IMG/VR virus record: IMGVR_UViG_3300011008_000006
Length of the DNA: 64,000 nt
Direction: 5' to 3' (one strand)
DNA from: a virus
Taxonomy: Duplodnaviria > Heunggongvirae > Uroviricota > Caudoviricetes
This document shows positions 1-64,000 of the stretch, piece by piece (positions within the stretch are counted from its first letter, which is position 1; each line of letters opens with the position of its first letter). The notes beneath the pieces were generated by a model that worked only from the letters and a program-made list of their open reading frames with translations, made no database searches and was not told where the DNA came from. The position numbers were made by a program, and so were the translations under genes.

Positions 1-72
1 TAAATAATTAGTTTCAGCAGTAGTTTTATCCATGACGTCCGCGATTTCACCTAATGCAACTAAATCTAAGAA

Positions 73-705
73 ATTACGAGATAATTCTACTCCTAATGTA
101 TCATCTAACACTTCACAAAATTTATAAGTCACGCCTGCACCACAAAGTGATTTATTTTCATAGTTTTTAGATAATTGATTATTAATAATAATAGTATTAG
201 TAGCAGTAGAAACTACTGGCTCTCCATTGTCATTATATAACTATTCGTGATGGTCTAAAATAAGACAATCAATTCCTAATTGTTCCAGCCGCGAATGTTC
301 TTTTACATCAAAGCTAGCACTATCAGGGCAAATAACTAAATTATATACTGGATCATCTTCAATTTCATCAATTACATCACTTAAGCCGTGTTGTTTATGA
401 CTATGTACCATAAAATTTAAAGAAGCATTTGGAAATATATGCTTTATATATAGCCAAAGAATAGCAGAACTTGTAAATCCGTCTGCATCAGCATCTACAA
501 TAAATAATATATTATTATTTGCTCGCAGATGTTTTAACAACATTTCTACTCCTGCTTCTATATTATCTAAATCATATGGATTTAATTCACAAGCAAATGT
601 AGGATGTAAAAATTTATCAATTTCTTTTACTCCTCTATCTATTAAAATTGCTTGTAAAGCCTAATCTGGATTTGATGGATAATTATTTCTTAACTTATAT
701 CTCAT
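73..705 (-). CDS. DHH-family phosphoesterase (RecJ/NrnA-like); read through 3 in-frame TAGs
   Basis: ORF 241..543 has the DHH motifs (IVDADADG, LILDHHE). It continues in the same frame across TAG at 661-663, 241-243 and 94-96, up to ATG at 703-705 (RBS GGAGAA) and stop TAA at 73-75. Confidence 0.6.
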
Positions 706-716
706 TACTATTCTCC

Positions 717-1841
717 TTACTTTACTTTTACTCTTGTTTTATATAAATGTTCAAATACATCTTTACCTCGGTCATAAGGTGAATCTTTTTCTTTTAGGAC
801 ATTATCAAAGTCCCATATATATGAAAAGGTTGCTTGATTTCTATACTTTCTACAAAGAGAAATTAATTTTTCTCTATACTTTTTTGCTTTTTCATCATGA
901 CAATCTTCATATTCTTTATCAAGAGCAACAATTATTTCATTTGCTCCAAGAATATTTGTTAATAAACTAATATGATATTTATTAAAAGTTGAACCACAGC
1001 AGGCGACTGCGTTACTTAAATCTCCATAATAACCATCATCAAGTAGTACTGATTTTTCACCTTCAACAATAATAGCACTTCGTCTATATTGAATACCAAT
1101 TTGATGTTCATAAATACCATATAGATTAAACTGTAACTGATGTGTATATATTTTATCTCCTATTTGAATAGGACGATATTTACCTAATTCAATATCTTCT
1201 GGCTCAATAGAACGTGCGCGAATACCTATTAGACGCCCATTTATATCAAAATGTGGAATAATGATTTTATTTTGTCCAATTGAAAAACTAATTTGAAATC
1301 TATCCATAGACTCTTTTGTTATTCCATCTCTTAACCATAATGGATGATAATATTTTGTAAAATATGATAATACAACTTCAGGATATTCATCTAAAATAGG
1401 AATATTTTTTGTATATTTATATCTATCTCTATCTAATTCTTCTCCACGATTTTTTCGTTCTTTAATATGTGTAATTTGTTTTAAGCAATGTTTTACATAG
1501 TCTTCTGCTTCATCATCTGTGATGTCTCGGTTTTCATTTACACTAATAAATTTTTTATATAATGTAAAAATTGACATTGCTTCATTACATTCTGTATAAC
1601 AGCGAAAAATTTTATTATTTTGATACCAATATAATTTCATGCTTTCCGCCGCGTGAAGAGGATTATGACAAATAGTAGGACAAATTAAATAATCTTTTTC
1701 TTTATATACTGCTATTTGATCTACACCCAAACTTTCTAAAAAAGTTTTTACATCTTCTAAGGTAATAGAGTTTATAATATCTTGTTTAGTTATATCTATA
1801 TAATCTAATTCAGTATCTTGCTCTTTTAATGTCGTCAACAT
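717..1841 (-). CDS. DNA primase (DnaG-like; CHC2 zinc finger plus TOPRIM)
   Basis: Cys/His zinc-finger segment CPTICHNPLH...CYTEC and TOPRIM segment IIVEGEKSVLLDDGYY; complete 374 aa ORF. Confidence 0.8.
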   Translation of the reverse strand: MLTTLKEQDTELDYIDITKQDIINSITLEDVKTFLESLGVDQIAVYKEKDYLICPTICHNPLHAAESMKLYWYQNNKIFRCYTECNEAMSIFTLYKKFISVNENRDITDDEAEDYVKHCLKQITHIKERKNRGEELDRDRYKYTKNIPILDEYPEVVLSYFTKYYHPLWLRDGITKESMDRFQISFSIGQNKIIIPHFDINGRLIGIRARSIEPEDIELGKYRPIQIGDKIYTHQLQFNLYGIYEHQIGIQYRRSAIIVEGEKSVLLDDGYYGDLSNAVACCGSTFNKYHISLLTNILGANEIIVALDKEYEDCHDEKAKKYREKLISLCRKYRNQATFSYIWDFDNVLKEKDSPYDRGKDVFEHLYKTRVKVK

Positions 1842-3445
1842 TTAAGTTCATTCTCCCAATCTTTTATTGGTTCTTCTATTAATGGTGCAACTATTTCTAT
1901 TATTCCATTATTAGATATTGGACAATTATCTGCATTTGTTATAAATAAATCTTTTCTATATCCAGTTCCCAAGTGAAGACTTAACCATATTCTAACATTT
2001 TTATATTGACCGCGGCGCATTTTATAAATATCAATAATATGAGTTGGTTTATTTTCAATCAAACTTGCATCTAATCTACCATCTCTCGCGGCCATCTTAA
2101 ATGTAGGGAGTAAGTTATTCCATACTTTATCGCTTACTCTTGTCATTATATAACCCATATCTGCTTTATCAGCAATACTTTTTGCACCACGAATACAAGT
2201 TTCATTTTTAAATTCACCATCATCCATCATTGCACCAGCGTTTACCTGTGTTGCTGAAAAGATAAATACATTATAATCTTTTGCCAATTGTTTTAATTGA
2301 TTTGCCATCATCATAAGAATACTATCTTCACGCAGATTATTTTTTGCAAACTGGTTCATCATACTTGCTGTTGTATGGATGTAGTCAAAAAATATATATT
2401 TAACTTGGTCAATTGTAGTATATTTTTTAATTGTTGCTTCTACATTGACAAGATTTGGTTCACTAATCTCTTCAATGATAAAATATCCGCTATAATCTTT
2501 CATAATTTTTGCCGCATACTTAACTCTAGTTAATTCTCCTAAATCATATTTCCCACGGAGGATATGGTCTTCATCTACTCCAGATAAATATGCCAGCATA
2601 ATAGTTTGTAATTCTTCTTTATCCATCTCTGTTACGATGAATAATACTTTTCGTGGTTGTAAAACTTCACCCGTTTCTTTTTCTATATCATGTATAAAAC
2701 ATCGTAAGTCATGAGACCACCTAACAGGATAGGCTAACTTACATGCATCAAAAACTGAAGTTCTTGTTTTACCTGCATTAGTGCTTGCAGATTTTAAGTA
2801 AAAACATCCTTGTCTTGCGCCGCGGCAAGCATGATTGAATATTTTCCCTTCTAAGCATGGGCCAATATTTGGATTTTTTTGTAATGATTCAATTAATTCA
2901 ACTACTCCTTCTGCAGGGTCTCCTTTTGTTTTGCCACCATTTAAAAAGTCTCGTCTAATAATATTATATTTACTTTCAACTGAATTTAAAATATCTTCAA
3001 GAGAAGAATCATCAAAATGTTTTTGTGTTTGTGTTTCTTTCAATGGATCATTATTTTCTTTATCATCAATATAAAACTCGCTAATATCATATTTTTCTGC
3101 TTTTAATCGACGAAGTAAAGCATATTTCTTTACTCTTTTATAAAACATATCAAAATTACTTGGCTTCGCGTTTTCATAGGCATCTTTTATAAAATCTAAT
3201 CCATTTTCTCTTTTATATATATCAAGAGCTAGATTATTTGTTCTATATAGTTCTTGGTCTACTTCAATTGGAGTAATACTTTTTGCTCCATTATCATATA
3301 AATGCTGTATTGTAATTAAGCATACTCTATATATTGACCCATCAAAATCTGCTGGTGATAAATCTGTGTATTCTAAAAAAAGAAGCGGATTTTGCATTAA
3401 AGACCCTATAACTTCACGATAAGCTGCCTTATCTGATAAAGTCAT
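1835..3445 (-). CDS. replicative DNA helicase (DnaB-like)
   Basis: Walker A NAGKT, DnaB H2-like FFDYIHT and an H3/H4-like region. Start re-assigned to ATG 3443-3445 behind RBS AGGAGG; stop TGA overlaps the primase start. Confidence 0.75.
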   Translation of the reverse strand: MTLSDKAAYREVIGSLMQNPLLFLEYTDLSPADFDGSIYRVCLITIQHLYDNGAKSITPIEVDQELYRTNNLALDIYKRENGLDFIKDAYENAKPSNFDMFYKRVKKYALLRRLKAEKYDISEFYIDDKENNDPLKETQTQKHFDDSSLEDILNSVESKYNIIRRDFLNGGKTKGDPAEGVVELIESLQKNPNIGPCLEGKIFNHACRGARQGCFYLKSASTNAGKTRTSVFDACKLAYPVRWSHDLRCFIHDIEKETGEVLQPRKVLFIVTEMDKEELQTIMLAYLSGVDEDHILRGKYDLGELTRVKYAAKIMKDYSGYFIIEEISEPNLVNVEATIKKYTTIDQVKYIFFDYIHTTASMMNQFAKNNLREDSILMMMANQLKQLAKDYNVFIFSATQVNAGAMMDDGEFKNETCIRGAKSIADKADMGYIMTRVSDKVWNNLLPTFKMAARDGRLDASLIENKPTHIIDIYKMRRGQYKNVRIWLSLHLGTGYRKDLFITNADNCPISNNGIIEIVAPLIEEPIKDWENELKC

Positions 3446-3458
3446 CCAAATCCTCCTC

Positions 3459-3941
3459 TCATAACCAATCTTCAAAATTCCATTGCTCTTTTTGTTTTTC
3501 TTTATTTTCTTGTATAGGAGCACTATATTCTTTTATTTCAACTGACGCCGCGGCGGCAATTGTTCCTACAGAAGCAGTTTGATTTCTTTTATATTTTTTC
3601 ATTTCTTCCACATTTCTTGGATTAACTAAGGCTAATGAAGAAGACAATTTTTTTACCTTCTTTACATTATACAAATAATCTAAACAATCTGCGATTACAT
3701 TATCTGTATATCCATAAGTATCCATTATTCTTTTTCTATCTGTATTAATTCGCGGCCAGTTAGCACTATCTCCAAATATAAGATATACTCTTAATCTAAA
3801 ATGATCATTTGCCTATTTTTCAGCAAGACATTTCGGACAATAATTATGTAGTGTTTTTACCCCAGGCGAGGCATATGCTACTAATTCTTCTCTTAATGTA
3901 TCTGTCTTACACTTAAAACACTTTAATGTTTTTTTAGTCAT
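3459..3941 (-). CDS. zinc-ribbon protein (CxxC...CxxC); 1 in-frame TAG
   Basis: Extends ORF 3459..3725 upstream through TAG at 3813-3815 to ATG 3939-3941 (RBS GGGGTGA). N-terminus CFKC...CPKC. Confidence 0.45.
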
Positions 3942-4053
3942 AATCTCACCCCTTATAATAAGTATATCATAATTTTGATAAAAAGTCAAATAAAACGAGA
4001 GCGTTCTAAAACTAGAACGCTCTCTCCGCTCCTTCTACACATGGTAGATGAGC

Positions 4054-5052
4054 TTACATAAGTTCTTTCATTTCATCTATAAACAATTCAACCAAGTCAG
4101 TTTGAGAAGGAACTGCTTGACTGATTTTAAATTCTTCTGAGCCAAATACTCGTTTAATAATATCACGCATGATATTTGCTCGTCTGTCAGTATCTTCATC
4201 ATCTTTAGCTTGACCGAGATAAGTCATCCAGATTTCTTTAGCTTCATCCATAACCTCTTGGAAAGGACGAGCTTTTACTTGAGCAATTTCAGTGTTATCT
4301 GTTACTTCTGCCCCATCTTTTTCAACGGCGGCATCAATAGCGTCACCAATTGCTGATACTAATTCTTTATAACCGAATTTAATCTTTGGAGCAAGGTATT
4401 GATATCTAGAACCTGCAAAAACATTTGGTGTTGAGCGAGTATATAGATAACGCTCTGTGGAACCATCGGGGTTCATTTGAACTTGTAGATAACCAATAAT
4501 GTCAACAATACTATTAATAATTGTATAGGCATTGTTTGGAAGGTCAGGAGCAACTGCGGTAATAGCATTTCCTTCTTCATCCCGCATTTCAGTTGGTCTA
4601 TCTTTTGCGTGAGCAATAAATAAAATACCAAAACCAAGTAAAGTAATTTCACGCCAACATTCAGAGAACTCTGTCTTTACCATATTCCAACCTTGACCCC
4701 AAGGAACATCACGAATACTATCAACACTTTCACGCTGACATATATATTGTTCACAAAGCTGCCAAGCAATAGACGCAGTATCTACTACAATACTATCATA
4801 CATTTCTTTAGCTTGTGGCTTCCTTAACTGGCTCAAAACCTTTTTAAAGTCCGTCCAGCGAAGGATTGGAACACCACGAATACCAGCTAAAGCATTTGTG
4901 CCTTGCTCAAAATTTAGGAATAGTGCACGAGGCAATTGAGAGCCAAAAGTGGATTTACCACTTTTAGGCTAACCATAAATTAAAAGGAACTTTCCCTTGA
5001 GGTCACGAGATATTTTTGATGGCTCAAGAGAAAAAATATCAATATTCGCCAT
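4054..5052 (-). CDS. P-loop ATPase, Sak4/RecA-like recombination or replication protein; 1 in-frame TAG
   Basis: Walker A IYG(TAG)PKSGKST lies across the TAG at 4969-4971. ATG at 5050-5052 with RBS AGGAGG; in frame with ORF 4054..4935. Confidence 0.6.
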
Positions 5053-5081
5053 ACATCATACCTCCTAAAAAACTGGGAATA

Positions 5082-5972
5082 TTATTCCCAGTTATATTTA
5101 GAAGCGTTAGAAGTCGTAGCAGAAGCAGTACTCTTATTTTTAGCATCAATTTGTAACTGTTCAATTTCTGCCTTACGAACATTAAATCCTTTCTTAATTT
5201 CTGCAGGATCATAAGCAAAATCTTCTTCTTTACCTTCATCATCACCCTTAGTGATAATAAGTTCACGAATCATACGAGTTGTAGTTTCGGGAATTTCTTC
5301 ACCCCAAGAACTTGAAGAGGGAGCAGGCTTTTCTTCCATAGAAGTTACGCGAATACGACCACGAACAGAGTTTGTATCATTTACATTCCAGTGTTCGCTG
5401 ATGTAATCTACTGTGTCAGGATTTTCTACGATGAACTGTAGAACATCTACCTTACCACCATACTGAACAATTGCACCCTTGATAACTAAACGACCAGTTT
5501 CATCACCTTCGCGGTCAATTTCAGGACTCATATCCATAATGAAAATATCGAGATTAAAAGAAGCTACATCCGCAGTTGAACCACTATTAATGAAAGAGGT
5601 GTTAATTTGCCAACCACTAATTAATTGACCGCTCTTAGATATAAAGTTATTTTCACGAATATTCGCACCGGTAATACGAACTGTATCCGCGCCATCAATA
5701 CCGTTATCCTGCGCGGTTTTCATATTACGAAGATCTTGAATACTTTTGAAAGCTGGATTTGCAGTGCCATCTTTCTTAAACTTAGAAGCAAACATACTTA
5801 CAGGAATTTCACTTACTTCTTCGTGGCCGCCAAAAGTCTAAGCTACGCGAACAGTAATGTTTGCCCTATCATAAGGGGCACCATCTTTTGTCTTTCCACT
5901 ATTAAAAGTTGCATCTAATAATTTACCTACAATTGTTACTTTATTATTTCCTTGATCTGCTAATGTTTTCAT
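5082..5972 (-). CDS. putative ssDNA-binding protein (OB-fold N-terminus, acidic or low-complexity tail); 1 in-frame TAG
   Basis: ORF 5082..5795 extends through a TAG near 5838-5840 to ATG 5970-5972 (RBS GGTGGA). N-terminus NKVTIVGKL...ANITVRV is SSB-like. Confidence 0.4.
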
Positions 5973-6000
5973 ATTTCATTCCACCTTATTTTTTTCTTTT

Positions 6001-6029
6001 ATTATATTATAATTTTTAATAATTGTCAA
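6001..6029 (-). promoter_or_regulatory. sigma-A-type promoter (TTGACA, 17 nt spacer, TATAAT) for the SSB-like gene
   Basis: Plus strand shows attata (6001-6006) and tgtcaa (6024-6029). Confidence 0.6.
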
Positions 6030-6040
6030 TAGAATTAATG

Positions 6041-6060
6041 GCCCCACTTTTGTGGGGCCA
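6041..6060 (-). terminator. terminator-like hairpin downstream of the HTH gene
   Basis: ggccccac-tttt-gtggggcc (8 bp stem). On the minus strand it is followed by ATTAATTCTATT (a weak U-tract). Confidence 0.45.
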
Positions 6061-6117
6061 CCACAAGAACCGCTTTCACGATTCCGAAAACTGTTTCCAC
6101 ACCTGGTGGATCAGATA

Positions 6118-6477
6118 TTATTCAGCTTCCTTCGCGGCCTTGGCAGCAGCACGTTCTGCGGCGCGAGCAGCCTTAGCAGCTTCCCTTTCAGCTAACTTTT
6201 GAGCTTCTTCGGCTACGGGGTCATAAGCTAGACCGGCTTCAGTTAGGGTGTGATATAGAACATTCTTAACCTGAGCCTTACGAGTTTCAGTAGCTTCAGT
6301 TACGACTACTTCTTCAGTACGAGTAGTAGCAGCATAGCCCTTCTTAATTAGACCATTTAGACTACCAGTTACAGCGGGTACGGATACACCAACAGCTTCA
6401 GCGATTTCGGCCTTACTAAATTCCTTGCCATAGTTCTTCTTTAGAAAGTTTAGTACTAATTCTGAGTTCTAAGTCAT
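6118..6477 (-). CDS. small HTH DNA-binding protein with an Ala/Lys-rich histone H1-like tail; TAG at codon 3
   Basis: Absent from the ORF track because TAG is codon 3 (M T TAG N S E...). The tail reads AKAARAAERAAAKAAKEAE. Stop TAA at 6118-6120. Codons are GC-richer than in neighbouring genes. Confidence 0.45.
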
Positions 6478-6566
6478 AGTTAATCAATCTCCTTTGTTTT
6501 GTTTATTCAATTAATTATATTATTTATATTAAAGCGGCAGGAATTTTCCTTCCTCTTTATATATCT

Positions 6567-6595
6567 ATTATAACAGAAATTTGTGAAATTGTCAA
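6567..6595 (-). promoter_or_regulatory. consensus promoter (TTGACA-17-TATAAT), proximal of a tandem pair upstream of the HTH gene
   Basis: attata 6567-6572; tgtcaa 6590-6595. Confidence 0.6.
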
Positions 6596-6643
6596 ATATT
6601 AGATTTTTTTCTTTATTCAACTTTTTCCCTTCTTTCTGTATAT

Positions 6644-6672
6644 ATTATAACATAAATTTTTATAGAAGTCAA
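6644..6672 (-). promoter_or_regulatory. consensus promoter (TTGACT-17-TATAAT), distal of the tandem pair
   Basis: attata 6644-6649; agtcaa 6667-6672. Confidence 0.6.
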
Positions 6673-6675
6673 ATA

Positions 6676-7059
6676 TTAGTTTTCAGAAATTTTAAATAAT
6701 TCTTTAGCTAATGTTTTTGTTTTTTCAGGATCATCTTTTGTTTCATCAATAATACGGGAGAGCTTAGGAATTACATCTATTTTATAATTATTTATTGCTT
6801 GCTGACTGGCTTTAATACGATCTTGAATATTATTTATAATAATATAACTAGCTGCGAGAAGTTTAGTATATTCATTATAAGTAAGTTCTTCGTTAGTTGT
6901 AAGATTATCTTCTAATTTTTGATAATCATTACGCATAACCTCCGCAGTATTATAACCCTATGTGTCTCCCTACTTTTTATCATAGTCCATTACCTATTCT
7001 GCTAATACCGCAGTAGTGTGGCACATTTCGGTAAATAACTTTTTATATGCACTATCCAT
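6676..7059 (-). CDS. hypothetical protein (3 in-frame TAGs near the N-terminus)
   Basis: ORF 6676..6936 extends in frame to ATG 7057-7059 (RBS GAGG) across TAGs at 6994-6996, 6970-6972 and 6958-6960. Confidence 0.35.
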
Positions 7060-7068
7060 ATTTATACC

Positions 7069-9441
7069 TCACATAATTTCAATATTTTTACTGCGGGTAT
7101 CAATAATACGGACACCCACTGTAGAACGATTTTGAACAGGAATTGTATTTATATCTAATAATACAGCCTTATTATTTGCTGATACAAATAACTTTGTTTG
7201 AGAAAGAGGAACTGCATATATCGCGGCAATTTGTTCTTCTTTTAATGTCATAACCTGACTGCCGCGACTACCACGAGAAATCATATTAAAATCTTCAATC
7301 GCAGTAATTTTTCCCCTACCTGATGTATCTATTGTTAAGATACCTTTATATTCAACATCCTTTTTAATAATTGTTGCTGATTGGATATATTCATTTTTCA
7401 TTAACTTAATAGCTTTCACACCTTTAGTAACACGGCCGGTAAATGATATATCTTCTACTGAATAGAAATTATAATAACCAGAAGAATTAACAACGAAGAT
7501 TTTATCTTCACCAGTTAAAGAAAGATATGCACCAATTAAAGTATCATTTTCTTCTAACTTTACTGCGACGACGCCTTTTTTCGCACGAGCACTATATTCT
7601 GTAATAGAACTCTTTTTAATATATCCATTTTTACTAATAGTAATCAAACTATTATAAGCATTAAATGACGTAGCATCAATTAATAGGATGACTTTTTCAT
7701 TTTCTTGTAAAGCAAGTAGTTCATAAATACTATAATCTTTACCATACTCTAAATTACTAATAGAAAGATTATACATTCTACCAATATTTGTAAAAGCAGT
7801 AATTAATCCCAGATTAGTAGTATATAAAGTATTGATTAAGTTTGTATTCTTAGGAGGCTTAATATTTACGCCTTTATTACCACGTTTGCCGCCTTGTAAA
7901 TCTTCCTTTTTGATTACACGAAGCATATTATTATCAAATAACATAACTCCTACTTCTTCTTCAGGAGTAGTTTCTACTGGTTCATCTTCGGTAGGTAAAA
8001 TATTCGTTATTTTTGTGCGTCGTGCATCGCCATATTTATTAGCTACTTCTTGTAAAGTTTTAATTAGTTCATTGTTTAAAGCCGTAGTATCAATTAATAA
8101 GTGTTGATACTCCGAGATTTTTCTACCAAGTTCTTCCAATTCATCATTTAATTTTATAATGTCTAATTTGGTTAAACTTGATAGTTTCATCGCAAGAATT
8201 GCCTTTGCTTGTTCTTCATTAAATCCATATGTAGCAATTAATTTTTGTGATGCTTCTGTTGGATTTGAAGAAGAACGAATAAGCGCAACAACTTCATCAA
8301 TAATTGAATATGCTTTTATTAGACCTTCTACGATATTTTTTCTAATAAGAGCTTTATCTAAATCAAATTGAATAATATTACATTTACATTCATGAATATG
8401 ATTAATATAGGCATCACATGCTTCTCTCCAACCAAATACACGAGGGAAACGTCCTTTATCAAGTAAAATCATATTGATTGAAAACCAATTTTCAAGAGAA
8501 GTATCTTTATACAGTTTTTCAATCATTTTTTTTGGATTTGCGCTTTTTGTTAAGTAGATACGAATATCTGCAACTTTTTTTGTATGGTCTACAACTTTAT
8601 CAATACCATAGTTTGGGTCATTAGTTGTTAGTTCAGCTAATTGGTCTATAATAGTATTTGTAAAAACTCCATGAGGAAGTTCAGTTGCTTTAATTAAGTT
8701 TTGATCTGGAATATATTCTAATGTTGCTCTTAGTCTAACAGAAGCACCCTTACCATATCTTAAACTTTCTTTTACAGCTTGAGAATTTGTAATGATTCCG
8801 CCGCATGCAAAGTCAGGAGCACAGTAAATTTCATCAAAACTTATTTCTGGATTTTGGATAATTTTAATTAGTGCTTCATTTACTTCTTTCAGATTAAATT
8901 GAGGAACACTTGTTGCCATAGCCACAGCAATACCGGAACAACCATTTACAATATTCCAATATCCAATAGAAGGAAATACAGATGGAATTTCTTCTGTATC
9001 GTCATAGTTCCAATACCATTGTTCTCCAATAGCATTTTTCTTTAATCCATTAAATAGATAATCTGTTAATTCGCTAGAACGCATTTCAACATAGCGCGCG
9101 GCCGCATGACTATCTGGAGAAGAAGGATTACCATAGCTACCTTGAACTTCTTCAAGTGGGTAATGATAAGACCAAGGACGAGCAGAACGAATAAATGTAT
9201 CATACATTGCCACATCGCCATGGACATATGATTGCGTCATCGCGGCGGCGACAGATTTCTGGGCTTTCTGGAATTTATCTTTATGCGTTAATTTGTTGGT
9301 GTATTGAGCATAAAGACCTTGTCGTAAGCCAATTTTCAACATGTCACGTACATCTGGAATAGCACGCTCTTGCGCGACTGATGCAGCATATTTTAAGAAG
9401 GCTTCTTCTGTCGTTTTTTGAAAGTCTACATTCTTAATCAT
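7069..9441 (-). CDS. DNA topoisomerase II subunit A (GyrA/ParC-like, T4 gp52-like)
   Basis: Active-site region HGDVAMYDT...AAARYVE matches GyrA AAMRYTE (catalytic Tyr); 790 aa. Confidence 0.85.
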   Translation of the reverse strand: MIKNVDFQKTTEEAFLKYAASVAQERAIPDVRDMLKIGLRQGLYAQYTNKLTHKDKFQKAQKSVAAAMTQSYVHGDVAMYDTFIRSARPWSYHYPLEEVQGSYGNPSSPDSHAAARYVEMRSSELTDYLFNGLKKNAIGEQWYWNYDDTEEIPSVFPSIGYWNIVNGCSGIAVAMATSVPQFNLKEVNEALIKIIQNPEISFDEIYCAPDFACGGIITNSQAVKESLRYGKGASVRLRATLEYIPDQNLIKATELPHGVFTNTIIDQLAELTTNDPNYGIDKVVDHTKKVADIRIYLTKSANPKKMIEKLYKDTSLENWFSINMILLDKGRFPRVFGWREACDAYINHIHECKCNIIQFDLDKALIRKNIVEGLIKAYSIIDEVVALIRSSSNPTEASQKLIATYGFNEEQAKAILAMKLSSLTKLDIIKLNDELEELGRKISEYQHLLIDTTALNNELIKTLQEVANKYGDARRTKITNILPTEDEPVETTPEEEVGVMLFDNNMLRVIKKEDLQGGKRGNKGVNIKPPKNTNLINTLYTTNLGLITAFTNIGRMYNLSISNLEYGKDYSIYELLALQENEKVILLIDATSFNAYNSLITISKNGYIKKSSITEYSARAKKGVVAVKLEENDTLIGAYLSLTGEDKIFVVNSSGYYNFYSVEDISFTGRVTKGVKAIKLMKNEYIQSATIIKKDVEYKGILTIDTSGRGKITAIEDFNMISRGSRGSQVMTLKEEQIAAIYAVPLSQTKLFVSANNKAVLLDINTIPVQNRSTVGVRIIDTRSKNIEIM

Positions 9442-9461
9442 CTTCTCATCTCCTTTCTTAT

Positions 9462-9490
9462 ATTATATCATAATTTTATTAACCTGTCAA
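9462..9490 (-). promoter_or_regulatory. consensus promoter for topo II subunit A gene
   Basis: attata 9462-9467; tgtcaa 9485-9490. Confidence 0.6.
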
Positions 9491-9718
9491 GTAACTACTT
9501 TTAGTGCCGTCTTCAAATTCAATAATGCATTCACTTTGATAGCCAGAAAGTAATACATTGCTCGCGCGAACTTCTATCCGCCCATACAATTCATCACAAA
9601 TCCATTCACAATAATTATTTTTTATATCTTCTACTGTTGCGTCAGGATCTTCTCTTTGATGCTCTTCAAGATTAAGATCGTCTTCCATTTTATATGTTAT
9701 TGTAATTTTTGCTTTCAT
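9479..9718 (-). CDS. hypothetical protein
   Basis: Complete minus-strand ORF with phage-like codon usage. Confidence 0.3.
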   Translation of the reverse strand: MKAKITITYKMEDDLNLEEHQREDPDATVEDIKNNYCEWICDELYGRIEVRASNVLLSGYQSECIIEFEDGTKSSYLTG

Positions 9719-9878
9719 TTTTAAACTCCTTGTTATTATAACAGTCTATTGTATAAAGTAGTTCATTTTTAAAATCTTTTAATAGACATTCATCACAACT
9801 ATGAAAACAGCCATCATTACAGTAATAATCAATTAAATTTTCAATATCTGTTATTGTTAAATTATTCTTATTAATCAT
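9690..9878 (-). CDS. hypothetical Cys-rich small protein
   Basis: 62 aa ORF with several Cys; overlaps the downstream gene. Confidence 0.3.
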   Translation of the reverse strand: MINKNNLTITDIENLIDYYCNDGCFHSCDECLLKDFKNELLYTIDCYNNKEFKNESKNYNNI

Positions 9879-9941
9879 TTGTTACCTCAATTATTTATAA
9901 TATTAAAATCAACATTTTCAAACAATTATATGTTTCCAATT

Positions 9942-10637
9942 CTAATAACACCATACTTGCTTGAAACTTCTTTCTGTAATTCCAGTATTTTTATAATCTT
10001 CATAAACTTGCTTCATAGTTTCGCCATTCTTTTTTCTTAAACGAATATTTTTGACCATATCTTCATTTAATTTTGCTCTTCCATTAGAAGAGCCCTTGTG
10101 GGAATTACGTTGAAATAAATAATATTGTCTATTTTCTTCTGTATAAACATCCATATGAACTTCACGCCAATTCTCGCCCAACCAAATCTTATGAAACCCG
10201 CCTTCACTTATTCTATCAGAAAATTCATTATAAACGTCTTCTTTTTTTAAATGTTGATTATAACATTCTCTAATATAATAAATATCATCAATAGTTAATT
10301 TGTGATTAGGATGTTTTTCACCAGACATGCCATATTGTGGAAAATCATACCCACAAGTTTCATTATATCCATAAGTATCTATACAGCTATGAAATTGACG
10401 AATATACTAATTTTCTTTCGCATCTAATTCTTCTACTTGACATTCTTCAAGGATTTCAAATGAAAAAGCATCTAGGCCATATTTTCTAAAAGCTCGATAT
10501 AAATATTTATCATATTCTTTATTTAGTATAAATGCTCTATTTTTATGAACTGTCCACCTATGCATTATATCTTTTGACTATCCAATATAGACTTTACCAT
10601 TGATATTATTTGTTATTTTGTAAATGCCAGTAATCAT
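9942..10637 (-). CDS. GIY-YIG homing endonuclease; 2 in-frame TAGs
   Basis: N-terminus GIYKITNNINGKVYIG(TAG)SKDIMHRWTVH. The first TAG sits in the conserved YIGxS position and a second lies at 10407-10409. Start ATG 10635-10637 with RBS AGGAGG. The gene sits between the topo II A and B subunit genes. Confidence 0.7.
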
Positions 10638-10690
10638 ATACAAGCACCTCCTGATTTCCTTCTATCAGAAAGTAATCTCACCTAGTCCTT

Positions 10691-12565
10691 TTACTGGCAT
10701 TTTCCGCTTTGAAGAATAGAAAAATCTACATTTTCAAATAGAAAATTTCTGCGATCTTCTACTTCTTCTCCCATAAGCATCTTAAGAGAGTCCGCCGCGG
10801 CCTGAGCATCATAAATTGTAAGTATTTCTAAATGTCTTTTTTCTGGATGCATCATAGAATTTTCCATATCTTCTACTGTCATTTCACCCAACCCTTTGTT
10901 GTAGCCTTGCTGCCAATTAGGGTACTGTGCATGAATTTTTGCCGCCTCTTCTTCATCATAAGCAAACATTCGTTTATCTCCATTTATAAATCTATAAAGC
11001 GGAGCGCGTAGCCAACAAAGTCTGCCTTCTTCAATAAATTTAGGCATTAAAACATAAAACATAGTAGCAATCAAACACATAATAGCATAACCATCAACAT
11101 CGGCATCTGTCGCAATTGCTACTTTACCATAATTTAGTTTCTTGCTGTTATATCTATCTTGAATACCACAACCAAGTGCCATAATAATATCACTTACTTC
11201 TTGATTTTCAAGACATTCATCTAATGGGTGCTTCATCAAATTCTTAACTTTACCACGAACAGCATAAAGAGCTTCTGTCTTTACGTCACGAACTGGCATT
11301 AACCCACCAAGAGCACTATTACCTTCGCTAATAATTAGCATAGAATCAGGTCCATGTTTTTCACAATCTTTAAATTTATCAGAAGAAGTAATTTTCTTTT
11401 TCTTATATTCTACTTCTTTATGCTCTTGATTTAAAACAGCATTATATTCTCTTTCTGCTGCCTTAGCTGCTTTTTCTATCTTACGAAGCATATCAGCAAT
11501 TGTATTAAACTCTGCCGGATAACGCATATTCATTTCTTTCAATGCTGCAGTAAAAGCAGTTGAAGCGAGTTGCCGCAATGAAGCGTTATTAATTTTAGAT
11601 TTTGTTTGATTGGCAAAAGAAGGATTTTCTACCTTACAATTTATTACATAAAATAAATTTTTACGGATATATTCGCCCTCAAAGTTCTCATCTGCTAAAT
11701 TATTAAAAGTTTTTGTAATAGCAGTTTTCGCACCTGTAACAGGGGTCCCTAATTCAGGACAACGTAAACCATTTACAAATACATATGAAGTTTCATTCTT
11801 TGCTCCCCACTGGAAAGCAATTTCTACACTATCTGTACCATCTGTGGCAGAACCTGTCATAATATGTTTTTGTAATGGATTAGTTATCATATCAGAAACG
11901 AAATCAACAATACCATTTTTAGCACAATAGACTTTTTCTTCTGCACCATTAGAAACAATAAATTCAATTCCTGGATAAAGATAAGAAATATCTTTTATAT
12001 CACTACAAATACGTTTATAAGAGTAGCCAATTGCGCCATTACAAAAAACTTCTGGGTCGGGAATAAACCAAACCCAAGTACCATTTTTTTCTTTAGTAGT
12101 AATTTCTTTATATCCTACTAACTCACCTTTTGTAAAATCAGCAATAGCTTTCTTGCCATCACGAATACTATGAACCTCAAAACTTAAAGAAGAAAGGCAA
12201 ACACAACTACCACCAATGCCGTTTAATCCCGATGCGTTTTTATACACTTCATGATTAAATTTACCGCCGGTATGAGACTGAGTATATATAGAAACTAATA
12301 CATTTTCACCATCTTCTCGTATACCAAAAGGGACGCCGCGGCCATAGTCACGAACACTTACACTATTCTCTTCTTCGTTTACAGTAATTTCAATTTTTTT
12401 ACCATAACCGGCCAATGCTTCGTCTGTACTATTATTAATAATTTCTTTTAGGGCTTGATATGTACCTTCAATATCATCGCTACCTAAATACATTTGAATA
12501 CGACGACGCACACCTTCTTTAAAACTAAGGCTTTCAATTGAATTTATATCATATGTATTACTCAT
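10691..12565 (-). CDS. DNA topoisomerase II subunit B (GyrB/ParE-like, T4 gp39-like)
   Basis: GHKL ATPase TDEALAGY, TOPRIM EGNSALGG and AVRGKVKN; 624 aa. Confidence 0.85.
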   Translation of the reverse strand: MSNTYDINSIESLSFKEGVRRRIQMYLGSDDIEGTYQALKEIINNSTDEALAGYGKKIEITVNEEENSVSVRDYGRGVPFGIREDGENVLVSIYTQSHTGGKFNHEVYKNASGLNGIGGSCVCLSSLSFEVHSIRDGKKAIADFTKGELVGYKEITTKEKNGTWVWFIPDPEVFCNGAIGYSYKRICSDIKDISYLYPGIEFIVSNGAEEKVYCAKNGIVDFVSDMITNPLQKHIMTGSATDGTDSVEIAFQWGAKNETSYVFVNGLRCPELGTPVTGAKTAITKTFNNLADENFEGEYIRKNLFYVINCKVENPSFANQTKSKINNASLRQLASTAFTAALKEMNMRYPAEFNTIADMLRKIEKAAKAAEREYNAVLNQEHKEVEYKKKKITSSDKFKDCEKHGPDSMLIISEGNSALGGLMPVRDVKTEALYAVRGKVKNLMKHPLDECLENQEVSDIIMALGCGIQDRYNSKKLNYGKVAIATDADVDGYAIMCLIATMFYVLMPKFIEEGRLCWLRAPLYRFINGDKRMFAYDEEEAAKIHAQYPNWQQGYNKGLGEMTVEDMENSMMHPEKRHLEILTIYDAQAAADSLKMLMGEEVEDRRNFLFENVDFSILQSGKCQ

Positions 12566-12597
12566 ATATATATAAAACTCCTTTCCTCTTTTCTTTT

Positions 12598-12626
12598 ATT
12601 ATAACATAAATTAAAGAAAAAGTCAA
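12598..12626 (-). promoter_or_regulatory. consensus promoter for topo II subunit B gene
   Basis: attata 12598-12603; agtcaa 12621-12626. The -35 lies in a 9 bp palindrome agtcaacta / tagttgact that overlaps the MTase stop. Confidence 0.6.
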
Positions 12627-12635
12627 CTATTTGAT

Positions 12636-13183
12636 TAGTTGACTTGTAATTCTTCAAAAATTAAATCTTTTGGCAAAAATTTTCTACATAAATAAAAACT
12701 TCCAAAACTAACTCCTTTTTGAATTTGTTTCTTTGCAATATCAGTATAATAATTAATTCTTTTATCAAAAATTAATGCTTGGCAATCTTGCATATAAGGA
12801 AAACGTTTTTGTCCCTATAATGATGGAATTGGTAATAATAAAGCATATGGTTTATTTAATTCATATAATCTTTTAATTATGTCATCTTTAAGAGAAAAAG
12901 GTGGATTTGATATAATTAAATCATAATGTTGTGAAGGTTCATATTCAAAAAAATTATGATTTTCTGTATCATCTATATGTGTTGCTATTACATTATATCC
13001 TTCTTTTTTAAAGATTTTAACATATTCACTATCTTGTGTATCAAATGGACACCAGATTGTACAATTATCATCAAAATAAATTGTTATATATTTTAATAGC
13101 GGCTAAACAGCATAAGCAGGCGTGTAGACTTCATCAGATGCTTTATCTGTTTTTGCTGTTAAATATCCTTTATTTAGTGGCAT
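12636..13183 (-). CDS. N6-adenine DNA methyltransferase (NPPF motif); 2 in-frame TAGs
   Basis: Not in the ORF track. ATG at 13181-13183 behind RBS AGGAGG. DLIISNPPFS catalytic motif. TAGs lie inside the reading frame; stop TAA at 12636-12638. Confidence 0.6.
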
Positions 13184-13642
13184 TTATTCTCCTCCTAAAA
13201 TTTCATAATCACATCCAGGAACTTCTTTAATATATTCTAATGAATCTTTATATTTATCATCTTTAAACCATTTATCAAGAGTATAAATATATTTTACATT
13301 TTCTGATGGAATACCAATTATTTTACACACTTTTCGAATTTGTCTAATTTTATATGCACAAGTTTGAAGTTTTTCATCAGCAGAGCCACCGCCATTTTGA
13401 GATTTTTTTTCATAAGCAGTAAAAGTTTTATTTTTTAAATCAAGATAACATTCATCTGGTATAATTCTTTTACTAATAAATTGCGTATATTGACTATATG
13501 GAATCCCAAGTTTCTTACAAGCTAGATGATAAATTTCATGTCCAGATACTAGTGTTCCCTTTGGATGTAGATGTGTATGAAACGTTATTGGGTTATTTTG
13601 AAATTTTAAACCAGTAGTAGTATTTCTAGAAGCATATGTCAT
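13184..13642 (-). CDS. hypothetical protein
   Basis: 152 aa ORF; no confident domain call. Confidence 0.35.
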   Translation of the reverse strand: MTYASRNTTTGLKFQNNPITFHTHLHPKGTLVSGHEIYHLACKKLGIPYSQYTQFISKRIIPDECYLDLKNKTFTAYEKKSQNGGGSADEKLQTCAYKIRQIRKVCKIIGIPSENVKYIYTLDKWFKDDKYKDSLEYIKEVPGCDYEILGGE

Positions 13643-13716
13643 TTTAATTTTATCCTTTCTTTCTTCATAATTAATTATAATATAAATTTTATTATAAGTT
13701 AATTATTTAAGTTGAC

Positions 13717-14490
13717 TTATAAATTTAAATAAAAATATTCTATATTATCTGATTTATTATCATTTAATTTATGTATGCCATAATATTTATTTAAATTAAT
13801 TCGATAATAACAGTTACATTTATAACCCACAATATTTCTAATATAGTGAAAAGAATGATACGACGCATTAGAATTATATTGACAATATTCTAAAATTATT
13901 TTTCTTAATAATAAATCTTTGTCTTTATCTATTTTTTTATTTTTACTTAAATCAACTACTAAATATATTATATTTTCAGATTTACATTCTTTTTCTATAA
14001 AAGGCATTACTTTTAATAAATAAAATTCTTGTTCATTATACGAGCGCGCAAACCAGTATTTAATTTCTGTATAATTAATATTATATAATTTAATTAATTT
14101 TTGTATTGTTTCTTGGAAGCTAGGAGTTTCTATCATTTTTATAAGTCTAGTACAATCTTCTTGAGAAAAATCAAAATTAATATAATAAATAATATCAGAA
14201 TTAATTATAATTTCATATTTAGAATTATTTCCAGATGTTTTATTTAACCCATTATGATAACTATCATAATAATTAATCCAGTATTTTTCGCGCGCATTAA
14301 GTAAATTTGGTGTACATGTTTCTAAAATATTAAATGAAAAATTTTCTGGACTATTATGAAAATTTTGATGCCAATCATCTAATTGACATTCTTGATGTTC
14401 TTTTAATCTACGAAATATATCAATTGATTGCCCTATATAGCATTTTCCACTAGATTTTTCTTCTATTTTATAAATTCCACAAATTGACAT
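13717..14490 (-). CDS. GIY-YIG homing endonuclease
   Basis: N-terminus GIYKIEEKSSGKCYIGQSIDIFRRLKEH; the rest is Asn/Tyr-rich. Confidence 0.7.
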   Translation of the reverse strand: MSICGIYKIEEKSSGKCYIGQSIDIFRRLKEHQECQLDDWHQNFHNSPENFSFNILETCTPNLLNAREKYWINYYDSYHNGLNKTSGNNSKYEIIINSDIIYYINFDFSQEDCTRLIKMIETPSFQETIQKLIKLYNINYTEIKYWFARSYNEQEFYLLKVMPFIEKECKSENIIYLVVDLSKNKKIDKDKDLLLRKIILEYCQYNSNASYHSFHYIRNIVGYKCNCYYRINLNKYYGIHKLNDNKSDNIEYFYLNL

Positions 14491-14823
14491 TATTTTCCCT
14501 CTTTAATAATTATATCGCAAATCTTTTCTCCATTTTCAATTCTTAAATCAAATTTAATCATGCTTCTAAAATATTCTTCTTGTTCTTGTGTCAAATTACA
14601 TTTTGTAATTGTTTCATCAATTATTTGACGTATTTTTTTGAACTATTCTCCATATCTTTTTCTTATATATTGAATTGCTTGTTCAATTATTATATTATCA
14701 GAATGAAGAAGAATATATTCGTTCTACATATATGATTGAAATTCTTTTTCTGCAATTGTTTTTAACATTTCTGGTGTTAAAATAGAACTAATTTGTTCGT
14801 GTATTAAATCTATTAATGACATT
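14490..14823 (-). CDS. hypothetical protein (2 in-frame TAGs)
   Basis: ATG 14821-14823 behind RBS AGGTGAG. Reads through two TAGs to a TAA that overlaps the downstream ATG (ATAATG). Confidence 0.3.
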
Positions 14824-14838
14824 TTCTCACCTCTACAT

Positions 14839-15051
14839 TTATTCTTCTTTATATAATTCACCATATTTAGTAGCATAAGTAAATTCGCGGCCGCAATTAC
14901 AACATTGGCAATAATAAGTTGTAATATTACCATCTGGATTTATATTTATGCCATCTTTGTAAACAGGTGGAAAGTACATAGCGGTTGTAGTGCAATATTT
15001 TGGCATGTAATATGATTCACCGCATTGAGGACATTTAATATTTGTATTCAT
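14839..15051 (-). CDS. zinc-ribbon protein
   Basis: CPQCG...CQCCNCG pattern; RBS AGGAG. Confidence 0.4.
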   Translation of the reverse strand: MNTNIKCPQCGESYYMPKYCTTTAMYFPPVYKDGININPDGNITTYYCQCCNCGREFTYATKYGELYKEE

Positions 15052-15307
15052 ATTTATCTCCTATCTTTATATTATTAATATTAGTAAAATTTTTATAAAA
15101 ATTTTTAATATACTTACATACTTCTTCATCAAGTGCTTCTATAATTAATTGATTAAGAATTAATTTTGAGGGTAATGTTCTATCTTTTAGATTAGTTTTT
15201 CCACGCAATACTGGTAAACCAGCAATACGTCTTTTATTATTAGACCAGTGTAATGGATTTTGCTTCCATTGAATTAAATATTCTATAATTTTATTTACTT
15301 TATCCAT
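15035..15307 (-). CDS. hypothetical protein
   Basis: 90 aa ORF. Confidence 0.3.
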   Translation of the reverse strand: MDKVNKIIEYLIQWKQNPLHWSNNKRRIAGLPVLRGKTNLKDRTLPSKLILNQLIIEALDEEVCKYIKNFYKNFTNINNIKIGDKYEYKY

Positions 15308-15509
15308 TACTTTTCCCTTTCTTATTCTTCTTTCCTTTTATTTTCGTTTTCTTTTTTGTTACTTTAATAGTATAGGGGCCCATAATCTCATATAAATTTC
15401 TTAATGATTTTTTAAACTATTCTGTATCATATTCTACTTTTTCTTTATTAATCCCAAAAGGAATTTTATCATTATTATCTTTATAATAATAATCAGAAGG
15501 GTCAAACAT
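15300..15509 (-). CDS. hypothetical Lys-rich protein (1 in-frame TAG)
   Basis: ATG about 15507-15509 behind RBS GGAGGAA; reads through a TAG near 15417-15419. Confidence 0.25.
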
Positions 15510-15511
15510 TT

Positions 15512-15784
15512 TTATTCCTCCGTAGCAGAAAAGCCAATTACTTTATTTTCAAAGATATAATTAATAAATTTATCTAAATTATGAATAACAATTTTATTAG
15601 GAATTTCTAACATATGTGTTAAATCATCCCAAGCAATAATATCAACATCAGGATAACCATATCCTTCTGCTTTTACTTTAAAAGCAAAAGGATTTTCAGT
15701 AACAATTGTTGCATTATTTTCCGCGGCGAAGGTAATCAATTCTCGCGCCTTTCCGCTATCACGTCCACGAATAATTTGTTTCAT
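15512..15784 (-). CDS. hypothetical protein
   Basis: 90 aa ORF. Confidence 0.35.
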   Translation of the reverse strand: MKQIIRGRDSGKARELITFAAENNATIVTENPFAFKVKAEGYGYPDVDIIAWDDLTHMLEIPNKIVIHNLDKFINYIFENKVIGFSATEE

Positions 15785-15785
15785 A

Positions 15786-16325
15786 TTATTCCTCCATATA
15801 CTCTTTTAGAGTAATTACTTTAAATTGACAAGATTTAAAAACTTGTAGTGCGGCCGCGTGGTCTTCTTCACTCAGGCCAGCAGAAGCATCGCTAATGATT
15901 GTCATAGGAATTTCAGGAACAATTGCTTTAATATATTGAGCATTCGCCATTACACAAATACTGCTTACAAAGCCGCATAATACAATTTCATTATAATCTT
16001 CTAAATTAAGATTATTCCAATAATTATAGCCAAAAGTATTTTTTTCAATGACTGCGCATGGTCTTTCTACTACAAGACCTGGATAAATACGCCAACCTTC
16101 TGTATCAGCAACACAATGAATAATAGGAAGGTTTTTTCCTTCTTGAGTTTTTAGATAATTATTATCATGTGTATCCATTGTATAAATAATATCTTCATTA
16201 TTATTATTCATATAGTGAATAAGTTCTTTTAGAGTAGGAATTGCGGCTAAAGCTAATGGATTTGCTAAAGAACCAGTAATAAAATCATTTTGTGCGTCTA
16301 CTACAATTAAACATTTCTTATTCAT
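15786..16325 (-). CDS. isochorismatase-family hydrolase (nicotinamidase PncA-like)
   Basis: CLIVVDAQNDF and catalytic Cys in LCGFVSSICV. Confidence 0.7.
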   Translation of the reverse strand: MNKKCLIVVDAQNDFITGSLANPLALAAIPTLKELIHYMNNNNEDIIYTMDTHDNNYLKTQEGKNLPIIHCVADTEGWRIYPGLVVERPCAVIEKNTFGYNYWNNLNLEDYNEIVLCGFVSSICVMANAQYIKAIVPEIPMTIISDASAGLSEEDHAAALQVFKSCQFKVITLKEYMEE

Positions 16326-16345
16326 TATTTTTCTCCTTTTCTTTT

Positions 16346-16374
16346 ATTATATCTTAATTTTAATTATTTGTCAA
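16346..16374 (-). promoter_or_regulatory. consensus promoter for the isochorismatase-family gene
   Basis: attata 16346-16351; tgtcaa 16369-16374. Confidence 0.6.
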
Positions 16375-16804
16375 ATATTTTTTTTATAATTTCAGGATAT
16401 ACTTCATATGCACTAACATAATATTTATTGATTTGATAATCTGCATAAGAAACAGTTCTTTTTTGATAATAAATTTTTACTTCACTTTTATCATTAATAG
16501 TAAGCCATATATATTTTATATTATCATAACGAGGATCAAGTCTATATTCCTGTTTTGGAGCAATAATATATAAATCTTTGTTTGCTTGTTCACTTGAAAA
16601 TTCTACATAAGCTCCATAATCTCCTATAACAATACGATCGAAGCTAGAACAAATTAATGAACCTGTTGATGTATATAACGGCTATTGATTTTGTAAAAAA
16701 TTAGGAATTAAAGTTTCATAAAGTGTTCGTGAGATTGTAGACTTTTCTATTGATAATTTTTTATACTTGTATTTTTCTGTTAATATATCTTCTAATTTTT
16801 TCAT
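16371..16804 (-). CDS. hypothetical protein (1 in-frame TAG)
   Basis: Not in the ORF track. ATG 16802-16804 behind RBS GAGGAG; TAG near 16682-16684; stop TGA at 16371-16373. Confidence 0.3.
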
Positions 16805-16829
16805 ATTAAATCTCCTCGCGGCTATGCCG

Positions 16830-17028
16830 CCATACTTTTTATTTTTTATTTTTATTTATATATTTATATTATATATTTATATTATATTTATATTACTCAC
16901 ACGATTTTCGTGGATAATGCCACGATTTTCGTGGGAACCTCACACGATTTTCGTGTAAGGTATGCCACGATTTTCGTGGATGAATGCCACGATTTTTGGT
17001 CCAATCAATGCCACGAAAAAAGTGGCAT
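16830..17028. repeat. iteron array plus AT-rich tract (candidate replication origin) next to the Rep-like gene
   Basis: AT-only tract TTTTATTTTTATTTATATATTTATATTATATATTTATATTATATTTATATTA at 16836-16890. Then five or six copies of palindromic CCACGATTTTCGTGG-like repeats at 16901-16913, 16920-16935, 16941-16956, 16964-16979, 16986-17000 and 17008-17028, spaced about 22-30 bp apart. Confidence 0.55.
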
Positions 17029-17418
17029 TTAAGAGTCGTCTTCACTCCAATCTTCTTTATTTTTTAAATTTTCATAATCAATAGGAAGAACAGGTGTAAA
17101 TGTATAAATGTTTTCTTTATCTGGCACAGAAGAAATATATCCTTTTGCTTCAAGTTCTTTTCTTGCTGTTGTAGCACCGTTTTCACCTAATCCTATTTCT
17201 CTTTTAATTGCCGCGGGAGAGTAGAAAAATTCTTTCTTACCATACCAACGTAATAGATAACGCCATACTTTAAAAGCATTACCATTAAGATTTCTCATTG
17301 CTGCGGCTTCATATTTGAAATCAATAGGTTGAATAAATCTATTTCTAGTCTGTGTTTTATGAGTAATTTTTTCTAAATCTACAAGTTTAATTTTTAATTG
17401 ATTTGTATAATTTGCCAT
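17029..17418 (-). CDS. replication-initiator-like winged-helix protein (RepA/Rep_3-like)
   Basis: WRYLLRW...AAIKREIGLGENGATTARKELEAKGYI. It sits immediately adjacent to the iteron array. Start taken at MANYTNQ (RBS GAGGAGG). Confidence 0.5.
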   Translation of the reverse strand: MANYTNQLKIKLVDLEKITHKTQTRNRFIQPIDFKYEAAAMRNLNGNAFKVWRYLLRWYGKKEFFYSPAAIKREIGLGENGATTARKELEAKGYISSVPDKENIYTFTPVLPIDYENLKNKEDWSEDDS

Positions 17419-17431
17419 ATTAGATACCTCC

Positions 17432-17623
17432 TCACTTCTTCGTAATAGAAGAAAGGGCTTGGTGAAGTTCAGGAGTATCTTCAAATAAGTAAACTAAAAA
17501 CTGCGGAAAGTTTTTATTTATATCTGTTCCTATAAATTTAAAACCTTTTTTCCGCAGTTCATATGCTATTCTTTTCGTATATATTTTATAAATTTTAATT
17601 TCTTGTGTCATTAAATAATCCAA
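17432..17623 (-). CDS. hypothetical small protein
   Basis: 63 aa ORF. Confidence 0.3.
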   Translation of the reverse strand: MDYLMTQEIKIYKIYTKRIAYELRKKGFKFIGTDINKNFPQFLVYLFEDTPELHQALSSITKK

Positions 17624-17635
17624 CCTTTTTCTTTT

Positions 17636-17664
17636 ATCATATCATAAACTAAAATATAAGTCAA
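17636..17664 (-). promoter_or_regulatory. promoter (TTGACT-17-TATGAT) for gene 17432..17623
   Basis: atcata 17636-17641; agtcaa 17659-17664. Confidence 0.5.
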
Positions 17665-17668
17665 ATAA

Positions 17669-17690
17669 AAGGGAGGAGGTCCTCCCTTTT
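17669..17690 (-). terminator. rho-independent terminator after the adenine deaminase / permease operon
   Basis: GGGAGGA-GG-TCCTCCC hairpin. On the minus strand it is followed by TTTTATTT. Confidence 0.55.
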
Positions 17691-19458
17691 AAATAACTTG
17701 AGGAACAAATTGTAATGTTTCACCGCGAATTATACCTTTATCAGTAATAATAATACCAGGACGAACAGGTAATGCTAAAATAGCAATAGCTAATAGCATA
17801 GGGCTTAAATTATCAGAAGCATATTCAACCCATTTATCCATTTCTTTAATTTTTTCAGCAATTTTTTGTGCTGGAAGATTAGACATTAATCCGGCGACTG
17901 GTAGCGGTAATGAATATTTTACTTCACCATTTTCGACAAAACACATGCCGCCGCCAATGCGTTCAAGTTCTTTTGCGGCGATATAAGCATCTTTAGAATG
18001 TCTGTAAACAATTGTCATATTATGACTATCATGTGAAATAGTTGAAGCGATACAACCATACATTAAATGAAAATCGCTACAAACAACAGTTGTAATATCA
18101 CCTGAGCCATGTCTATTTACAATACTAAGAAATTGATATTTATTTAAATCTGGAATTACAACTTTCCCATTATAAGCAGGGAAATTCTCATATACTAATT
18201 CTTGATTTGGTACCATACTACTTCTGGCCGCGCTAAATACTAAATGCTTTTCTTCGCTAAATTTTGATGGGATAGTAAATACTTCAGGTGAAGTTATCTG
18301 TGGAATATTTACAGTATTGATATTTGGAATAGTTGTTGCTATTGCTGGTTCAGTTAATAATTTACCATTTTCAACAACCAATTCTCCAGCTACATATACT
18401 TGAAGAGGTTTCTTATCAAATTTTAGATTTGAAACTAATTGCATATCAGCAACATATCCAGGAGCAATTGCGCCGCAATCTTCAAAATGTAATTCACGTG
18501 CAGCATTAATTGTACCAAAACGAATTGTATCAATTGGATCTAAACCACCTTTAATACATTCATTTACAATATGATTAATATGCCCAGTTGTAAGTAAGTC
18601 TGCGGCATGGACATCATCTGTACATAATGATACTAAGTCATGAATAGGAACATTTTGTATACCTTTTAAAAATTCTTGCACTGTATCAGAAAGAGACGAG
18701 GATTTAATATTTACATGCATACCCATGCGAAGCTTTTCACTTAATTCTTCGGCTACGCGAACTTCATGATCACTCACGGGGCCGCCGCATAAATAAGCAC
18801 ATAAATCATTTCCTCTTACATAAGGCGCATGACCTTGAATAAAACCATTTACTTCTTTACCAGCATCAATAATATCGTGCATTCGTTTGTTATCATGGAT
18901 TACTCCAATATAATCCATTACTTCAGCAATACCAATTACTTCTTCTTCTTTTAAAAGTTCTTGTACTTCTTCTTTTAGGAATGAAGCACCAGCGCTTTCC
19001 ACAGAAGGTACAGCAGGAACACAACTTGGTGCGAGTGTAAAAATACGTAATGGAGAATGTCTTGCACTTTCTAACATATACTTTACACCTGGAACACCAG
19101 AAACATTAGCAATTTCATGTGGGTCAGTAACTGCTGTTGTAGTTCCCCAAACAACAGCGGCTTTACCAAAATTTTCTGGAACCATCATTGTACTTTCTAC
19201 ATGCATATGAACGTCAATAAAACCAGGTAATAGATAATAATTATGACCATCTACTTGCTTTTTAGCTGGTGGATTACATTTTTCACCATATGGTCTTACT
19301 CGAACAATTACACCATCTAAAATATCTACTCCGGCGCTATATATTTCACCAGTAAAAACATTAACTAAATAAACATTGTCAATGGAGAGGTCACAAGGGA
19401 CCTCTCCAATGGCAGCCTTAGTTAAGCGAGTTCTATTTTTATTCTTAATAATTTCCAT
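17689..19458 (-). CDS. adenine deaminase (amidohydrolase superfamily)
   Basis: GFIDVHMHVESTMM metal-binding motif; 589 aa; the fold is conserved throughout. Confidence 0.8.
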   Translation of the reverse strand: MEIIKNKNRTRLTKAAIGEVPCDLSIDNVYLVNVFTGEIYSAGVDILDGVIVRVRPYGEKCNPPAKKQVDGHNYYLLPGFIDVHMHVESTMMVPENFGKAAVVWGTTTAVTDPHEIANVSGVPGVKYMLESARHSPLRIFTLAPSCVPAVPSVESAGASFLKEEVQELLKEEEVIGIAEVMDYIGVIHDNKRMHDIIDAGKEVNGFIQGHAPYVRGNDLCAYLCGGPVSDHEVRVAEELSEKLRMGMHVNIKSSSLSDTVQEFLKGIQNVPIHDLVSLCTDDVHAADLLTTGHINHIVNECIKGGLDPIDTIRFGTINAARELHFEDCGAIAPGYVADMQLVSNLKFDKKPLQVYVAGELVVENGKLLTEPAIATTIPNINTVNIPQITSPEVFTIPSKFSEEKHLVFSAARSSMVPNQELVYENFPAYNGKVVIPDLNKYQFLSIVNRHGSGDITTVVCSDFHLMYGCIASTISHDSHNMTIVYRHSKDAYIAAKELERIGGGMCFVENGEVKYSLPLPVAGLMSNLPAQKIAEKIKEMDKWVEYASDNLSPMLLAIAILALPVRPGIIITDKGIIRGETLQFVPQVI

Positions 19459-19468
19459 AATTTACTCC

Positions 19469-20809
19469 TTAAGCAATAAACTGTAGGCAACATAGAATTG
19501 TAATTACAATTGTAAACCAGCCGGGTGATTTTTCACGACTATCAGTAAATAGATAACGAGCCCAGTGTGTTAGACAATAAGTCACTAGACCAAGTGCAAT
19601 AGCATTAGCTAATCCACCAAAAATTGATACAATTAGCATAACGCCAACTGGGAACCATTCTACACTCTTAAAATCTACATCTTTCAATGTTTGCATCATT
19701 GAAATACCGATAAGAATAAGAGCAGGGGCTGTCGCCGCGGTAGGAACCATTAAGAATAATGGCGCAAATAGCATTGACAAGAAGAAACAAATTGAGGTAG
19801 TAATTGCAGTTAAACCAGTGCGGCCACCTGCTTCTACACCAGAGGCAGATTCAACATACGTTGTAATTGTTGTTAAACCAGTTAAAGCGCCAGCAACTGT
19901 CGCGCAACTATCTACTAAGAAAATACGCCCAATAGCTGGAAGATTACCATTTTCATCTAACATTCCTGCTTTACCTGCTACGCCAAGAGCAGTACCTAAA
20001 GTAGAAAAGAAGTCAGACATAAAGAACATTAGCATAAAAGTAAATAATGCTGGTCTTAATGCTCCTAAAATATCAAGCTTAAATGCTACGTCTCCAATAT
20101 TAGAAAGAGCATTTGTAGTGATAATTGAAGAAGGAATACTTACTTGTCCCATACAAATTCCGATTATTGTAATTAAAATAATTGAAATAAGTAATGCGCC
20201 ACGAATATGATATGTTTTTCCTTTAATTCTAATTCGTAAGAAATATAGAATTAATGTAATTGCTAATCCAATCCAAGAAAGTAGTACTGATGGATCAGAA
20301 AAATTTAGATTAAGAGCAAAAGAAGAGCCGCTTACATTAATCATTCCTGCATTAGCAAGAGATAGACGAATTAAGAAAGCACCAACTGATGCACCAACAC
20401 CAATTTTTAAAACTTTAGGAATTACTTCTACTACTTTTTCACGCACTTTAAATACACTTAGGAGGACGAAGATTGTACCTGAAATAAATACAATACCTAA
20501 TCCTTGTTGCCAAGTACAAATACCTTGCGCTACTAGTGTGTAAGCTAAAATAGCGTTAGTGCCCATACCAGGAGCAAGTGCGAATGGCATTTTAGCATAC
20601 AATCCCATTGCTAGTGTTGAAAGACCTGACATTAGAGCGGTCATTAACATAACGCCTGTGCCATTCATTCCTGCCGCAACCATCATATTGGCTTGAACAA
20701 TTAGGATATATGCCATAGTTGCGAATGTAACTACACCAGCAAGTATTTCTGTTCCAATACTTGAACTGCGTTCTTTTACATGAAAATGGCGTTCAATAAA
20801 TTCACTCAT
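19469..20809 (-). CDS. purine (adenine/guanine/hypoxanthine) permease, AzgA/PbuG-like NCS2 family
   Basis: Multi-TM protein; N-terminal region SIGTEILAGVVTFATMAYILIVQANM is AzgA-like. Confidence 0.7.
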   Translation of the reverse strand: MSEFIERHFHVKERSSSIGTEILAGVVTFATMAYILIVQANMMVAAGMNGTGVMLMTALMSGLSTLAMGLYAKMPFALAPGMGTNAILAYTLVAQGICTWQQGLGIVFISGTIFVLLSVFKVREKVVEVIPKVLKIGVGASVGAFLIRLSLANAGMINVSGSSFALNLNFSDPSVLLSWIGLAITLILYFLRIRIKGKTYHIRGALLISIILITIIGICMGQVSIPSSIITTNALSNIGDVAFKLDILGALRPALFTFMLMFFMSDFFSTLGTALGVAGKAGMLDENGNLPAIGRIFLVDSCATVAGALTGLTTITTYVESASGVEAGGRTGLTAITTSICFFLSMLFAPLFLMVPTAATAPALILIGISMMQTLKDVDFKSVEWFPVGVMLIVSIFGGLANAIALGLVTYCLTHWARYLFTDSREKSPGWFTIVITILCCLQFIA

Positions 20810-20852
20810 ATAAATTTCCCCTTTTAAATATATTTAATCGCATTAAATGCGA

Positions 20853-22190
20853 TTATAAATCTTCTTTTTCTGGGTAAACAATTTTAATAGGTTCATCTAT
20901 TTTTATTTTTTCTTCTTTTAAAATAAGATTTAAAATAATACCAATAATAATTGCAAGACAAATACCAGTAATATTAAATGAACCAGAATTAATTGCTAAT
21001 CCAGAGGTGCCAATCATTAGCATAACTGCAAACATCCACATAGTTTTTTGATTGTCAAAATCAATTGATGTTTTCTTTAAGAATTTGATGGCAGAAGCAC
21101 CAATCATACCATAACAGCAAATACTCGCGCCAGCGAATACAGCATTAGGTAGTGCAAGAATAAAACTACTAAATGGCCCAAAGAAGCCAAGAATAATTAG
21201 TTCAATAGCGGCAAGTAAGGTAACATAAACACTCGCGCACTTACTAATTAGAATTGTAGATAGATTTTCTGTATAGGTAGTATTAGGTTGGGCGCCAATA
21301 ATAGTACCGATAAATGAACCAAAGCCATCACCAATTAAAGTACGATGAAGTCCTGGATCAGTTAGGAAGTCACGCTCACAAATATTAGAAGCATTAATTA
21401 CATCACCTAAATGTTCTGCTAAGGCTCCAAGAGCAACTAAGCTGAAACTAATTAAAATTTGAGGGACAACACTCCAATCAAAATTTGTGAATGAAACGTG
21501 CATAAAAGCAAAGTCAGGAATAACAAATAGCTTCATATTCTGGAAGTGAGATAAATCTACTAAATTCTGGATACCACATAGTGCAAGAATAATACTTACA
21601 ATATACCCACCTAGTACGCCAAATAGAATAGGCCATCGCTTCATTAATCCTTTACCATAGAAAGCGCATAATAGTACAAGTATCATTGTAAGGAACATAA
21701 TACCAATACCAAGTAGAGAATATTCACCATTGATTTGTGCGTATGTTGGAATAAAGAAGCCGAGTTGTATTGAAATAATTAAAATAATTGCGCCTGACAT
21801 TACAGGTGTAATTAATTTTGTAATCCAATCAACACCAAATTTCTTTACTAAGAGTGCGGCAAGACTATAAATAATTGCTACTGTTAAGCCGCCAATCATA
21901 ACACCTAAGAAATTCTTTTCTACTGGGCCAGCCAGAGCAATCGCACCAATTACCGCAGAGACTGTTGCACCACTATTAGAAATAACAAGTGGCGCGCGAA
22001 ATTTTGTTATACATAAGAAAAATATTGTTGAGACACCTGCCGCGACAAGACCGGCAGTAAGATTTGTGCCACAAATAAGGGCAATAAGTAATGTCGCTGT
22101 AATACAAGAGAACATTACTTGTAGAGAATAGCCAAGCATTTCTTTTATTGTGTTTGGTTTTTCATTAATACGATAGGTTAAATTACTCAT
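20853..22190 (-). CDS. nucleobase:cation symporter (NCS2-family permease)
   Basis: Multi-TM protein. Start re-assigned to MSNLT (ATG 22188-22190, RBS AAGGAGA). Confidence 0.6.
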   Translation of the reverse strand: MSNLTYRINEKPNTIKEMLGYSLQVMFSCITATLLIALICGTNLTAGLVAAGVSTIFFLCITKFRAPLVISNSGATVSAVIGAIALAGPVEKNFLGVMIGGLTVAIIYSLAALLVKKFGVDWITKLITPVMSGAIILIISIQLGFFIPTYAQINGEYSLLGIGIMFLTMILVLLCAFYGKGLMKRWPILFGVLGGYIVSIILALCGIQNLVDLSHFQNMKLFVIPDFAFMHVSFTNFDWSVVPQILISFSLVALGALAEHLGDVINASNICERDFLTDPGLHRTLIGDGFGSFIGTIIGAQPNTTYTENLSTILISKCASVYVTLLAAIELIILGFFGPFSSFILALPNAVFAGASICCYGMIGASAIKFLKKTSIDFDNQKTMWMFAVMLMIGTSGLAINSGSFNITGICLAIIIGIILNLILKEEKIKIDEPIKIVYPEKEDL

Positions 22191-22539
22191 TTTCATTCTC
22201 CTTTTCAAAATATTTGCCCCAATGATTACACCAATCTGGGACAATAACTGCATTTATTTTATTTAATTCTGGAACACAAATTATTGGGTTAGTATAAATT
22301 TTACCTATAAGACCAATATCTTTTGCATCTTTTTCATCTAAATTTTTATAATAAATATCATTATTTATAGATTCATCAATAATAGAAGCATTGAATAATT
22401 TAGTTGATAATTTTACGCAGAAGCCAACAGAACCATATATAATACAACCAATGCCGTATTGATTTCTTATATATCCTATAATATGTTTTATTTTTTCTTC
22501 ATCAACATTATTTAATATAAAAGAAGTAGGTTTATTCAT
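22183..22539 (-). CDS. hypothetical protein
   Basis: 118 aa ORF. Confidence 0.3.
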   Translation of the reverse strand: MNKPTSFILNNVDEEKIKHIIGYIRNQYGIGCIIYGSVGFCVKLSTKLFNASIIDESINNDIYYKNLDEKDAKDIGLIGKIYTNPIICVPELNKINAVIVPDWCNHWGKYFEKENENE

Positions 22540-22852
22540 TATTTTCTCCTAAATAAATATCTGGTGATTTTCCAGTATAAATATAATACTTATCAAAAAA
22601 TGAGATTTGTTCTGTTATTTTATTTGTAATTGCTTCTTGTTCATCTTTACATAATTTCATTTCTTGTATCTTTTTATCTAAAAGTTGTAAAATTTCATCC
22701 TCTTCTAAATAAAAAATATCTTTATCTTTTGTTAGTATAGAAATTAATTGACCAAAACGTAAGTCAGGGAAATTATGCTCCCATAATTGAGCAAGTGCGT
22801 AGCAGAAAACTGGAATACGATTTACATCACGCATTTTTTCATTTCCTCCCAT
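22532..22852 (-). CDS. hypothetical protein
   Basis: 106 aa ORF; an internal RBS suggests the start may instead be at MRDV. Confidence 0.3.
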   Translation of the reverse strand: MGGNEKMRDVNRIPVFCYALAQLWEHNFPDLRFGQLISILTKDKDIFYLEEDEILQLLDKKIQEMKLCKDEQEAITNKITEQISFFDKYYIYTGKSPDIYLGENNE

Positions 22853-22987
22853 TTTGTAGCAATTTCTTCTACAATATCAAATATTGAACGATATTGCCCG
22901 TATTCATTAAATAAACTAACACCTAATTTTTCTAATAATTCTTTTATTTCTTGAAGATTTGGCTTCTAAAAATTAACATCTGGCATT

Positions 22988-23506
22988 TTATTCTTCATAT
23001 TCATGTTCCTTATTTTTAATAAAATCAATAGCGTCATCAATATTAGACACTAAAATACCACCTTGTTTAATAAGTCCAGTAACATACAAATTTTGATAAC
23101 TATATTGTTGTTCGCCCAATGAAGCTGCGCCACCTTTATCTTTTGCTTCACTATGAGTTAAAAACATTTGTCGATTATCTGTACAAATGCCTACAATATA
23201 TTTGTGATCACCGCGTTCAATTTTTTCGTGGAATTTACCTATCTCTGCGCAGGTTCCTGCGGGTAAAACATCTCCATCAATACAAGCTATAAGAATATCA
23301 GTATTATTTAGACGAATATTATCACCATTTGCAATTTCTTGAGATCCAGCAAATTTTTTCTTCCCTTCAACACCATTTATTTCTGTATTTTCAACTGGTG
23401 AATATAAATCTACTTTTGGTATACTCTTACGAATTTTTTCTGCCCATTCTGTATTACGAAGTAAGTCTCCATATGTAAAAATTGGCCCTGCTAAATAAAT
23501 TTTCAT
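22988..23506 (-). CDS. nucleoside 2-deoxyribosyltransferase-like protein (NDT/Rcl family)
   Basis: N-terminus MKIYLAGPIF is typical of NDT/DNPH1. Confidence 0.6.
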   Translation of the reverse strand: MKIYLAGPIFTYGDLLRNTEWAEKIRKSIPKVDLYSPVENTEINGVEGKKKFAGSQEIANGDNIRLNNTDILIACIDGDVLPAGTCAEIGKFHEKIERGDHKYIVGICTDNRQMFLTHSEAKDKGGAASLGEQQYSYQNLYVTGLIKQGGILVSNIDDAIDFIKNKEHEYEE

Positions 23507-23507
23507 A

Positions 23508-24242
23508 TTATTTTACCTCCAATTCATCTAAAAAATTTTTTAATTCGTCATAATTTATTTTTCTATTATCATAAAATAAATGTAATAATGGAATATTATT
23601 ATTTTTACAATACTATTCTTTTAAAGTAGCATTAATTTCTACACCATCATTGTACCAAGAGTTATTTTCATTATAGTGCTAAACACCATCTACTTCAATA
23701 AAGCCTATTGGTTTATTGTTTTTCATAATTGCGAAATCTATTCTTGTAATACTTTTAGGAATATTTCGTAAATTTCCTAAATTATATTCTTGCTAGAATA
23801 AGATATCGTTCTCTTTTAAATAATTAGATACTAATGTCTCTCCATAAGACTTTAAGCAACCACAAGATAAAGTTTGACCACTAAGTAAATTATTACTGGT
23901 CGCCTATTTAATATTTCCACATTTACATCTGCATTCCCACAATACTGTATGACCATATTTTCCAATAGGTTTAATCACAGTTAAATAACCAAATTGTTGC
24001 CCTGTTAAATTTGCTCTTGTTCTTTTAGAAGTAATTTCTTTTTGTAAACATCCACAACTTTTTGTCCAACCGCTACGAAGTTTTGTACCATCTGCACTAA
24101 ATATTTTCCCACATTCACACTAGCATATCCATTTAGTTATTTTACTTTTATTTTCAGTATCACACCTTAATACAGTAATACGACTTTCAGGAACGCCATG
24201 TTCTTTCATTATCCACCCGGTCATATCAATAAATTTACCCAT
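23508..24242 (-). CDS. zinc-finger plus PD-(D/E)xK (Vsr/DUF559-like) endonuclease, putative homing endonuclease; 5 in-frame TAGs
   Basis: Not in the ORF track. ATG 24240-24242 behind RBS AAGGAAG. Three W.C.C.CG...SCGCL zinc-finger repeats, then RIDFAI...IEVDGV(TAG)HYN nuclease motif. Stop TAA at 23508-23510. Confidence 0.5.
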
Positions 24243-24529
24243 AAAATCACTTCCTTTATAATTGAAGATATTTCTTCTAATTATTAGTGATTATACCAAA
24301 GAAAAACTTTATCAAATTACTCTTTGGTATTATAGGTTATTAAAATTTATCCATTAGATGATAATAAATTTCATCATAATATTTTCTTTTAATTTCTTCT
24401 AATTCTTGAATATATTTTATCATACTTTCTGGCATTATAATATGACCAATCCAGGCATTATCTGAAATAGCGTCGATTTGAAATCCTCGAAAGGTTCCTA
24501 TAAATTTATTTTCCATATTATATCCTCAT

Positions 24530-24841
24530 TTAATCCATAGTTTCAAAATACCAATGTTTTTCTTCATCTGTACCATATTTTTCAAGCCAATCCCAAGCCT
24601 TATCATTATATTTATAATACAATTCTGCATATAAATCTGATAGAATTTGATTATTATGTTCATAATAATACCAGCATTTATGGTTTAATACAGTTACTAA
24701 TGCTGCAACTTCCTCAATATTGCTTTCAAATTCACCATAATACTTTTCTGCTAATTCAGTAATTGCTTCTTGTTTTACTAAATCAAAAACCGACCATAAA
24801 ATTTGCTTGGTGCTTTCAAATAATGAATTATTATTTTCCAT
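24530..24841 (-). CDS. hypothetical protein
   Basis: 103 aa ORF. Confidence 0.35.
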   Translation of the reverse strand: MENNNSLFESTKQILWSVFDLVKQEAITELAEKYYGEFESNIEEVAALVTVLNHKCWYYYEHNNQILSDLYAELYYKYNDKAWDWLEKYGTDEEKHWYFETMD

Positions 24842-24862
24842 ATTTTTTCTCCTTTTTCTTTT

Positions 24863-24891
24863 ATTATATCACAATTTTTTAAAAAAGTCAA
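24863..24891 (-). promoter_or_regulatory. consensus promoter for gene 24530..24841
   Basis: attata 24863-24868; agtcaa 24886-24891. Confidence 0.6.
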
Positions 24892-24915
24892 GTAAAAAGA
24901 AAAGTGGGGAGCATT

Positions 24916-26034
24916 TTATGCTCCCCAAATTTTGCTAAGTGTACAATCCTTAACATCTATATCATTCTTTCTAATTGATTTTAGAATAGGGTGACGAATT
25001 GAAATATTTTCGTGCGCGGTAGATACCATCATACCACTAATACTAACTGGACACATATACCAATCAGTTTCAAAATTATCTCTTAATTCGCTTTTAAAAT
25101 CCTCTGTTAATCCAGCTACTTTGCATAGTTCAACAATTTTACCATCACCGTCATAAACACCAACGATAATACTAGCTGGCCAATTATAATAATAATTTTT
25201 AGAAATTGGAATGTATGGTCCGCCAATTTGATATTCACCAAAATATTCACCACAAAGTTTTTCGCCCGTGCGAGAATTTTCCCAAAATTGCCAATGCCCA
25301 ATATCTGCACCATTATAATTCTTTTCACATGGTACTGGTGCGAGAATAAAACAATCAATATCAGAAGAAATTTCTTGTTTTACTTTTACTGTATCCCAAG
25401 CATGGGGGCCTCGCTTACCTGGCTCATAAATAGCGGAACGACGATAACATACAGCTCCTTCACCACCGGTCGCGAAGATTTCTGCCATTTTATCAAAAAA
25501 TGTATTATCCATTGGGAAATATTCTACTCCTTCTACTAAAGGAGAATTAATACGTCCAACAACTTCTGGAATATGTTCAATACGATATTCAAAAGGCTGA
25601 TCCATATAATTATCACCATCAAGGGCTAATACATCGAATATTCTCCATTTCAATGGATTACCTTTTTGACGAGCTAATGCTTTTGGAGTGAGACAACGAA
25701 GAACTGAACCAATATCTTTGTCAATGTCGCCATCGCGATAAACCTCACCTAAAATTATAGTATCACCATAAGGGAAAGCATTAACAATACTATTCCAAAA
25801 CATTACTTTATCTTGAATTTCACCATAGGTGCCTGTAACCTTTGAAATACCACGGGTTTGTAAAGCATTTCGTTCTTTAGTAATAACTGCGCGAGACCAA
25901 TTACCATCTGTCTTGAGGCCAACTAAATAATCACCGCTTTCGCTCATTTGTTCTAATTTCATTTGCCTTTCAGTTGCGGAAATAGTTGAACTCATAGACC
26001 AATACTTCATGGGTTCCATTTCAAAATAATTCAT
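24916..26034 (-). CDS. ATP-dependent nucleic-acid ligase (KxDG nucleotidyltransferase; DNA ligase or Rnl1-like)
   Basis: Motif I LVGLKTDGNWSR, motif IV EGAVCY, motif V WDTVKVKQE; 372 aa. Confidence 0.55.
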   Translation of the reverse strand: MNYFEMEPMKYWSMSSTISATERQMKLEQMSESGDYLVGLKTDGNWSRAVITKERNALQTRGISKVTGTYGEIQDKVMFWNSIVNAFPYGDTIILGEVYRDGDIDKDIGSVLRCLTPKALARQKGNPLKWRIFDVLALDGDNYMDQPFEYRIEHIPEVVGRINSPLVEGVEYFPMDNTFFDKMAEIFATGGEGAVCYRRSAIYEPGKRGPHAWDTVKVKQEISSDIDCFILAPVPCEKNYNGADIGHWQFWENSRTGEKLCGEYFGEYQIGGPYIPISKNYYYNWPASIIVGVYDGDGKIVELCKVAGLTEDFKSELRDNFETDWYMCPVSISGMMVSTAHENISIRHPILKSIRKNDIDVKDCTLSKIWGA

Positions 26035-26036
26035 AT

Positions 26037-26585
26037 TTACTCCCCAATTTCTTCAATAATTAGATTAACAGAATTTTCTAAATCTTCTAATGTACCACGA
26101 TTTTCAATAACCCAATTAAAAGCAAAATCATCTAATTGTGTTTCACTTATATGATTTAATTGTTCTTCTGTCATATTAGGATTAATGTATAAACTACCAT
26201 CTTCGTTATACCTATTAACTCTAATAGTAATGACATTTTCATTATAATCATCTACATCTTCATATTCATTAATGAAACGCCAATCAGGAATTAATACTAT
26301 ATCAAAATCATTCTTCGCGGCGTCAATAAATTTAGCTACAATCATTGCCCAATAATCTGGATCATAATTACGCATCATTTTTGTTCCAATACCTTGTAAT
26401 AGATTGCGGCCGGCTTCATCTTTTTCACCATTCCAGCCATAATATTGAATAGCGTAATATTTAACTAAATCCGCGAAATGAATAATTAGCGTTCTTTTAT
26501 TTTGTTCTTTAAAATGTTTTTCCATTTGGTTAGCAACAGCATCTTTACCAGAGCCGCTCTTACCGCTAAACATTATTACTCGCAT
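26037..26585 (-). CDS. deoxynucleoside monophosphate kinase (T4 gp1-like P-loop kinase)
   Basis: MRVIMFSGKSGSGKD resembles T4 gp1 MKLIFLSGVKRSGKD; start taken at MRVIM. Confidence 0.55.
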   Translation of the reverse strand: MRVIMFSGKSGSGKDAVANQMEKHFKEQNKRTLIIHFADLVKYYAIQYYGWNGEKDEAGRNLLQGIGTKMMRNYDPDYWAMIVAKFIDAAKNDFDIVLIPDWRFINEYEDVDDYNENVITIRVNRYNEDGSLYINPNMTEEQLNHISETQLDDFAFNWVIENRGTLEDLENSVNLIIEEIGE

Positions 26586-26777
26586 TAATGAGTTCCTCCA
26601 TTCTAAGATTGAAGTAAAAATGCACAAAAGTACGTTCTTCTTCATTAGGACAATTATTTACATAATTATTTAAAATATTTGTCATCTAAATTACATCTTT
26701 TGTTTTTATAGCAGAATCAAATACTAGTTTTGCTCCATACTTTACTTCATCTGAAATATCAGCAAAAATTTCTTCCA

Positions 26778-27095
26778 TTATTTGCTCTCCTTTGTGGCTT
26801 TAGATAAAATATCAAAAAAAGTTTGAACTTCTTCTGGTGTTTCTAAAATAATTTTTTTTATTGGACGACCGGCTTGTCGTTCCTCATCTTCAGGCATATT
26901 AAAAATATAATAATGTTCTTCTTCATTTTCTGGAATAATACGAGTGCATAAATGAGTGCCAGTTTTTTTACTTAATACTTTTATAATCGTATTATCTTCT
27001 AAATGAGAAATTTCTGTATCTCTATATTCAGGTTTTAACTAACTCATAAAACCAACATATTCATCTCTTGTTACTTCATAAATTTCATTATTCAT
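26778..27095 (-). CDS. hypothetical protein (1 in-frame TAG)
   Basis: ATG 27093-27095 behind RBS AAGAGGT; reads through one TAG to TAA at 26778-26780. Confidence 0.3.
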
Positions 27096-27096
27096 A

Positions 27097-27588
27097 TTAA
27101 CCTCTTTTAAGTTCTTCAGCTTGGGCTTGGGCGATTTCATCACAGCATTCATTCCAATAATTGCCAGCATGTCCTGGTACTTTTTTGAAATCATACCAAA
27201 AATTATCAAAGTAAGGGATAATCTTATACCATAGATCTTGATTAGCAACAGGCTGTCCTTTAGAATTTACCCAACCATTAGAAAGCCATCCTACATACCA
27301 ATCTTGTTCAAAACAATTGATAGCATAAGCTGAATCACTATAAATAATAATTTTTTCATTTGGGCGGCGGACGGATGAAGCATACTCTAATGCTTTAACA
27401 ATAGCTGTTAATTCCATTCTTTGATTAGTAGTATTCTTCTCTCCGCCCGCAAGAGCATTTACTTGCTGACTATCACGAACAGCAATAAATCCCCATCCAC
27501 CAAATGTTTGCTTCCCGCTCTTTTTTAAAGAGCCATCAGTATAGATTTCCAGATTTAAAACTCGTTCTTTACTTCGTCTTTCTTCCAT
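27097..27588 (-). CDS. rnhA: ribonuclease HI
   Basis: IYTDGS...TTNQRMEL...SDS...VPGHAGN..NE.CDEIA aligns with E. coli RnhA motifs. Confidence 0.85.
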   Translation of the reverse strand: MEERRSKERVLNLEIYTDGSLKKSGKQTFGGWGFIAVRDSQQVNALAGGEKNTTNQRMELTAIVKALEYASSVRRPNEKIIIYSDSAYAINCFEQDWYVGWLSNGWVNSKGQPVANQDLWYKIIPYFDNFWYDFKKVPGHAGNYWNECCDEIAQAQAEELKRG

Positions 27589-27617
27589 TCAAATAAATCC
27601 TCCTTTTCTTTAATTTT

Positions 27618-27646
27618 ATTATATCATAAAATTAAAGAAAAGTCAA
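27618..27646 (-). promoter_or_regulatory. consensus promoter for rnhA
   Basis: attata 27618-27623; agtcaa 27641-27646. Confidence 0.6.
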
Positions 27647-27650
27647 AGAT

Positions 27651-27872
27651 TTAATCTTCAACTTCTTCTGATTCATCATCTTTTACTTCTGGTAACCCAG
27701 CAAGACTGGTTAGAAGACTATAAATTGCAGCTACAGCCGCGGCAGAAAATACTACTCCCCAGTTAATATCAGAGAGTACTGCGCCTACTGTAATTAATGA
27801 ACCTGCTGTTTGCGCGAATGTTTTGATAGCGCGAATACCAGCGGCTATAATCCATTTTTTAGCGTTTTTCAT
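27651..27872 (-). CDS. holin (LL-H-type, 2 TM)
   Basis: 73 aa, two hydrophobic helices, acidic C-terminus DDESEEVED. Confidence 0.5.
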   Translation of the reverse strand: MKNAKKWIIAAGIRAIKTFAQTAGSLITVGAVLSDINWGVVFSAAAVAAIYSLLTSLAGLPEVKDDESEEVED

Positions 27873-27886
27873 AATTAACGACCTCC

Positions 27887-28345
27887 TTACAGAAAATCAT
27901 TTGTTTTTAGTTTTTGAGCATATAATTCTTTAATATATTCATATTCAACTTCAAAAACACCATTTTCATCATTTGTAAGTTTAAGAAGATTTTTATATTT
28001 TTTATTAAGTGTAATTATATGTTCAAATTCATCTTTTGTATGCCGCCTCCCATTTCTACAGGAATTAGCAAAATCTAAAATTTCCCAACGTATTCTATCT
28101 TTTTCATTTTCATTTAAATTAGTTTGGACGGTTTGAATATTTGCTTCTAATGAATTAGTTTTTTTAATTAATTCATCTATTTTTTTATCGGATTCTTGAG
28201 TAATTATTTTCCCGATCCATTTAAATAATGTTGACCAAGGGTTTAGTTTGATTGGAGCAATTTGAATAAAAATCGAAAGAAGTAAAATTAGTTGAACGAT
28301 ATTATGACCTATCCAATCACCCACCTATTGCCAATCTATTTCCAT
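27887..28345 (-). CDS. membrane-anchored coiled-coil protein (possible lysis-associated); 1 in-frame TAG
   Basis: ATG 28343-28345 behind RBS GGAGGGG; TAG is codon 7; N-terminal TM segment. Confidence 0.35.
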
Positions 28346-28433
28346 AGTGTTATCCCCTCCTAAGTAGTATTGGGAATGCCAATACTTCTAATGAGTATGT
28401 AATATAAAAAGGGAGGAAATTGGGGAAATTATT

Positions 28434-30380
28434 TTAATCAGGGCTAGATAATAAATTTTCTAAGAGATTCATAAAATGTACTAAAAATTTCATTTTTATT
28501 TTAGTAGAATTTAAAGCTGTTTGTGCAGTTTCTGTCCAAGTATCTATAGAATATGTTGTAGGCTTATTTACGTAGCCATAAATTTCTGTTGTTATACCTT
28601 GTGTAGTTATTTCATCTTCAATTCTATTAAAATTTTTATAAAGATCATCGTAAGTTAATTTTAATACATATGATAGAGGATAATAACCATTATTAACAGA
28701 AAATAAATGAATTTGATGTACATTTGTATCAATATTTTTTGAAGTATATTTTAAAGCATCTTGTACAATGTTTATCTAGCTATCAAATAATAAAATACCA
28801 GCAAAAATAGCTAAATAATTTTCTAATTGGTTTTTTTGATTTTTAGCTACCATATTTGGTCCACTATTTATAATTGCAGCAGTTAGCCATTTTTTATCAA
28901 TTAATTTAATACTTCCTGCGTTAGTTAAGGCTTCAATTTTATTTAACTAATCATCTAGTTTTGCTCCAAGAGAACCACCATGTACTCCATGAGACTGTGA
29001 ACTTCCTTCTTGTCTAGCATAAAGAGAAAGGTAATTTTTTGTTGAATCTTCAATCAAGAAGCATTGGGCTAACGTATTATAACTTTGCGATATTTCCTAT
29101 AATATTTTATCAATTTCTTTACAAGTTTCTCTCCAATTATTAGCCTAATCTTGATAATATTGTGTTGTATTAGTATTACGAAGATGATTAATTAAATCAT
29201 CAATTTTTTTTATAATAGCTTCAATTTTTTTTAACAATTGAGAATTATTATTATTTCCTGTTATAGGAGATAAATAATCAGTATCAATAGCTAAAAATCC
29301 AATTATATTATCTGGTTTAGCCCCAGTAGCTCCAGTATTTCTTGAAGTTAATGCTCCAGCCATTTCAAATGTTAGCAATGATTGAATTTCTGCAAGATCA
29401 TTAGGGTTTGAAATAATACGAAAAGCTTTTTCAGGAACAGTATATTTTTGTAAATTAGCCCATAAAATATCTACTAATTGATTACTATCTTCTATTAATT
29501 CTCCTTGAGAATTAAGCCATTGATTGGCGGAAATGCTATTATTATTTTTTTTAGGAGTAATATGATATGTTTGCATAAGGTTTCTTTGGGTCCAAGGCTA
29601 TTTTTTCGTTCGTTCAATTAGATTATTAATCTGAATAGTTAAGTTTTCATCTAAAATTTCATCTAATTTTTCTATTGTTAATGTAGTATTGCCACCCTCT
29701 CTTCGAGTTATATCAATTTTAGAAAAATAGACTGACATGATAATCTATGATATTTCTATAATTAGAGCCATTAGCTAATCACGATTAAAATCAAGTTTTT
29801 TATTTGTAATAGTAAATAAAGAATTTTTAAAGCGGTTTACAATTTCAGTAATAATTTTACGGGCATTAGTATTATTAATTGGTTCTTCTTGTAATTTTAT
29901 TAATAAATCTTTTAAAAAAGAAGAAGTTCTTTTTATATTATCAATATTATAATAAGTTCTTGTTTTATCTGCGGCTTGAGCATAATTTTCTGAGTTAGCT
30001 TGTAAACGAGCTAACTCATTTTGTAGGTCTGTTAAACCAATGTTTCCAATTTTTAAATTCTATTGAATTTCTTTAACAAAATGTTCCCAATTATCTTCTA
30101 AAGAAGGAATTTCTATATTTAAAATATCTTTTGTTTCACCCTTTAGATAATTTAAAAAAGCTTCTTCTTTACGTCTTTCAGACAAAATTATCTATTGTAA
30201 AAACATAAGAGCATCATTAATAGAATTTGTATTTGTTTCTGGGGAAATCATATCAGTTAAATTTGTTGAAAATTCTTTTGCTATAATATTTAATATTTCA
30301 TCATCTAAATCATCAAAATAAACATATGGTGTTAATGGTTCAAAGATATTTTCTGGGTATGCATTACGGTTTAAAGCCAT
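28434..30380 (-). CDS. large TAG-rich hypothetical protein (about 648 aa), possibly virion-associated
   Basis: ORFs 30192..30380 and 29145..29576 plus unannotated stretches share one frame (high coordinate congruent to 2 mod 3) across at least 10 TAGs, down to TAA at 28434-28436. Confidence 0.4.
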
Positions 30381-30442
30381 CTATATCACCAACCAAAAAA
30401 GACAAGCAATGCTTGTCTTGTTATATTCTATATATATAAGTA

Positions 30443-31345
30443 TTATTCTTCTTCAGAAATTATTTTATATTCTTCAATAACCTTAATTTCTCCTTCTTCT
30501 TTTCTTACAGTAGGGTCATCAAATCCAATAACTTTCATAGTAAGTACATCAAGTACAAATGCTCTTCCAGTAAACGCCGCGGCAGTATCCATATCAATTT
30601 TTTTGCCACCGCGTTTATCTTTTGCACCCATCATATCTCCCCAACAAGCAGGATGAATAGATGCTAATGGTTTATTATGGCTGCCATACGCTTTGTCAGG
30701 TAAATATATTGTAGGAGTATGTCCATGTACACAAATTCTTCCGGTCTTCCACCCCAAAGGAATAAATGTACGGTTCCAAAGAAGAGAATATTCAGCAGTA
30801 TAATGAATGTACATATTATTATATTCTGCATTTGCTACTTCTTCAAAAATATTATATGTAGCACCAGCATGACAGAAATCTACATTTTCATATGAAAATG
30901 TATATGGAAGAATACGGAGTTTATCAATAATATCTTCATCCGCACCATTTACTAGCCAATCAATTAGAGTAATGTCGCCGCCGTTAGCACAATGTAAATT
31001 CACATCTGGATTACTTTGAAATTGATGAATAAATATAGTTGCTTCTTCTTTAGTATAATTATGAAGTTTATTATATTTTTCATCACTACTCGCGTGGTAG
31101 CCAATAATAGCATCACAAGCATCAATAAACATTTGTTCATGATTGCCCATTAAATAAATAATTTGAGGGTCAGAAAGAAGATGTTGCATAATTTGATACC
31201 CATCTGGCCCACGATCAATAGCGTCGCCAAGAAATACAACACAACATTCTGGATCTTGTTGTTTGCAATAATTAATAATAGTTTCATATAATCTTAATTG
31301 TCCATGAATATCACCAAAAGTATATATATTATGCATCTTTCTCAT
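30443..31345 (-). CDS. Ser/Thr protein phosphatase (calcineurin-like metallophosphoesterase, lambda-PPase/ApaH-like)
   Basis: GDIHG, GDAIDRGPD and GNHE motifs. Confidence 0.75.
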   Translation of the reverse strand: MRKMHNIYTFGDIHGQLRLYETIINYCKQQDPECCVVFLGDAIDRGPDGYQIMQHLLSDPQIIYLMGNHEQMFIDACDAIIGYHASSDEKYNKLHNYTKEEATIFIHQFQSNPDVNLHCANGGDITLIDWLVNGADEDIIDKLRILPYTFSYENVDFCHAGATYNIFEEVANAEYNNMYIHYTAEYSLLWNRTFIPLGWKTGRICVHGHTPTIYLPDKAYGSHNKPLASIHPACWGDMMGAKDKRGGKKIDMDTAAAFTGRAFVLDVLTMKVIGFDDPTVRKEEGEIKVIEEYKIISEEE

Positions 31346-31363
31346 CCTCCTTTTTACATAAAT

Positions 31364-31392
31364 ATTATATCATAAATTTTAATATAAGTCAA
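31364..31392 (-). promoter_or_regulatory. consensus promoter with TG-extended -10, for the phosphatase gene
   Basis: attata 31364-31369; agtcaa 31387-31392. Minus strand reads TTGACTtatattaaaatttatgaTATAAT. Confidence 0.6.
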
Positions 31393-31399
31393 TAAAAAA

Positions 31400-31537
31400 G
31401 AACCGTTAAAGTTCTTCAACGGTTCCACCAAGTTGTCTAATTTTTCGTGCAATTTTTGCTGCGATCTTTGCATTATGAAAACCACGTGTTAATAGAAGTT
31501 TACGTCGGGCTGTAAGAATTGCAATTTTTGCTTCATT
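31400..31537 (-). CDS. small basic hypothetical protein (45 aa)
   Basis: ATG 31535-31537 behind RBS GGAGGAA; ends inside a terminator-like hairpin. Confidence 0.25.
31401..31428 (-). terminator. terminator-like hairpin after the small gene 31400..31537
   Basis: gaaccgtt-aaagttcttc-aacggttc (8 bp stem). Confidence 0.4.
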
Positions 31538-32459
31538 ACTCATAAGCAATTCCTCCAAGATTAATAATAGACATAGCATCACTTGTAGTTACAGTAGGAA
31601 GCTTACCATCCCAATTGTTAACTGTATTATATTGAATTAACTCATTGCTGAGAGAAGCGGCGAGTTCTTTATTTGCAGTTGCTTGCGCTTCGGCTTGTAC
31701 TTTTACAGCATATGCGGCGGCATCAGCTTCAATTTTTTGAACTTCCGCGGCTGCGCTAGCCTCAATTTTCTTACGCTCTGCGGCTTGCTGTGCTTCCATA
31801 GTTTTCTGCTCCTGCTCAGTTTGAGCGCGTTGCTTTTCTTGTGTTGCAACTTGCTTGGCTTCAACCGCGGCTTCAAATACATCTGTGAAATCAATATTTT
31901 CAACAGCAAGAGAAATTACATTAATACCTTTTGCTTCTAATTCACTCTTAATTAACTCATAAATAGCATCAGACGCTTCTTGACGATGTTCAATTAATTC
32001 TTCTGCTGTGTAACGAGCAATAACAATTTTAACATCTTCTTGAATACGAGGAGTTACGAAAATATTTACATAATTAATACCAACTTCACGATATAAAATC
32101 ATAGCAGTAGGTTTATTAATATTAATATTAATGCTACCTTGAACATCTACTTGTTGAATATCTCGTGAAAAAGATTGTAAAGCAAATGGAACACGCTGCT
32201 CACGGTTATCCATATTAATTACATTATCCCAAGGCGCATGTGGAGCTAAACCCTCATCTAGTATTTCATCGTGTACCCTACCAAATGTAGTTACAATACC
32301 AGTATGGCCTGTTGGTACATATGAAATGCAAGAACAAATAATTAAAATAATACCTAAAATACTTGCAATTGTTACAGTCACGCCTTTATATTCTGTAAGG
32401 ATAATTGCTAAAATTAAACCGGCTAGAATTATTAAAATACCAAATACAAATAATATCAT
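31536..32459 (-). CDS. SPFH/Band-7 (prohibitin/HflK-like) membrane protein
   Basis: N-terminal TM, PHB-like core, Ala/Gln/Glu-rich coiled-coil tail. Confidence 0.65.
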   Translation of the reverse strand: MILFVFGILIILAGLILAIILTEYKGVTVTIASILGIILIICSCISYVPTGHTGIVTTFGRVHDEILDEGLAPHAPWDNVINMDNREQRVPFALQSFSRDIQQVDVQGSINININKPTAMILYREVGINYVNIFVTPRIQEDVKIVIARYTAEELIEHRQEASDAIYELIKSELEAKGINVISLAVENIDFTDVFEAAVEAKQVATQEKQRAQTEQEQKTMEAQQAAERKKIEASAAAEVQKIEADAAAYAVKVQAEAQATANKELAASLSNELIQYNTVNNWDGKLPTVTTSDAMSIINLGGIAYE

Positions 32460-32812
32460 TATTTATTATCCTCCGTACCATACTTATCAATAATAACTTC
32501 CCAATTCTCTGGATGATTATTAATTTCATCAACAGGAGTGTCTTCTTTTAGTTTATATACTTCAAATAGAGCATCCTCTTCAATTAATTCCCAAAGATAA
32601 TCACTATATTCTTCAGTAGTAGAATTAAAGCGCTCTTCAGCCTTTTCTTCAAGCTCATCCATCACACAAGAATATGATTGAACCACATCCAAAGCCATTT
32701 CATATCCCATTTCGCATGCTTCATCATAATCACCTTCAAAGCATACCCAATCTTCTACATTATTAGAACCGCCATATATTTCATCATAAGCTACAATTAA
32801 ATATTTTGCCAT
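32459..32812 (-). CDS. acidic hypothetical protein
   Basis: 117 aa ORF. Confidence 0.35.
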   Translation of the reverse strand: MAKYLIVAYDEIYGGSNNVEDWVCFEGDYDEACEMGYEMALDVVQSYSCVMDELEEKAEERFNSTTEEYSDYLWELIEEDALFEVYKLKEDTPVDEINNHPENWEVIIDKYGTEDNK

Positions 32813-33225
32813 TCTTCTCTCTCCTTTGTATATACATCTTGAATTTGTTTCATATCGTTATTAGAAATTCCGCCACATATATATTTTTCGTAAAGATTCC
32901 AACAACAAATTTCTAAATAAATATCGTCCATTTTTTCTGGATAAACATCTACTAAATTAAGAAGTTCCCAATCAGGCTTTAGGGCTACAATTTTATTCCA
33001 TACGCTATCCATAGTACGATAACCACGATGTGTCATTTCTTGACGCACATAATAGGCATAAGAGATAAAGTGGTTATAATCATAATTAAGTACAAAATTT
33101 ACGAGAAGATGATTTGGAGTTCCATTCTTCTGAATGGCTCCTGCAATTGCAGATAATTCTCTCCAAGCCGCAACTAATTGTTCTCGTGGTAAAACTTTGA
33201 TAAGTGATGTATGCCATAGCCTCAT
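32797..33225 (-). CDS. pyrimidine-dimer DNA glycosylase-like (T4 endonuclease V/DenV-like)
   Basis: N-terminus LPREQLVAAWRELSAIAGAI parallels DenV [20 protein letters not shown]. Confidence 0.45.
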   Translation of the reverse strand: MRLWHTSLIKVLPREQLVAAWRELSAIAGAIQKNGTPNHLLVNFVLNYDYNHFISYAYYVRQEMTHRGYRTMDSVWNKIVALKPDWELLNLVDVYPEKMDDIYLEICCWNLYEKYICGGISNNDMKQIQDVYTKEREEWQNI

Positions 33226-33446
33226 TAATTACTATCCTCCAAATAATCTTCACTATGTATATCAATATTACAACCCGCAAGCTTTTCTAGAGCAGTAGTA
33301 ATTCGAGCGAAAGTTTCGATTTTTAATATTTCATACATTTCATCTTGTGCTTTTTTAAGTATTGCTTTTTCTATGTCATTGTCAGTTTTAAGATATGTTT
33401 CTGCGAAAGTTGTACCAATTTTATGCACCATTTCATACCAAGTCAT
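33225..33446 (-). CDS. hypothetical protein
   Basis: 73 aa ORF. Confidence 0.3.
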   Translation of the reverse strand: MTWYEMVHKIGTTFAETYLKTDNDIEKAILKKAQDEMYEILKIETFARITTALEKLAGCNIDIHSEDYLEDSN

Positions 33447-33472
33447 ACTATCTATCTCCTTTCTTATATAAA

Positions 33473-33501
33473 AATTATATTATAATTTTAAGAAAAAGTC
33501 A
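33473..33501 (-). promoter_or_regulatory. consensus promoter for the PurA/PurZ-like gene
   Basis: attata 33473-33478; agtcaa 33496-33501. Confidence 0.6.
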
Positions 33502-34575
33502 ATTATATAATTCAATATGAGTTTTATTATCAGAAACGTATAAATTAGTACAAAAATCTGGTTTTACAATTTCTTGCTGTCCGTTAATTGTTTCAATTTT
33601 ATTATCTGTATAATTTAATTGTGTAAATATTAAATTAATATTTGCTTTATTAGGGTATTTACTTGCATCATTTTGAACACGTTTATATAGAGTATCCAAA
33701 TTAACACGACCAAAACGAAGATTACCTTGCCACGGATTTGGTTGATTAACTAAATCAACAATATCAGGATTAATATCTTCTTTTAAACACTCCGCTTCCA
33801 TTGGTCCCGCGCCATGTCTAGTCATATAAGTGCGTGAAACATAATATAAATCTGGAATACAATTTAATTTAGCAATATCTTGTGCAATATTAAATACACC
33901 TACGCAAGATGGCGTCAAATGTGGGAAATCATCTTTATTGGTTTGATCTAATAGTAATCCTTGTCCACCTTCATAAATAATTGTATCATAATGATTTTTC
34001 TTTAATAGCTCTTTAAAATCAATAATTTCACAAGTATTTACAATATATGTAGTGGCGCGCATAAAATTATCCATATTGTAAATTTCATCATAGTCTTGAT
34101 TCCCAATTTCACGTAATTTATTATATAAATAATATGGTTGTGATAACATTTCTGCGAAAACAACCTTATCTAATCTTATACTACGCGTTACTGCCGCAAA
34201 AAGGCCGAAACCACATGAACCATGACGTTTATCGCCGCGTGAAGTTTCTAATTTTCTATTAGCAGCAATATCACAAGGAAGAATTAAGCGACAATTTGGA
34301 CTAAGATAGACTTTTGATTGAGTAAGCCAAAGTGTAATAGGGTCAACTACGAACATAGAATGATAGTAGGTATCGCTACCAAATTCTTCTCCTGCGGCTA
34401 AACAATGACGAACAGTATCTCCAAAACTATGCGCACGTTGTACAGTGCCATTATAAAATACAGTTAAAATTTTCTTATTCTCTTTTGCGGCTTCACGAGC
34501 AAGATTACCAGAAACTAAGCCTTTTCCTTCATCGCCGTAGTTGGCCCCGATTACAACTTTAACTTCCATTACCAA
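33499..34575 (-). CDS. adenylosuccinate synthetase homolog (short, archaeal-type; PurA/PurZ-like)
   Basis: P-loop YGDEGKG, EGGQGLLLD, YMTRHGAGPMEAE (matches YSTRVGAGPFPTE) and GNLRFGRVNLD (matches GRRRCGWLD). Only 358 aa. The guanine-binding TKLDVLD of bacterial PurA reads TQLNYTD here. Confidence 0.65.
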   Translation of the reverse strand: MVMEVKVVIGANYGDEGKGLVSGNLAREAAKENKKILTVFYNGTVQRAHSFGDTVRHCLAAGEEFGSDTYYHSMFVVDPITLWLTQSKVYLSPNCRLILPCDIAANRKLETSRGDKRHGSCGFGLFAAVTRSIRLDKVVFAEMLSQPYYLYNKLREIGNQDYDEIYNMDNFMRATTYIVNTCEIIDFKELLKKNHYDTIIYEGGQGLLLDQTNKDDFPHLTPSCVGVFNIAQDIAKLNCIPDLYYVSRTYMTRHGAGPMEAECLKEDINPDIVDLVNQPNPWQGNLRFGRVNLDTLYKRVQNDASKYPNKANINLIFTQLNYTDNKIETINGQQEIVKPDFCTNLYVSDNKTHIELYN

Positions 34576-35417
34576 CTAATTCCTTCCTCTGTTACAGTAA
34601 TAGCATTTGAATAATTGTTTTCATGTTCTGCTACAATTTCGCTGATAATTTTCGGAAGTTCATCACTAGTGGCAATGATTAAATGCTGATTTAGTAATTT
34701 ACCCCAAGAATTTTTAATTTCATCTCTATAGCGATTATAACAACTATTGTTTGTAATAGCAATATGATATACATCATATTTTTCACAAACTTCTTTATAT
34801 AAAATTTCAGTATCAACATCTTGAGTTGAAGTACCCAAAACTTCACTTAAGCGGCGTCCTGGCAGATAAGGATTTAGAGGTTCATCTCCCATTGTGATAA
34901 TAATACCTTTCTTGCCACGTTTCCAACAATCTAATTTAGTATTATGAAGTCCGAAATACCAAGCAGCGGTATAAGATTCATAAGCATTACCACCACCACC
35001 GCCTTCAAAATAAACTTTAGTAGTCTGATCTAAAATACGAATATCAGATTCAAACTGAGAAGCTTGAATAGGAGCATCATCACAAGCGAGGTCGCCAATT
35101 CCCATCATTAAGAACTCTACATCCTTAACCTTATTATAAAGTTCTTGCATAATTTCATCTAGTTTACTCGCACACATAGTCGCGGCGGAACCCATACTAC
35201 CAGTTACATCAAGTGCAAGAATAACAGGAATTGTTTCTGGATGCTCTTCTGTGTCTAAGCATTCACGTACTACATTCTTAGGGTTAAGTAAAGGGTTTAG
35301 CCGATTTTCACGATAAACTTCTTGCACATTAGCAGAAGCCATAGCGGTTGTTGAGCTAAATCCCATAGTTCTGACTGCGGTATTGTAAGAAGCAGAAGTC
35401 CAAGAACCCCATCCCAT
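34569..35417 (-). CDS. von Willebrand factor A (vWA) domain protein
   Basis: MIDAS motif ILALDVTGSMG. Confidence 0.55.
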   Translation of the reverse strand: MGWGSWTSASYNTAVRTMGFSSTTAMASANVQEVYRENRLNPLLNPKNVVRECLDTEEHPETIPVILALDVTGSMGSAATMCASKLDEIMQELYNKVKDVEFLMMGIGDLACDDAPIQASQFESDIRILDQTTKVYFEGGGGGNAYESYTAAWYFGLHNTKLDCWKRGKKGIIITMGDEPLNPYLPGRRLSEVLGTSTQDVDTEILYKEVCEKYDVYHIAITNNSCYNRYRDEIKNSWGKLLNQHLIIATSDELPKIISEIVAEHENNYSNAITVTEEGISW

Positions 35418-35419
35418 AA

Positions 35420-36004
35420 TTACTTGTCCTCCTCAATTTCTTCATCAAAGTTAAACATATTATCCATGAAATTAGTACCACCATTCATAAACATCATCAT
35501 AGGAAGCATACTACCAAAATTACTGAGATTATTATTATTATTATTTCCTTTGAACATTTCAGTCATCATCATGTATTTCATTAAGTTGTTCATTCCATTT
35601 TTGCCTTCCATCATATTGCCAAACATGGATACAATCTTACCATAAAAATACTGTTTACCCATAAATACATGATGTTCTGGAACAATAGTTCCAATAGTTC
35701 CATCTTCATAACAGAAGGTTTTAATTTCATTATCGCCCACGTCAATTACGCAACGAGGACGTCCGCCCGCGAGAATAATATCACCCTTTGCTACTTTATT
35801 AGTAGGAATAATAAAGAACCAATCCTCACCAATATCAAGCGCAAAGTTATCGCAGTTAGTTAATGTATTTGTATTTACATTATAAGTTTTATAACCGTTG
35901 GAAGTTTTAATAGCGATTTCGCCATTAATAGATACACGACACATACCGGGAGCAACCTTACCAAACATTCCATTAAATAAATTATTCATTTTTATTTCCT
36001 CCAT
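35420..36004 (-). CDS. hypothetical protein with Met/Asn-rich C-terminus
   Basis: 194 aa ORF. Confidence 0.35.
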   Translation of the reverse strand: MEEIKMNNLFNGMFGKVAPGMCRVSINGEIAIKTSNGYKTYNVNTNTLTNCDNFALDIGEDWFFIIPTNKVAKGDIILAGGRPRCVIDVGDNEIKTFCYEDGTIGTIVPEHHVFMGKQYFYGKIVSMFGNMMEGKNGMNNLMKYMMMTEMFKGNNNNNNLSNFGSMLPMMMFMNGGTNFMDNMFNFDEEIEEDK

Positions 36005-36007
36005 AAA

Positions 36008-37369
36008 TTAAGTTAATTCTTGTGCCTCTTCAATATCAGGAGCAGTAGCTTCATCCTTCGCAATACCTTCCAGTACTTTAAAAGAGAAGTTCTTATGCTT
36101 ATATACAGCAAAGTTAGAACGGTTCAAGATACGAGCGACAACACCTTCGCGTACATGGGTTTTACCAATTGGGTCAGGACCGTCAAAGTATTCTTCTACG
36201 CGACGAAGTACATATTCACCTGGATTTACAGGAATATAATCACCATGAAGGCCAGGCACAGAGTCAGGCACGAAGAAGCGACAAAATTCAGGTACAACAT
36301 TTACGCCCATTTGTTCGCAACGCTCACGAATTTGGTCAGGAGAATATTCAACTACATCGCCATCTTCGTTTACCATAGTCATACGATAAACATATACTTC
36401 ACAACAAGGTGCTTCTATTGCAGTTTCTTCCCAAGGTCCATGCTGATCACAGCCATATGCAAAAGTAGTAGTGTCTCCATATAGCTTAGTAAATTCTGGA
36501 TCTTTTACTTTGTTATTGGCAACCTGGCTCATAATAGGTGCTCCATCTGGGCCCTGGAAACCTACAATTTCGTAATATACTACTTCACCCTTATGAAGTT
36601 TTCCTTCAAACTTTGCTGCCATTGCATGACGGAAATCATCACTTTCATAGAAACCGCCATTGCGTATTCCATCAAGTACCACGCGACGAGTACCAGTAAT
36701 ATAGCCATATTCCATATAGTCCTTACCATGACGATGGAACAATTTATCAAGCCAAGTGCGCTTAGTATGAAGTAAAGGTAAATAGCCAGTACGCCCTGAA
36801 GTTCCGTGCATTTTTAGAGTGAGTTGTACTAGGTCACCAGGCTTAAATACATCTAGATTATAAGCGAGCTGCGCAGTATCTACATGTTCGTAGAAGGTAG
36901 GCGCAATATTAGCTTTTGCCTTTTTAGTGGCATTAGCTCCGTGACTGCGAGAATAAGTATTCGCGCGAGGAATATATTTCTGACAAATTAGTTCACCATT
37001 AACAGTATCAATAGTATCTCCAACCTTTAGATCAGAAATCTTACAAAAATCAGCAAGAGAAGTCAAAGGCATAAAAAGACCGTCAGATTTTTCGCCGCGA
37101 AGCTTTAGTGCCTTAATGTTGCGCTTATCGGGGTCAAGATAACCGCCACAAGGTTTACCATTTTCATCTTTACGCCGCACTAGGTCATTTACAGCGCAAT
37201 AACGCTCGGAGAGTTGACCGTCTACAGGGAAATAAATTCCCTTATCTCCAATATGAGTATCAAGACTTACAATAGTATCATTACCAAAGAAGGTAGCAAT
37301 TTGCAGTCTATCAGCATTAGAATGTTTACGAAGTTCTTTTACTTCAACAATATATCCACAATAAGGCAT
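36008..37369 (-). CDS. RNA ligase (Rnl2-like KxHG nucleotidyltransferase) fused to an N-terminal tRNA-binding (Trbp111/EMAP-like) domain
   Basis: N-terminal HSNADRLQIA...GDKG OB-type tRNA-binding motif, then motif I LKMHGTSGR; 453 aa. Confidence 0.5.
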   Translation of the reverse strand: MPYCGYIVEVKELRKHSNADRLQIATFFGNDTIVSLDTHIGDKGIYFPVDGQLSERYCAVNDLVRRKDENGKPCGGYLDPDKRNIKALKLRGEKSDGLFMPLTSLADFCKISDLKVGDTIDTVNGELICQKYIPRANTYSRSHGANATKKAKANIAPTFYEHVDTAQLAYNLDVFKPGDLVQLTLKMHGTSGRTGYLPLLHTKRTWLDKLFHRHGKDYMEYGYITGTRRVVLDGIRNGGFYESDDFRHAMAAKFEGKLHKGEVVYYEIVGFQGPDGAPIMSQVANNKVKDPEFTKLYGDTTTFAYGCDQHGPWEETAIEAPCCEVYVYRMTMVNEDGDVVEYSPDQIRERCEQMGVNVVPEFCRFFVPDSVPGLHGDYIPVNPGEYVLRRVEEYFDGPDPIGKTHVREGVVARILNRSNFAVYKHKNFSFKVLEGIAKDEATAPDIEEAQELT

Positions 37370-37383
37370 TTATATCATTCCTT

Positions 37384-37599
37384 TCAATCAATAGAATAAG
37401 AGCTTATCTTCTTATCAATTGATATTTTAATTGTTACTTTAATTTCTTCCGCGGCAGATTCTGACCAAATACGACCATGAAAAATATATCCATTAGAACT
37501 TGGATCAAAATACGGTTCATAAGAGTCAATAGTATCAACAAATTCACTTACGCGTTCTTGTACTTCATCAAGTAACCAATCTTTATATTCATTACTCAT
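37384..37599 (-). CDS. hypothetical protein
   Basis: 71 aa ORF. Confidence 0.3.
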   Translation of the reverse strand: MSNEYKDWLLDEVQERVSEFVDTIDSYEPYFDPSSNGYIFHGRIWSESAAEEIKVTIKISIDKKISSYSID

Positions 37600-37846
37600 T
37601 TACAGTACCTCGTAGATATTTTAAAATTGTAACTACTGATTTACCTAATTCAGCATATTCACTATTTTCTTTAACAAATTGAGCATCTTTAATAGCTGCA
37701 GTTTTTAATTCCATGTATTCTCTTTCAAGATTATGTAATTTTTCTAATGTTTTATTAAGTTCTTCTTTATCTTCATTTTTAGCTTTCGTATAGCCTTCTA
37801 AAAAGTCTGGGCTATATGAAGACTGTGATTCTGTTGCCATTACCAA
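37592..37846 (-). CDS. hypothetical protein
   Basis: 84 aa ORF. Confidence 0.3.
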   Translation of the reverse strand: MVMATESQSSYSPDFLEGYTKAKNEDKEELNKTLEKLHNLEREYMELKTAAIKDAQFVKENSEYAELGKSVVTILKYLRGTVNE

Positions 37847-38112
37847 ATGTCCTCCGAAAATAAACTTTTATTAGTTTTATCTATTTGTTTTAGTTGTCTA
37901 CATTGATAGGCTTCTTCCCAAGCCTCTCGACGGTTTAAAAATTCACCTTTGTGATTTAAAAAACCCTGTTCTATTTCTTTATATTCTTTATGCGGTGTAT
38001 AACCAAATGCTTTTAAAATAATATACAAGTCACCGTGACGCATTAAAGGAATAATTAATTCTTTCCCATCTTGACGGTAATCTTTAATTTTCGTCGCGGC
38101 CTTTGTAATCAT
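37840..38112 (-). CDS. hypothetical protein
   Basis: 90 aa ORF. Confidence 0.3.
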   Translation of the reverse strand: MITKAATKIKDYRQDGKELIIPLMRHGDLYIILKAFGYTPHKEYKEIEQGFLNHKGEFLNRREAWEEAYQCRQLKQIDKTNKSLFSEDIW

Positions 38113-38374
38113 TATATAGCTCCTTATCTACCCAAAAATATTCGGAATGAGAGCCTACATCATACCAAGTCCTACCATTTTCACTCCATACGCGGGTATA
38201 ATAAGATTTAAATTGTTTTTCTTTTGGTTTATTTTTATTACAATTATCAATAAATTTCTTAATCTCTTGCGAAATTTCTTCTAGTGTTTTAACTTCTGCA
38301 ATAACACGAGATTCGCCGTATGAATTTTCAAAATAAAGTTTCATATTATTTACTCTCCTTACAATACCATACAA
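38084..38374 (-). CDS. hypothetical protein
   Basis: 96 aa ORF. Confidence 0.3.
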   Translation of the reverse strand: MYGIVRRVNNMKLYFENSYGESRVIAEVKTLEEISQEIKKFIDNCNKNKPKEKQFKSYYTRVWSENGRTWYDVGSHSEYFWVDKELYNDYKGRDEN

Positions 38375-39275
38375 TAGTTTGTTTTACACCATTATAGTCA
38401 CTGTGGTTTTTAACTTTCATTTTAAGTTTAAGAACTTTACCTTCTTCAAGGTTTTTAGAACCTGTAGTCCAAACATACTCATTTCCATCTTCATCATGAA
38501 GAATATGCATATGAGAATCACCATAACTATTGGAGAAGGAAATATTTTTAATAACTTTTACTTCAATAGGTTCAAGCCAATCACCAATGATACCTTGCCA
38601 TTGACTTTTACTTTCACCAACAGTAAGACTAACAACAATTTTATGCGCGTCTTCGTTACTAATCATTTGCAGATTTTCTTCATCATCTATATTGCGTACT
38701 TGTTCCCATTGAAGTACGGCAGAATGAATTTTAGAAGGAATAATAAGACCTTCAATCATTTTGGTAGAAGGAATAAACCAACCAAAGGTATTGTTATACC
38801 ACACAGTATGTTCGGGCAAATCTTCGCGCCACTTTTTGATAGTATCATTATCACCATAGATGAGAGTAATATAACCTTTTTCACCAAAACCAAAAGCATT
38901 ACGCGCGGCGGACTTAATACGGCGCTCTTCTTGTTTTACAGCCGCGGCGGCCTTGCGCTTTTCAGTGGCTTTATCCATAGTCGCACGTTGAGCATCAGTA
39001 TACCAACGTACAATCATAGAAGTTTTACCGGTACCATTACAGCCGAAACAAGTGGTACCATCCATAGGATTATAAGAGTAATGGCCGCTACCACCGCAAC
39101 GCTTACAAGGACCAATTACTTTTACATACATTTTCCCATCTTCTTTGTAAGGCTCGCCACAGATTGTCATATTTTCATAAGATTTCGCAACAGCCATTTC
39201 ATTTCTCCCCTTTCCTCTTATATATCTATTATAACACAAATTTGGGTAAAAATCAAATAATAAAATTTTATTCAA
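38346..39275 (-). CDS. hypothetical protein with N-terminal zinc ribbon
   Basis: CKRCGGSGHY...CFGCNGTGK. The true start is probably internal (MAVAK behind an RBS). Confidence 0.35.
   Translation of the reverse strand: MNKILLFDFYPNLCYNRYIRGKGRNEMAVAKSYENMTICGEPYKEDGKMYVKVIGPCKRCGGSGHYSYNPMDGTTCFGCNGTGKTSMIVRWYTDAQRATMDKATEKRKAAAAVKQEERRIKSAARNAFGFGEKGYITLIYGDNDTIKKWREDLPEHTVWYNNTFGWFIPSTKMIEGLIIPSKIHSAVLQWEQVRNIDDEENLQMISNEDAHKIVVSLTVGESKSQWQGIIGDWLEPIEVKVIKNISFSNSYGDSHMHILHDEDGNEYVWTTGSKNLEEGKVLKLKMKVKNHSDYNGVKQTIVWYCKESK
39229..39256 (-). promoter_or_regulatory. promoter variant (TTGATT -35) for gene 38346..39275
   Basis: attata about 39229-39234; aatcaa about 39251-39256. Confidence 0.45.
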
Positions 39276-39474
39276 TTTTTACCCAAATTAAAATTTGATT
39301 TGCTTCTTGTTCTATATCAATCGGTAATTTATCTATTGTTTCAAATGAAGCAATATAAGTAAGATTTTTAACTTTTATTACAAACATTATATCTTGTGAT
39401 GTAGAATATAAGTTAATTATATTTTTATAAAAGTTTTCAATAGGATAATTTTCTTTCGCGCATTTCCATTTCAT
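39268..39474 (-). CDS. hypothetical protein
   Basis: 68 aa ORF. Confidence 0.25.
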   Translation of the reverse strand: MKWKCAKENYPIENFYKNIINLYSTSQDIMFVIKVKNLTYIASFETIDKLPIDIEQEANQILIWVKIE

Positions 39475-40070
39475 TTATTAGCCTCCCATACATCTTGAAG
39501 ATAACCATTTTTAATTAAATCTTCTGGAGAAGGGAAAGTAAAATCTAAATAATGATGTGCTTCTGCCTGGGCAAGATCAGAAAAAATAATATCAAGCATT
39601 TTTTTATTTTTCTCATTCATGGCTTTATTATTTATTTCTCTATCTTTTTTCCACCATTCATATTCATTATTATATGAAAAAGTATCTTTAGTATAAGCTC
39701 TTGCCGCGCCTAAAAAATCACAGACTAATTCTACAAAATCATCTTTAGGCATAGGATAAACGGTTGTTCCTTCACTAAAATTATCAGTCCAATAAGCCCA
39801 ATGATGACGATTTCGTCCTTTGTGATGAAGCCATGCTTTTGAATATCCTTGCTCTTTTTTTGCTTCATTAATGGGAGAACTAATTCCTACATAAAATTTA
39901 ACACTTTCCCAAAATTCAATAGGAGAATATTTGGATAAATCATGTGTTAAACCACGCCAAGGAATACCAGCAAGAAAACAATAATGCCTAACCCATTTAC
40001 GATGGGTTTGAATTTTACGTAAATGCGCGAAAGTATTTTTTAAAGTAATTTTTTTCATGGTGTTCTCCAT
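39471..40070 (-). CDS. putative HD-domain-like metal-dependent phosphohydrolase
   Basis: H...THD...WLHHKGRNRHHW...D pattern; assignment is tentative. Confidence 0.35.
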   Translation of the reverse strand: MENTMKKITLKNTFAHLRKIQTHRKWVRHYCFLAGIPWRGLTHDLSKYSPIEFWESVKFYVGISSPINEAKKEQGYSKAWLHHKGRNRHHWAYWTDNFSEGTTVYPMPKDDFVELVCDFLGAARAYTKDTFSYNNEYEWWKKDREINNKAMNEKNKKMLDIIFSDLAQAEAHHYLDFTFPSPEDLIKNGYLQDVWEANK

Positions 40071-40867
40071 ACTAATCCATTTAATTCAAAATATTTATTA
40101 AATAATTTATATTCAAATCTATCAATATTATGCTCGGCTAAATATTCAATTCTTTTTTCTGCTTCACTTACTTGATAATATTTTTTAAAGGTATTTAAAT
40201 CATCTCTAATTTCTTCATATTTTTGTTTTAATTCTTCTTCAGTAAAATTTTCTGGATGATTTTTGGCTTTAAAAGCTATTTCTAATACTTTAGGATCAGG
40301 AATTAAATATTGAGAAGGAAAAGCACTGATATTTAAATATTTATCAAGTAAATTTTTTAATCGTAAAGCATGAGCATATTTTTTACCTAATGACATATTA
40401 CGCCCATGTAAACTGCCAACTGTTCCTGCGATTGCATCTACCATATTTTTATAATTACAATGAGTTAGATAAAATAGTGTATCGTCATTATTTAAATAAT
40501 TACTAAGTACTTCATCAAAAAAAGGATCATAAACTTTATAAGCACTTAAAAAACATTCTACACTATTAGGAGAAGATTTACGAAGTGAATTTAGGCCAAG
40601 ACGAATATCCCGAATATATGCCTTACTACCATCTGCTAAATTAATTTCTTTACTAATGAGTGGGCCACTATTAGTAATAAAATTTAAATAGCTAGGAAGA
40701 ACATATGAATATGTATCCACATCACTGTCAGCAGTATCTAAACAATAGTTTTGACTGCCTATCAAAACAGTCATTAGTACATATTGATAGCCGTATTCTT
40801 CCCCATAAGCCTTAACTAACTCGTGTTTGACTTTTACTAAGTTAAAAATTTCTTGTTTTTTTTCCAT
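40055..40867 (-). CDS. Pol-beta-superfamily nucleotidyltransferase
   Basis: GSQNYCLDTADSDVDTY matches GS...D.D. Start taken at MEKKQ (ATG 40865-40867, RBS AGAGG). Confidence 0.4.
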   Translation of the reverse strand: MEKKQEIFNLVKVKHELVKAYGEEYGYQYVLMTVLIGSQNYCLDTADSDVDTYSYVLPSYLNFITNSGPLISKEINLADGSKAYIRDIRLGLNSLRKSSPNSVECFLSAYKVYDPFFDEVLSNYLNNDDTLFYLTHCNYKNMVDAIAGTVGSLHGRNMSLGKKYAHALRLKNLLDKYLNISAFPSQYLIPDPKVLEIAFKAKNHPENFTEEELKQKYEEIRDDLNTFKKYYQVSEAEKRIEYLAEHNIDRFEYKLFNKYFELNGLVWRTP

Positions 40868-40868
40868 A

Positions 40869-41498
40869 TTATGCCTCTTTCTTCTCAAAACGCCACATAT
40901 ACGTACCATAAGACTGATTTTCCCTGATTGCCATAGCAATATGATCAAAGACATCTTTTTTAAGCGGAGTTTTCCCACCAAATTTAATTGCTTTTAAAAT
41001 GTCTTGATACTCATTTACTAACGTATCATTATAAAATAATTTAATTCTATTTTCTGTAAATAATTTTAATAAAATACTGCCAGATCTATTAGGGTCTTCA
41101 TTAAATTTTTTAATAATATCTTCAGTTTGTTCAATACACTCAATAGAATCTACCCTTAAATTTGTATGAGTATATTTGGCATAATCAGTATTTAATTGTA
41201 CTTCAATCCAGCGTAAATTTTTAATAGAATTATCACGTTTATTACTATTAATATGATCAATATTATATTTTTCGTTACGTTTACCACCAAGCCAAGTGTA
41301 AGCGACAAGTCTATGGACGAATTGCGGCCCTTTATTAGTAAATACAACACAATAACCCTCTTGATTAATACGAATATTTAAAAACTCTTTATTTTGAATA
41401 AGACGAATACGCCCGAGTGTACTTACATAAACTCCATACTCTTCATTTTTCTTCCATCTTTCTATAGAGATATGAATATTGGGGAGCATATAAATCAT
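40869..41498 (-). CDS. HNH homing endonuclease
   Basis: HRLVAYTW...IDHINSNKRDNSIKNLRW. Confidence 0.65.
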   Translation of the reverse strand: MIYMLPNIHISIERWKKNEEYGVYVSTLGRIRLIQNKEFLNIRINQEGYCVVFTNKGPQFVHRLVAYTWLGGKRNEKYNIDHINSNKRDNSIKNLRWIEVQLNTDYAKYTHTNLRVDSIECIEQTEDIIKKFNEDPNRSGSILLKLFTENRIKLFYNDTLVNEYQDILKAIKFGGKTPLKKDVFDHIAMAIRENQSYGTYMWRFEKKEA

Positions 41499-41523
41499 CC
41501 TTTCCTTTCTTTCTTACATATAT

Positions 41524-41552
41524 ATTATATCATAAATTTCAAAAAAAATCAA
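41524..41552 (-). promoter_or_regulatory. promoter variant (TTGATT-17-TATAAT) for the HNH endonuclease gene
   Basis: attata 41524-41529; aatcaa 41547-41552. Confidence 0.5.
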
Positions 41553-41591
41553 GGGTTAGATTTTTAAAATCTAACCCATATTTAATTTTTA

Positions 41592-43094
41592 TTATTTAAT
41601 GTTAGCGTATCTAGGCTCATTTAATTTTTCAAACATTAAAGCCATTCCGTCTTTACCAGAAAGAATAGTCTTTACCATATTCATGGAAAAACCGCTTACA
41701 TAGGAAAATTTATCTCCGATAGCAGGAATATTCTCGTGACGAGCATCAAGATTCCAGAAGATAATACGAGGTGTAGTGTATCCATGCGCTTTCCACTTTT
41801 TCATCTGCGCTTCAATTAGAGTATTGATATTATCTGTTGTGCTAAGTGGTTTGCGGATACGACGACCCCACATATCATAAGCCCATTCATTAGAAGTAAG
41901 AGTATGATTAAACTCCATATCACTGAAGATATATAGAGTCTTAGGCATATCTTCTGGTTTTACTTTTTTCTGAATGGCAGTATGAAGTAGCAAATCAAAT
42001 ACGGATTCAATATTAGTAGAATTATTCCAATTTGCATTTCTAGCGCGCCAGAATTTATCATAAATATCAATACCTTTAAACTCAACAAGTTCAGGATTAT
42101 CTGAGAAGGTGATGAAGTGATTATGGAATGGGCCCTTACCACGTTCAGCAATATAAGCGCCCATAGATACCGCAGCGTTTAATGGTTGACCGTACATACT
42201 ACCACTAACGTCAACAATAGCAATACCGGGCTCTTCGCGGCCAGCATAATAGTCTTCAAGATTATCCCAATACTTTTGCCAAGTAAGACGCTCAATTTCA
42301 GTTGTGCGCCAAGAATTAGAAAAAATTTGATTAGCAATATCAACAGGATTTAGTACCTTAGCATTTACTTTAGTAGTCTTATCAGACATAAATGCCTTGT
42401 ACTGTTCTTTGATAATATCTCTCTTCGCAAAAGCATTCTTATAAATTAGACCAGCGCGAGAAGGAATTTTATCAAATTTAATTTCATCCCAACGATTTTG
42501 AGACATTAAGGTTTCGACAATGTTGATGCGGTTGCGGAGTAGAGATAGCATCTTACGGTATGCACGAGGAGTTAGGTCAAGAGCTTCACGAGTTTTCTGG
42601 CCTAATCTGCGGCTTTCATAAGAAGAAGTATTTTCACTCTTACACCACTTTGCAAGCAAAGAAGGAGTGTTGCATTCAACGTCAAGAATTAACTGCTTGC
42701 AAATAAACTCAAACATTTCCTTTTCAACAGGAGTATCTACTAGGGAATATAGGTCATCCCAACGTCCCATTTCAGGGATAAATTTCATGTTGCGAATTAC
42801 TGCATCTTTATTTTCGCGCGCGAGCCATTTAATAACTATACGGAAGAAACGACGTTCGCCTGCGCCGCCGCGGCAGTCACGAAGATAGAATAAACACTTT
42901 AGCGCGTATTCTGGATTTTCTTCATATGCATTTTTAAACATTAGAATAACGTCATCGTCAGAACGATTACGCATAGAACCGCCCATACCAAACATATCTA
43001 ATAGCGCGGATTTAGTAGTCTTATGAGTGATAGCACCATTTTCGGTGTGAGTATAATTAAAATTGTCCTTTAACCCATTTAGTAATGTATTCAT
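41592..43094 (-). CDS. DUF2828-like / Ro60(TROVE)-like protein with C-terminal vWA domain
   Basis: YLRDCRGGAGERRFF, typical of DUF2828, plus MIDAS IVDVSGSM; 500 aa. Confidence 0.45.
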   Translation of the reverse strand: MNTLLNGLKDNFNYTHTENGAITHKTTKSALLDMFGMGGSMRNRSDDDVILMFKNAYEENPEYALKCLFYLRDCRGGAGERRFFRIVIKWLARENKDAVIRNMKFIPEMGRWDDLYSLVDTPVEKEMFEFICKQLILDVECNTPSLLAKWCKSENTSSYESRRLGQKTREALDLTPRAYRKMLSLLRNRINIVETLMSQNRWDEIKFDKIPSRAGLIYKNAFAKRDIIKEQYKAFMSDKTTKVNAKVLNPVDIANQIFSNSWRTTEIERLTWQKYWDNLEDYYAGREEPGIAIVDVSGSMYGQPLNAAVSMGAYIAERGKGPFHNHFITFSDNPELVEFKGIDIYDKFWRARNANWNNSTNIESVFDLLLHTAIQKKVKPEDMPKTLYIFSDMEFNHTLTSNEWAYDMWGRRIRKPLSTTDNINTLIEAQMKKWKAHGYTTPRIIFWNLDARHENIPAIGDKFSYVSGFSMNMVKTILSGKDGMALMFEKLNEPRYANIK

Positions 43095-43143
43095 ATCCTT
43101 TTATCTCTCCTTTTTATCTTAGTCTACTATCTAGACCGTAGGT

Positions 43144-43743
43144 TTATAGTGGGTAATTGTAAAGTTCTTTCATAGGAACTCCAAATTTTTGCATTTCATT
43201 CCATCTATTTCGAATATCGGTAATTGCTTCATCAATATGCACTGGTGTACAATTATGACTATCCATACCAACATGGTACATAAATGGATTATCTGGCTGA
43301 AGCCAATTTTTTTGTTGATGAGTGTGCCCGTGCATATTAATTACATGCTGTGAAAAATGTTTATCATCATAATTTGCAGTTAATGTTGGATAATGCGAAA
43401 GATAAATAGAATATTTTCCATATTTAAACATATGTGCATATCCAAGTGTAATAATATTTGGGCACTCTGTATGAATGAGCATTTGCCGCGATGGCGAATC
43501 ATGGTTGCCCCAAATGATATTAATTGTTCCATTAAGACTCTTTAGACATTCTAGACCAATTTTATTATTTGTAAGCATAATATCACCAAGATGAATTACT
43601 GTATCATCTGGCTTTACCACCTTATTCCATCTTTCAATGATAGCTTCATTCATTTCTTCTACACTTTGAAAACCACGTGGTTCCCATAGGAACATGGGCT
43701 GATGCGCGAAATGAGTGTCGCTGGTGAGAAAAATTTCGCCCAT
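43144..43743 (-). CDS. calcineurin-like metallophosphoesterase
   Basis: SDTHF, GDI, GNHD and GHTH motifs. Confidence 0.7.
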   Translation of the reverse strand: MGEIFLTSDTHFAHQPMFLWEPRGFQSVEEMNEAIIERWNKVVKPDDTVIHLGDIMLTNNKIGLECLKSLNGTINIIWGNHDSPSRQMLIHTECPNIITLGYAHMFKYGKYSIYLSHYPTLTANYDDKHFSQHVINMHGHTHQQKNWLQPDNPFMYHVGMDSHNCTPVHIDEAITDIRNRWNEMQKFGVPMKELYNYPL

Positions 43744-44225
43744 TAAACTTCTCCTTCAATAAACCACTTACCTATTTCGCGTGAATCTTCTTTATCTGGA
43801 ATAGTAAGTTTCGCGCGCATATCACGAATTACATCTTCTGGAACATTTGCATGCCCAACACGATTTTTATTATGTTCAATGCATACTTCCGCGGAGGCAA
43901 GAAATACAATATAAATAATATTATAATCTGTATAATATTTATCAATCGCATTTGTAAGTTTCTTACGGGCCGCAGTATTTAAATGAGTAGCATCAGCAAC
44001 TGCATTATAGTTATTTTTTAAAGCGGTAACAATTTCATTAATAAAATCATTATAAACTTCATTTTCAAAATCAAAATAATGCGCATTTGGATTTTTATCA
44101 AGATAACGGAATCGAATAGTGTCACGAGATACCCAAACAATATGTCCATTATTAGAAAAATTTGCCGCGAAAGTTGACTTGCCGCACCCGGGGGCACCAA
44201 TTAAAATATATAAAGTAGATTTCAT
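43743..44225 (-). CDS. P-loop polynucleotide-kinase-like kinase (Pnk kinase-domain-like)
   Basis: LIGAPGCGKST resembles T4 Pnk TIGCPGSGKST; start taken at MKSTLY. Confidence 0.5.
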   Translation of the reverse strand: MKSTLYILIGAPGCGKSTFAANFSNNGHIVWVSRDTIRFRYLDKNPNAHYFDFENEVYNDFINEIVTALKNNYNAVADATHLNTAARKKLTNAIDKYYTDYNIIYIVFLASAEVCIEHNKNRVGHANVPEDVIRDMRAKLTIPDKEDSREIGKWFIEGEV

Positions 44226-44226
44226 T

Positions 44227-44505
44227 TTATTCCTCTTCTTGATAATTAAGTTTATCAATTTGTTTTCTATCTCTCATGCTCCAATTGGTATTAGGAAGCC
44301 AAGAATTTTTAATATGTTTATTATTTGTTTTTTCAGCACATAGAGGACAAGAACAATGAATTTTATTTTTTGAATATTGATGTAAATTATCATACCAGTC
44401 ATGATGATAGGTACCCGTATCAAGCGCACGATCAAGATTTCGTTTACGAATTGCTTTTTTCCAATCATTATGGCGTTTTTCCGCGGTGTCTCTCATAATA
44501 ATCAC
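44227..44505 (-). CDS. hypothetical protein (Cys/His pairs)
   Basis: 92 aa ORF with CSCPLC. Confidence 0.3.
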   Translation of the reverse strand: MIIMRDTAEKRHNDWKKAIRKRNLDRALDTGTYHHDWYDNLHQYSKNKIHCSCPLCAEKTNNKHIKNSWLPNTNWSMRDRKQIDKLNYQEEE

Positions 44506-44884
44506 TCCAAATTATAATACTCAAAGTCTGGTTTGTTATATGGATAATTACTATGTACCCAAATGCATTTTTTAAATTTTATTTGTTCAGGGTCATCTTT
44601 ATTCCACCAATCAATATCATTATATGTAGCAATATAAGCATTTGGTGGAAGTTTCTTTAATTCTTCAATTAGTTGCTAAACTGTCATAAAATCATCCTTT
44701 ATTTTAAATGGCGACAGACGGAGGTGTCGATCCCCATACCATCCCTGGTACCACCCGCTTTCAAGGCGGAGCACAGCGCCGGCCATGTTCATCTGCCATA
44801 ATCCCGCTAGACACATCCTTTGGGGCAGGTTTCATCCGAAGACTTCAACCGCAATTCATAATAATAACTAGACCATATTTTAAG

Positions 44885-44950
44885 GTTGGGACTCGAACCC
44901 AAATATTTTGATTATCAATCAAATGCCTGATCCAATTCGGCTACCCTCGC
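44885..44950 (-). tRNA. tRNA-like (Ile-GAU-like anticodon arm, imperfect acceptor)
   Basis: T-arm TTGGG-TTCGAGT-CCCAA, anticodon stem TTTGA/TCAAA, loop TTGATAA. The 3' acceptor strand does not pair; likely a pseudogene or unusual. Confidence 0.3.
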
Positions 44951-45017
44951 TGAGAGCGAGACAACTTGCTGTAATGGCCTAAAGTGTTTTAGATGGTGTT
45001 ATCGCTTCACCAACTAG

Positions 45018-45089
45018 AGCCCTCGCGCGGACTCGGACCGCGAACGAAGGATTACAAATCCATCGTTTTACCAATTAAACTACAAGGGC
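45018..45089 (-). tRNA. tRNA-Thr (anticodon TGT)
   Basis: Acceptor GCCCTTG/CGAGGGC, D-arm GTTT/AAAC, loop TTTGTAA, T-arm CGCGG-TCCGAGT-CCGCG. Confidence 0.7.
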
Positions 45090-45164
45090 ATATCAAGACC
45101 CATTGCCATATCGTGTCAAATTTACTGTTTGATGATTAATAAAATTTGCTGTATGGGTCTTAAA

Positions 45165-45238
45165 TGGCAGCCGGAGAAAGAATTGAACTTTCACAAGCGG
45201 AGTCAAAGTCCGCTGCCCTTCCATTAGGCTATCCGGCT
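45165..45238 (-). tRNA. tRNA-Gln (anticodon TTG), CCA encoded
   Basis: Acceptor AGCCGGA/TCCGGCT, discriminator G73, loop CTTTGAC, T-arm GAAAG-TTCAATT-CTTTC. Confidence 0.8.
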
Positions 45239-45246
45239 ATATTAAG

Positions 45247-45321
45247 TGGGCCAGGGGAGAGTTGAACTCCCAAAACCTAGATTCTTAGTCTAGTACCTAT
45301 GCCAAATTCGGTTACTCGCCC
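45247..45321 (-). tRNA. type-I tRNA with anticodon AAG (identity unclear)
   Basis: Anticodon stem CTAGA/TCTAG with loop CTAAGAA; T-arm GGGAG-TTCAACT-CTCCC; acceptor GGGCGAG/CTGGCCC has one mismatch. Confidence 0.5.
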
Positions 45322-45323
45322 AT

Positions 45324-45416
45324 TGGCGGAGCCAGAAGGACTTGAACCTTCACACCCTTTAACAGATTACTCGCGCGTTAGCAGTGCGCTGCCTTACCAA
45401 TTAGGCTTATGGCTCC
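45324..45416 (-). tRNA. tRNA-Ser (anticodon GCT), type II, CCA encoded
   Basis: Acceptor GGAGCCA/TGGCTCC, G73, loop CTGCTAA, long variable arm, T-arm GAAGG-TTCAAGT-CCTTC. Confidence 0.75.
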
Positions 45417-45420
45417 GTAA

Positions 45421-45960
45421 AAGAAAAAGCCGATGAAAATGATGAAAGTGGGCGGTACATCATTTACTTCTTTATTCCGCTTTCTTGGCTATCGGCTTAG
45501 CCACTTTATATCAACTGATATTAATTCGGTTATCAGTTAAACCTGTGTGGTTTTCCACCTATTAGTGAGGCAATTCACCACCTAACCCCAATGCATTGTG
45601 AGCCTTTTATTAGTCCTCTCGTGATGCTGTTTTCACAGGTACTGCGGTTGCTCAGCCGCCAACACGTCCCATAGGCATTTAATTCGATCTCACCGCACAC
45701 GGAAGTTGCGTTAGGGCTAACCATCTCCACGGAAAGAATCCTATTTTTATATACCGTCGGGATTCAATTAGGGAACGGTTTCTTTTATATTTCGGCTGGC
45801 CAACTTACTTTATAAAAGATAACGGTGGCGCCGTATAACGACTTACCGTAAATTCGTACTACTTCTTAGTAGTAAAGCGCCCATTTCTGATACTCGTCAA
45901 GTTCCTTAGCTTGACGCACCTTAGACCAGGAGGAGGAAAACACTAGGTGAGAATTATACA
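45421..45960 (-). ncRNA. about 540 nt GC-richer non-coding leader transcribed from promoter 45993..46021, upstream of the tRNA-Ser / tRNA(AAG) / tRNA-Gln / tRNA-Thr run
   Basis: No ORF even when TAG is read as sense; GC about 45-50% against about 30% in genes; sits between a consensus promoter and four tRNAs. Confidence 0.4.
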
Positions 45961-45992
45961 TCGTCAACTACCCCTTTCTTCCTTACATATCT

Positions 45993-46021
45993 ATTATACC
46001 AAATTTTTTACAAAAAGTCAA
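45993..46021 (-). promoter_or_regulatory. consensus promoter driving the 540 nt leader plus four tRNAs
   Basis: attata 45993-45998; agtcaa 46016-46021. Confidence 0.6.
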
Positions 46022-46027
46022 ATATTT

Positions 46028-46311
46028 ATTCCATTATTTTTTAAAGCATTTTTCAAAAAATTTGTCGTGGTACAAGTAATTTGATCGCTATTTACTGTTT
46101 TAGGCTCGCAGATAACATCCCAATTAATCATTGGATTAGTCCACCAAGGAGCAGGTTCATATTCTACTGGTTTTGGATTTTCTATTATAATTTTATTACC
46201 TGTAACAGTAGTAGTATGATTACTACCTAAACAATTTATACATGATTTCTACCAGGGAGCCATTACAGCATTACATACTGGGCATTTCCATCCATATTCA
46301 ATTTTTCCCAT
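46028..46311 (-). CDS. zinc-ribbon protein (1 in-frame TAG)
   Basis: ATG 46309-46311 behind RBS AAGAGGTG; CPVC...(TAG)...CINC. Confidence 0.3.
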
Positions 46312-46333
46312 TATATACACCTCTTTAAAATAA

Positions 46334-46409
46334 TCGGGCACCTGGGACTCGAACCCAGATAAAACACGGCTTATAAGGCCGCCGCTACCACCAATTTAGC
46401 TAGTGCCCG
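46334..46409 (-). tRNA. tRNA-Ile (anticodon TAT)
   Basis: Acceptor CGGGCAC/GTGCCCG, D-arm GCTA/TAGC, anticodon stem GCGGC/GCCGT, loop CTTATAA, T-arm CTGGG-TTCGAGT-CCCAG. Confidence 0.6.
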
Positions 46410-46418
46410 AAGGGAGAG

Positions 46419-46607
46419 TTATTCCTCTCCAAGATATTTATCAATAGTAGTAGGGCTAAAACTTAAAGCAATTGCAAAACGACGAAAGTAACTTAAAAGC
46501 TCTCCAAAATCTAAATCTTCACTACAACGGAAAGTTAAATCAACGTCAGCATAATCTTCAGGGTAAAAACTAAAACTTATGGTTGCATTTTTATTCTCGT
46601 TTTCCAT
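46419..46607 (-). CDS. hypothetical protein
   Basis: 62 aa ORF behind a consensus promoter. Confidence 0.3.
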   Translation of the reverse strand: MENENKNATISFSFYPEDYADVDLTFRCSEDLDFGELLSYFRRFAIALSFSPTTIDKYLGEE

Positions 46608-46636
46608 TTTTAATTCTCCTTTCTCTTTGCATATTT

Positions 46637-46665
46637 ATTATATCATAAATTTATATTTATGTCAA
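46637..46665 (-). promoter_or_regulatory. consensus promoter for gene 46419..46607 and tRNA-Ile
   Basis: attata 46637-46642; tgtcaa 46660-46665. Confidence 0.6.
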
Positions 46666-46669
46666 ATAA

Positions 46670-47068
46670 TTATTTTCCTACTCTATGAGGAAATAAATTT
46701 TCTAAAATTTGTAAATATTCTCTATCTATATGATGTTGCATATCGGCAATTTCATCTTCAATTTGTAAACGTGATTTAAGAAAAGATTTATGTTCATTAG
46801 TAATTTTTCTTAATTGTTCACGAGCATCTTCTTCGCTTATTTTATCATTATAATAGCGCATAAGTTGTTTATCTTCACGTTCACCGCATAGAACACATAC
46901 ATAAGGTTCTATAATTTTAATTTCTACTCTACCATATGGACCACTTAAATATCTATTATATTCCATTTCAATATACCAATCAAAATCTTTCCATTTATGA
47001 TGACATTCATGTTTTATTTCTGGCGGCGGTTGAGCAACTTCTGGCTCTTTTTTCTTAAACCAAATCAT
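46670..47068 (-). CDS. hypothetical protein
   Basis: 132 aa ORF. Confidence 0.35.
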   Translation of the reverse strand: MIWFKKKEPEVAQPPPEIKHECHHKWKDFDWYIEMEYNRYLSGPYGRVEIKIIEPYVCVLCGEREDKQLMRYYNDKISEEDAREQLRKITNEHKSFLKSRLQIEDEIADMQHHIDREYLQILENLFPHRVGK

Positions 47069-47336
47069 TTTTTATTTCTCTCCAAGGTAAATCTCTTTCT
47101 TCGCGATTTGGAAATAATTCCCAACATCTTGCTTGGCCATTTTCAATATACCACCAAGCATCATTTGGATTTGTTTGATACCAAATAAAATTTTCTGCTG
47201 TAACAACTTCTGGCTCAAAAGTAGATACATCTACATCTTTCCATTGGATAAAACAGGTAGTTTCATTTTCATATGCTTTTTCAATAGCATCCATAAAACC
47301 CTGTTCTGTTATTATTGGTTGTTGTCTAATTGCCAT
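47055..47336 (-). CDS. hypothetical protein
   Basis: 93 aa ORF. Confidence 0.3.
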   Translation of the reverse strand: MAIRQQPIITEQGFMDAIEKAYENETTCFIQWKDVDVSTFEPEVVTAENFIWYQTNPNDAWWYIENGQARCWELFPNREERDLPWREIKNDLV

Positions 47337-47764
47337 TCTCGTATCTCCATATTATGTTTTTTAAACCATTTTTGTATAGGCCAACGTTCACTACATGGAC
47401 TATTATATTTTTCATAGACAATAAAAGCAAAATCTACATCTTCAAGATTTTCTCCGGTACAAATATCATCATGTAATTTTTGAAGTTGATATATAAAATG
47501 ATCAAAATCAATTTGTTCTAACTGATAATAATAAGTACGTAAAAATAGACAATTATGAGATTCGTTATATCTACAATCATCTGGTCCATTACATAAACCA
47601 CTACATTCCGCGCCAGGTTTTAATGGAGGGCAATCAATTACAAGAACTCCATTCTTATCTTTTCCCATAGGACGCCATCGTGGCGGCCATACAGTGGTAT
47701 TTAAACCGACAAGATTTTTTGGAAAATTTCTTACTTGTGCCCAATAGGAAGTATATAATTTCAT
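47312..47764 (-). CDS. conserved phage protein of unknown function
   Basis: 150 aa ORF; N-terminus MKLYTSYWA. Confidence 0.35.
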   Translation of the reverse strand: MKLYTSYWAQVRNFPKNLVGLNTTVWPPRWRPMGKDKNGVLVIDCPPLKPGAECSGLCNGPDDCRYNESHNCLFLRTYYYQLEQIDFDHFIYQLQKLHDDICTGENLEDVDFAFIVYEKYNSPCSERWPIQKWFKKHNMEIREWQLDNNQ

Positions 47765-47781
47765 ATTAAATATTCTCCTAT

Positions 47782-48135
47782 TTAATAAGCAAAATGATGA
47801 AAAATTTCTGGTTCTTCTGCTTCAAAGAAGCCTTCTCTTTCATCATCCCAAACAAAGTAAATTCTTTCTTGATTAGTAGCGGCAGGATACAAACCAGGCT
47901 CATGTTTTATGACAAACGCGGCATAGAAACAATGATCCTGAATATCACACCAATTTTCATGTAAGGCTTGAATAGCAGTTTCTTTTTCATAATAAAAGCC
48001 AACATCATTTATTTCACCAGTATCTGGCCAACCTGTAGGTGTTCCCACTGGCGTTAGATGTTCACAATTAGGTTTTTCAAATACGAAAATACGATAAATA
48101 GGTTGTCTTTCTTCCATAATAACCTCCTTATTCAA
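47782..48135 (-). CDS. hypothetical protein
   Basis: 117 aa ORF. Confidence 0.35.
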   Translation of the reverse strand: MNKEVIMEERQPIYRIFVFEKPNCEHLTPVGTPTGWPDTGEINDVGFYYEKETAIQALHENWCDIQDHCFYAAFVIKHEPGLYPAATNQERIYFVWDDEREGFFEAEEPEIFHHFAY

Positions 48136-48205
48136 GCCCTATGAAGGATTTGAACCTTCATAAAATGATTACGAAACATTTATGTTGCCATTACATTAAT
48201 AGGGC
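48135..48205 (-). tRNA. tRNA-Thr (anticodon CGT)
   Basis: Acceptor GCCCTAT/ATAGGGC, D-arm ATGT/ACAT, loop TTCGTAA, T-arm GAAGG-TTCAAAT-CCTTC. Confidence 0.6.
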
Positions 48206-48210
48206 AATCA

Positions 48211-48777
48211 TTATTTATTCTGATTTAATAATTGTTCTAATGTATATAAATGTAGAGTTAAATATTTATGACAGATAGGACACAATATTATCAAATTAGA
48301 TATATTGTTATTATTTCTATTTTCATCTATATGATGCACTTCTAATATTCTTTCATCTTTATCCCAACCACAAATTTTACATTTATGAGGATAATATAAG
48401 AAAGCATTTCTACGATATGCAAAACCATCAATAATATTTATCCTACTATGATTTTTATACCTATTACCACATTTTATTGAACAAAAATTTTGTTCTTTTA
48501 TTTTAGATTTTAAAATTTTAAATGTTTTACCACATTCCTAACAAGTAGTTTCTATATATTTACAATTAGGGCATCCTTTAAAATGATATTTTTTCTAAGA
48601 AGAAGGCATTAATGATAAAGGAGAATAAGACCATTGATAGTGACAAGTTTTACATTCTATTTCAACCGGTGTTTTTCTATTTATATATTGCCCAATTACT
48701 ATTACAGTATCATTGCTATATTCTTTTATTTTTTGTTCAAAAGTTTCTTGCGTCCATTTTTTAGGCATAATTTTCAC
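48211..48777 (-). CDS. HNH endonuclease with N-terminal zinc ribbons; 2 in-frame TAGs
   Basis: ORF 48595..48777 continues through two TAGs to ...ILEVHHIDENRNNNNISNLIILCPICHK (HNH); stop TAA at 48211-48213. Confidence 0.5.
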
Positions 48778-48851
48778 CTCTATTGAAAATTATGGCTGAG
48801 TGATAGAGGCACTCTTAAATCCCGTATAAGGAGCTACCTTTCCGTTCCCCA

Positions 48852-48924
48852 TGGTACAAGATGTCGGATTCGAACCGCTACTTCGCATCCCAAATGCGAC
48901 ATGTTACCATTACACCACATCCTG
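48852..48924 (-). tRNA. tRNA-Pro (anticodon TGG), weak T-stem, CCA encoded
   Basis: Anticodon stem TCGCA/TGCGA, loop TTTGGGA, D-arm GTGT/ACAT, acceptor CAGGATG/CATCTTG. The T-stem has only 3 clean pairs. Confidence 0.45.
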
Positions 48925-48948
48925 TAAGTATCTATTCTTTATATTTAT

Positions 48949-48977
48949 ATTATATCACAATTTTCTCCGAAAGTCAA
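48949..48977 (-). promoter_or_regulatory. consensus promoter upstream of tRNA-Pro
   Basis: attata 48949-48954; agtcaa 48972-48977. Confidence 0.6.
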
Positions 48978-49212
48978 TTGTTTTAATTTGTAAAAATTCA
49001 TAAATAGCATTTTTATCTACAGGGGGAAAATCACGATATTCATTATATAATTCTTCTTCGCCTTCCTGTTTACAAGTTGCTTCAAATACATCTTCCCACG
49101 CGGATGAGCCAATTTTTGGTTCGTCAACGGTTTTTAGATTTTGTAAAAATTGATAAAAGAAATGATTAGTAATTTTTTCTTTCCATTCATTGATTCTATC
49201 CACATTATACAT
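48955..49212 (-). CDS. hypothetical protein
   Basis: 85 aa ORF. Confidence 0.3.
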   Translation of the reverse strand: MYNVDRINEWKEKITNHFFYQFLQNLKTVDEPKIGSSAWEDVFEATCKQEGEEELYNEYRDFPPVDKNAIYEFLQIKTIDFRRKL

Positions 49213-49230
49213 AATAATTCCTCCTTATTA

Positions 49231-49302
49231 AGCGCCGAGTAGGAGTTGAACCTACTAACAAAGCATTTGCAGTGCTTCACCCGGCCGACGAGTATTCGGC
49301 GC
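49231..49302 (-). tRNA. tRNA-Cys (anticodon GCA)
   Basis: Acceptor GCGCCGA/TCGGCGC, loop CTGCAAA, T-arm GTAGG-TTCAACT-CCTAC. Confidence 0.8.
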
Positions 49303-49306
49303 GTAT

Positions 49307-49382
49307 TGGTGCCGAGGGGCGGAATTGAACCACCGGCACGGAGATTTTCAGTCTCCTGCTCTTCCTGCTGAGCTACCTCGGC
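49307..49382 (-). tRNA. tRNA-Phe (anticodon GAA), CCA encoded
   Basis: Acceptor GCCGAGG/CCTCGGC, D-arm GCTC/GAGC, anticodon stem GGAGA/TCTCC, loop CTGAAAA, T-arm GGTGG-TTCAATT-CCGCC. Confidence 0.85.
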
Positions 49383-49392
49383 GTAAATAAAA

Positions 49393-49465
49393 TTGGAAGG
49401 ACAGGAGTTGAACCTGCGTCTTCGGAGCCACAATCCGAGGTTTTACCGTTAAACTACCGACCACA
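49393..49465 (-). tRNA. tRNA-His-like (anticodon GTG), acceptor-stem mismatches
   Basis: Anticodon stem TCGGA/TCCGA, loop TTGTGGC, D-arm GTTT/AAAC, T-arm GCAGG-TTCAACT-CCTGT. Acceptor TGGTCGG/CCTTCCA has 2 central mismatches. Confidence 0.4.
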
Positions 49466-49471
49466 TATAAG

Positions 49472-49542
49472 CAGGAGTTGAGTGATTTGAACACCCACCA
49501 CTTGTTTTGGAGACAAGTAGACTACTATTATCCTAAACTCCT
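49472..49542 (-). tRNA. tRNA-Trp (anticodon CCA)
   Basis: Acceptor AGGAGTT/AACTCCT, anticodon stem CTTGT/ACAAG, loop CTCCAAA, T-arm GGGTG-TTCAAAT-CACTC. Confidence 0.8.
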
Positions 49543-49543
49543 A

Positions 49544-49695
49544 TGAGGGAAAGTGAGGAATCGAACCTCAACCAAGAAGCAATGCCCATACACCACATTC
49601 CCATAAATCCCACAATTTACCATTCCATATGCCCTTATGTTCTGGTAGTAGAGAATGGTGGGTTTCTACTCTACATTTCCCTCCTCAACGGGCGA
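49544..49695 (-). ncRNA. about 150 nt elongated tRNA-like RNA
   Basis: T-arm TGAGG-TTCGATT-CCTCA. Terminal 8 bp stem GAGGGAAA/TTTCCCTC. D-like stem GTAGAG/CTCTAC. About 90 nt GC-rich insert. The region carries only a spurious ORF (49543..49788). Confidence 0.3.
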
Positions 49696-49828
49696 GGTGT
49701 CCGGCGTACTCTTATGGTGGCCGCGCTTCACCTTTTGGGAGTTGCCGCTCCCGCACTACTTTCGGCAACAAGTAGACTGGCATTTTAAATAGAACAGGTT
49801 GTTCGCGTGTTGGTCATATATTTAATAA

Positions 49829-49901
49829 TGCACACAGACGGACTCGAACCGCCGACACCCACGGTGTAAACGTGGTGCTCTCCCAACTGAGCTATGCGTG
49901 C
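49829..49901 (-). tRNA. tRNA-Val (anticodon TAC)
   Basis: Acceptor GCACGCA/TGTGTGC, D-arm GCTC/GAGC, anticodon stem CCACG/CGTGG, loop TTTACAC, T-arm GGCGG-TTCGAGT-CCGTC. Confidence 0.85.
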
Positions 49902-49905
49902 ATAT

Positions 49906-49981
49906 TGGAGCCTACGGTCAGATTTGAACTGACTACCTCTTCTTTACCATAGAAGTGCTCTACCAATTGAGCTACGAAGGC
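49906..49981 (-). tRNA. tRNA-Thr (anticodon GGT), CCA encoded
   Basis: Acceptor GCCTTCG/CGTAGGC (1 mismatch), D-arm GCTC-AATTGGTA-GAGC, anticodon stem CTTCT/AGAAG, loop ATGGTAA, T-arm GTCAG-TTCAAAT-CTGAC. Confidence 0.7.
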
Positions 49982-50078
49982 ACGCGTCGCAACTTTTTTA
50001 GCTTTACATGTGAAGTTGCGGAACGCACATGGGTCGGTTTTGTGTTGATCAGACACTGCTGACGGGCGCCGCCGCCAC

Positions 50079-50153
50079 TGGTACCTCACCAGGGACTTGA
50101 ACCCTGACAACTTTGATTAAGAATCAAATGCACTACCATTATGCTAGTGAGGT
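50079..50153 (-). tRNA. tRNA-Lys (anticodon CTT), CCA encoded
   Basis: Acceptor ACCTCAC/GTGAGGT, anticodon stem TTTGA/TCAAA, loop TTCTTAA, T-arm CAGGG-TTCAAGT-CCCTG. Confidence 0.85.
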
Positions 50154-50157
50154 ATAT

Positions 50158-50231
50158 GGTGCGGGTATTGGGAGTCGGACCCAACGTGCTCACATTAAAA
50201 GTGTGATGCCATACCGCTTGGCTATACCCGC
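50158..50231 (-). tRNA. tRNA-Lys (anticodon TTT), CCA encoded
   Basis: Acceptor GCGGGTA/TACCCGC, D-arm GCCA/TGGC, anticodon stem TCACA/TGTGA, loop CTTTTAA, T-arm TTGGG-TCCGACT-CCCAA. Confidence 0.8.
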
Positions 50232-50301
50232 TAACGTACAAATTATATTTTACATCGACCTGTACCCGATGACTGGTCTTATAGGCAGAACCAGCGTGCC
50301 T

Positions 50302-50460
50302 TGGTGGAAAGTGGGGGATTTGAACCCCAGGTGATGTGCGGACCACCTTCGGTGCGTGCAATTAAAATGCTCATATGACCCTTACGCATAGACCTCTGTT
50401 TGCCCGAGGCCGGTGACGATTGCCACAGCGGACGCTACCCTGATGCGTCAATCACTTCCC
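50302..50460 (-). ncRNA. about 159 nt elongated tRNA-like RNA with encoded CCA
   Basis: 5' GGGAAGT pairs with 3' ACTTTCC (7 bp, one G.U), followed by A-CCA. T-arm TGGGG-TTCAAAT-CCCCC. D-like stem GACGC/GCGTC with GG loop. About 95 nt internal GC-rich insert. Confidence 0.4.
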
Positions 50461-50646
50461 ATTAATAATTTCCCATTCATCTTCACCTGGGACAATAGCA
50501 CAACCGCCCCAAGTTCCATGAATTAGTCCCGCATCATCAATATATTTAACAATTCCTTCTTTTCCAGTATACTGTGGTTCACCAGACATAAAGATAATTC
50601 TAACTTTATCTCCAACCTTAGTCATCTTTTTCTCCCCTTTCAACAT
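50452..50646 (-). CDS. hypothetical small protein
   Basis: 64 aa ORF. Confidence 0.35.
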   Translation of the reverse strand: MLKGEKKMTKVGDKVRIIFMSGEPQYTGKEGIVKYIDDAGLIHGTWGGCAIVPGEDEWEIINGK

Positions 50647-50650
50647 ATTT

Positions 50651-50679
50651 ATTATAACATAATTTTAATATAATGTCAA
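50651..50679 (-). promoter_or_regulatory. consensus promoter for gene 50452..50646
   Basis: attata 50651-50656; tgtcaa 50674-50679. Confidence 0.6.
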
Positions 50680-50683
50680 TTAA

Positions 50684-50926
50684 TTATTCCCATTGAAATT
50701 TATTAATTTTTCTTGGAATATCATTATACCATTTTTTATGTGCGCCGCAATTGGGACAATAATGATATATTTTATTTAAGTCAATTTCTGTTTTAAAAAT
50801 ATCTGTACTATGAGATATTTTATGACAAGGATAATAAAATCCACATTTACAATAGGCATAAAAGGCACAATCACCTTTATATCTTCGTATATCCCAATTA
50901 TGATCAATTTGCCTACCTTTTCGCAT
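50684..50926 (-). CDS. hypothetical Cys-rich small protein
   Basis: 80 aa ORF. Confidence 0.3.
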   Translation of the reverse strand: MRKGRQIDHNWDIRRYKGDCAFYAYCKCGFYYPCHKISHSTDIFKTEIDLNKIYHYCPNCGAHKKWYNDIPRKINKFQWE

Positions 50927-50948
50927 AAAATCTCCTTAGAAACAAAAT

Positions 50949-50985
50949 AACTAGGAAATTATTCCTAGTTATTCAATTTTAAAGC
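50949..50985 (-). terminator. rho-independent terminator after the tRNA-Gly(GCC) unit
   Basis: aactaggaa / ttcctagtt stem. On the minus strand it is followed by TTATTTTGTTTCT. Confidence 0.55.
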
Positions 50986-51053
50986 GGCTAACCAGGCTCG
51001 AACTGGTGATGGATGCATGGCAAGCATCAATGTTACCGCTACACTATAGCCGC
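50983..51053 (-). tRNA. tRNA-Gly (anticodon GCC)
   Basis: Acceptor GCGGCTA/TAGCCGC, D-arm GTGT/ACAT, anticodon stem GATGC/GCATC, loop TTGCCAT, T-arm ACCAG-TTCGAGC-CTGGT. Confidence 0.8.
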
Positions 51054-51142
51054 ATAAAACTAGACCATTTAATTTGAGAAAGGATTTGTAGCAAAAATAT
51101 TTTCTTTAATTCATTAAATAATTGCTGTAATGGTCTAAACTA

Positions 51143-51237
51143 TGGCAACCCCTCTGGGAGTCGAACCCAGAACAACCTGCTTCAGAGGCATATCACGGTT
51201 TTAGAGACCGGTGCTCTACCAATTGAGCTAAGGGGCT
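51143..51237 (-). tRNA. amber-suppressor tRNA (anticodon CTA, reads UAG); type-II-like with about 24 nt variable region; G73; CCA encoded
   Basis: Minus-strand sequence AGCCCCT-TA-GCTC-AATTGGTA-GAGC-A-CCGGT-CTCTAAA-ACCGT-[GATATGCCTCTGAAGCAGGTTGTT]-CTGGG-TTCGACT-CCCAG-AGGGGTT-G-CCA. The anticodon loop is CTCTAAA, so positions 34-36 read CUA. Confidence 0.7.
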
Positions 51238-51327
51238 ATAATAAATAACACGACGATTTAAAATTAGCTACATAATTTAAAAGATTATTGCTTATATTAT
51301 TATAAAAATTTGCTGTAATCGTCGTAA

Positions 51328-51403
51328 TGGTCTCCCGTGAAGGATTTGAACCCTCATTAATAGATCCGTAGTCTATTGTCCTAGTCCATTAGACGAACGA
51401 GAG
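51328..51403 (-). tRNA. tRNA-Arg (anticodon ACG), CCA encoded
   Basis: Acceptor CTCTCGT/ACGGGAG, D-arm GTCT/GGAC, anticodon stem ATAGA/TCTAT, loop CTACGGA, T-arm GAGGG-TTCAAAT-CCTTC. Confidence 0.8.
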
Positions 51404-51543
51404 ATAGTGGAGGGAGAATATTTACGACCTTCTCCTCCCGTTACAGGTCCACTGACGTGCAAGTCTTCTAAGGTAACTTGTTCCCTTCACGTTTAGCTAA
51501 TGTTAAGAGTCGCCGCTATATGTCCCACGCTCTTAACATAATT

Positions 51544-51572
51544 ATTATAACATAATTTTAGAAAGAAGTCAA
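51544..51572 (-). promoter_or_regulatory. consensus promoter driving the tRNA-Arg / suppressor tRNA / tRNA-Gly unit
   Basis: attata 51544-51549; agtcaa 51567-51572. Confidence 0.6.
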
Positions 51573-51575
51573 ATA

Positions 51576-51905
51576 TTAATATTCCTTATATCCATAATGG
51601 GTAAGTAGTTGCCGCATATTCTGTACACCAACAGGATTCATACTATGGATGTGAAAACCGGCAAGTGGAATTCGGTGTTGAATAATAAACTTACAAATAT
51701 CATAACCAGAATATTCATAATTATCATCATCAAAACCAAGATCATGGTCAAGGTCAATGAAAATTTCATCTGTAAGATGTTGAGTGAGAACTTGTACAGT
51801 CTGATTATAATCGCGACAGATGATTAGACGCCACTCGGGATAAAGATTCATATTATAATAAGTATCATCATCACGAATATCATCTACGTAAATGTAAATT
51901 TTCAT
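51576..51905 (-). CDS. hypothetical protein
   Basis: 109 aa ORF; its 5' UTR shares a motif with the gene at 52015..52353. Confidence 0.35.
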   Translation of the reverse strand: MKIYIYVDDIRDDDTYYNMNLYPEWRLIICRDYNQTVQVLTQHLTDEIFIDLDHDLGFDDDNYEYSGYDICKFIIQHRIPLAGFHIHSMNPVGVQNMRQLLTHYGYKEY

Positions 51906-51989
51906 ATTGCTCCTTTCAATATAAAAGACACTTTGTTTAACAATTATTGCGGCCTTCTTTTCGTACTTCCGCCTGCTCCTCGCAATATT

Positions 51990-52018
51990 ATTATACTATA
52001 AATTTTATACAATGTCAA
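51990..52018 (-). promoter_or_regulatory. consensus promoter for gene 51576..51905
   Basis: attata 51990-51995; tgtcaa 52013-52018. Confidence 0.6.
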
Positions 52019-52353
52019 CTATTAAAATTATTAATTGTTTCTAACAAATAATTAATAATTTCTCTAATTGATTCAATAGTATAATCAATATTAGATTTAG
52101 TAGCTAATTCTGCAACCTGCATCTCAATTAACGTAGTTTTATTAGGAATAAAAATTGCTAATAAAATTAAAATTATAGGAATTATGTAAAAAATAATTTT
52201 CCATTTTGGGAATTTATTATTTTCTACTACGAATTCAATTAATGTAACTATAATACTAATACCATATAGCACTGAAAATACAATTAAAAATATTTTAAAA
52301 CCATCACAAACATTTAGCCAGTAGAACCACATTGGATTAATAATATAATTCAT
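52015..52353 (-). CDS. hypothetical membrane protein
   Basis: 112 aa, hydrophobic; preceded by a roughly 585 nt GC-rich leader. Confidence 0.35.
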   Translation of the reverse strand: MNYIINPMWFYWLNVCDGFKIFLIVFSVLYGISIIVTLIEFVVENNKFPKWKIIFYIIPIILILLAIFIPNKTTLIEMQVAELATKSNIDYTIESIREIINYLLETINNFNS

Positions 52354-52379
52354 TTAATACTCCTTTCTGTATAGAAAAC

Positions 52380-52965
52380 TCTCTGTTTAACAATTAGCGT
52401 GACCTTCGCCATACCAATTATCTTCTTCTTGTATATTATGCTACTATTGACCATTAGGCTGTAGCATGAGTAGCGACCTCATACCATCTAATAGCCGCGC
52501 TTTCGCGCCGAGAATAGGAAGGATTGTCTACCTTCAAGTTTCACCCAAGCCATTCAGCAATATGAAAAGAATTAAAACGCTTCTTTTTAATAACATATTC
52601 ATTTGCTGTCTTGAGCTACTCCAACCGTAAACCTCACTTATATGCCATTTCTGACTTTCACCGACAGTAGCGACTTGTGGTTATTTCCAGAGGTTGTATT
52701 GGCTACCACCCCAACACCTTATCTGGATTCGGCCTGGCTCTTAACCTAGCTTTCTATTGTGCCGCCGTGAGGAATCGTGCATTTACAAGCGAAGTAATCG
52801 GCGCCTACCCTTAACATTTGGAGTTTCTCCCTTATCGCTAACTATTACTAGTTTCGCGTCGCATACTTGAAAGTATCCCATCAAGGTCTGCGATGTTATC
52901 CAGGTAGCCCAAGCTGTGTGGCTAACACATCTTCACTTGGTTCGTAATTGCTAAACAGAGAGTTC
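52380..52965 (-). ncRNA. about 585 nt GC-rich structured RNA element in the 5' leader of gene 52015..52353, closed by an 18 bp terminal helix
   Basis: 5' end CTCTCTGTTTAGCAATTA and 3' end TAATTGTTAAACAGAGAG are reverse complements with one G.U. The paralogous leader of gene 51576..51905 has the same AATTGTTAAACA motif without the insert. No ORF. Confidence 0.45.
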
Positions 52966-52989
52966 TTTGTTTCCCTTTCTTACATATTT

Positions 52990-53018
52990 ATTATAACATA
53001 AATTTGGAAGAAAGTCAA
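52990..53018 (-). promoter_or_regulatory. consensus promoter driving the 585 nt structured leader and gene 52015..52353
   Basis: attata 52990-52995; agtcaa 53013-53018. Confidence 0.6.
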
Positions 53019-53329
53019 GTATTTAATTCATATTTTTCCTGTTCTTTTTCCCATTGACTTACTGGCGGAAAATAACGTCCACATAGTGGACAATGAAATA
53101 ATCTTTTATTATATCCGCCACCATTTGTTTCATATAGTATTGGATAATCTACTCTTAGATAAACTTCTGCTTCTGTTTCAACTGGAATATAATCACAAGT
53201 ATAGCCACCATGCCCATCATGACCTTCATAATGATAATTTACAATTTTATCATATTTAATACGTTTTTTAATACCTAATGGATAATATGGGCCATTACGA
53301 GGAGTATTTTTTTCACAGACGCAGGACAT
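53015..53329 (-). CDS. hypothetical zinc-binding protein
   Basis: 104 aa ORF with C..C...C..C. Confidence 0.35.
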   Translation of the reverse strand: MSCVCEKNTPRNGPYYPLGIKKRIKYDKIVNYHYEGHDGHGGYTCDYIPVETEAEVYLRVDYPILYETNGGGYNKRLFHCPLCGRYFPPVSQWEKEQEKYELNT

Positions 53330-53361
53330 ACTTTTACCTCTTTCTTCCTTTTATATATTTA

Positions 53362-53390
53362 TTATATCATAGATTTTGAGAAAAGTCAAA
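53362..53390 (-). promoter_or_regulatory. consensus promoter for gene 53015..53329
   Basis: attata 53362-53367; agtcaa 53385-53390. Confidence 0.6.
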
Positions 53391-53394
53391 TAAT

Positions 53395-53467
53395 GTCCAA
53401 TAAAGGATTTGAACCTTCAAAAACATGGTCCTTAGCCATGCGCGTCTGCCGTTGCGCCAATTGGACA
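53395..53467 (-). tRNA. type-I tRNA with anticodon AAG (second copy; identity unclear)
   Basis: Acceptor GTCCAAT/ATTGGAC, D-arm GCGC/ACGC, anticodon stem CATGG/CCATG, loop CTAAGGA, T-arm GAAGG-TTCAAAT-CCTTT. Confidence 0.5.
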
Positions 53468-53471
53468 TAGT

Positions 53472-53551
53472 AGCCCGCCTCAGATTTGAACTGAGAACCC
53501 GAAGGCACGCATTTTGAGTGCGCTGCGTAAACCAATTTCGCCAGCGGGCCA
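53472..53551 (-). tRNA. tRNA-Leu (anticodon CAA), type II
   Basis: Acceptor GGCCCGC/GCGGGCT, A73, 3-bp D-stem, anticodon stem GCGCA/TGCGT, loop CTCAAAA, variable arm GCCTTCGGGTT, T-arm CTCAG-TTCAAAT-CTGAG. Confidence 0.7.
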
Positions 53552-53559
53552 TACGTAAA

Positions 53560-53986
53560 TAGGCTGTTCGTCAAATTCCATTTAACATTGCGGGCATAGG
53601 GATTTCACCTTACCTCAGATTCATCATTCTGCACCTATTTACACAATAATTAGCTGTTCATCTAACTCCATTTACTACTGCTGCTTTTCCCGCGTGAGCA
53701 ATCTCAACACTGTCTTAGGATTTTTCCTCGGAATTTTTGATTGCTCTTGTTTCAGCGTACATCTCCACAAGGACTTAGCTGATTGGCTTCGTAGCACTAA
53801 TTATTTTACATAGGTTATTGTTCCACTATCAACTACTTACAGGGTCCTCTTACCCAAGCCAACAATAGGCTGGTTTTCAATACCATTTAACTTCTGCCTT
53901 TTGACGCCCAAGTCTTTTGGTACAGCTCATCAAACAGCACTCTTACCATATCCTTGATTCGTTACGAAAGTACCTATTTTCAAAAA
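53560..53986 (-). ncRNA. about 430 nt GC-moderate non-coding segment between the 134 nt tRNA-like RNA and tRNA-Leu
   Basis: No ORF; transcribed within the tRNA operon that starts at promoter 55627..55655. Confidence 0.3.
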
Positions 53987-54120
53987 TGGTGCTGGTGGCC
54001 GGACTCGAACCGGCACGCTCAAAGAGCATCAGATTTTAATGGTACTCGGCACTGGTGCTGCCCCAGCGAAAGTCACTGGACACCGAGTGTCTGAGGTGTC
54101 TGCCATTCCACCACACCAGC
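53987..54120 (-). ncRNA. about 134 nt elongated tRNA-like RNA with encoded CCA
   Basis: Acceptor GCTGGTG/CACCAGC (perfect) followed by A-CCA. T-arm GCCGG-TTCGAGT-CCGGC. About 60 nt extra GC-rich sequence between the D region and the T-arm. Overlaps spurious ORF 54055..54252. Confidence 0.4.
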
Positions 54121-54273
54121 ATGAATGCTACTATTAACCGTCGTAGCCACGTGCTCCCCTGGTACGCATTGTTAAGAGGCGTGGGCAAGTCTATTAAAAC
54201 TAGATACGCTTATCTTCCCGGAGCCGACCCGGTGCTTCAAAATACCGCTTGAGAAGAAAAATTGCTGACGTAT

Positions 54274-54344
54274 CTCGGCTTGGAGCGGCATACCCGATTT
54301 GAACGGGCGAAATTTGCTTGGAGGGCAAAGGTGTTACCACTACA
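54274..54344 (-). tRNA. tRNA-Gly (anticodon TCC)
   Basis: Acceptor GCGGCAT/ATGCCGC, D-arm GTGT/ACAC, anticodon stem TTTGC/GCAAA, loop CCTCCAA (C33 is unusual), T-arm GCCCG-TTCAAAT-CGGGT. Confidence 0.6.
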
Positions 54345-54424
54345 CTAATGCCGCATTGCCTACTTAACCCAATAGGTTTAGATATAAAAGTGATCTCTTA
54401 CGAGGGTAGAAAGAGAAGAGAGCA

Positions 54425-54661
54425 TTATTCTTCTTTTATTTGAGTTCCAGTTATAATACTACGCTTGTATTTAACATAATCAGGGTCTAGGCACTTATAC
54501 TTTACTGGCTTACTCGAATTAGGCACACGATCAAGTATAGAGCGAACAGGAGGATCGAATGATGTCTCCTTCGTGGGATATAGTAATTCGTCACGTGGGA
54601 CTCTGTCTTGTGGCGCATCTCTTCCATTCTTCCTTTTTTCTTTTATTTGAGTCTCAGTCAT
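54425..54661 (-). CDS. hypothetical protein with internal T.TQIKE repeat
   Basis: 78 aa ORF lying between tRNAs. Confidence 0.25.
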   Translation of the reverse strand: MTETQIKEKRKNGRDAPQDRVPRDELLYPTKETSFDPPVRSILDRVPNSSKPVKYKCLDPDYVKYKRSIITGTQIKEE

Positions 54662-54756
54662 AGTTATTCTTCCTTTTTTTATTTTAGTTTCCGTTATAAC
54701 GAGAAAGTAGTTTACCTACTTAACTCAATAAGCTAGAGTATCTTTAATAAAGGTAG

Positions 54757-54831
54757 TCGAGCATCTTCGATTCGAACGAAGCATCTCGCGCTTATCAGGC
54801 GCGCGCACTAAACCAACTGTGCTAATGCTCG
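54757..54831 (-). tRNA. tRNA-Ile (anticodon GAT)
   Basis: Acceptor CGAGCAT/ATGCTCG, D-arm GCAC/GTGC, anticodon stem CGCGC/GCGCG, loop CTGATAA, T-arm CTTCG-TTCGAAT-CGAAG. Confidence 0.8.
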
Positions 54832-54853
54832 ATAGCGGCTTTCGCCGCGTTAA

Positions 54854-55393
54854 TTAGGGCCACTCTCCTAATGGCATACCAAGACCAGCACGTTCAACAT
54901 TAGTATTATAAAATACACCTGCTGTTGCTGGGCCAGTAAGAAGTTCATTAGCAATAGTTTCGTATAGGGTACTAATAATACCGTGGCAATCATTCAGATT
55001 ATCTGCGGCAAATTGTACCACGCAATTATTAAATACTACATAAGTTGTACCAATCCACATATAACCTTCTTCTGCAGGACATACAGAATAAGCATAAGCA
55101 GGATTGCCGCTAAAAGCTGTATCAAATAGTTCAACCTTACTTGTAAAAGCGCGATTACTAGGTGTGCCATCAATAATAACCTTTAGAGAAATATTACCAA
55201 AATTAACTTCTTCTGGAAGAATCTGTAGTAAAGCCGCAACCTTATCGCCATTATTGCAAGCAAGTATTACAGTAGGATGACTACCAGAAAAATCACAATT
55301 GAAAGCAATCTGAGGGTCACCATCAAATAGAGCTTCAAGTTTACGAATTACAATAGTCCAAGGGGGTAAAATCTTTAAACGTACATCACTCAT
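54854..55393 (-). CDS. hypothetical protein
   Basis: 179 aa ORF lying between tRNAs. Confidence 0.4.
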   Translation of the reverse strand: MSDVRLKILPPWTIVIRKLEALFDGDPQIAFNCDFSGSHPTVILACNNGDKVAALLQILPEEVNFGNISLKVIIDGTPSNRAFTSKVELFDTAFSGNPAYAYSVCPAEEGYMWIGTTYVVFNNCVVQFAADNLNDCHGIISTLYETIANELLTGPATAGVFYNTNVERAGLGMPLGEWP

Positions 55394-55473
55394 ATTATAT
55401 ACCTCACATAATAAAATAGCAGTAGGTTGCTAGCCGCACATCGGTTTAGTCACCACTTTTGCTCAGGTGAGAG

Positions 55474-55544
55474 CGGCCGATGAGAGAATTGAACTCCCCT
55501 GGGGTGGTTAACAGCCACCTGCCATACCACTTGGCGAATCGGCC
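55474..55544 (-). tRNA. tRNA-Asn (anticodon GTT)
   Basis: Acceptor GGCCGAT/ATCGGCC, D-arm GCCA/TGGC, anticodon stem GGTGG/CCACC, loop CTGTTAA, T-arm GGGAG-TTCAATT-CTCTC. Confidence 0.8.
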
Positions 55545-55626
55545 ATATCATACCCGAAGGTATGATGACGGAGTTAATTTATGATTGGTAGTAAGAAGAG
55601 CGACCTTTTCTCTTTCTTACATATTT

Positions 55627-55655
55627 ATTATAACATAAATTTATATCTATGTCAA
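55627..55655 (-). promoter_or_regulatory. consensus promoter driving the tRNA-Asn ... tRNA-Leu unit
   Basis: attata 55627-55632; tgtcaa 55650-55655. Confidence 0.6.
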
Positions 55656-55799
55656 ATAATAATCTGGTAAATTTTCAAATTGTTTTAAATTAGAAATAAA
55701 GCGTTTTACATTTATATTTCTTATCCCTGCTCGTAATAGATGCTTCATTTTCTAACTAATAGCAATACCTAACGCATCTTCACTTTTACTTTCATATTT

Positions 55800-57323
55800 C
55801 TAATATACTTCAAAATAAAATTGCCTAATATAATACCAATTATCATATAATAAATCAGGCCGTTTTTTCGCGCATAATAGAAAACTTTCATATAATCCAA
55901 CAAATAATACATTTAATTCATTTAATAATACATATATATTTATATTATTTTTTTCTGCATTATCTATTACATGTTTAGCATTAGCCGCTAATCCAGCAAT
56001 TTGTTTTGTATAATAATATTCTTTTCCACCTGCATGAGTAATAGAATTAGCATCATAAGTATAGAAATAAATTGGATATTCATAAAATACTTTATGTTCT
56101 GTAGTATCATACATCTCAATATGATTTAAAATCATATCACAAGTATGATTAAAACCTATATCTTCATTAGAGTAAGAAGATTCTTTACAAAAATCAATAT
56201 CATATAATTCTAAAAATTCTCGCTTATAAATATGCCCGTGCATTAATGGATTCCAATCTGTACTAAATTGTTTATTTTCTTCATTATACCATTGATATAA
56301 ATATATATCTGGCATTGTATTATTTTTTATATCATTTAATATTCTATCAAGAACTTCATTTGAATATAAATAATCACCAGTATCAATAAACATAAGATAT
56401 GGATTACTAGTATTTTTTATACCTATTTCACGAGCAACACCAGGGCCAGAATTTTTCTTTAATGTTATCCAATTTACATATGGAAATAATGAAAATATTT
56501 TCTTCTTATAAGAAATTGGAGAAGCATCATCAATAATATTAATTGTAATTTCTTCTCGATTTGGAATACTCTTTAAAGTAGTAATTAATCCCTATTCATT
56601 ATTATAAGTCGGAATTATAATATCTAAATTAAAATTATCTTCTTTATTTCTTACTAATTCCATTTTTTCATAATAAGAAATAAGCGGCAAGTCTTGCCAT
56701 TTTTTTATTGCAGCATAATGAATAATTTTTCTATGTGAGGCTTTCTATGTATAATTATTTATATTATAATCTGCTGGCAAATTATAAATATAATTTTGAC
56801 ATAAAATATTAATTGCATCTTGCTCTGGATAACCTAATTTTATTGAATTAAGAAGATAAATAATTTCATCATCTTTTTTATCTTCTCTCATTTTTTTTAA
56901 ATTAAATAAAGCAACGCCAACATTAATATAAGTAAAGTCATCATATGTTTTATCTGGTTCAGGAACTGCCGCGACATAATAATTAGATATATCTATATCC
57001 CATAAATTAGATATATTCTCATTTATAATTGTATCAACATCTAATGATAAAATTGTATCTAACTATGGAAAAATTTTAGTAAAGGCTGCTTTTATTAGTG
57101 CCATATAAGTCCAAGAACTTTTATAATTTGGGCCATTCTTTCTAAAATAATTCTAATTACTTATATTTATACATTCTATTCCCTATGGTACTTCATAAGG
57201 AAAAATATCATCTTCAATAAGAAAATAAATTTTTTCTACATTAGAATGAATAAGTAATGATTTCGCCGCAATTACCATATTTTTATATAAATTTCTCGTA
57301 CCACAATAAACTGCTGCTCTCAT
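55800..57323 (-). CDS. two-domain glycosyltransferase (GT8-like plus GT2-like); 5 in-frame TAGs
   Basis: ORF 55800..56393 extends upstream through 5 TAGs to ATG 57321-57323 (RBS GGTGAT). DXD motifs LDVDTII (GT8-like) and IIDDAS (GT2-like). Confidence 0.5.
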
Positions 57324-57334
57324 TATATCACCAC

Positions 57335-58279
57335 TTATTCATAAGGGACATTAATATAATCTAATACTTCTTTTAATCCTAGGCCGCCTTCTTCCCAAGG
57401 ACGCATACAATATTCCCAAATTTTTGGATGTGATACCTTTAATTGTTGAAAACGATTTGGACATTTTTCACAATGTGCACCAAAACCACAAAAAATACAA
57501 CCAGTTCTTTTAATACCTGTTGTAGTCCAATTACCTTTTTTATCTTTTATAATATCACCATATAAAGGACAATATGGAATATTATATTTTACTAAATATT
57601 CTAAAATATCATTATCAGTCCAGAAAGATAATGGCTTACATGTAGGTTTATCGCTATCAAATAAATTACAACCGCTACGCATCCATTCATTACGACGAGC
57701 AATAGATTCAGATGCTAATGTTCCAAGAATTGGAAAACGACCAGTTTCTTTTGAATAGTGATGATTTGGTTGTTTTTTCATTACATCACAACAATAATCA
57801 CTAATTTTAAATGGTGCTTGAACTAAGAAATTCCATTTACCATCACCAAAACCAAATATTTTACTATCATATTCACCGCTCAAAAATTTTGCGCGTGCGG
57901 AATTAGGATTTCGTTTTGCAGTAGCAACATAGCCAGCAATTTTTTTACTTACAATTGGATAGCCAAATTCTTCAATTACTTGTCTAAACGTTTTCTTAGG
58001 TCTAATAACTTCTGTATTTTCGTGTGATTTTACAAATTCTTTTAGTTCTGGATATTCTAAGCCTGTGTCAATAAAAACAGCAGGAGTATCGGGAAATACA
58101 CGTCTTACTAAATCAAGTAAAACTGTACTATCTTTTCCACCGCTAAAAGCAACAAAAATCTTTCCATTAAAATGGTCACCAAATTCAAGAATCCTTGTCT
58201 AAGAAACTTGAATTTTTCTTTCTAGCGGCCATGCCTACATTTCTTTTAAATCAGTTGCGGTATATTTGTTTTCTGCCAT
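57335..58279 (-). CDS. PAPS-reductase-family PP-loop ATPase (CysH/DndC-like); 2 in-frame TAGs
   Basis: ORF 57335..57883 extends upstream through 2 TAGs to ATG 58277-58279. FSGGKDS PP-loop; C-terminal Cys cluster. Confidence 0.5.
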
Positions 58280-58544
58280 ATTATCACCATATAAAAAAAA
58301 TAAACTAGACGGTCTTTTTTAATGCGACCAACTACACCACGCGGCCGGAGCCCACCCGACCACGGAGGGAATCGAACCCTCGCCTTAATTTTACAGAATT
58401 ATTTTCAAAGAAAAAAATTGCTGACCCGTCTTATGGGCTATGGTGTAGCAAGTAAGATTTGAACTTACAGTGTTAGACGGCCCGTCGGCAAAAACATCTA
58501 ACAACTCTCCCGCGTAAGCATTACTTTGGTCGCTTACTGGTTGC

Positions 58545-58570
58545 CACATAAAAGCCGAGCACACCCTCGG
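58545..58570 (-). terminator. rho-independent terminator ending the 1.9 kb non-coding transcript
   Basis: Minus strand reads GCCGAG-GGTGTG-CTCGGC followed by TTTTAT. Confidence 0.55.
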
Positions 58571-58817
58571 CATGGGCTATTATGGTTGTCTCCCTTATAA
58601 GGGGTGCATTTGACTCCATTACAGGCACCATATTGTTATAGTGTGTAGCCGCGCACTGCACTTTACTTCGCTTCATTTATACTCTTTTCCGCTAAGCCAC
58701 ATATCACGTGCCTCGAAGAGGGCTGCTCAGAAACTTGCTTCGATATTTGGACGTGCCGATGGTAGTTTAAGTGCTAAATTCGTGTTAAGAGTTGCATCAT
58801 TAAGGAGGTGATGCAAA

Positions 58818-58893
58818 TGGCGGTGCATACGAGATTTGAACTCGTGTTTCCAGTGTGACAGACTGGGGATTTAACCAATTAAACTAATGCACC
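58818..58893 (-). tRNA. tRNA-Asp (anticodon GTC), CCA encoded
   Basis: Acceptor GGTGCAT/ATGCACC, G73, anticodon stem CCAGT/ACTGG, loop CTGTCAC, T-arm ACGAG-TTCAAAT-CTCGT. Confidence 0.8.
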
Positions 58894-60431
58894 CTATAAT
58901 ACCCACATCCGGGAACGATCCGGAATTTTCACCTTGAAAGGGTGACGAACTAACCAATTATTCGATGCGGGCATAATTCCAGTGTTGGCGCACCGGAATA
59001 GCGAAACGCCGCCGACTAGTTATTATTACGCCAATAATAATAACAAACTTTTTTTAAACTTTTAATCTTTGTTTTTCATCGACTTTGCTTCTCACATTTT
59101 TACACAGATACGTGTCAACTGTTTGCTCTTCATTGGAATCGAACCAATCCTTCCGGGCGTGCTTTCCATTACACTATCAGAGCATAACTGCGCGTTTTGA
59201 TAACCCAGACGCGAAGTCACTCTACTGGGGAGGGAAATTCATCCACTCATACTGCGTTCAACTGTTGATCAAGCAATCGTAATTATGGGTTAGCTTTCAC
59301 CCATACCCCATATCCGTCGGGTCGCATTTACCTACACATTGTGACGGGTGCGGAGGGCCCTTCCACCGCTTTTCTGATTTATCGACAATCAGTAAGGACT
59401 TCACCCATTACTTTCCTTCCATCCCGTTTTTCGGCATCCTTTTTAAGTGTAAGGTCACTAATTTTCCCATCCCATTTTTTGAAAGGCTTAGTTTGGAAAA
59501 TCTAACGTCCTGTCGTTGCCTTTTATAACCATTTCACAGAATGGACTCACTTATTTATACTAGGTCTCTCCTAGATTTAATTGGCTGTTCTTCAAACTCC
59601 ATTTAGCCCATTCTTCACTTTGCTTGTATAGCTGCTTGCAAGCCAGCTTTGCTTTTCAAAAGCTAATACATTGAGCATTTGGGCACCATACTATGCGCTT
59701 CCCGTCATCCCTGGCGGAGCCATGTCCATAGCGTTATGTAATGAGAATCTCGCATTACATCCATACAACTAGTTGTGAAAACGATTCATTTCCACTTTTT
59801 CGATAACTAGTAATTACTTTGGCTATCAGGTTGCCATCCCAATCTAACGATGATTGACGACCTGTGAATAAGGTTTTAACAGGTTTTACTTACCGCACCT
59901 GTACCATCGGTAGCTTACGCCGCACTTATTGGTGTTTTGGAACCATACGCTCTCCAGTTGCCACCTTTGAGCGGGGCTAGACTCTAAGTGCATCAGGGTT
60001 TTCTGACATCATTGTGCCTCTACCTTTTCGCCCTAACATCACTACGTCGATGTTTCTCATCTTGAACGGATACCTTCTAACGGTCTGGTATCAACCGTTG
60101 GTCGCAGATAATGGAGTTGGACCATTTCCTCAAGCGTTATGAGCGCCGCGGCTTAACCGTTTGCCCTATCTGCGATAAAGAGAAAATATTTTCTCTTTAC
60201 GATACTTACAGCATAATTTTAAAAAAAGTCAAGGCACATAAAATTCTTTTGCATTACCATACTATGCTACTTGCCCAATGGGGCGAGACGAGATTTGAAC
60301 TCGCGATTCAAAGATTATCTTTGATTTTGCTGTATGTGCCTTTAAATGGAAAGTACGAGAATCGAACTCGTGTCCGCTGCGTGCAAAGCAGCAATTCTAG
60401 CCCCTAAACTAACTCCCCATCTCATATATCT

Positions 60432-60460
60432 ATTATATCATAATTTTAGAAAGAAGTCAA
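60432..60460 (-). promoter_or_regulatory. consensus promoter driving the 1.9 kb non-coding transcript
   Basis: attata 60432-60437; agtcaa 60455-60460. Confidence 0.6.
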
Positions 60461-60588
60461 ATATTTAACTTCTACTTGATTTTGAAGCTCAAGCCAAGCT
60501 TCAAATTCTTCTTCAAGTTCCTCACAATTCGGTTCACAGAGAAAATCATCAAGTTCATACATACTCTTTCCTTCCTCCTTACATATCT

Positions 60589-60617
60589 ATTATATCAGAA
60601 TTTTAAAGAAAAGTCAA
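60589..60617 (-). promoter_or_regulatory. consensus promoter upstream of a small ORF and the 60.6 kb leader
   Basis: attata 60589-60594; agtcaa 60612-60617. Confidence 0.55.
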
Positions 60618-60980
60618 ATAATATCCATACTAAATTTTAGTATTAAATTTAAGATTGGGTCTTAAAATGTATAACCGTAATTTAGTATGGATAGCAATTT
60701 CCTCTTGAAATTACAAAGTCATATCTATATCGAAGATAAACCGAGCCATTGATAGCTGGTATTCTCCACTAACAACTTCCATTATCGTAAAAGTTGCCCT
60801 ACGTCATAGTATTACTCCGGATTAACTTACATGGCTATGAACTCATGGCGGTCATTCACGCAGACCATAATTAGCCCCGACGTTTATTCTACTTATCCAT
60901 GGAAAGGCGAGAATAAAAGAAACCTTTAATAAAATGTCCTATTGGGTGCGCATTGTAAAGAGGCGTAATAGGAACTTTGG
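60600..60980 (-). ncRNA. about 380 nt non-coding leader upstream of tRNA-Arg(TCT), starting with a 13 bp hairpin
   Basis: Stem tccatactaaatt / aatttagtatgga at 60608-60675. No ORF. Lies behind promoter 60589..60617. Confidence 0.3.
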
Positions 60981-61052
60981 TACAGGCGCCCAGAATCGAA
61001 CTGAGATTGTAGACTTAGAAGGACTATGTTCTGTCCGTTGAACTACGCCCGC
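60981..61052 (-). tRNA. tRNA-Arg (anticodon TCT)
   Basis: Acceptor GCGGGCG/CGCCTGT (2 G.U pairs), D-arm GTTC/GAAC, loop CTTCTAA, T-arm CTCAG-TTCGATT-CTGGG. Confidence 0.6.
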
Positions 61053-61079
61053 ATGGGGTTGATTACTCAACCCTTAATT

Positions 61080-61421
61080 TTATAGAAGTTTTGGAAGCCA
61101 ATCAAAAACATCAAAGAGAGTTGGCACATCTTCAAAATTATTTGTAGAATAATGATATGTACCATACTTCTTTACAAACTTTTCAATTGCTTCACGATAA
61201 GACTTCTGAGCGGCGACCATAGCCTTGCGCGCTTCATCTACTTCCGCCGCCATAGCCTTGCGTTCTGCGGCTTCCTTTTCTTTCTTCGCCTTTGCTTCTG
61301 CGGCTTCGCGCTCCTTGCGGATCTTATCAAGATTTTCTTGTTCCTTAGCCTTAAATTCTGCACTCTGGCAATCTTCTGCACTGTCAAAAAGACGATTTAG
61401 TTTTTCACTATAAAATTTCAT
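61080..61421 (-). CDS. hypothetical coiled-coil protein (Ala/Lys/Glu-rich)
   Basis: 113 aa ORF. Confidence 0.35.
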   Translation of the reverse strand: MKFYSEKLNRLFDSAEDCQSAEFKAKEQENLDKIRKEREAAEAKAKKEKEAAERKAMAAEVDEARKAMVAAQKSYREAIEKFVKKYGTYHYSTNNFEDVPTLFDVFDWLPKLL

Positions 61422-61505
61422 ATAAGTTCCTCTCCTTATATAATGTGGTTCCTATCCCACATATTTAATATGTAAGAAGGGAACTATTTCCCCTCTTACA
61501 TATAT

Positions 61506-61534
61506 ATTATATCAAAAATTTTAAAAAAAGTCAA
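61506..61534 (-). promoter_or_regulatory. consensus promoter for gene 61080..61421
   Basis: attata 61506-61511; agtcaa 61529-61534. Confidence 0.6.
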
Positions 61535-61537
61535 ATA

Positions 61538-61945
61538 TTAGACTTCTCGCCAACCAGCAGGATATGCCGCGGGAGACCAAATATTATTATCAATTGTACT
61601 TTCATATACTTTATCATTAAATAATACTTTATCTCCTATCATATAACCATTAGTACTTCCAGGTTGTTCCCATGCAGGAATAACATTTTCATCTGGAATT
61701 AATACTTTAGCCCAAAGACTTGGGGCGTCAATTGGATTCCAAGCTACTTGTGGTATATGCTATTGTAAGCATTTATATAATATTTCATTATAACGTACTC
61801 TATCTCCAACATTATACATATCTTCTTTATTTGGATTCCAAATAGGAAATAATTGCGGCGCTTCAAGCGCATCTATATCATCTAATGAAATTGCTGCCTT
61901 TTCTATTAAAGGGCGTAATTTTCTTGCTAATTCAATTAATGTCAT
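61538..61945 (-). CDS. protein with two CBM5/12-type carbohydrate (chitin)-binding repeats; 1 in-frame TAG
   Basis: NVGDRVRYNEILYKCLQ(TAG)HIPQVAWNPIDAPSLWAKV fits the CBM5/12 pattern Y.C.QAHTS..W.P..LW.V. The TAG sits where Ala or Ser normally occurs. Confidence 0.5.
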
Positions 61946-61959
61946 AATTACTCAACTCC

Positions 61960-62193
61960 TAATAGAATTTTTGCCGCGGCAAGTTCTTCTGCAAGTTGTT
62001 TAGATTGAGAAGATAATAATTGAATATATTCATCTTTATCATATTCAATATAATCATATTCATAACCATTTTCTTCATATCCACCAATATTTGTATTAAA
62101 GGAAGTAATATTAGAAGATACAAATACTTTTGTTTCAGTAAAAGTTACTTCTGTTGGCTATGAAGAACTTTGTACTTTACCATAATTTTTCAT
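61960..62193 (-). CDS. hypothetical protein (1 in-frame TAG)
   Basis: ATG 62191-62193 behind RBS AGGAGG. Confidence 0.3.
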
Positions 62194-62198
62194 AGCAA

Positions 62199-64000
62199 TC
62201 AACCTCCTATTTTACTTTGCCATAAAGCATAATTATTATTATGGATAGAATTTTTAGTAGGAATATAAACAAGACGCGCGCCAAAAGGTGCAGCATAATA
62301 ACTTGGGTTTTTATCGCAAGCATAATAAAATATACCATCTTTTTGCTGGAATAACCAATTACCACCATGAGCAACATAATTAACACCATTTAGATTTGTA
62401 GTAACCCAAATGCTATCTCCTACTGGTGTTGCGCTATTGGCCCCACTTGCTTCTGCGGGTAAAAATACCCAGTCATATTTTTCATTACCATAACCCATAC
62501 CAGAAATCCAATCACTATTATTGGGGAGACAGAAGCCTACACTTTTATAGTCGTCTGTAATAGTAGTTGAATAATTAGAATTTGTACAAATATATGGAAT
62601 ACCGCCCTATTGAACACCATTACCTGAAATATTTATATTGCCAATGAATTTCCAAATATTACCAAATAGATTTTCTTCACCGCGATAAGAGATACAACGC
62701 TTACCATTTGTATTATATGTAGTATTTAACATTGTATTTACACTACTTTCTGCCGCGCCAGAGTTATTACCCAATGCCGCGGTAGAACCTGTATTATTTG
62801 CATAGTTTCTATCATAAGCATTATTAATACTACATACGCCGTTTTCAATTGCATTTTGAAGATTTAAAGTACCATATTCTATAATACTTAACATCTAGTC
62901 AATACTACGAGTTTGCATTGTTTCAATGTGCCAACCTTCACCGCGATTTCTAGCGAGTTGTTCTGCTTTATCAATTGTTAAAGCATTATTTTTACCACTA
63001 ATAGGTTGAACATTTGCAATTGAAGATAATTTATCTTCTGAAAAATTAATTCCACTTACGTCTGTAGTAAGATATGTATTCGCAGAAGTATCATAAGCAG
63101 AGCCTTCGTAAGCAGATAATAGAATATATTCTAATTCATTTCCTGCATTATCAATAAAAGCTGGATGAAGTTTAAATCCTGACTAAGCAATTGGAGAAAT
63201 AATTAATGATTCTTTATGAATAACTTTACCCATTAAGCCATTGGTAGTATTAATTGGAACGCGCTGATAATAAAATTTTGGTTGATAAACCATTACCTAC
63301 CCATTAGAGCCATCTTCTCTATAATTATTATCTCCATAGAAAGCAGTAATAGTACCATCATCTGCTACATTACAACGCATACGTTTATACATTAAGTAAT
63401 CAGTAAAATTAGTATTAGATGTCGCTTCTTGTGTGCGCCCAACAGATTTATTTTCATAATCAATATTTAAACCTACTGCATCTCGCGCCTAATATGTACC
63501 AGTACGTAGAAGTAGTTCAATTAAGGCTTGTTCTGTAGTGGTACTTGCAGTAATATTCCCATCAGAACCAATAACTACCATTTGGCCTGCATTATTAGAA
63601 CCAAGATTAGAGGTTCCACCACTATTGCCGCCGCTAGAATTAATTTGAGATTGTAAATTATTTTTTACATTTTCAACATAAGTCTTAATGGCTTTCTAAG
63701 TCATAGAGCCATCTTCATTGGTTCCTTCACTAGTATAATTTTTTTCTACTATATAATTAGTAGTAGTACCATTTTTTGTTACGCTTGCTTGTCTAATTTT
63801 TGCTGCGGAAGTATTTGCGTCAGTAACCGTTACTGTCCCACCAGCATTAGCAATTTGACTTTCTAACGTAGTTGTTCTTGATTTTAAATCAGCAACATCT
63901 TCAACTGTTGTTCCAAGTTGTTCAGCCACAACAGCGGTTGCCGCGGCCTCAAAATCTGCTTTAATTTCTGCTAATTCACCTGCGGCCGCGCTTGCTGCTT
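62199..64000 (-). CDS. tail-fiber / receptor-binding-like protein, partial (5' end lies beyond the window); many in-frame TAGs
   Basis: ORFs 62199..62498, 62607..62894 and 63696..63929 plus the stretches between them join in one frame across at least 6 TAGs. Ser/Thr/Asn/Gly-rich; stop TGA at 62199-62201. Confidence 0.45.

Follow-up and report, generated by a model that had tools for sequence, protein, structure and literature searches.

The CUA tRNA gene and its parts

The window, by which we mean the whole stretch of 64,000 nucleotides of phage DNA analysed here (IMG/VR record IMGVR_UViG_3300011008_000006), contains 29 tRNAs, only one of which has the anticodon CUA (Table 1). A sequence-only reading of the locus had taken it for a minus-strand suppressor tRNA, a claim to be withdrawn if no cloverleaf could be found or if folding moved the anticodon to a sense triplet. 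ARAGORN called a tRNA at exactly the same positions, with anticodon cta at position 34, and the Rfam tRNA family RF00005 matched positions 51146–51237 with 55.4 bits (gathering threshold 29; E = 3e-9). In the Rfam alignment the gene spans the full-length model (1–71), which meets the cloverleaf requirement, with the CUA arm at the anticodon position and an insertion of about 20 nt in the variable region. The tRNA reads AGCCCCU-UA-GCUC-AAUUGGUA-GAGC-A-CCGGU-CUCUAAA-ACCGU-[24 nt]-CUGGG-UUCGACU-CCCAG-AGGGGUU-G-CCA, and the claim held, the two segmentations agreeing base for base. The ViennaRNA minimum-free-energy fold of the isolated sequence was not a cloverleaf (z = −0.9), but this is common among tRNAs and is therefore no argument against the covariance-model call.

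Table 1. Features of the suppressor tRNA gene, the reference tRNA-Gln and genes with in-frame TAG
Feature	Positions in window	Strand	Basis or remark
Whole suppressor tRNA gene, with encoded CCA	51143–51237	−	95 nt; ARAGORN and Rfam RF00005
Acceptor stem, 5' strand AGCCCCU	51231–51237	−	Pairs with AGGGGUU at 51147–51153
D arm GCUC-AAUUGGUA-GAGC, G10 present	51213–51228	−	Followed by the single nucleotide A26 at 51212
Arm 1, true anticodon arm CCGGU-CUCUAAA-ACCGU	51195–51211	−	Rfam alignment, ARAGORN drawing
Anticodon CUA (reads UAG)	51202–51204	−	Loop CUCUAAA, positions 34–36
Arm 2 ('variable arm', pseudo-anticodon arm) AUAUGC-CUCUGAA-GCAGGU	51175–51193	−	Register by family covariation
Pseudo-anticodon CUG (a Gln anticodon)	51183–51185	−	Centre of 7-nt loop CUCUGAA, 51181–51187
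UGUU linker, arm 2 to T stem	51171–51174	−	Spacing analysis
T arm CUGGG-UUCGACU-CCCAG	51154–51170	−	Rfam alignment and sequence
Discriminator G73 and encoded CCA	51143–51146	−	Sequence
Ordinary tRNA-Gln(UUG) of the phage	45165–45238	−	ARAGORN; local reference for Gln identity
Client gene, tail-fibre-like ORF	62199–63998	−	6 in-frame TAG; runs off window end
Client gene, GT8+GT2 glycosyltransferase	55641–57338	−	8 in-frame TAG; ORF scan, alignments
Client gene, 672-codon ORF	28434–30452	−	10 in-frame TAG; no family match

The canonical single nucleotide separates the D stem from arm 1, whose own stem has a C.U mismatch at position 27–43 and so retains four Watson-Crick pairs. The variable region holds arm 2, with the stem pairs C-G, G-C, U-A, A.G, U.G and A-U; its 3' strand together with the UGUU linker leaves the canonical 9–10 nt between loop and T stem (10 nt in the window tRNA). 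The acceptor pairs A1-U72, G2.U71 and C3-G70, with G73, resemble those of the phage's tRNA-Gln(UUG) (A1-U72, G2-C71, C3-G70 and G73, with anticodon loop CUUUGAC), as had been claimed. Also upheld were the claims of a 24-nt variable region and of a D arm identical to that of tRNA-Thr(GGU), encoded at 49906–49981, with which the suppressor shares residues 8–27 (UAGCUCAAUUGGUAGAGCAC). As this is a generic consensus D arm, the identity is poorly informative.

ARAGORN labels the gene tRNA-Pyl, which is merely its name for a CUA anticodon. tRNA-Pyl has a compact fold with a 6-bp anticodon stem, a 3-nt variable loop and a small D loop, and comes with a pyl gene set. That fold is not met here (anticodon stem of 4–5 bp, variable region of 24 nt, D loop of 8 nt), and no pyl-like genes were found among the window ORFs examined. 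Theta ribozymes reportedly adjoin tRNA-Sup genes; no Rfam ribozyme family matched beside this one.

The meaning of TAG in the phage genome

In-frame TAG codons occur in many minus-strand genes of the window, with 10, 8, 6 and 5 in single ORFs, and homologues align straight across them. Reading through TAG raised the ORF cover of the window from 0.79 to 0.89, but the gain alone is weak evidence because TGA read-through raises the cover too (to 0.84). Most UAG codons fall in late-type and accessory genes and in genes for homing endonucleases. The replication genes are free of them, with no in-frame TAG in the topoisomerase II, DnaB, primase and ligases of the window. The phage has no DNA similarity to GenBank phages in a megablast search with its tRNA region, and its closest relatives are metagenomic contigs of 130–185 kb. 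The window is part of an AT-rich phage genome of about 180 kb in which, by the alignments described below, TAG means Gln ('code 15'), with a host probably among the Clostridia. Like this phage, the described code 15 phages (crAss-like, Lak and Phass-1; 10.1101/2021.08.26.457843, PMC9523058, PMC10607447, PMC10879173) have a CUA tRNA within a tRNA cluster, an AT-rich genome, in-frame TAG concentrated outside replication genes, and TAG aligned with Gln. The window genes include tRNA-repair-type enzymes (RNA ligase, kinase, phosphoesterase) and a Ro-like RNA-binding protein; no aminoacyl-tRNA synthetase gene was found among the ORFs scanned.

The meaning of TAG was estimated by codon-level alignment of 26 TAG sites (202 aligned cells) with related IMG/VR contigs. 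Gln was the maximum-likelihood meaning, leading the next amino acid by 18 lnL with sites weighted equally and by 132 raw, and Ser lay 24.5 lnL units per site below Gln, being aligned at variable sites only. At three TAG sites of the tail-fibre-like ORF, the aligned residues were Gln in 9 of 10, 12 of 12 and 14 of 14 cases, with no Trp. In the reverse direction, TAG in related contigs most often stood opposite Q of window proteins (27 cells). On these alignments, and without biochemistry, TAG very probably means glutamine in the window, and the tRNA almost certainly inserts it. Other routes to the isotype were set aside. The 5' half of the tRNA matches phage tRNA-Trp, yet W never aligns with TAG. 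Similarity of the tRNA body to more than 900 phage tRNAs gave top scores to Ile, Arg, Asn and Lys, a ranking that is uninformative because the D arm is generic.

With in-frame TAGs, alignments that run through them and no other CUA tRNA in the window, the claim that this tRNA is the decoder for the recoding is supported. The gene is a genuine CUA tRNA and very likely decodes TAG, with UAG suppression and Gln charging themselves inferred. The fold that was to refute this, with a sense triplet as anticodon, does exist in a sense, arm 2 presenting CUG. The gene might be a tRNA-Gln(CUG) in which arm 2 decodes CAG and a CUA hairpin has been inserted at position 26, or one gene might yield, by alternative processing or folding, both a sense tRNA and a suppressor. 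In favour of this, removal of arm 1 in silico leaves a canonical 76-nt tRNA-Gln(CUG), arm 2 is canonically spaced, and the ARAGORN calls in the window include no separate tRNA-Gln(CUG). We nevertheless regard it as very unlikely: both tRNA finders prefer the CUA arm as anticodon, arm 1 follows the D stem after exactly 1 nt and is the better paired of the two, the TAG-recoded genome needs the CUA arm and has no other candidate decoder in the window, and a short suppressor found elsewhere (L001) has the identical CUA arm without arm 2. Bacteria are not known to possess a mechanism that would excise such a hairpin.

The second arm across phages

IMG/VR was scanned without constraint on the variable region, and the family of CUA tRNAs was drawn from ARAGORN CUA calls only. 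Ordinary tRNA-Glu and tRNA-Gln genes with CTCTAAA in the D loop were left out; L128, a candidate for a 'Glu pseudo-anticodon', proved to be an ordinary tRNA with this D-loop sequence and was dropped. The unique long-arm CUA tRNAs number at least 76. A 7-nt loop with a central YUG (N-U-YUG-A-N), closed by two or more pairs, is present in 67 of the 76; among same-locus controls, the YUG loop was found in 0 of 49 Leu, 0 of 22 Tyr, 5 of 67 Ser and 2 of 73 other tRNAs. The loop heptamers CUCUGAA (27), UUCUGAG (11) and CUUUGAA (9) are those of genuine phage tRNA-Gln anticodon loops, and CUCUGAA is the commonest such loop of phage tRNA-Gln(CUG) in the loci fetched.

The stem is supported by covariation. 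Paired cells made up 86.4% of the arm 2 stem versus 52.5% in shuffles, with none of 500 shuffles as high; the covariation score was 0.763 (versus 0.176, with slid controls at or below 0.245), and double-sided changes were seen in 51 cells. Other registers (a CCUC[UGAAG]GAGG pentaloop, a UGAA tetraloop and a CUGAA loop) did no better than the slid controls, and thermodynamic folding of isolated arm 2 gave inconsistent loops. In most Gln-type second arms only 2–3 contiguous Watson-Crick pairs precede a conserved A.G mismatch. The loop stays constant against 41 varying acceptor strands and 19 varying anticodon stems, with a median identity of 0.70 outside the variable region; U33 is kept in 56 of 68 members and A37 in 65 of 68. 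The end of the loop lies 9 nt from the T stem in 53 of 68, while the spacing on the 5' side varies from 3 to 12 nt. Removal of arm 1 in silico turned 53 of 68 members into tRNA-Gln as called by ARAGORN. At the acceptor end the 1-72 pair is weak or mismatched in 64 of 65, and G73 is present in 53 of 68. Because the sequences are phylogenetically related, p-values computed on the family overstate independence.

We define the two-arm family by a stop-reading arm 1 nt after the D stem and a second hairpin that has a 7-nt loop N-U-[sense anticodon]-A-N, at least two closing pairs and a loop end 8–10 nt from the T stem. The window tRNA meets this definition (loop CUCUGAA, spacing 10 nt), and its arm sequence recurs unchanged in L012 and L039. 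A contig scan for hosts, with a pattern that proved too degenerate, yielded two true tRNAs among the first 120 matches, L303, on a Bacillota MAG contig, and L350.

Conservation, covariation and spacing show that the 24 nt form a second anticodon-type hairpin with the loop of a tRNA-Gln(CUG), and not a Ser-type arm. Type II tRNAs (Ser, Leu and bacterial Tyr) and the allo-tRNAs (PMC5389517) likewise have a fifth helix between the anticodon and T arms, which in type II tRNAs is an identity element for SerRS and TyrRS, read by shape, length and orientation rather than by loop sequence. Their loops, however, are not anticodon-like in the Leu and Tyr controls above, their hairpins lie 5–7 nt from the T stem whereas real anticodon arms lie 9–10 nt away, and the allo-tRNAs have an 8/4 or 9/3 acceptor/T helix where the window tRNA has the canonical 7/5. 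The variable region had been called type-II-like, which holds for its length only.

The long arm together with G73 had also been taken as a hint of Ser and the acceptor as a hint of Gln, the amino acid being left open between them. A serine suppressor, charged by SerRS and giving TAG the meaning Ser, would account for the 24-nt region and for G73, and Ser-type CUA suppressors do exist in phages (L018 and L219). This alternative is all but excluded by the likelihood deficit of Ser and by a 7-nt Gln-type loop at anticodon spacing; moreover, the D arm is a generic 4-bp GCUC/GAGC, while L018 and L219 differ throughout, with a GGAGAGA acceptor, a GCCGGAG-type D arm and a G+C-rich variable stem. The hint of Ser thus failed on alignments, loop type and T-stem spacing, and the alignments answer Gln.

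A second class of suppressors gives a parallel case. Among 18 long-arm UCA tRNAs (reading TGA, and not Sec-like), 13 have [G/C]UCCAA in the arm, 12 have the full Trp-type loop [G/C]UCCAAA, and none has YUG. The association of pseudo-anticodon with suppressor class, YUG with CUA and CCA with UCA, has a Fisher p of 1.6e-8 (unique sequences, kinship ignored). The pseudo-anticodon thus matches the reassigned amino acid across suppressor classes. One tRNA, L074, combines the anticodon CUA with the pseudo-anticodon CCA. At a TAG in the lysin of this phage the homologues have W in 79 cases, F in 17 and Y in 16, and any Q there comes from close relatives in which the gene caller had translated a TAG, while in its DUF285 protein 13 TAG sites, all at variable positions, favour Tyr and Arg about equally. 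It is possible, on a single lysin site, that L074 is an exception that fits the match.

Arm 2 might be a relic, left, for instance, from duplication of the anticodon arm or from a fusion joining the 5' portion of another tRNA gene to the 3' portion of a tRNA-Gln gene, and merely tolerated as any long variable arm would be, with Gln charging resting only on the acceptor end and C34/U35, as in E. coli supE and su7. Duplication or fusion predicts the canonical 3' spacing and the clean deletion of either arm, and the weak 1-72 pair and G73 are present. Many phages also have ordinary CUA suppressors of 72–77 nt that lack arm 2, sometimes adjoining a long one as in Phass-1, so arm 2 is not indispensable for suppression. 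Against this, a neutral relic should decay, yet the loop is near-invariant and the stem compensates (the 51 double changes) while the rest of the molecule diverges; indels accumulate in the 5' linker while the 3' spacing holds; and in UCA suppressors the loop retained is another one, CCA, again in accord with the amino acid. We think a mere relic unlikely.

Phass-1 (OQ749652) has a two-arm tRNA of this type at 62445–62532, annotated merely as 'tRNA-Sup-CTA', and the text searched of the four code 15 reports cited above makes no mention of the variable arm or its loop. No natural pseudo-anticodon arm was found in the literature searched, which covered few subscription journals; the only precedent is engineered. 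The two-arm suppressor architecture, common to many recoded phages, thus appears to be undescribed.

Possible role of the second arm

E. coli GlnRS recognizes a weak 1-72 pair, G73, G2-C71, G3-C70, G10, U35, G36 and A37. Of these, the window tRNA has A1-U72, G73, G10, U35 and A37; its acceptor has G2.U71 and C3-G70 instead, the latter also found in the phage's tRNA-Gln(UUG), and its anticodon has A36 in place of G36, the equivalent of which occurs only in the CUG of arm 2. A CUA anticodon retains C34 and U35 and is already attractive to GlnRS, as su7 and supE show. Phage tRNA-CUA species have been reported as substrates of E. coli GlnRS (PMC12636597); whether these are armed is unknown.

We suggest, as more likely than not, that the pseudo-anticodon arm gives the Gln identity that the CUA anticodon lacks. 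The molecule would in effect combine a tRNA(CUA) with a tRNA-Gln(CUG), the two sharing one acceptor/D/T scaffold. The CUA arm, in the canonical position, would read UAG on the ribosome, and the pseudo-anticodon arm, with the weak 1-72 pair, G73 and G10, would supply Gln identity, above all G36, making the tRNA an efficient and specific substrate for Gln loading by the host GlnRS, or by GluRS with GatCAB. That a synthetase reads the arm, and how, is inferred, with no biochemistry. Several points weigh against it. With the CCA end in a monomeric class I active site, the tip of a variable arm would lie off the anticodon-binding domain; the pairing of the arm is short, as described above; the engineered counterpart depended on an additional domain fused to its synthetase, and even then the gain was modest (PMC7590224); arm-less CUA suppressors occur in many phages; and GlnRS is already attracted by C34 and U35 and reportedly accepts phage tRNA-CUA species. 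Furthermore, since UCA suppressors are usually acceptable TrpRS substrates, their need for a CCA arm is not obvious.

Arm 2 could instead be a handle, but one whose target is not the cognate synthetase. It might act as an anti-determinant that shields a Trp-like body from TrpRS or other synthetases; it might bind a phage or host factor that sets the timing of the code switch; or it might attract, as substrate or decoy, anticodon nucleases or the enzymes that modify anticodon loops. In sequence, CCGGU-CUC.AAA-ACCG is the anticodon arm of a typical tRNA-Trp, and the best BLAST matches of the 5' half outside Phass are mycobacteriophage tRNA-Trp genes. Class Ic synthetases approach tRNA from the variable-arm side, other phage type-I tRNAs also bear inserted variable hairpins, and tRNA attack and defence are in play given the repair-type enzymes and Ro-like protein of the window. 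However, a steric anti-determinant needs no conserved loop, 7-nt size or fixed spacing; the loop changes with the amino acid to which the stop is reassigned, which points to amino-acid-specific machinery; and the window ORFs examined included nothing synthetase-like and no evident candidate for an arm-binding protein. We consider the handle explanation unlikely.

A bolder version of the identity-arm reading, for which we have no test and which we offer only as a possibility, is a 'two-headed' tRNA, in which both hairpins vie for the one place where an arm can stack beneath the D stem. When the sense head is docked (CUG for Gln, CCA for Trp), the molecule would present itself to the synthetase as an ordinary tRNA-Gln or tRNA-Trp and be charged; with the stop-reading head docked (CUA or UCA), it would decode the stop codon on the ribosome, and it might decode CAG as well. 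The 1 nt between arm 1 and the D stem and the 9–10 nt between arm 2 and the T stem fit this reading, as does the removal of either arm from the window tRNA in silico, which leaves a canonical 76-mer.

Known systems offer partial parallels. su7 (supU) is a tRNA-Trp with a CUA anticodon that is charged mainly with Gln by GlnRS, and supE is a tRNA-Gln with CUA. Both share with the window tRNA the CUA, the weak 1-72 pair, G73, the Trp-like anticodon stem CCGGU/ACCG and the insertion of Gln, but each arose by a single base change in the anticodon, has a 5-nt variable loop and is a poor or ambiguous substrate for GlnRS; the window tRNA has, in addition, a whole anticodon hairpin of Gln type. Hairpins in the thrS mRNA operator and in the tRNA-like structure of TYMV copy a cognate anticodon loop for synthetase binding, but they serve translational control or aminoacylation of a viral RNA and are not second arms in a decoding tRNA. 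The same architecture and rationale underlie the synthetic amber suppressors of Mukai (2020), built on an allo-tRNA chassis, in which a stem-loop bearing the anticodon of the intended amino acid (GUG for His) was placed in the variable-arm position and raised aminoacylation by a HisRS fused to an extra anticodon-binding domain (PMC7590224). The phage two-arm tRNAs, in contrast, are natural and widespread, with no dedicated synthetase in view.

How host enzymes charge phage stop-reading tRNAs efficiently and correctly is acknowledged in the literature as unsolved; to Borges et al., the mechanism by which the code changes in the cell is 'a final question'. GlnRS and TrpRS depend on the anticodon, which a suppressor necessarily gives up. 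If the proposal is correct, a second anticodon arm that corresponds to the reassigned amino acid is a simple answer and a new tRNA identity element. Should the two-headed reading hold, phages would have a portable route to reassigning stops despite anticodon-reading synthetases, with the 'identity anticodon' separated from the 'decoding anticodon'. For annotation, the loop of the extra arm would predict the meaning of a recoded stop, as in L074, where CUA with CCA goes with a TAG at a Trp-conserved site. For genetic-code expansion, the arm would be a ready-made design for orthogonal suppressor tRNAs, an idea previously explored only in synthetic constructs.

Long variable regions were also seen outside the suppressors. 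Of two long-arm tRNA-Ile(UAU) genes, L043 lacks a GAU loop and L148 has one, which makes any extension of the match to sense tRNAs anecdotal. The hairpins inserted in phage type-I tRNAs for His, Asn, Thr and Lys have GAAA-type loops.

The suppressor tRNA gene and the meaning of TAG

The sequence-only reading had placed a minus-strand tRNA with anticodon CUA in the tRNA cluster of the window, and this holds: ARAGORN, which counts 28 minus-strand tRNAs in the window, leaves the anticodon at CUA ('tRNA-Pyl' being merely its name for a cta anticodon), and Rfam supports the cloverleaf position, aligning CUCUAAA as the anticodon loop with an insertion of about 20 nt in the variable region. The proposed segmentation matches the sequence at every base, residues 8–27 are identical to those of the neighbouring tRNA-Thr(GGU), as had been claimed for the D arm, and the acceptor end (A1-U72, G2.U71, C3-G70, discriminator G73, encoded CCA) does resemble that of the local tRNA-Gln(UUG). 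Position 27-43 is a C.U mismatch. The tRNA and its anticodon are thus genuine and the core of that reading was correct, on computational grounds and with no experimental evidence. The variable region, flagged at first as odd, is real and is now read as a second anticodon-type arm, the interesting part of the suppressor.

Non-overlapping ORF cover of the window rises from 0.79 to 0.89 with TAG readthrough, but because TGA readthrough also raises it (to 0.84), the gain alone is weak evidence for TAG recoding. In-frame TAGs number 10, 8, 6 and 5 in individual ORFs, and the replication genes have none. In tblastn comparisons with related IMG/VR contigs, with TAG marked in query and subject alike, homologue alignments run unbroken over the window TAG positions. 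Since these codon-level alignments favour Gln by maximum likelihood (26 sites, 202 aligned cells), with a lead of 18 lnL units when sites are equally weighted and 132 raw, ahead of His and Lys, they settle the choice between Ser and Gln that had been left open. At three conserved tail-fibre sites the aligned residues are Gln in 9/10, 12/12 and 14/14 cases, and Trp was never aligned with a window TAG at any of the 26 sites (202 cells). Ser is rejected at 24.5 lnL units worse per site, and a Ser suppressor is all but excluded. TAG very likely encodes Gln here, a conclusion resting on alignments without experimental support; this is the same reassignment as in published code-15 phages, whose suppressor tRNAs are well known. 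At codon 86 of a GIY-YIG homing endonuclease, 12 of 13 homologues have Tyr, not Gln, opposite the TAG, perhaps through a tolerated Tyr-to-Gln change or decay of the gene.

Coordinates of the features discussed
Feature	Position	Strand	Source or remark
Suppressor tRNA	51143-51237	minus	ARAGORN: 95 nt, anticodon cta at position 34; Rfam tRNA model matches 51146-51237, 55.4 bits (gathering score 29), E = 3e-9
Arm 2, AUAUGC-CUCUGAA-GCAGGU	51175-51193	minus	sequence of suppressor
Pseudo-anticodon CUG in arm 2	51183-51185	minus	sequence of suppressor
tRNA, anticodon CAU	60102-60174	minus	Rfam 43.5 bits; missed by ARAGORN
ROOL RNA, full-length	52380-52964	minus	Rfam RF03087, 317.7 bits (gathering score 99.1)
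'tRNA-Leu' genes, anticodon AAG	45246-45321, 53393-53467	minus	
GIY-YIG homing endonuclease	9918-10664	minus	
Adenylosuccinate-synthetase-like gene	33499-34575	minus	PF00709; 358 aa, short
Adenine deaminase and two permeases	17689-19458, 19469-20809, 20853-22253		
RNA ligase	36008-37369	minus	
Metallophosphoesterase	43144-43755	minus	
P-loop kinase	43743-44273	minus	AAA_33/KTI12-like
Ro/TROVE-like protein	41592-43094	minus	DUF2828+DUF7788; phrog_850 'RNA-binding protein'
CCAUUAC...AUUACAGCAA motif	44966-44977, 51122-51133, 51310-51330	minus	
CUA tRNA, opal-type body, CCA arm	L074 7800-7892		IMGVR_UViG_3300028805_000058
Lysin with TAG, L074 phage	L474 10001-10606		
Short and two-arm suppressors, Phass-1	L353 5908-5979, 5986-6073		OQ749652

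A second anticodon arm in the variable region

Besides the true anticodon arm (arm 1), these suppressors carry a second anticodon-type arm (arm 2) that is conserved, covarying and canonically placed, and its triplet matches the reassigned amino acid. IMG/VR was scanned with the anticodon arm only and then with a pattern fixing the CUCUAAA loop, a long spacer and the T loop, the variable region being unconstrained in both. At least 76 unique long-arm CUA tRNAs were found; YUG(A/C) is present in 68, and 67 meet a strict test (7-nt loop, central YUG, two closing pairs) that is met by 0/49 Leu, 0/22 Tyr, 5/67 Ser and 2/73 other long-arm tRNAs of the same loci. With the alignment anchored on the invariant UG, a single register gives consecutive well-paired columns, with a 7-nt loop N-U-Y-U-G-A-N closed by two pairs, each of them Watson-Crick or G.U in 67/68 sequences. 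In the aligned hairpins 86.4% of cells are paired in this register, against 52.5% in shuffles (0/500 as high), and the covariation score is 0.763 (shuffles 0.176, slid controls at most 0.245), with both sides changed in 51 cells. A pentaloop register was rejected (57.7% paired, 15 cells changed on both sides), its score of 0.263 not exceeding that of its own slides.

The loop heptamers, CUCUGAA (27), UUCUGAG (11) and CUUUGAA (9), are those of genuine phage tRNA-Gln anticodon loops at the same loci. The family comprises 68 unique sequences from 81 loci, with 41 acceptor strands and 19 anticodon stems; leaving the variable region aside, their median identity is 0.70. Even so, 1-72 stays weak or mismatched in 64/65 and G73 is kept in 53/68. 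These sequences are phylogenetically related and not fully independent. Arm 2 might be a relic of duplication or fusion, but the loop is conserved while the stem covaries and the linker takes indels, and we consider a relic unlikely.

The pseudo-anticodon loop ends 9 nt from the T stem in 53/68 (8 nt in 9, 10 nt in 3), compared with 9–10 nt for the real anticodon loop of ordinary tRNAs and 5–7 nt for Ser, Leu and Tyr variable hairpins; the second loop lies at a variable distance, 3–12 nt, from the true anticodon stem. Removed in silico from the window tRNA, arm 1 leaves a canonical 76-nt tRNA-Gln(CUG) and arm 2 a canonical 76-nt tRNA(CUA), and across the family arm 1 deletion gives an ARAGORN tRNA-Gln in 53/68. 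It is very unlikely that the gene is a plain tRNA-Gln(CUG) carrying an inserted hairpin; in the window suppressor one nucleotide, the canonical number, links arm 1 to the D stem. The molecule is in effect two tRNAs overlaid on a single acceptor/D/T scaffold.

The same unconstrained scan with the opal-suppressor loop CUUCAAA found at least 18 long-arm UCA tRNAs, which read TGA, that are not Sec-like. The second arm has [G/C]UCCAA in 13 of these 18, as the full tRNA-Trp anticodon loop [G/C]UCCAAA in 12 and GUCCAAG in one, mostly on full 5-bp stems 8–10 nt from the T stem, and it is established in the literature that recoded phages read TGA as Trp. YUG was found in none of the 18, and neither a YUG nor a CCA loop in nine Sec-like tRNAs (CUA with YUG versus UCA with CCA, Fisher p = 1.6e-8 on unique sequences, inflated by relatedness). 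A role for arm 2 as an anti-determinant, or as a contact point for some factor that is not the synthetase, appears unlikely.

One phage (L074) has a CUA tRNA with an opal-type body and a CCA arm (loop GUCCAAA). At the TAG position of its lysin, 120 homologues have W 79, F 17, Y 16 and H 2, the six Q being close relatives' TAG rendered Q by the gene caller; a second protein, with 13 TAGs, aligns too variably to assign an amino acid. This phage may read TAG as Trp.

A short Gln-like CUA suppressor (~75 nt) often adjoins the two-arm one with few nucleotides between, as in Phass-1, where the annotation of the same two-arm type says just tRNA-Sup-CTA, and in loci L005, L027, L040, L046, L059, L060, L061, L064 and L181. 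In a 92-nt tRNA-Ile(UAU) at locus L148 a hairpin, GCGC[CAGAUUA]GCGC, is inserted at a distance of 9 nt from the T stem, its loop centred on GAU, the standard Ile anticodon; a second long tRNA-Ile(UAU), at L043, has CUCACAA in place of the GAU loop. Conceivably the two-arm design extends to sense tRNAs with awkward anticodons. Inserted variable hairpins whose loops are GAAA- or GNRA-like are a separate habit of many type-I tRNAs in phages (His, Asn, Thr, Lys, Glu), at loci including L058, L101, L074, L078, L105 and L148.

Possible role of the second arm

By the classical identity rules, E. coli GlnRS depends on U35, G36 and G73 together with a 1-72 pair that can be opened. By inference, and with no experimental evidence, we lean towards arm 2 acting as an identity element for the glutamine-charging machinery, or recruiting it, its CUG restoring the G36 signal that is absent from the CUA anticodon. 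Such help would plausibly be needed, since an ORF holding as many as 10 UAGs demands efficient suppression against release factor 1. A difficulty for the identity reading is that the anticodon-binding domain is not located at the variable-arm tip. Arm 2 may serve as a tether, or the arms may swap under the D stem, presenting a sense head for charging and a stop head for decoding; such an exchange is speculation, and the fixed outer-side junction of each arm agrees with it.

The variable arm goes unmentioned in the papers searched, and no natural pseudo-anticodon arm was found in the full-text literature searched, which excludes most subscription journals, so an earlier description is possible. 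The sole precedent found is a synthetic 'pseudo-anticodon arm' installed in place of the variable arm in an amber suppressor (Mukai, 2020), a design for which HisRS had to be given an extra anticodon-binding domain by fusion. The second anticodon arm, natural and widespread, makes this a seemingly new form of suppressor tRNA, and the arm's proposed role in tRNA identity is directly testable.

The phage and its other genes

The window has 33% G+C and nearly all its genes on the minus strand. A 179,680-bp contig encodes a protein 100% identical to one from the window, dozens of relatives with 70–90% identity lie on 135–185 kb contigs, and the closest cellular homologues (~51% identity) are from Lachnospiraceae and Oscillospiraceae; the window belongs to a large phage, with Clostridia as probable host. 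No nucleotide-level match was found among GenBank phages. The window encodes primase, DnaB, both topoisomerase II subunits, and DNA and RNA ligases; homing endonucleases, a GT8+GT2 glycosyltransferase and purine-metabolism genes are also present.

Rfam adds the CAU tRNA to ARAGORN's 28, so the RNA genes are 29 tRNAs and a ROOL RNA, which lies within the tRNA array with tRNA genes on either side. Two genes labelled 'tRNA-Leu', each with the rare AAG anticodon (75–76 nt, 5-nt variable loop), have no long arm of the sort that a bacterial tRNA-Leu should carry, making their Leu identity doubtful. The adenylosuccinate-synthetase-like gene belongs to the type that occurs as PurZ in phages whose DNA contains 2-aminoadenine, and 11 kb away are the adenine deaminase and two xanthine/uracil-type permeases, one a 'tail protein' in PHROGs that by tblastn matches transporters instead. 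Just upstream of the tRNA array, the RNA ligase, phosphoesterase, kinase and Ro-like genes resemble what could be a tRNA repair or RNA quality-control set. The motif CCAUUAC...AUUACAGCAA repeats immediately 3' of the Thr-UGU, suppressor and Arg-ACG tRNAs and may be a processing or termination element; both of the two spacers read that contain it have inverted repeats.

What the first reader, a model, noticed from the sequence alone, without database searches (positions are those of the whole stretch)
52380..52965. A roughly 585 nt GC-rich structured insert with an 18 bp closing helix in a 5' UTR; candidate large ornate ncRNA (ROOL/GOLLD-class)
The leaders of genes 51576..51905 and 52015..52353 share the motif AATTGTTAAACA(A/G)AG just upstream of the RBS. 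In the second gene a roughly 570 nt GC-rich segment with no ORF is inserted and bracketed by reverse-complementary ends (CTCTCTGTTTAGCAATTA ... TAATTGTTAAACAGAGAG).

A few other GC-rich non-coding islands of about 45% GC also sit among tRNAs and behind consensus promoters: 45421-45960, 53560-53986, and the 1.9 kb promoter-to-terminator transcript at 58545-60420. The remaining intergenic DNA is about 25-30% GC.

Large structured RNAs of phages from Gram-positive hosts, such as ROOL (about 580 nt) and GOLLD (about 800 nt), are characteristically found next to tRNA arrays. That makes them the prime hypothesis. I could not verify their consensus from memory.
Basis: inference. Interest (0 to 1): 0.8.

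Follow-up and report, generated by a model that had tools for sequence, protein, structure and literature searches.

The report
ROOL RNA in phage tRNA island
The flagged 585-base segment is a full-length copy of ROOL, an already described large phage RNA that assembles into an eight-copy hollow cage of unknown function.

Summary
Window 52380..52964 (minus strand) is a full-length ROOL RNA. It matches Rfam RF03087 at 317.7 bits (gathering score 99.1) over model positions 1-574 of 574.

- **Closing helix:** it is real, with 20-nt arms that are 95% complementary.
- **Coding:** no ORF spans the segment, even if TAG or TGA is read as sense.
- **Folding:** it folds far better than shuffled sequence (z = -5.1).
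- **Relatives:** five ROOLs from related viral contigs support the family structure. 51 pairs change on both sides, against 8-31 in slid controls.
- **Cage contacts:** the two kissing loops that hold the cryo-EM ROOL cage together (B1, B4) stay complementary through compensatory changes. The B1 pair AGCC/GGCU is found only in this window.
- **Transcription:** a consensus promoter (53018..52990) lies just upstream and no terminator follows. ROOL is therefore positionally a 5' leader. What follows ROOL differs among relatives (ORFs or tRNAs), so it is an autonomous ncRNA and not a gene-specific leader.
- **Shared motif:** the "shared leader motif" is a 3' remnant of ROOL in front of the cREC_REC gene.
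- **Other GC-rich islands:** these match no large-RNA family. They are patchworks of tRNA-like modules, a Y-RNA-like candidate and a 48-nt ultraconserved element.

This is a new member of a known kind, and interest is low to moderate.

The parts
52990..53018 (-). Sigma-70-type promoter, TTGACT-17 nt-TATAAT with a TG extension. It ends about 26 nt upstream of the ROOL 5' end.
   Evidence: 11 of 12 matches, TG present. The same promoter type lies at the same distance in 8 of the 9 closest ROOL loci that have upstream sequence.
52380..52964 (-). ROOL RNA, full length (585 nt).
   Evidence: Rfam RF03087, 317.7 bits, gathering score 99.1, model positions 1-574 of 574. nhmmer profile of relatives. 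Covariation.
52945..52964 (-). 5' strand of the closing helix P1.
   Evidence: Inverted repeat I1. The P1 sequence differs between window/L001/L002 and L003/L005/L006, and 6 of its 16 pairs change on both sides.
52377..52396 (-). 3' strand of the closing helix P1. It contains AATTGTTAAACA.
52920..52923 (-). Hairpin loop AGCC. It corresponds to the 5' partner of intermolecular kissing loop B1 in the cryo-EM cage (env-120 A38-C41).
52548..52551 (-). GGCU, the 3' partner of kissing loop B1 (env-120 G465-U468), just after the conserved CUGAAU.
   Evidence: 4 of 4 Watson-Crick pairs here. Relatives use AACC/GGUU or AAUC/GAUU.
52705..52708 (-). Loop UGGU, one partner of kissing loop B4.
52678..52681 (-). 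ACCA, the other partner of kissing loop B4.
   Evidence: UGGU/ACCA here. L003 and L005 have UGGC/GCCA, a compensatory change.
52473..52474 (-). Self-complementary GC in the conserved loop GUCGCUAC. It corresponds to bridge B6 between the half-shells.
   Evidence: GCTAC is invariant in all six sequences of the alignment, and env-120 has GCUAA.
52558..52610 (-). A/U-rich variable linker. In the cryo-EM structure this is the disordered loop inside the cage.
   Evidence: It falls in the unstructured variable stretch of the Rfam model and is unalignable among relatives. Paper: PMC12286853.
52354..52379 (-). Short spacer with the RBS AAAGGAG between the ROOL 3' end and the next ORF. No terminator-like site is present.
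   Evidence: Sequence. Terminator scan.
52015..52353 (-). Downstream ORF of 112 aa, hydrophobic, with no family above threshold. Probably co-transcribed with ROOL.
   Evidence: Absent at this position in L001 and L002.
51931..51966 (-). Remnant of a ROOL 3' end (terminal hairpin plus the 3' strand of P1) in the leader of the cREC_REC gene.
   Evidence: From GTACG to the start codon it aligns almost base for base with the ROOL 3' end plus cREC leader of L002.
51576..51905 (-). cREC_REC gene (PF20274, 64.7 bits), with its own 12/12 promoter at 52018..51990. In L002 it directly follows ROOL.

Best explanation
The segment is the gene for a ROOL RNA (Rumen-Originating, Ornate, Large; Rfam RF03087) of a large, low-GC tailed phage.

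**Shown here**
- The sequence matches the family model end to end.
- The family's helices are kept by compensatory changes in related phage contigs.
- The nucleotides that form the inter-chain contacts of the solved ROOL cage are present. These are kissing loops B1 and B4, the self-complementary GC of B6, and the GAAA loop.
- B1 and B4 remain complementary through double substitutions.

**Inferred**
- The RNA is made from the consensus promoter at 53018..52990 as the head of a transcript that runs on into ORF 52353..52015.
- It folds with the 18-20 bp P1 helix closing the molecule.
- Like the env-120 ROOL (PDB 9MDS), it assembles without protein into a D4-symmetric homo-octameric hollow cage, with the A/U-rich linker inside.

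**Not known for any ROOL**
- What the cage does. The best current guess comes from the literature and from this context: a tRNA array of 30 tRNA genes, a kinase, phosphoesterase and RNA ligase set, and a cREC_REC gene. On that guess ROOL is an abundant, autonomous RNA that sequesters or scaffolds components of the translation or tRNA machinery during infection. It would not be a regulator of the gene behind it.
For: **Identity**
- Rfam ROOL at 317.7 bits against a gathering score of 99.1, model positions 1-574 of 574, E = 3e-72.
- No other large-RNA family matches at E <= 1.
- MFE z = -5.06.
- P1 inverted repeat of 20 nt, 95% complementary.

**Structure in relatives**
- Five further ROOLs (298-324 bits) lie in contigs related through the cREC_REC protein.
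- With the family structure projected on their alignment, 74% of cells are paired against 35-51% when slid. 51 pairs change on both sides against 8-31 when slid. For paired cells, double-change pairs and cells, and covariation score, 0 of 500 shuffles reach the observed values; for further pair types, 7 of 500 do.

**Cage contacts** (residues from PMC12286853, supplementary table 2)
- B1 is AGCC/GGCU in the window, AACC/GGUU in six relatives, and AAUC/GAUU in two relatives and in env-120. All give 4 of 4 Watson-Crick pairs.
- B4 is UGGU/ACCA in the window, L001 and L002, against UGGC/GCCA in L003 and L005.
- The B6 loop GCUAC is invariant across the six aligned ROOLs, and the GAAAU loop is present in the window, L001, L002 and L005.

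**Context**
- 28 ARAGORN tRNAs, plus an Rfam-only tRNA and an insert-bearing tRNA-Leu, all lie on the same strand as ROOL.
- Phage replication and tail genes are present.

**Transcription and autonomy**
- The promoter is found and conserved in 8 of 9 close relatives.
- No terminator lies between ROOL and the next ORF.
- The element downstream of ROOL varies among relatives.

**Literature**
- ROOL occurs in phages and prophages near tRNA islands, forms a homo-octameric nanocage, and has unknown function (PMC12286853; PMC5737381).
Against: - 33 of the 155 model pairs that map onto this sequence are non-canonical in the Infernal alignment. Several helices (model helices 7 and 10-12) are poorly paired in all six relatives. 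This reflects local misalignment or real divergence.
- There is no expression data. Transcript ends, abundance and oligomeric state are all inferred.
- Complementarity of B1 and B4 cannot by itself distinguish inter-chain from intra-chain pairing. That assignment rests on the published structure of a different family member.
- The env-120 sequence recovered from the PDF supplement was 650 nt, not 659 nt. Residue numbers beyond about 120 were therefore matched by motif, not by count.
- The functional proposal (sequestration or scaffold) has no direct support here.
Confidence: 0.93

Rival explanations
1. ROOL is a cis-acting 5' leader, a riboswitch-like or translational control element, for the ORF immediately downstream.
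For: - It lies between a promoter and an ORF with no terminator-like site.
- In L002 the same arrangement precedes the cREC_REC gene, and the 3' P1 strand plus the RBS spacer are conserved as one block.
Against: - The downstream element is not conserved. It is ORF112 here, cREC_REC in L002, tRNA-Asn 20-105 nt downstream in L003, L006, L017 and L026, tRNA-Leu in L013, and unrelated ORFs elsewhere.
- A 585-nt RNA with 19 stems that forms a protein-free cage (PMC12286853) is not what known leaders look like.
- The cREC_REC gene here works with only the remnant and its own promoter.
Confidence: 0.05
2. The segment is a mobile insertion bracketed by terminal inverted repeats, such as a MITE-like element or a degenerate intron, and the repeats are transposition ends and not an RNA helix.
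For: - 20-nt inverted repeats sit at both ends.
- A paralogous leader lacks the interior.
- Homing-endonuclease ORFs and tRNA inserts are common in these loci.
Against: - The repeat sequences differ between relatives while staying complementary, which is a constraint at the RNA level.
- There is no match to an intron family, no transposase, and only one copy in the window.
- The 'empty' leader keeps an internal ROOL hairpin, so it is a deletion or duplication remnant and not an empty target site.
Confidence: 0.01
3. The segment is a decayed or recoded protein-coding region.
For: The phage carries a CUA (amber-suppressor) tRNA, so some recoding is conceivable.
Against: - The longest stop-free run is 59-82 codons under the standard, TAG-sense or TGA-sense codes, and all runs are antisense.
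- Substitutions among relatives preserve base pairs, not codons.
Confidence: 0.01

Closest known systems
ROOL RNA (Rfam RF03087): env-120 from cow rumen, cryo-EM PDB 9MDS; also the abundant Ligilactobacillus salivarius ROOL RNA cited in PMC12286853
   Same: - It matches the family model over its full length, and its size (585 nt) is close to the family mean of 581 nt.
- It has the closing P1, the multi-stem architecture, the variable linker, the B1, B4 and B6 contact motifs, and the GAAA loop.
- It lies in a phage tRNA island on the same strand as the tRNAs.
   Different: - Primary sequence only. No blastn match in 50,697 GenBank phage records.
- The B1 pair is AGCC/GGCU, against AAUC/GAUU in env-120.
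- It lies directly upstream of an ORF with no terminator.
- A second, truncated 3' remnant lies 400 nt downstream.
GOLLD RNA
   Same: It is a large ornate phage or prophage RNA, often next to tRNA arrays, that forms a protein-free cage (a 14-mer) with a disordered internal linker (PMC12286853).
   Different: The sequence and fold are unrelated. No GOLLD match appears in the window even at E <= 1.
Precursor stems of rRNA operons (long helices formed by flanking sequences and cut by RNase III)
   Same: An 18-20 bp helix formed by the two ends of a large structured RNA embedded in a longer transcript. This resemblance comes from general knowledge and is inferred, not tested.
   Different: In the solved ROOL structure P1 is part of the mature, ordered molecule. 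No processing data exist.

Membership tests
ROOL (RF03087) | Covariance-model score above the curated gathering score, over the whole model | tested here: met
   317.7 bits against 99.1, model positions 1-574 of 574, not truncated.
ROOL (RF03087) | Family secondary structure maintained by compensatory changes | tested here: met
   Six sequences: 74% of cells paired against 35-51% when slid, and 51 double-change pairs against 8-31. For these and the covariation score 0 of 500 shuffles reach the observed values; for further pair types 7 of 500 do. Helices 7 and 10-12 are poorly supported.
ROOL (RF03087) | Kissing loop B1 (env-120 38-41 with 465-468) complementary | tested here: met
   AGCC/GGCU gives 4 of 4 Watson-Crick pairs. 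Three different complementary versions occur among 9 ROOLs plus env-120.
ROOL (RF03087) | Kissing loop B4 (env-120 307-310 with 332-335), described as highly conserved | tested here: met
   UGGU/ACCA here and UGGC/GCCA in L003 and L005. L006 pairs only 3 of 4.
ROOL (RF03087) | Self-complementary GC in loop L18 (bridge B6), and the GAAA loop that donates the B2 A-minor contact | tested here: met
   GUCGCUAC at 52473-52474 and AGAAAU at 52648-52651. GCTAC is invariant in all six aligned ROOLs. The GAAAU loop context was recovered directly in four of them (window, L001, L002, L005).
ROOL (RF03087) | Variable, unstructured linker between conserved domains | tested here: met
   52558-52610 is A/U-rich and unalignable among relatives.
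ROOL (RF03087) | Phage or prophage context, often near tRNA islands | tested here: met
   28 ARAGORN tRNAs plus 2 more, all on the same strand. Phage topoisomerase, helicase, primase and tail genes are present.
ROOL (RF03087) | Protein-free homo-octameric (D4) cage | not testable with these tools
   Requires mass photometry or cryo-EM of the transcript. Only the contact motifs could be checked.
ROOL (RF03087) | Expressed as an abundant stable RNA | not testable with these tools
   No transcriptome data. Only a consensus promoter is seen.
GOLLD, HEARO, OLE, raiA (other large bacterial or phage RNAs) | Match to the family covariance model | tested here: not met
   No match anywhere in the window at gathering score, nor in 44000-64000 at E <= 1. 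This also applies to islands A, B and C.
Gene-specific cis-regulatory leader | Conserved association with one downstream gene family | tested here: not met
   The downstream element differs among 12 ROOL loci.

The most novel reading that the evidence does not exclude
ROOL may be a working part of a phage RNA-maintenance island and not a free-standing curiosity.

In this phage lineage it is embedded, always on the same strand, in an array that combines:
- tRNAs;
- tRNAs whose anticodon loops carry tRNA-like inserts ending in CCA;
- a Y-RNA-like candidate;
- a 48-nt ultraconserved element;
- a cREC_REC gene, directly behind ROOL in one relative;
- a kinase, phosphoesterase and RNA ligase set.

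The cage could then be a compartment or scaffold that shelters phage tRNAs or their processing or repair intermediates from host anticodon nucleases. The evidence does not exclude this, but it is co-location only.
Probability: 0.08. Interest if true: 0.85.

Novelty: new member of a known kind. Interest (0 to 1): 0.27.

Why it matters
**For the scan:** a tool-free reader correctly recognised a ROOL from sequence alone.

**For biology:** the gain is modest. This is one more ROOL, with no close relative in GenBank phages.
- It carries a lineage-specific compensatory change in the B1 kissing loop (AGCC/GGCU). This gives a ready-made natural test of whether that contact is needed for cage assembly.
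- Its context is rich in RNA-repair and tRNA-like elements. This could guide experiments on the still unknown function of ROOL cages.

Tried and rejected
- **Phage database searches.** blastn of ROOL (distant mode) and megablast of 44-64 kb against 50,697 phage records gave no match. Relatives were therefore found through the neighbouring cREC_REC protein. The 104-aa protein at 53015..53329 found no relatives.
- **env-120 numbering.** The env-120 sequence from the PDF supplement came out 9 nt short, so later contacts were located by motif. My first regular expressions for B1 and B4 were off by one or too strict and were redone.
- **Island B as a decayed copy of the HNH gene** that occupies that position in L002. 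tblastn shows nothing in island B, and the best hit anywhere in the window has E = 0.44. Rejected.
- **Islands A and B as large structured RNAs.** z = -2.2 and -1.2, no Rfam family, and no conservation beyond short patches. Not supported.
- **The 48-nt element.** It matches no known RNA family and is not a stable fold (z = +0.6). It is absent from 185,579 bacterial and archaeal genomes. It remains unexplained.
- **The 500-aa 'RNA-binding protein' (phrog_850) as a sequence relative of solved Ro60.** No PDB match.
- **A fixed ROOL-cREC_REC gene pair.** The gene is adjacent only in the window, L001 and L002 lineage. In L003, L005 and L006 ROOL lies 6-9 kb downstream of it, and no ROOL was found in L004, L007 or L008.

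Full report
**1. The observation**

Window 52380..52964 has 43% GC, while the gene just downstream has 18-25%. It is bracketed by an inverted repeat with arms 52377-52396 and 52945-52964, 20 nt long and 95% complementary. The one DNA mismatch becomes a G.U pair in the minus-strand RNA.

Nothing codes across the segment. The longest stop-free run is 59 codons under the standard code, 82 with TAG read as sense and 79 with TGA read as sense. All of these are on the antisense strand.

As RNA, the minus strand folds to -188.8 kcal/mol. Dinucleotide shuffles give -152.3 +/- 7.2, so z = -5.06.

**2. What it is**

RF03087 (ROOL) matches 52380..52964 on the minus strand at 317.7 bits, against a gathering score of 99.1. 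The match covers model positions 1-574 of 574, with E = 3e-72. No GOLLD, HEARO, OLE or raiA match appears, even at E <= 1.

The host genome is a tailed phage. It has topoisomerase II subunits, a DnaB-like helicase, a primase, a DNA ligase and a tail protein. It has no near relative among 50,697 GenBank phage records. ARAGORN finds 28 tRNA genes between 44879 and 61052, all on the ROOL strand. An Rfam-only tRNA and an insert-bearing tRNA-Leu add two more.

**3. Comparative support**

I used the neighbouring cREC_REC protein as a handle and retrieved eight related IMG/VR contigs. Five of them carry a full-length ROOL at 298-324 bits. I projected the Rfam consensus structure onto a MAFFT alignment of the six sequences. 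The counts were as follows:

| Measure | Observed | Partners slid by 1-3 columns |
|---|---|---|
| Cells forming standard pairs | 74% | 35-51% |
| Pairs changing on both sides | 51 | 8-31 |

For paired cells, double-change pairs and cells, and the covariation score, none of 500 column shuffles reached the observed values; for further pair types 7 of 500 did. P1 itself has a different sequence in window/L001/L002 than in L003/L005/L006, and six of its sixteen pairs change on both sides.

Not every helix is well supported. Model helices 7 and 10-12 pair poorly in all six sequences. In the window, 33 of the 155 mapped pairs are non-canonical in the Infernal alignment.

**4. Mechanistic features**

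The cryo-EM study of ROOL env-120 (PMC12286853) shows a protein-free D4 homo-octameric cage. Its supplementary table lists the inter-chain contacts. I located the corresponding nucleotides in the window.

- **B1.** In env-120 this is AAUC with GAUU. In the window it is AGCC (52920-52923) with GGCU (52548-52551). Six relatives have AACC/GGUU and two have AAUC/GAUU. Every case gives four Watson-Crick pairs. The window therefore carries its own compensatory double change relative to its 81%-identical neighbours.
- **B4.** This is UGGU/ACCA in the window, L001 and L002, and UGGC/GCCA in L003 and L005.
- **B6.** The self-complementary GC sits in an invariant GCUAC loop.
- **B2.** The GAAA loop that donates the A-minor contact is present here; its GAAAU context was recovered in four of the six aligned ROOLs.
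- **Linker.** The A/U-rich linker at 52558-52610 corresponds to the disordered loop inside the cage.

Sequence alone cannot show that these pairings occur between chains. That assignment is taken from the published structure.

**5. Transcription and the '5' UTR' question**

A consensus promoter (TTGACT, 17 nt, TATAAT, with a TG extension) lies at 53018..52990. No terminator-like site separates ROOL from the ORF at 52353..52015. Only 26 nt, including an AAAGGAG RBS, lie between them. In position, then, ROOL is a 5' leader.

Eight of the nine closest ROOLs with upstream sequence have the same promoter at the same distance. What follows ROOL differs:
- cREC_REC in L002;
- tRNA-Asn 20-105 nt downstream in L003, L006, L017 and L026;
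- tRNA-Leu in L013;
- unrelated ORFs elsewhere.

ROOL is best read as an autonomous RNA at the head of a transcription unit, not as a regulator of a particular gene.

**6. The shared motif explained**

In L002 the ROOL 3' end runs straight into the cREC_REC leader and start codon. The window's cREC_REC leader matches that sequence almost base for base, from GTACG through the terminal hairpin, the 3' strand of P1, the spacer and the RBS. It has its own 12/12 promoter at 52018..51990.

So 51931-51966 is a leftover ROOL 3' end. The ancestral order was ROOL then cREC_REC. In this lineage ORF112 and a promoter now sit between them, with the ROOL 3' end duplicated.

**7. The other GC-rich islands**

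None of them matches a large-RNA family.
- **Island A (45417-45992)** folds only marginally better than shuffles (z = -2.2). It is not conserved in relatives beyond its promoter end.
- **Island B (53551-53986)** has z = -1.2. Its only conserved part is a 48-nt element at 53813-53860.
- **The 1.9-kb promoter-to-terminator unit (58545-60460)** is a polycistron of tRNA-Ala, a sub-threshold YrlA-like RNA (60228-60342, 37 bits against a gathering score of 69), an Rfam-only tRNA(CAU), tRNA-Glu and tRNA-Asp. About 1.1 kb is unassigned and is conserved only in patches with L002.

Extra T-arm motifs outside annotated tRNAs lie at 49554, 58365, 58452, 59132 and 60288. The islands are therefore patchworks of tRNA-like modules, not further ROOL/GOLLD-class RNAs.

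**8. Comparison with the known, and verdict**

Every testable defining feature of ROOL is met. Assembly and expression cannot be tested here. The context, a phage tRNA island, is the one described for the family in PMC5737381 and PMC12286853.

This is a new member of a known kind. Interest is low to moderate. Its value lies in the natural B1 compensatory variant and in the RNA-repair-rich neighbourhood. That neighbourhood comprises an AAA_33 kinase, a metallophosphoesterase, an RNA ligase and cREC_REC, and it offers leads on ROOL's unknown function.

Noticed in passing
window 53987..54120 (-): A tRNA-Leu(UAA) is interrupted in its anticodon loop by a 49-nt insert that looks like a tRNA minihelix (acceptor-like stem ACUCGG/CCGAGU, then ACCA at the 3' junction). 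Standard ARAGORN and the Rfam gathering-score scan missed it. 'aragorn -i' calls it. It is 86% identical to L002 8004-8137.
   Followed up: partly
L003 5706-5857; also L005 17532-17682, L026 136-281, L006 3283-3433, L003 16892-17025, L006 14751-14884, L030 10894-11037: Relatives have tRNAs with 46-77-nt anticodon-loop inserts, many of which (the loci listed here) end in CCA. In L003 the insert in tRNA-Arg(UCU) is itself a complete 77-nt cloverleaf tRNA with anticodon CUA (an amber suppressor) and an encoded CCA. 'Enigmatic' tRNA introns, some predicted to encode a tRNA, were reported for Lak megaphages (bioRxiv 10.1101/356790). How they are processed is unknown.
   Followed up: partly
window 53813..53860 (-), inside island B: A 48-nt element, GGCTTGGGTAAGAGRACCCTRTAAGTAGTTGRTARYGGAACAATAACC, is almost invariant in 30 IMG/VR contigs, with unrelated flanks and one match in each retrieved stretch. 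Where neighbouring tRNAs were seen, it lay among them. It lies on the same strand as ROOL in the 14 retrieved loci that hold both, and within about 4 kb in most of them. It has no Rfam family and no stable fold (z = +0.6). It is absent from 185,579 bacterial and archaeal genomes. Unexplained.
   Followed up: partly
window 60228..60342 (-) and 58293..58406 (-); protein 41592..43094 (-): There are sub-threshold, full-length YrlA (Y-RNA-like) matches at 37.2 and 22.3 bits, against a gathering score of 69. The phage also encodes a 500-aa protein of PHROG 850 ('RNA-binding protein'; Pfam DUF2828 + DUF7788). It has no sequence match to solved structures. This may be a Ro/Y-RNA-like pair.
   Followed up: partly
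window 43743..44258, 43144..43743, 36008..37369, 51576..51905 (all -): An RNA end-healing and sealing gene set lies next to the tRNA array: an AAA_33 P-loop kinase, a Metallophos_2 phosphoesterase and an RNA ligase (PHROG 968, E = 1e-68). A cREC_REC 'cyclic-phosphate processing receiver' domain protein lies directly behind the ROOL unit.
   Followed up: partly
window 50302..50460 (-): A tRNA-like-domain RNA of about 159 nt. Its 5' GGGAAGUG pairs with its 3' CACUUUCC, followed by ACCA. It has a T-arm-like GGGGUUCAAAUCCCC and a 5' GAUUGACGC that recalls tmRNA. The only database signal is an 11.7-bit partial tmRNA match at 50314..50328. Similar orphan T-arms lie at 49554-49570, 58365-58381, 58452-58468 and 59132-59148.
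   Followed up: partly
window 51143..51237 (-): A tRNA with anticodon CUA (ARAGORN labels it 'Pyl'), that is, an amber suppressor. This suggests TAG recoding in part of this phage's genes. Large ORFs in 1-44 kb read normally under the standard code.
   Followed up: no
window minus strand: 46021, 46665, 48977, 50679, 51572, 52018, 53018, 53389, 55655, 60460, 60617, 61534: Twelve near-perfect TTGAC(A/T)-17 nt-TATAAT promoters (11-12 of 12 matches, most with a TG extension) are all on the minus strand. Flanking sequence is similar between copies and across related contigs. This is a repeated promoter cassette that heads small transcription units in the tRNA island.
   Followed up: no
window 60102..60174 (-): A tRNA(CAU) is found by Rfam (43.5 bits) but not by ARAGORN. 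It has an unusual T-loop, UCCAACU.
   Followed up: no
L002 8176..8811: An HNH endonuclease-like ORF (211 aa) occupies in L002 the position that island B has in the window, just upstream of the 48-nt element. Other relatives have tRNA genes split by long inserts, some of which carry an ORF (L025 tRNA-Leu with an HNH ORF, L007 tRNA-Met, L017 tRNA-Pro; L002 tRNA-CUA has a 174-nt insert).
   Followed up: partly
L015 6573-6872, L016 7457-7756, L009 4315-4584, L025 740-1036: In the more distant ROOL loci, a conserved charged ORF of about 99 aa that looks like a coiled coil (MIIYSELTGKQY...) starts 37-139 nt after ROOL. It is unrelated to cREC_REC or to ORF112.
   Followed up: no
L007 12825-12936, L003 16424-16519, L004 14860-14956, L001 3408-3475; window 60937..60972 and 54156..54185: Other Rfam ncRNA motifs occur in the same tRNA islands. 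Relatives have drum RNA and skipping-rope RNA above the gathering score. The window has abiF-motif hits below the gathering score.
   Followed up: no
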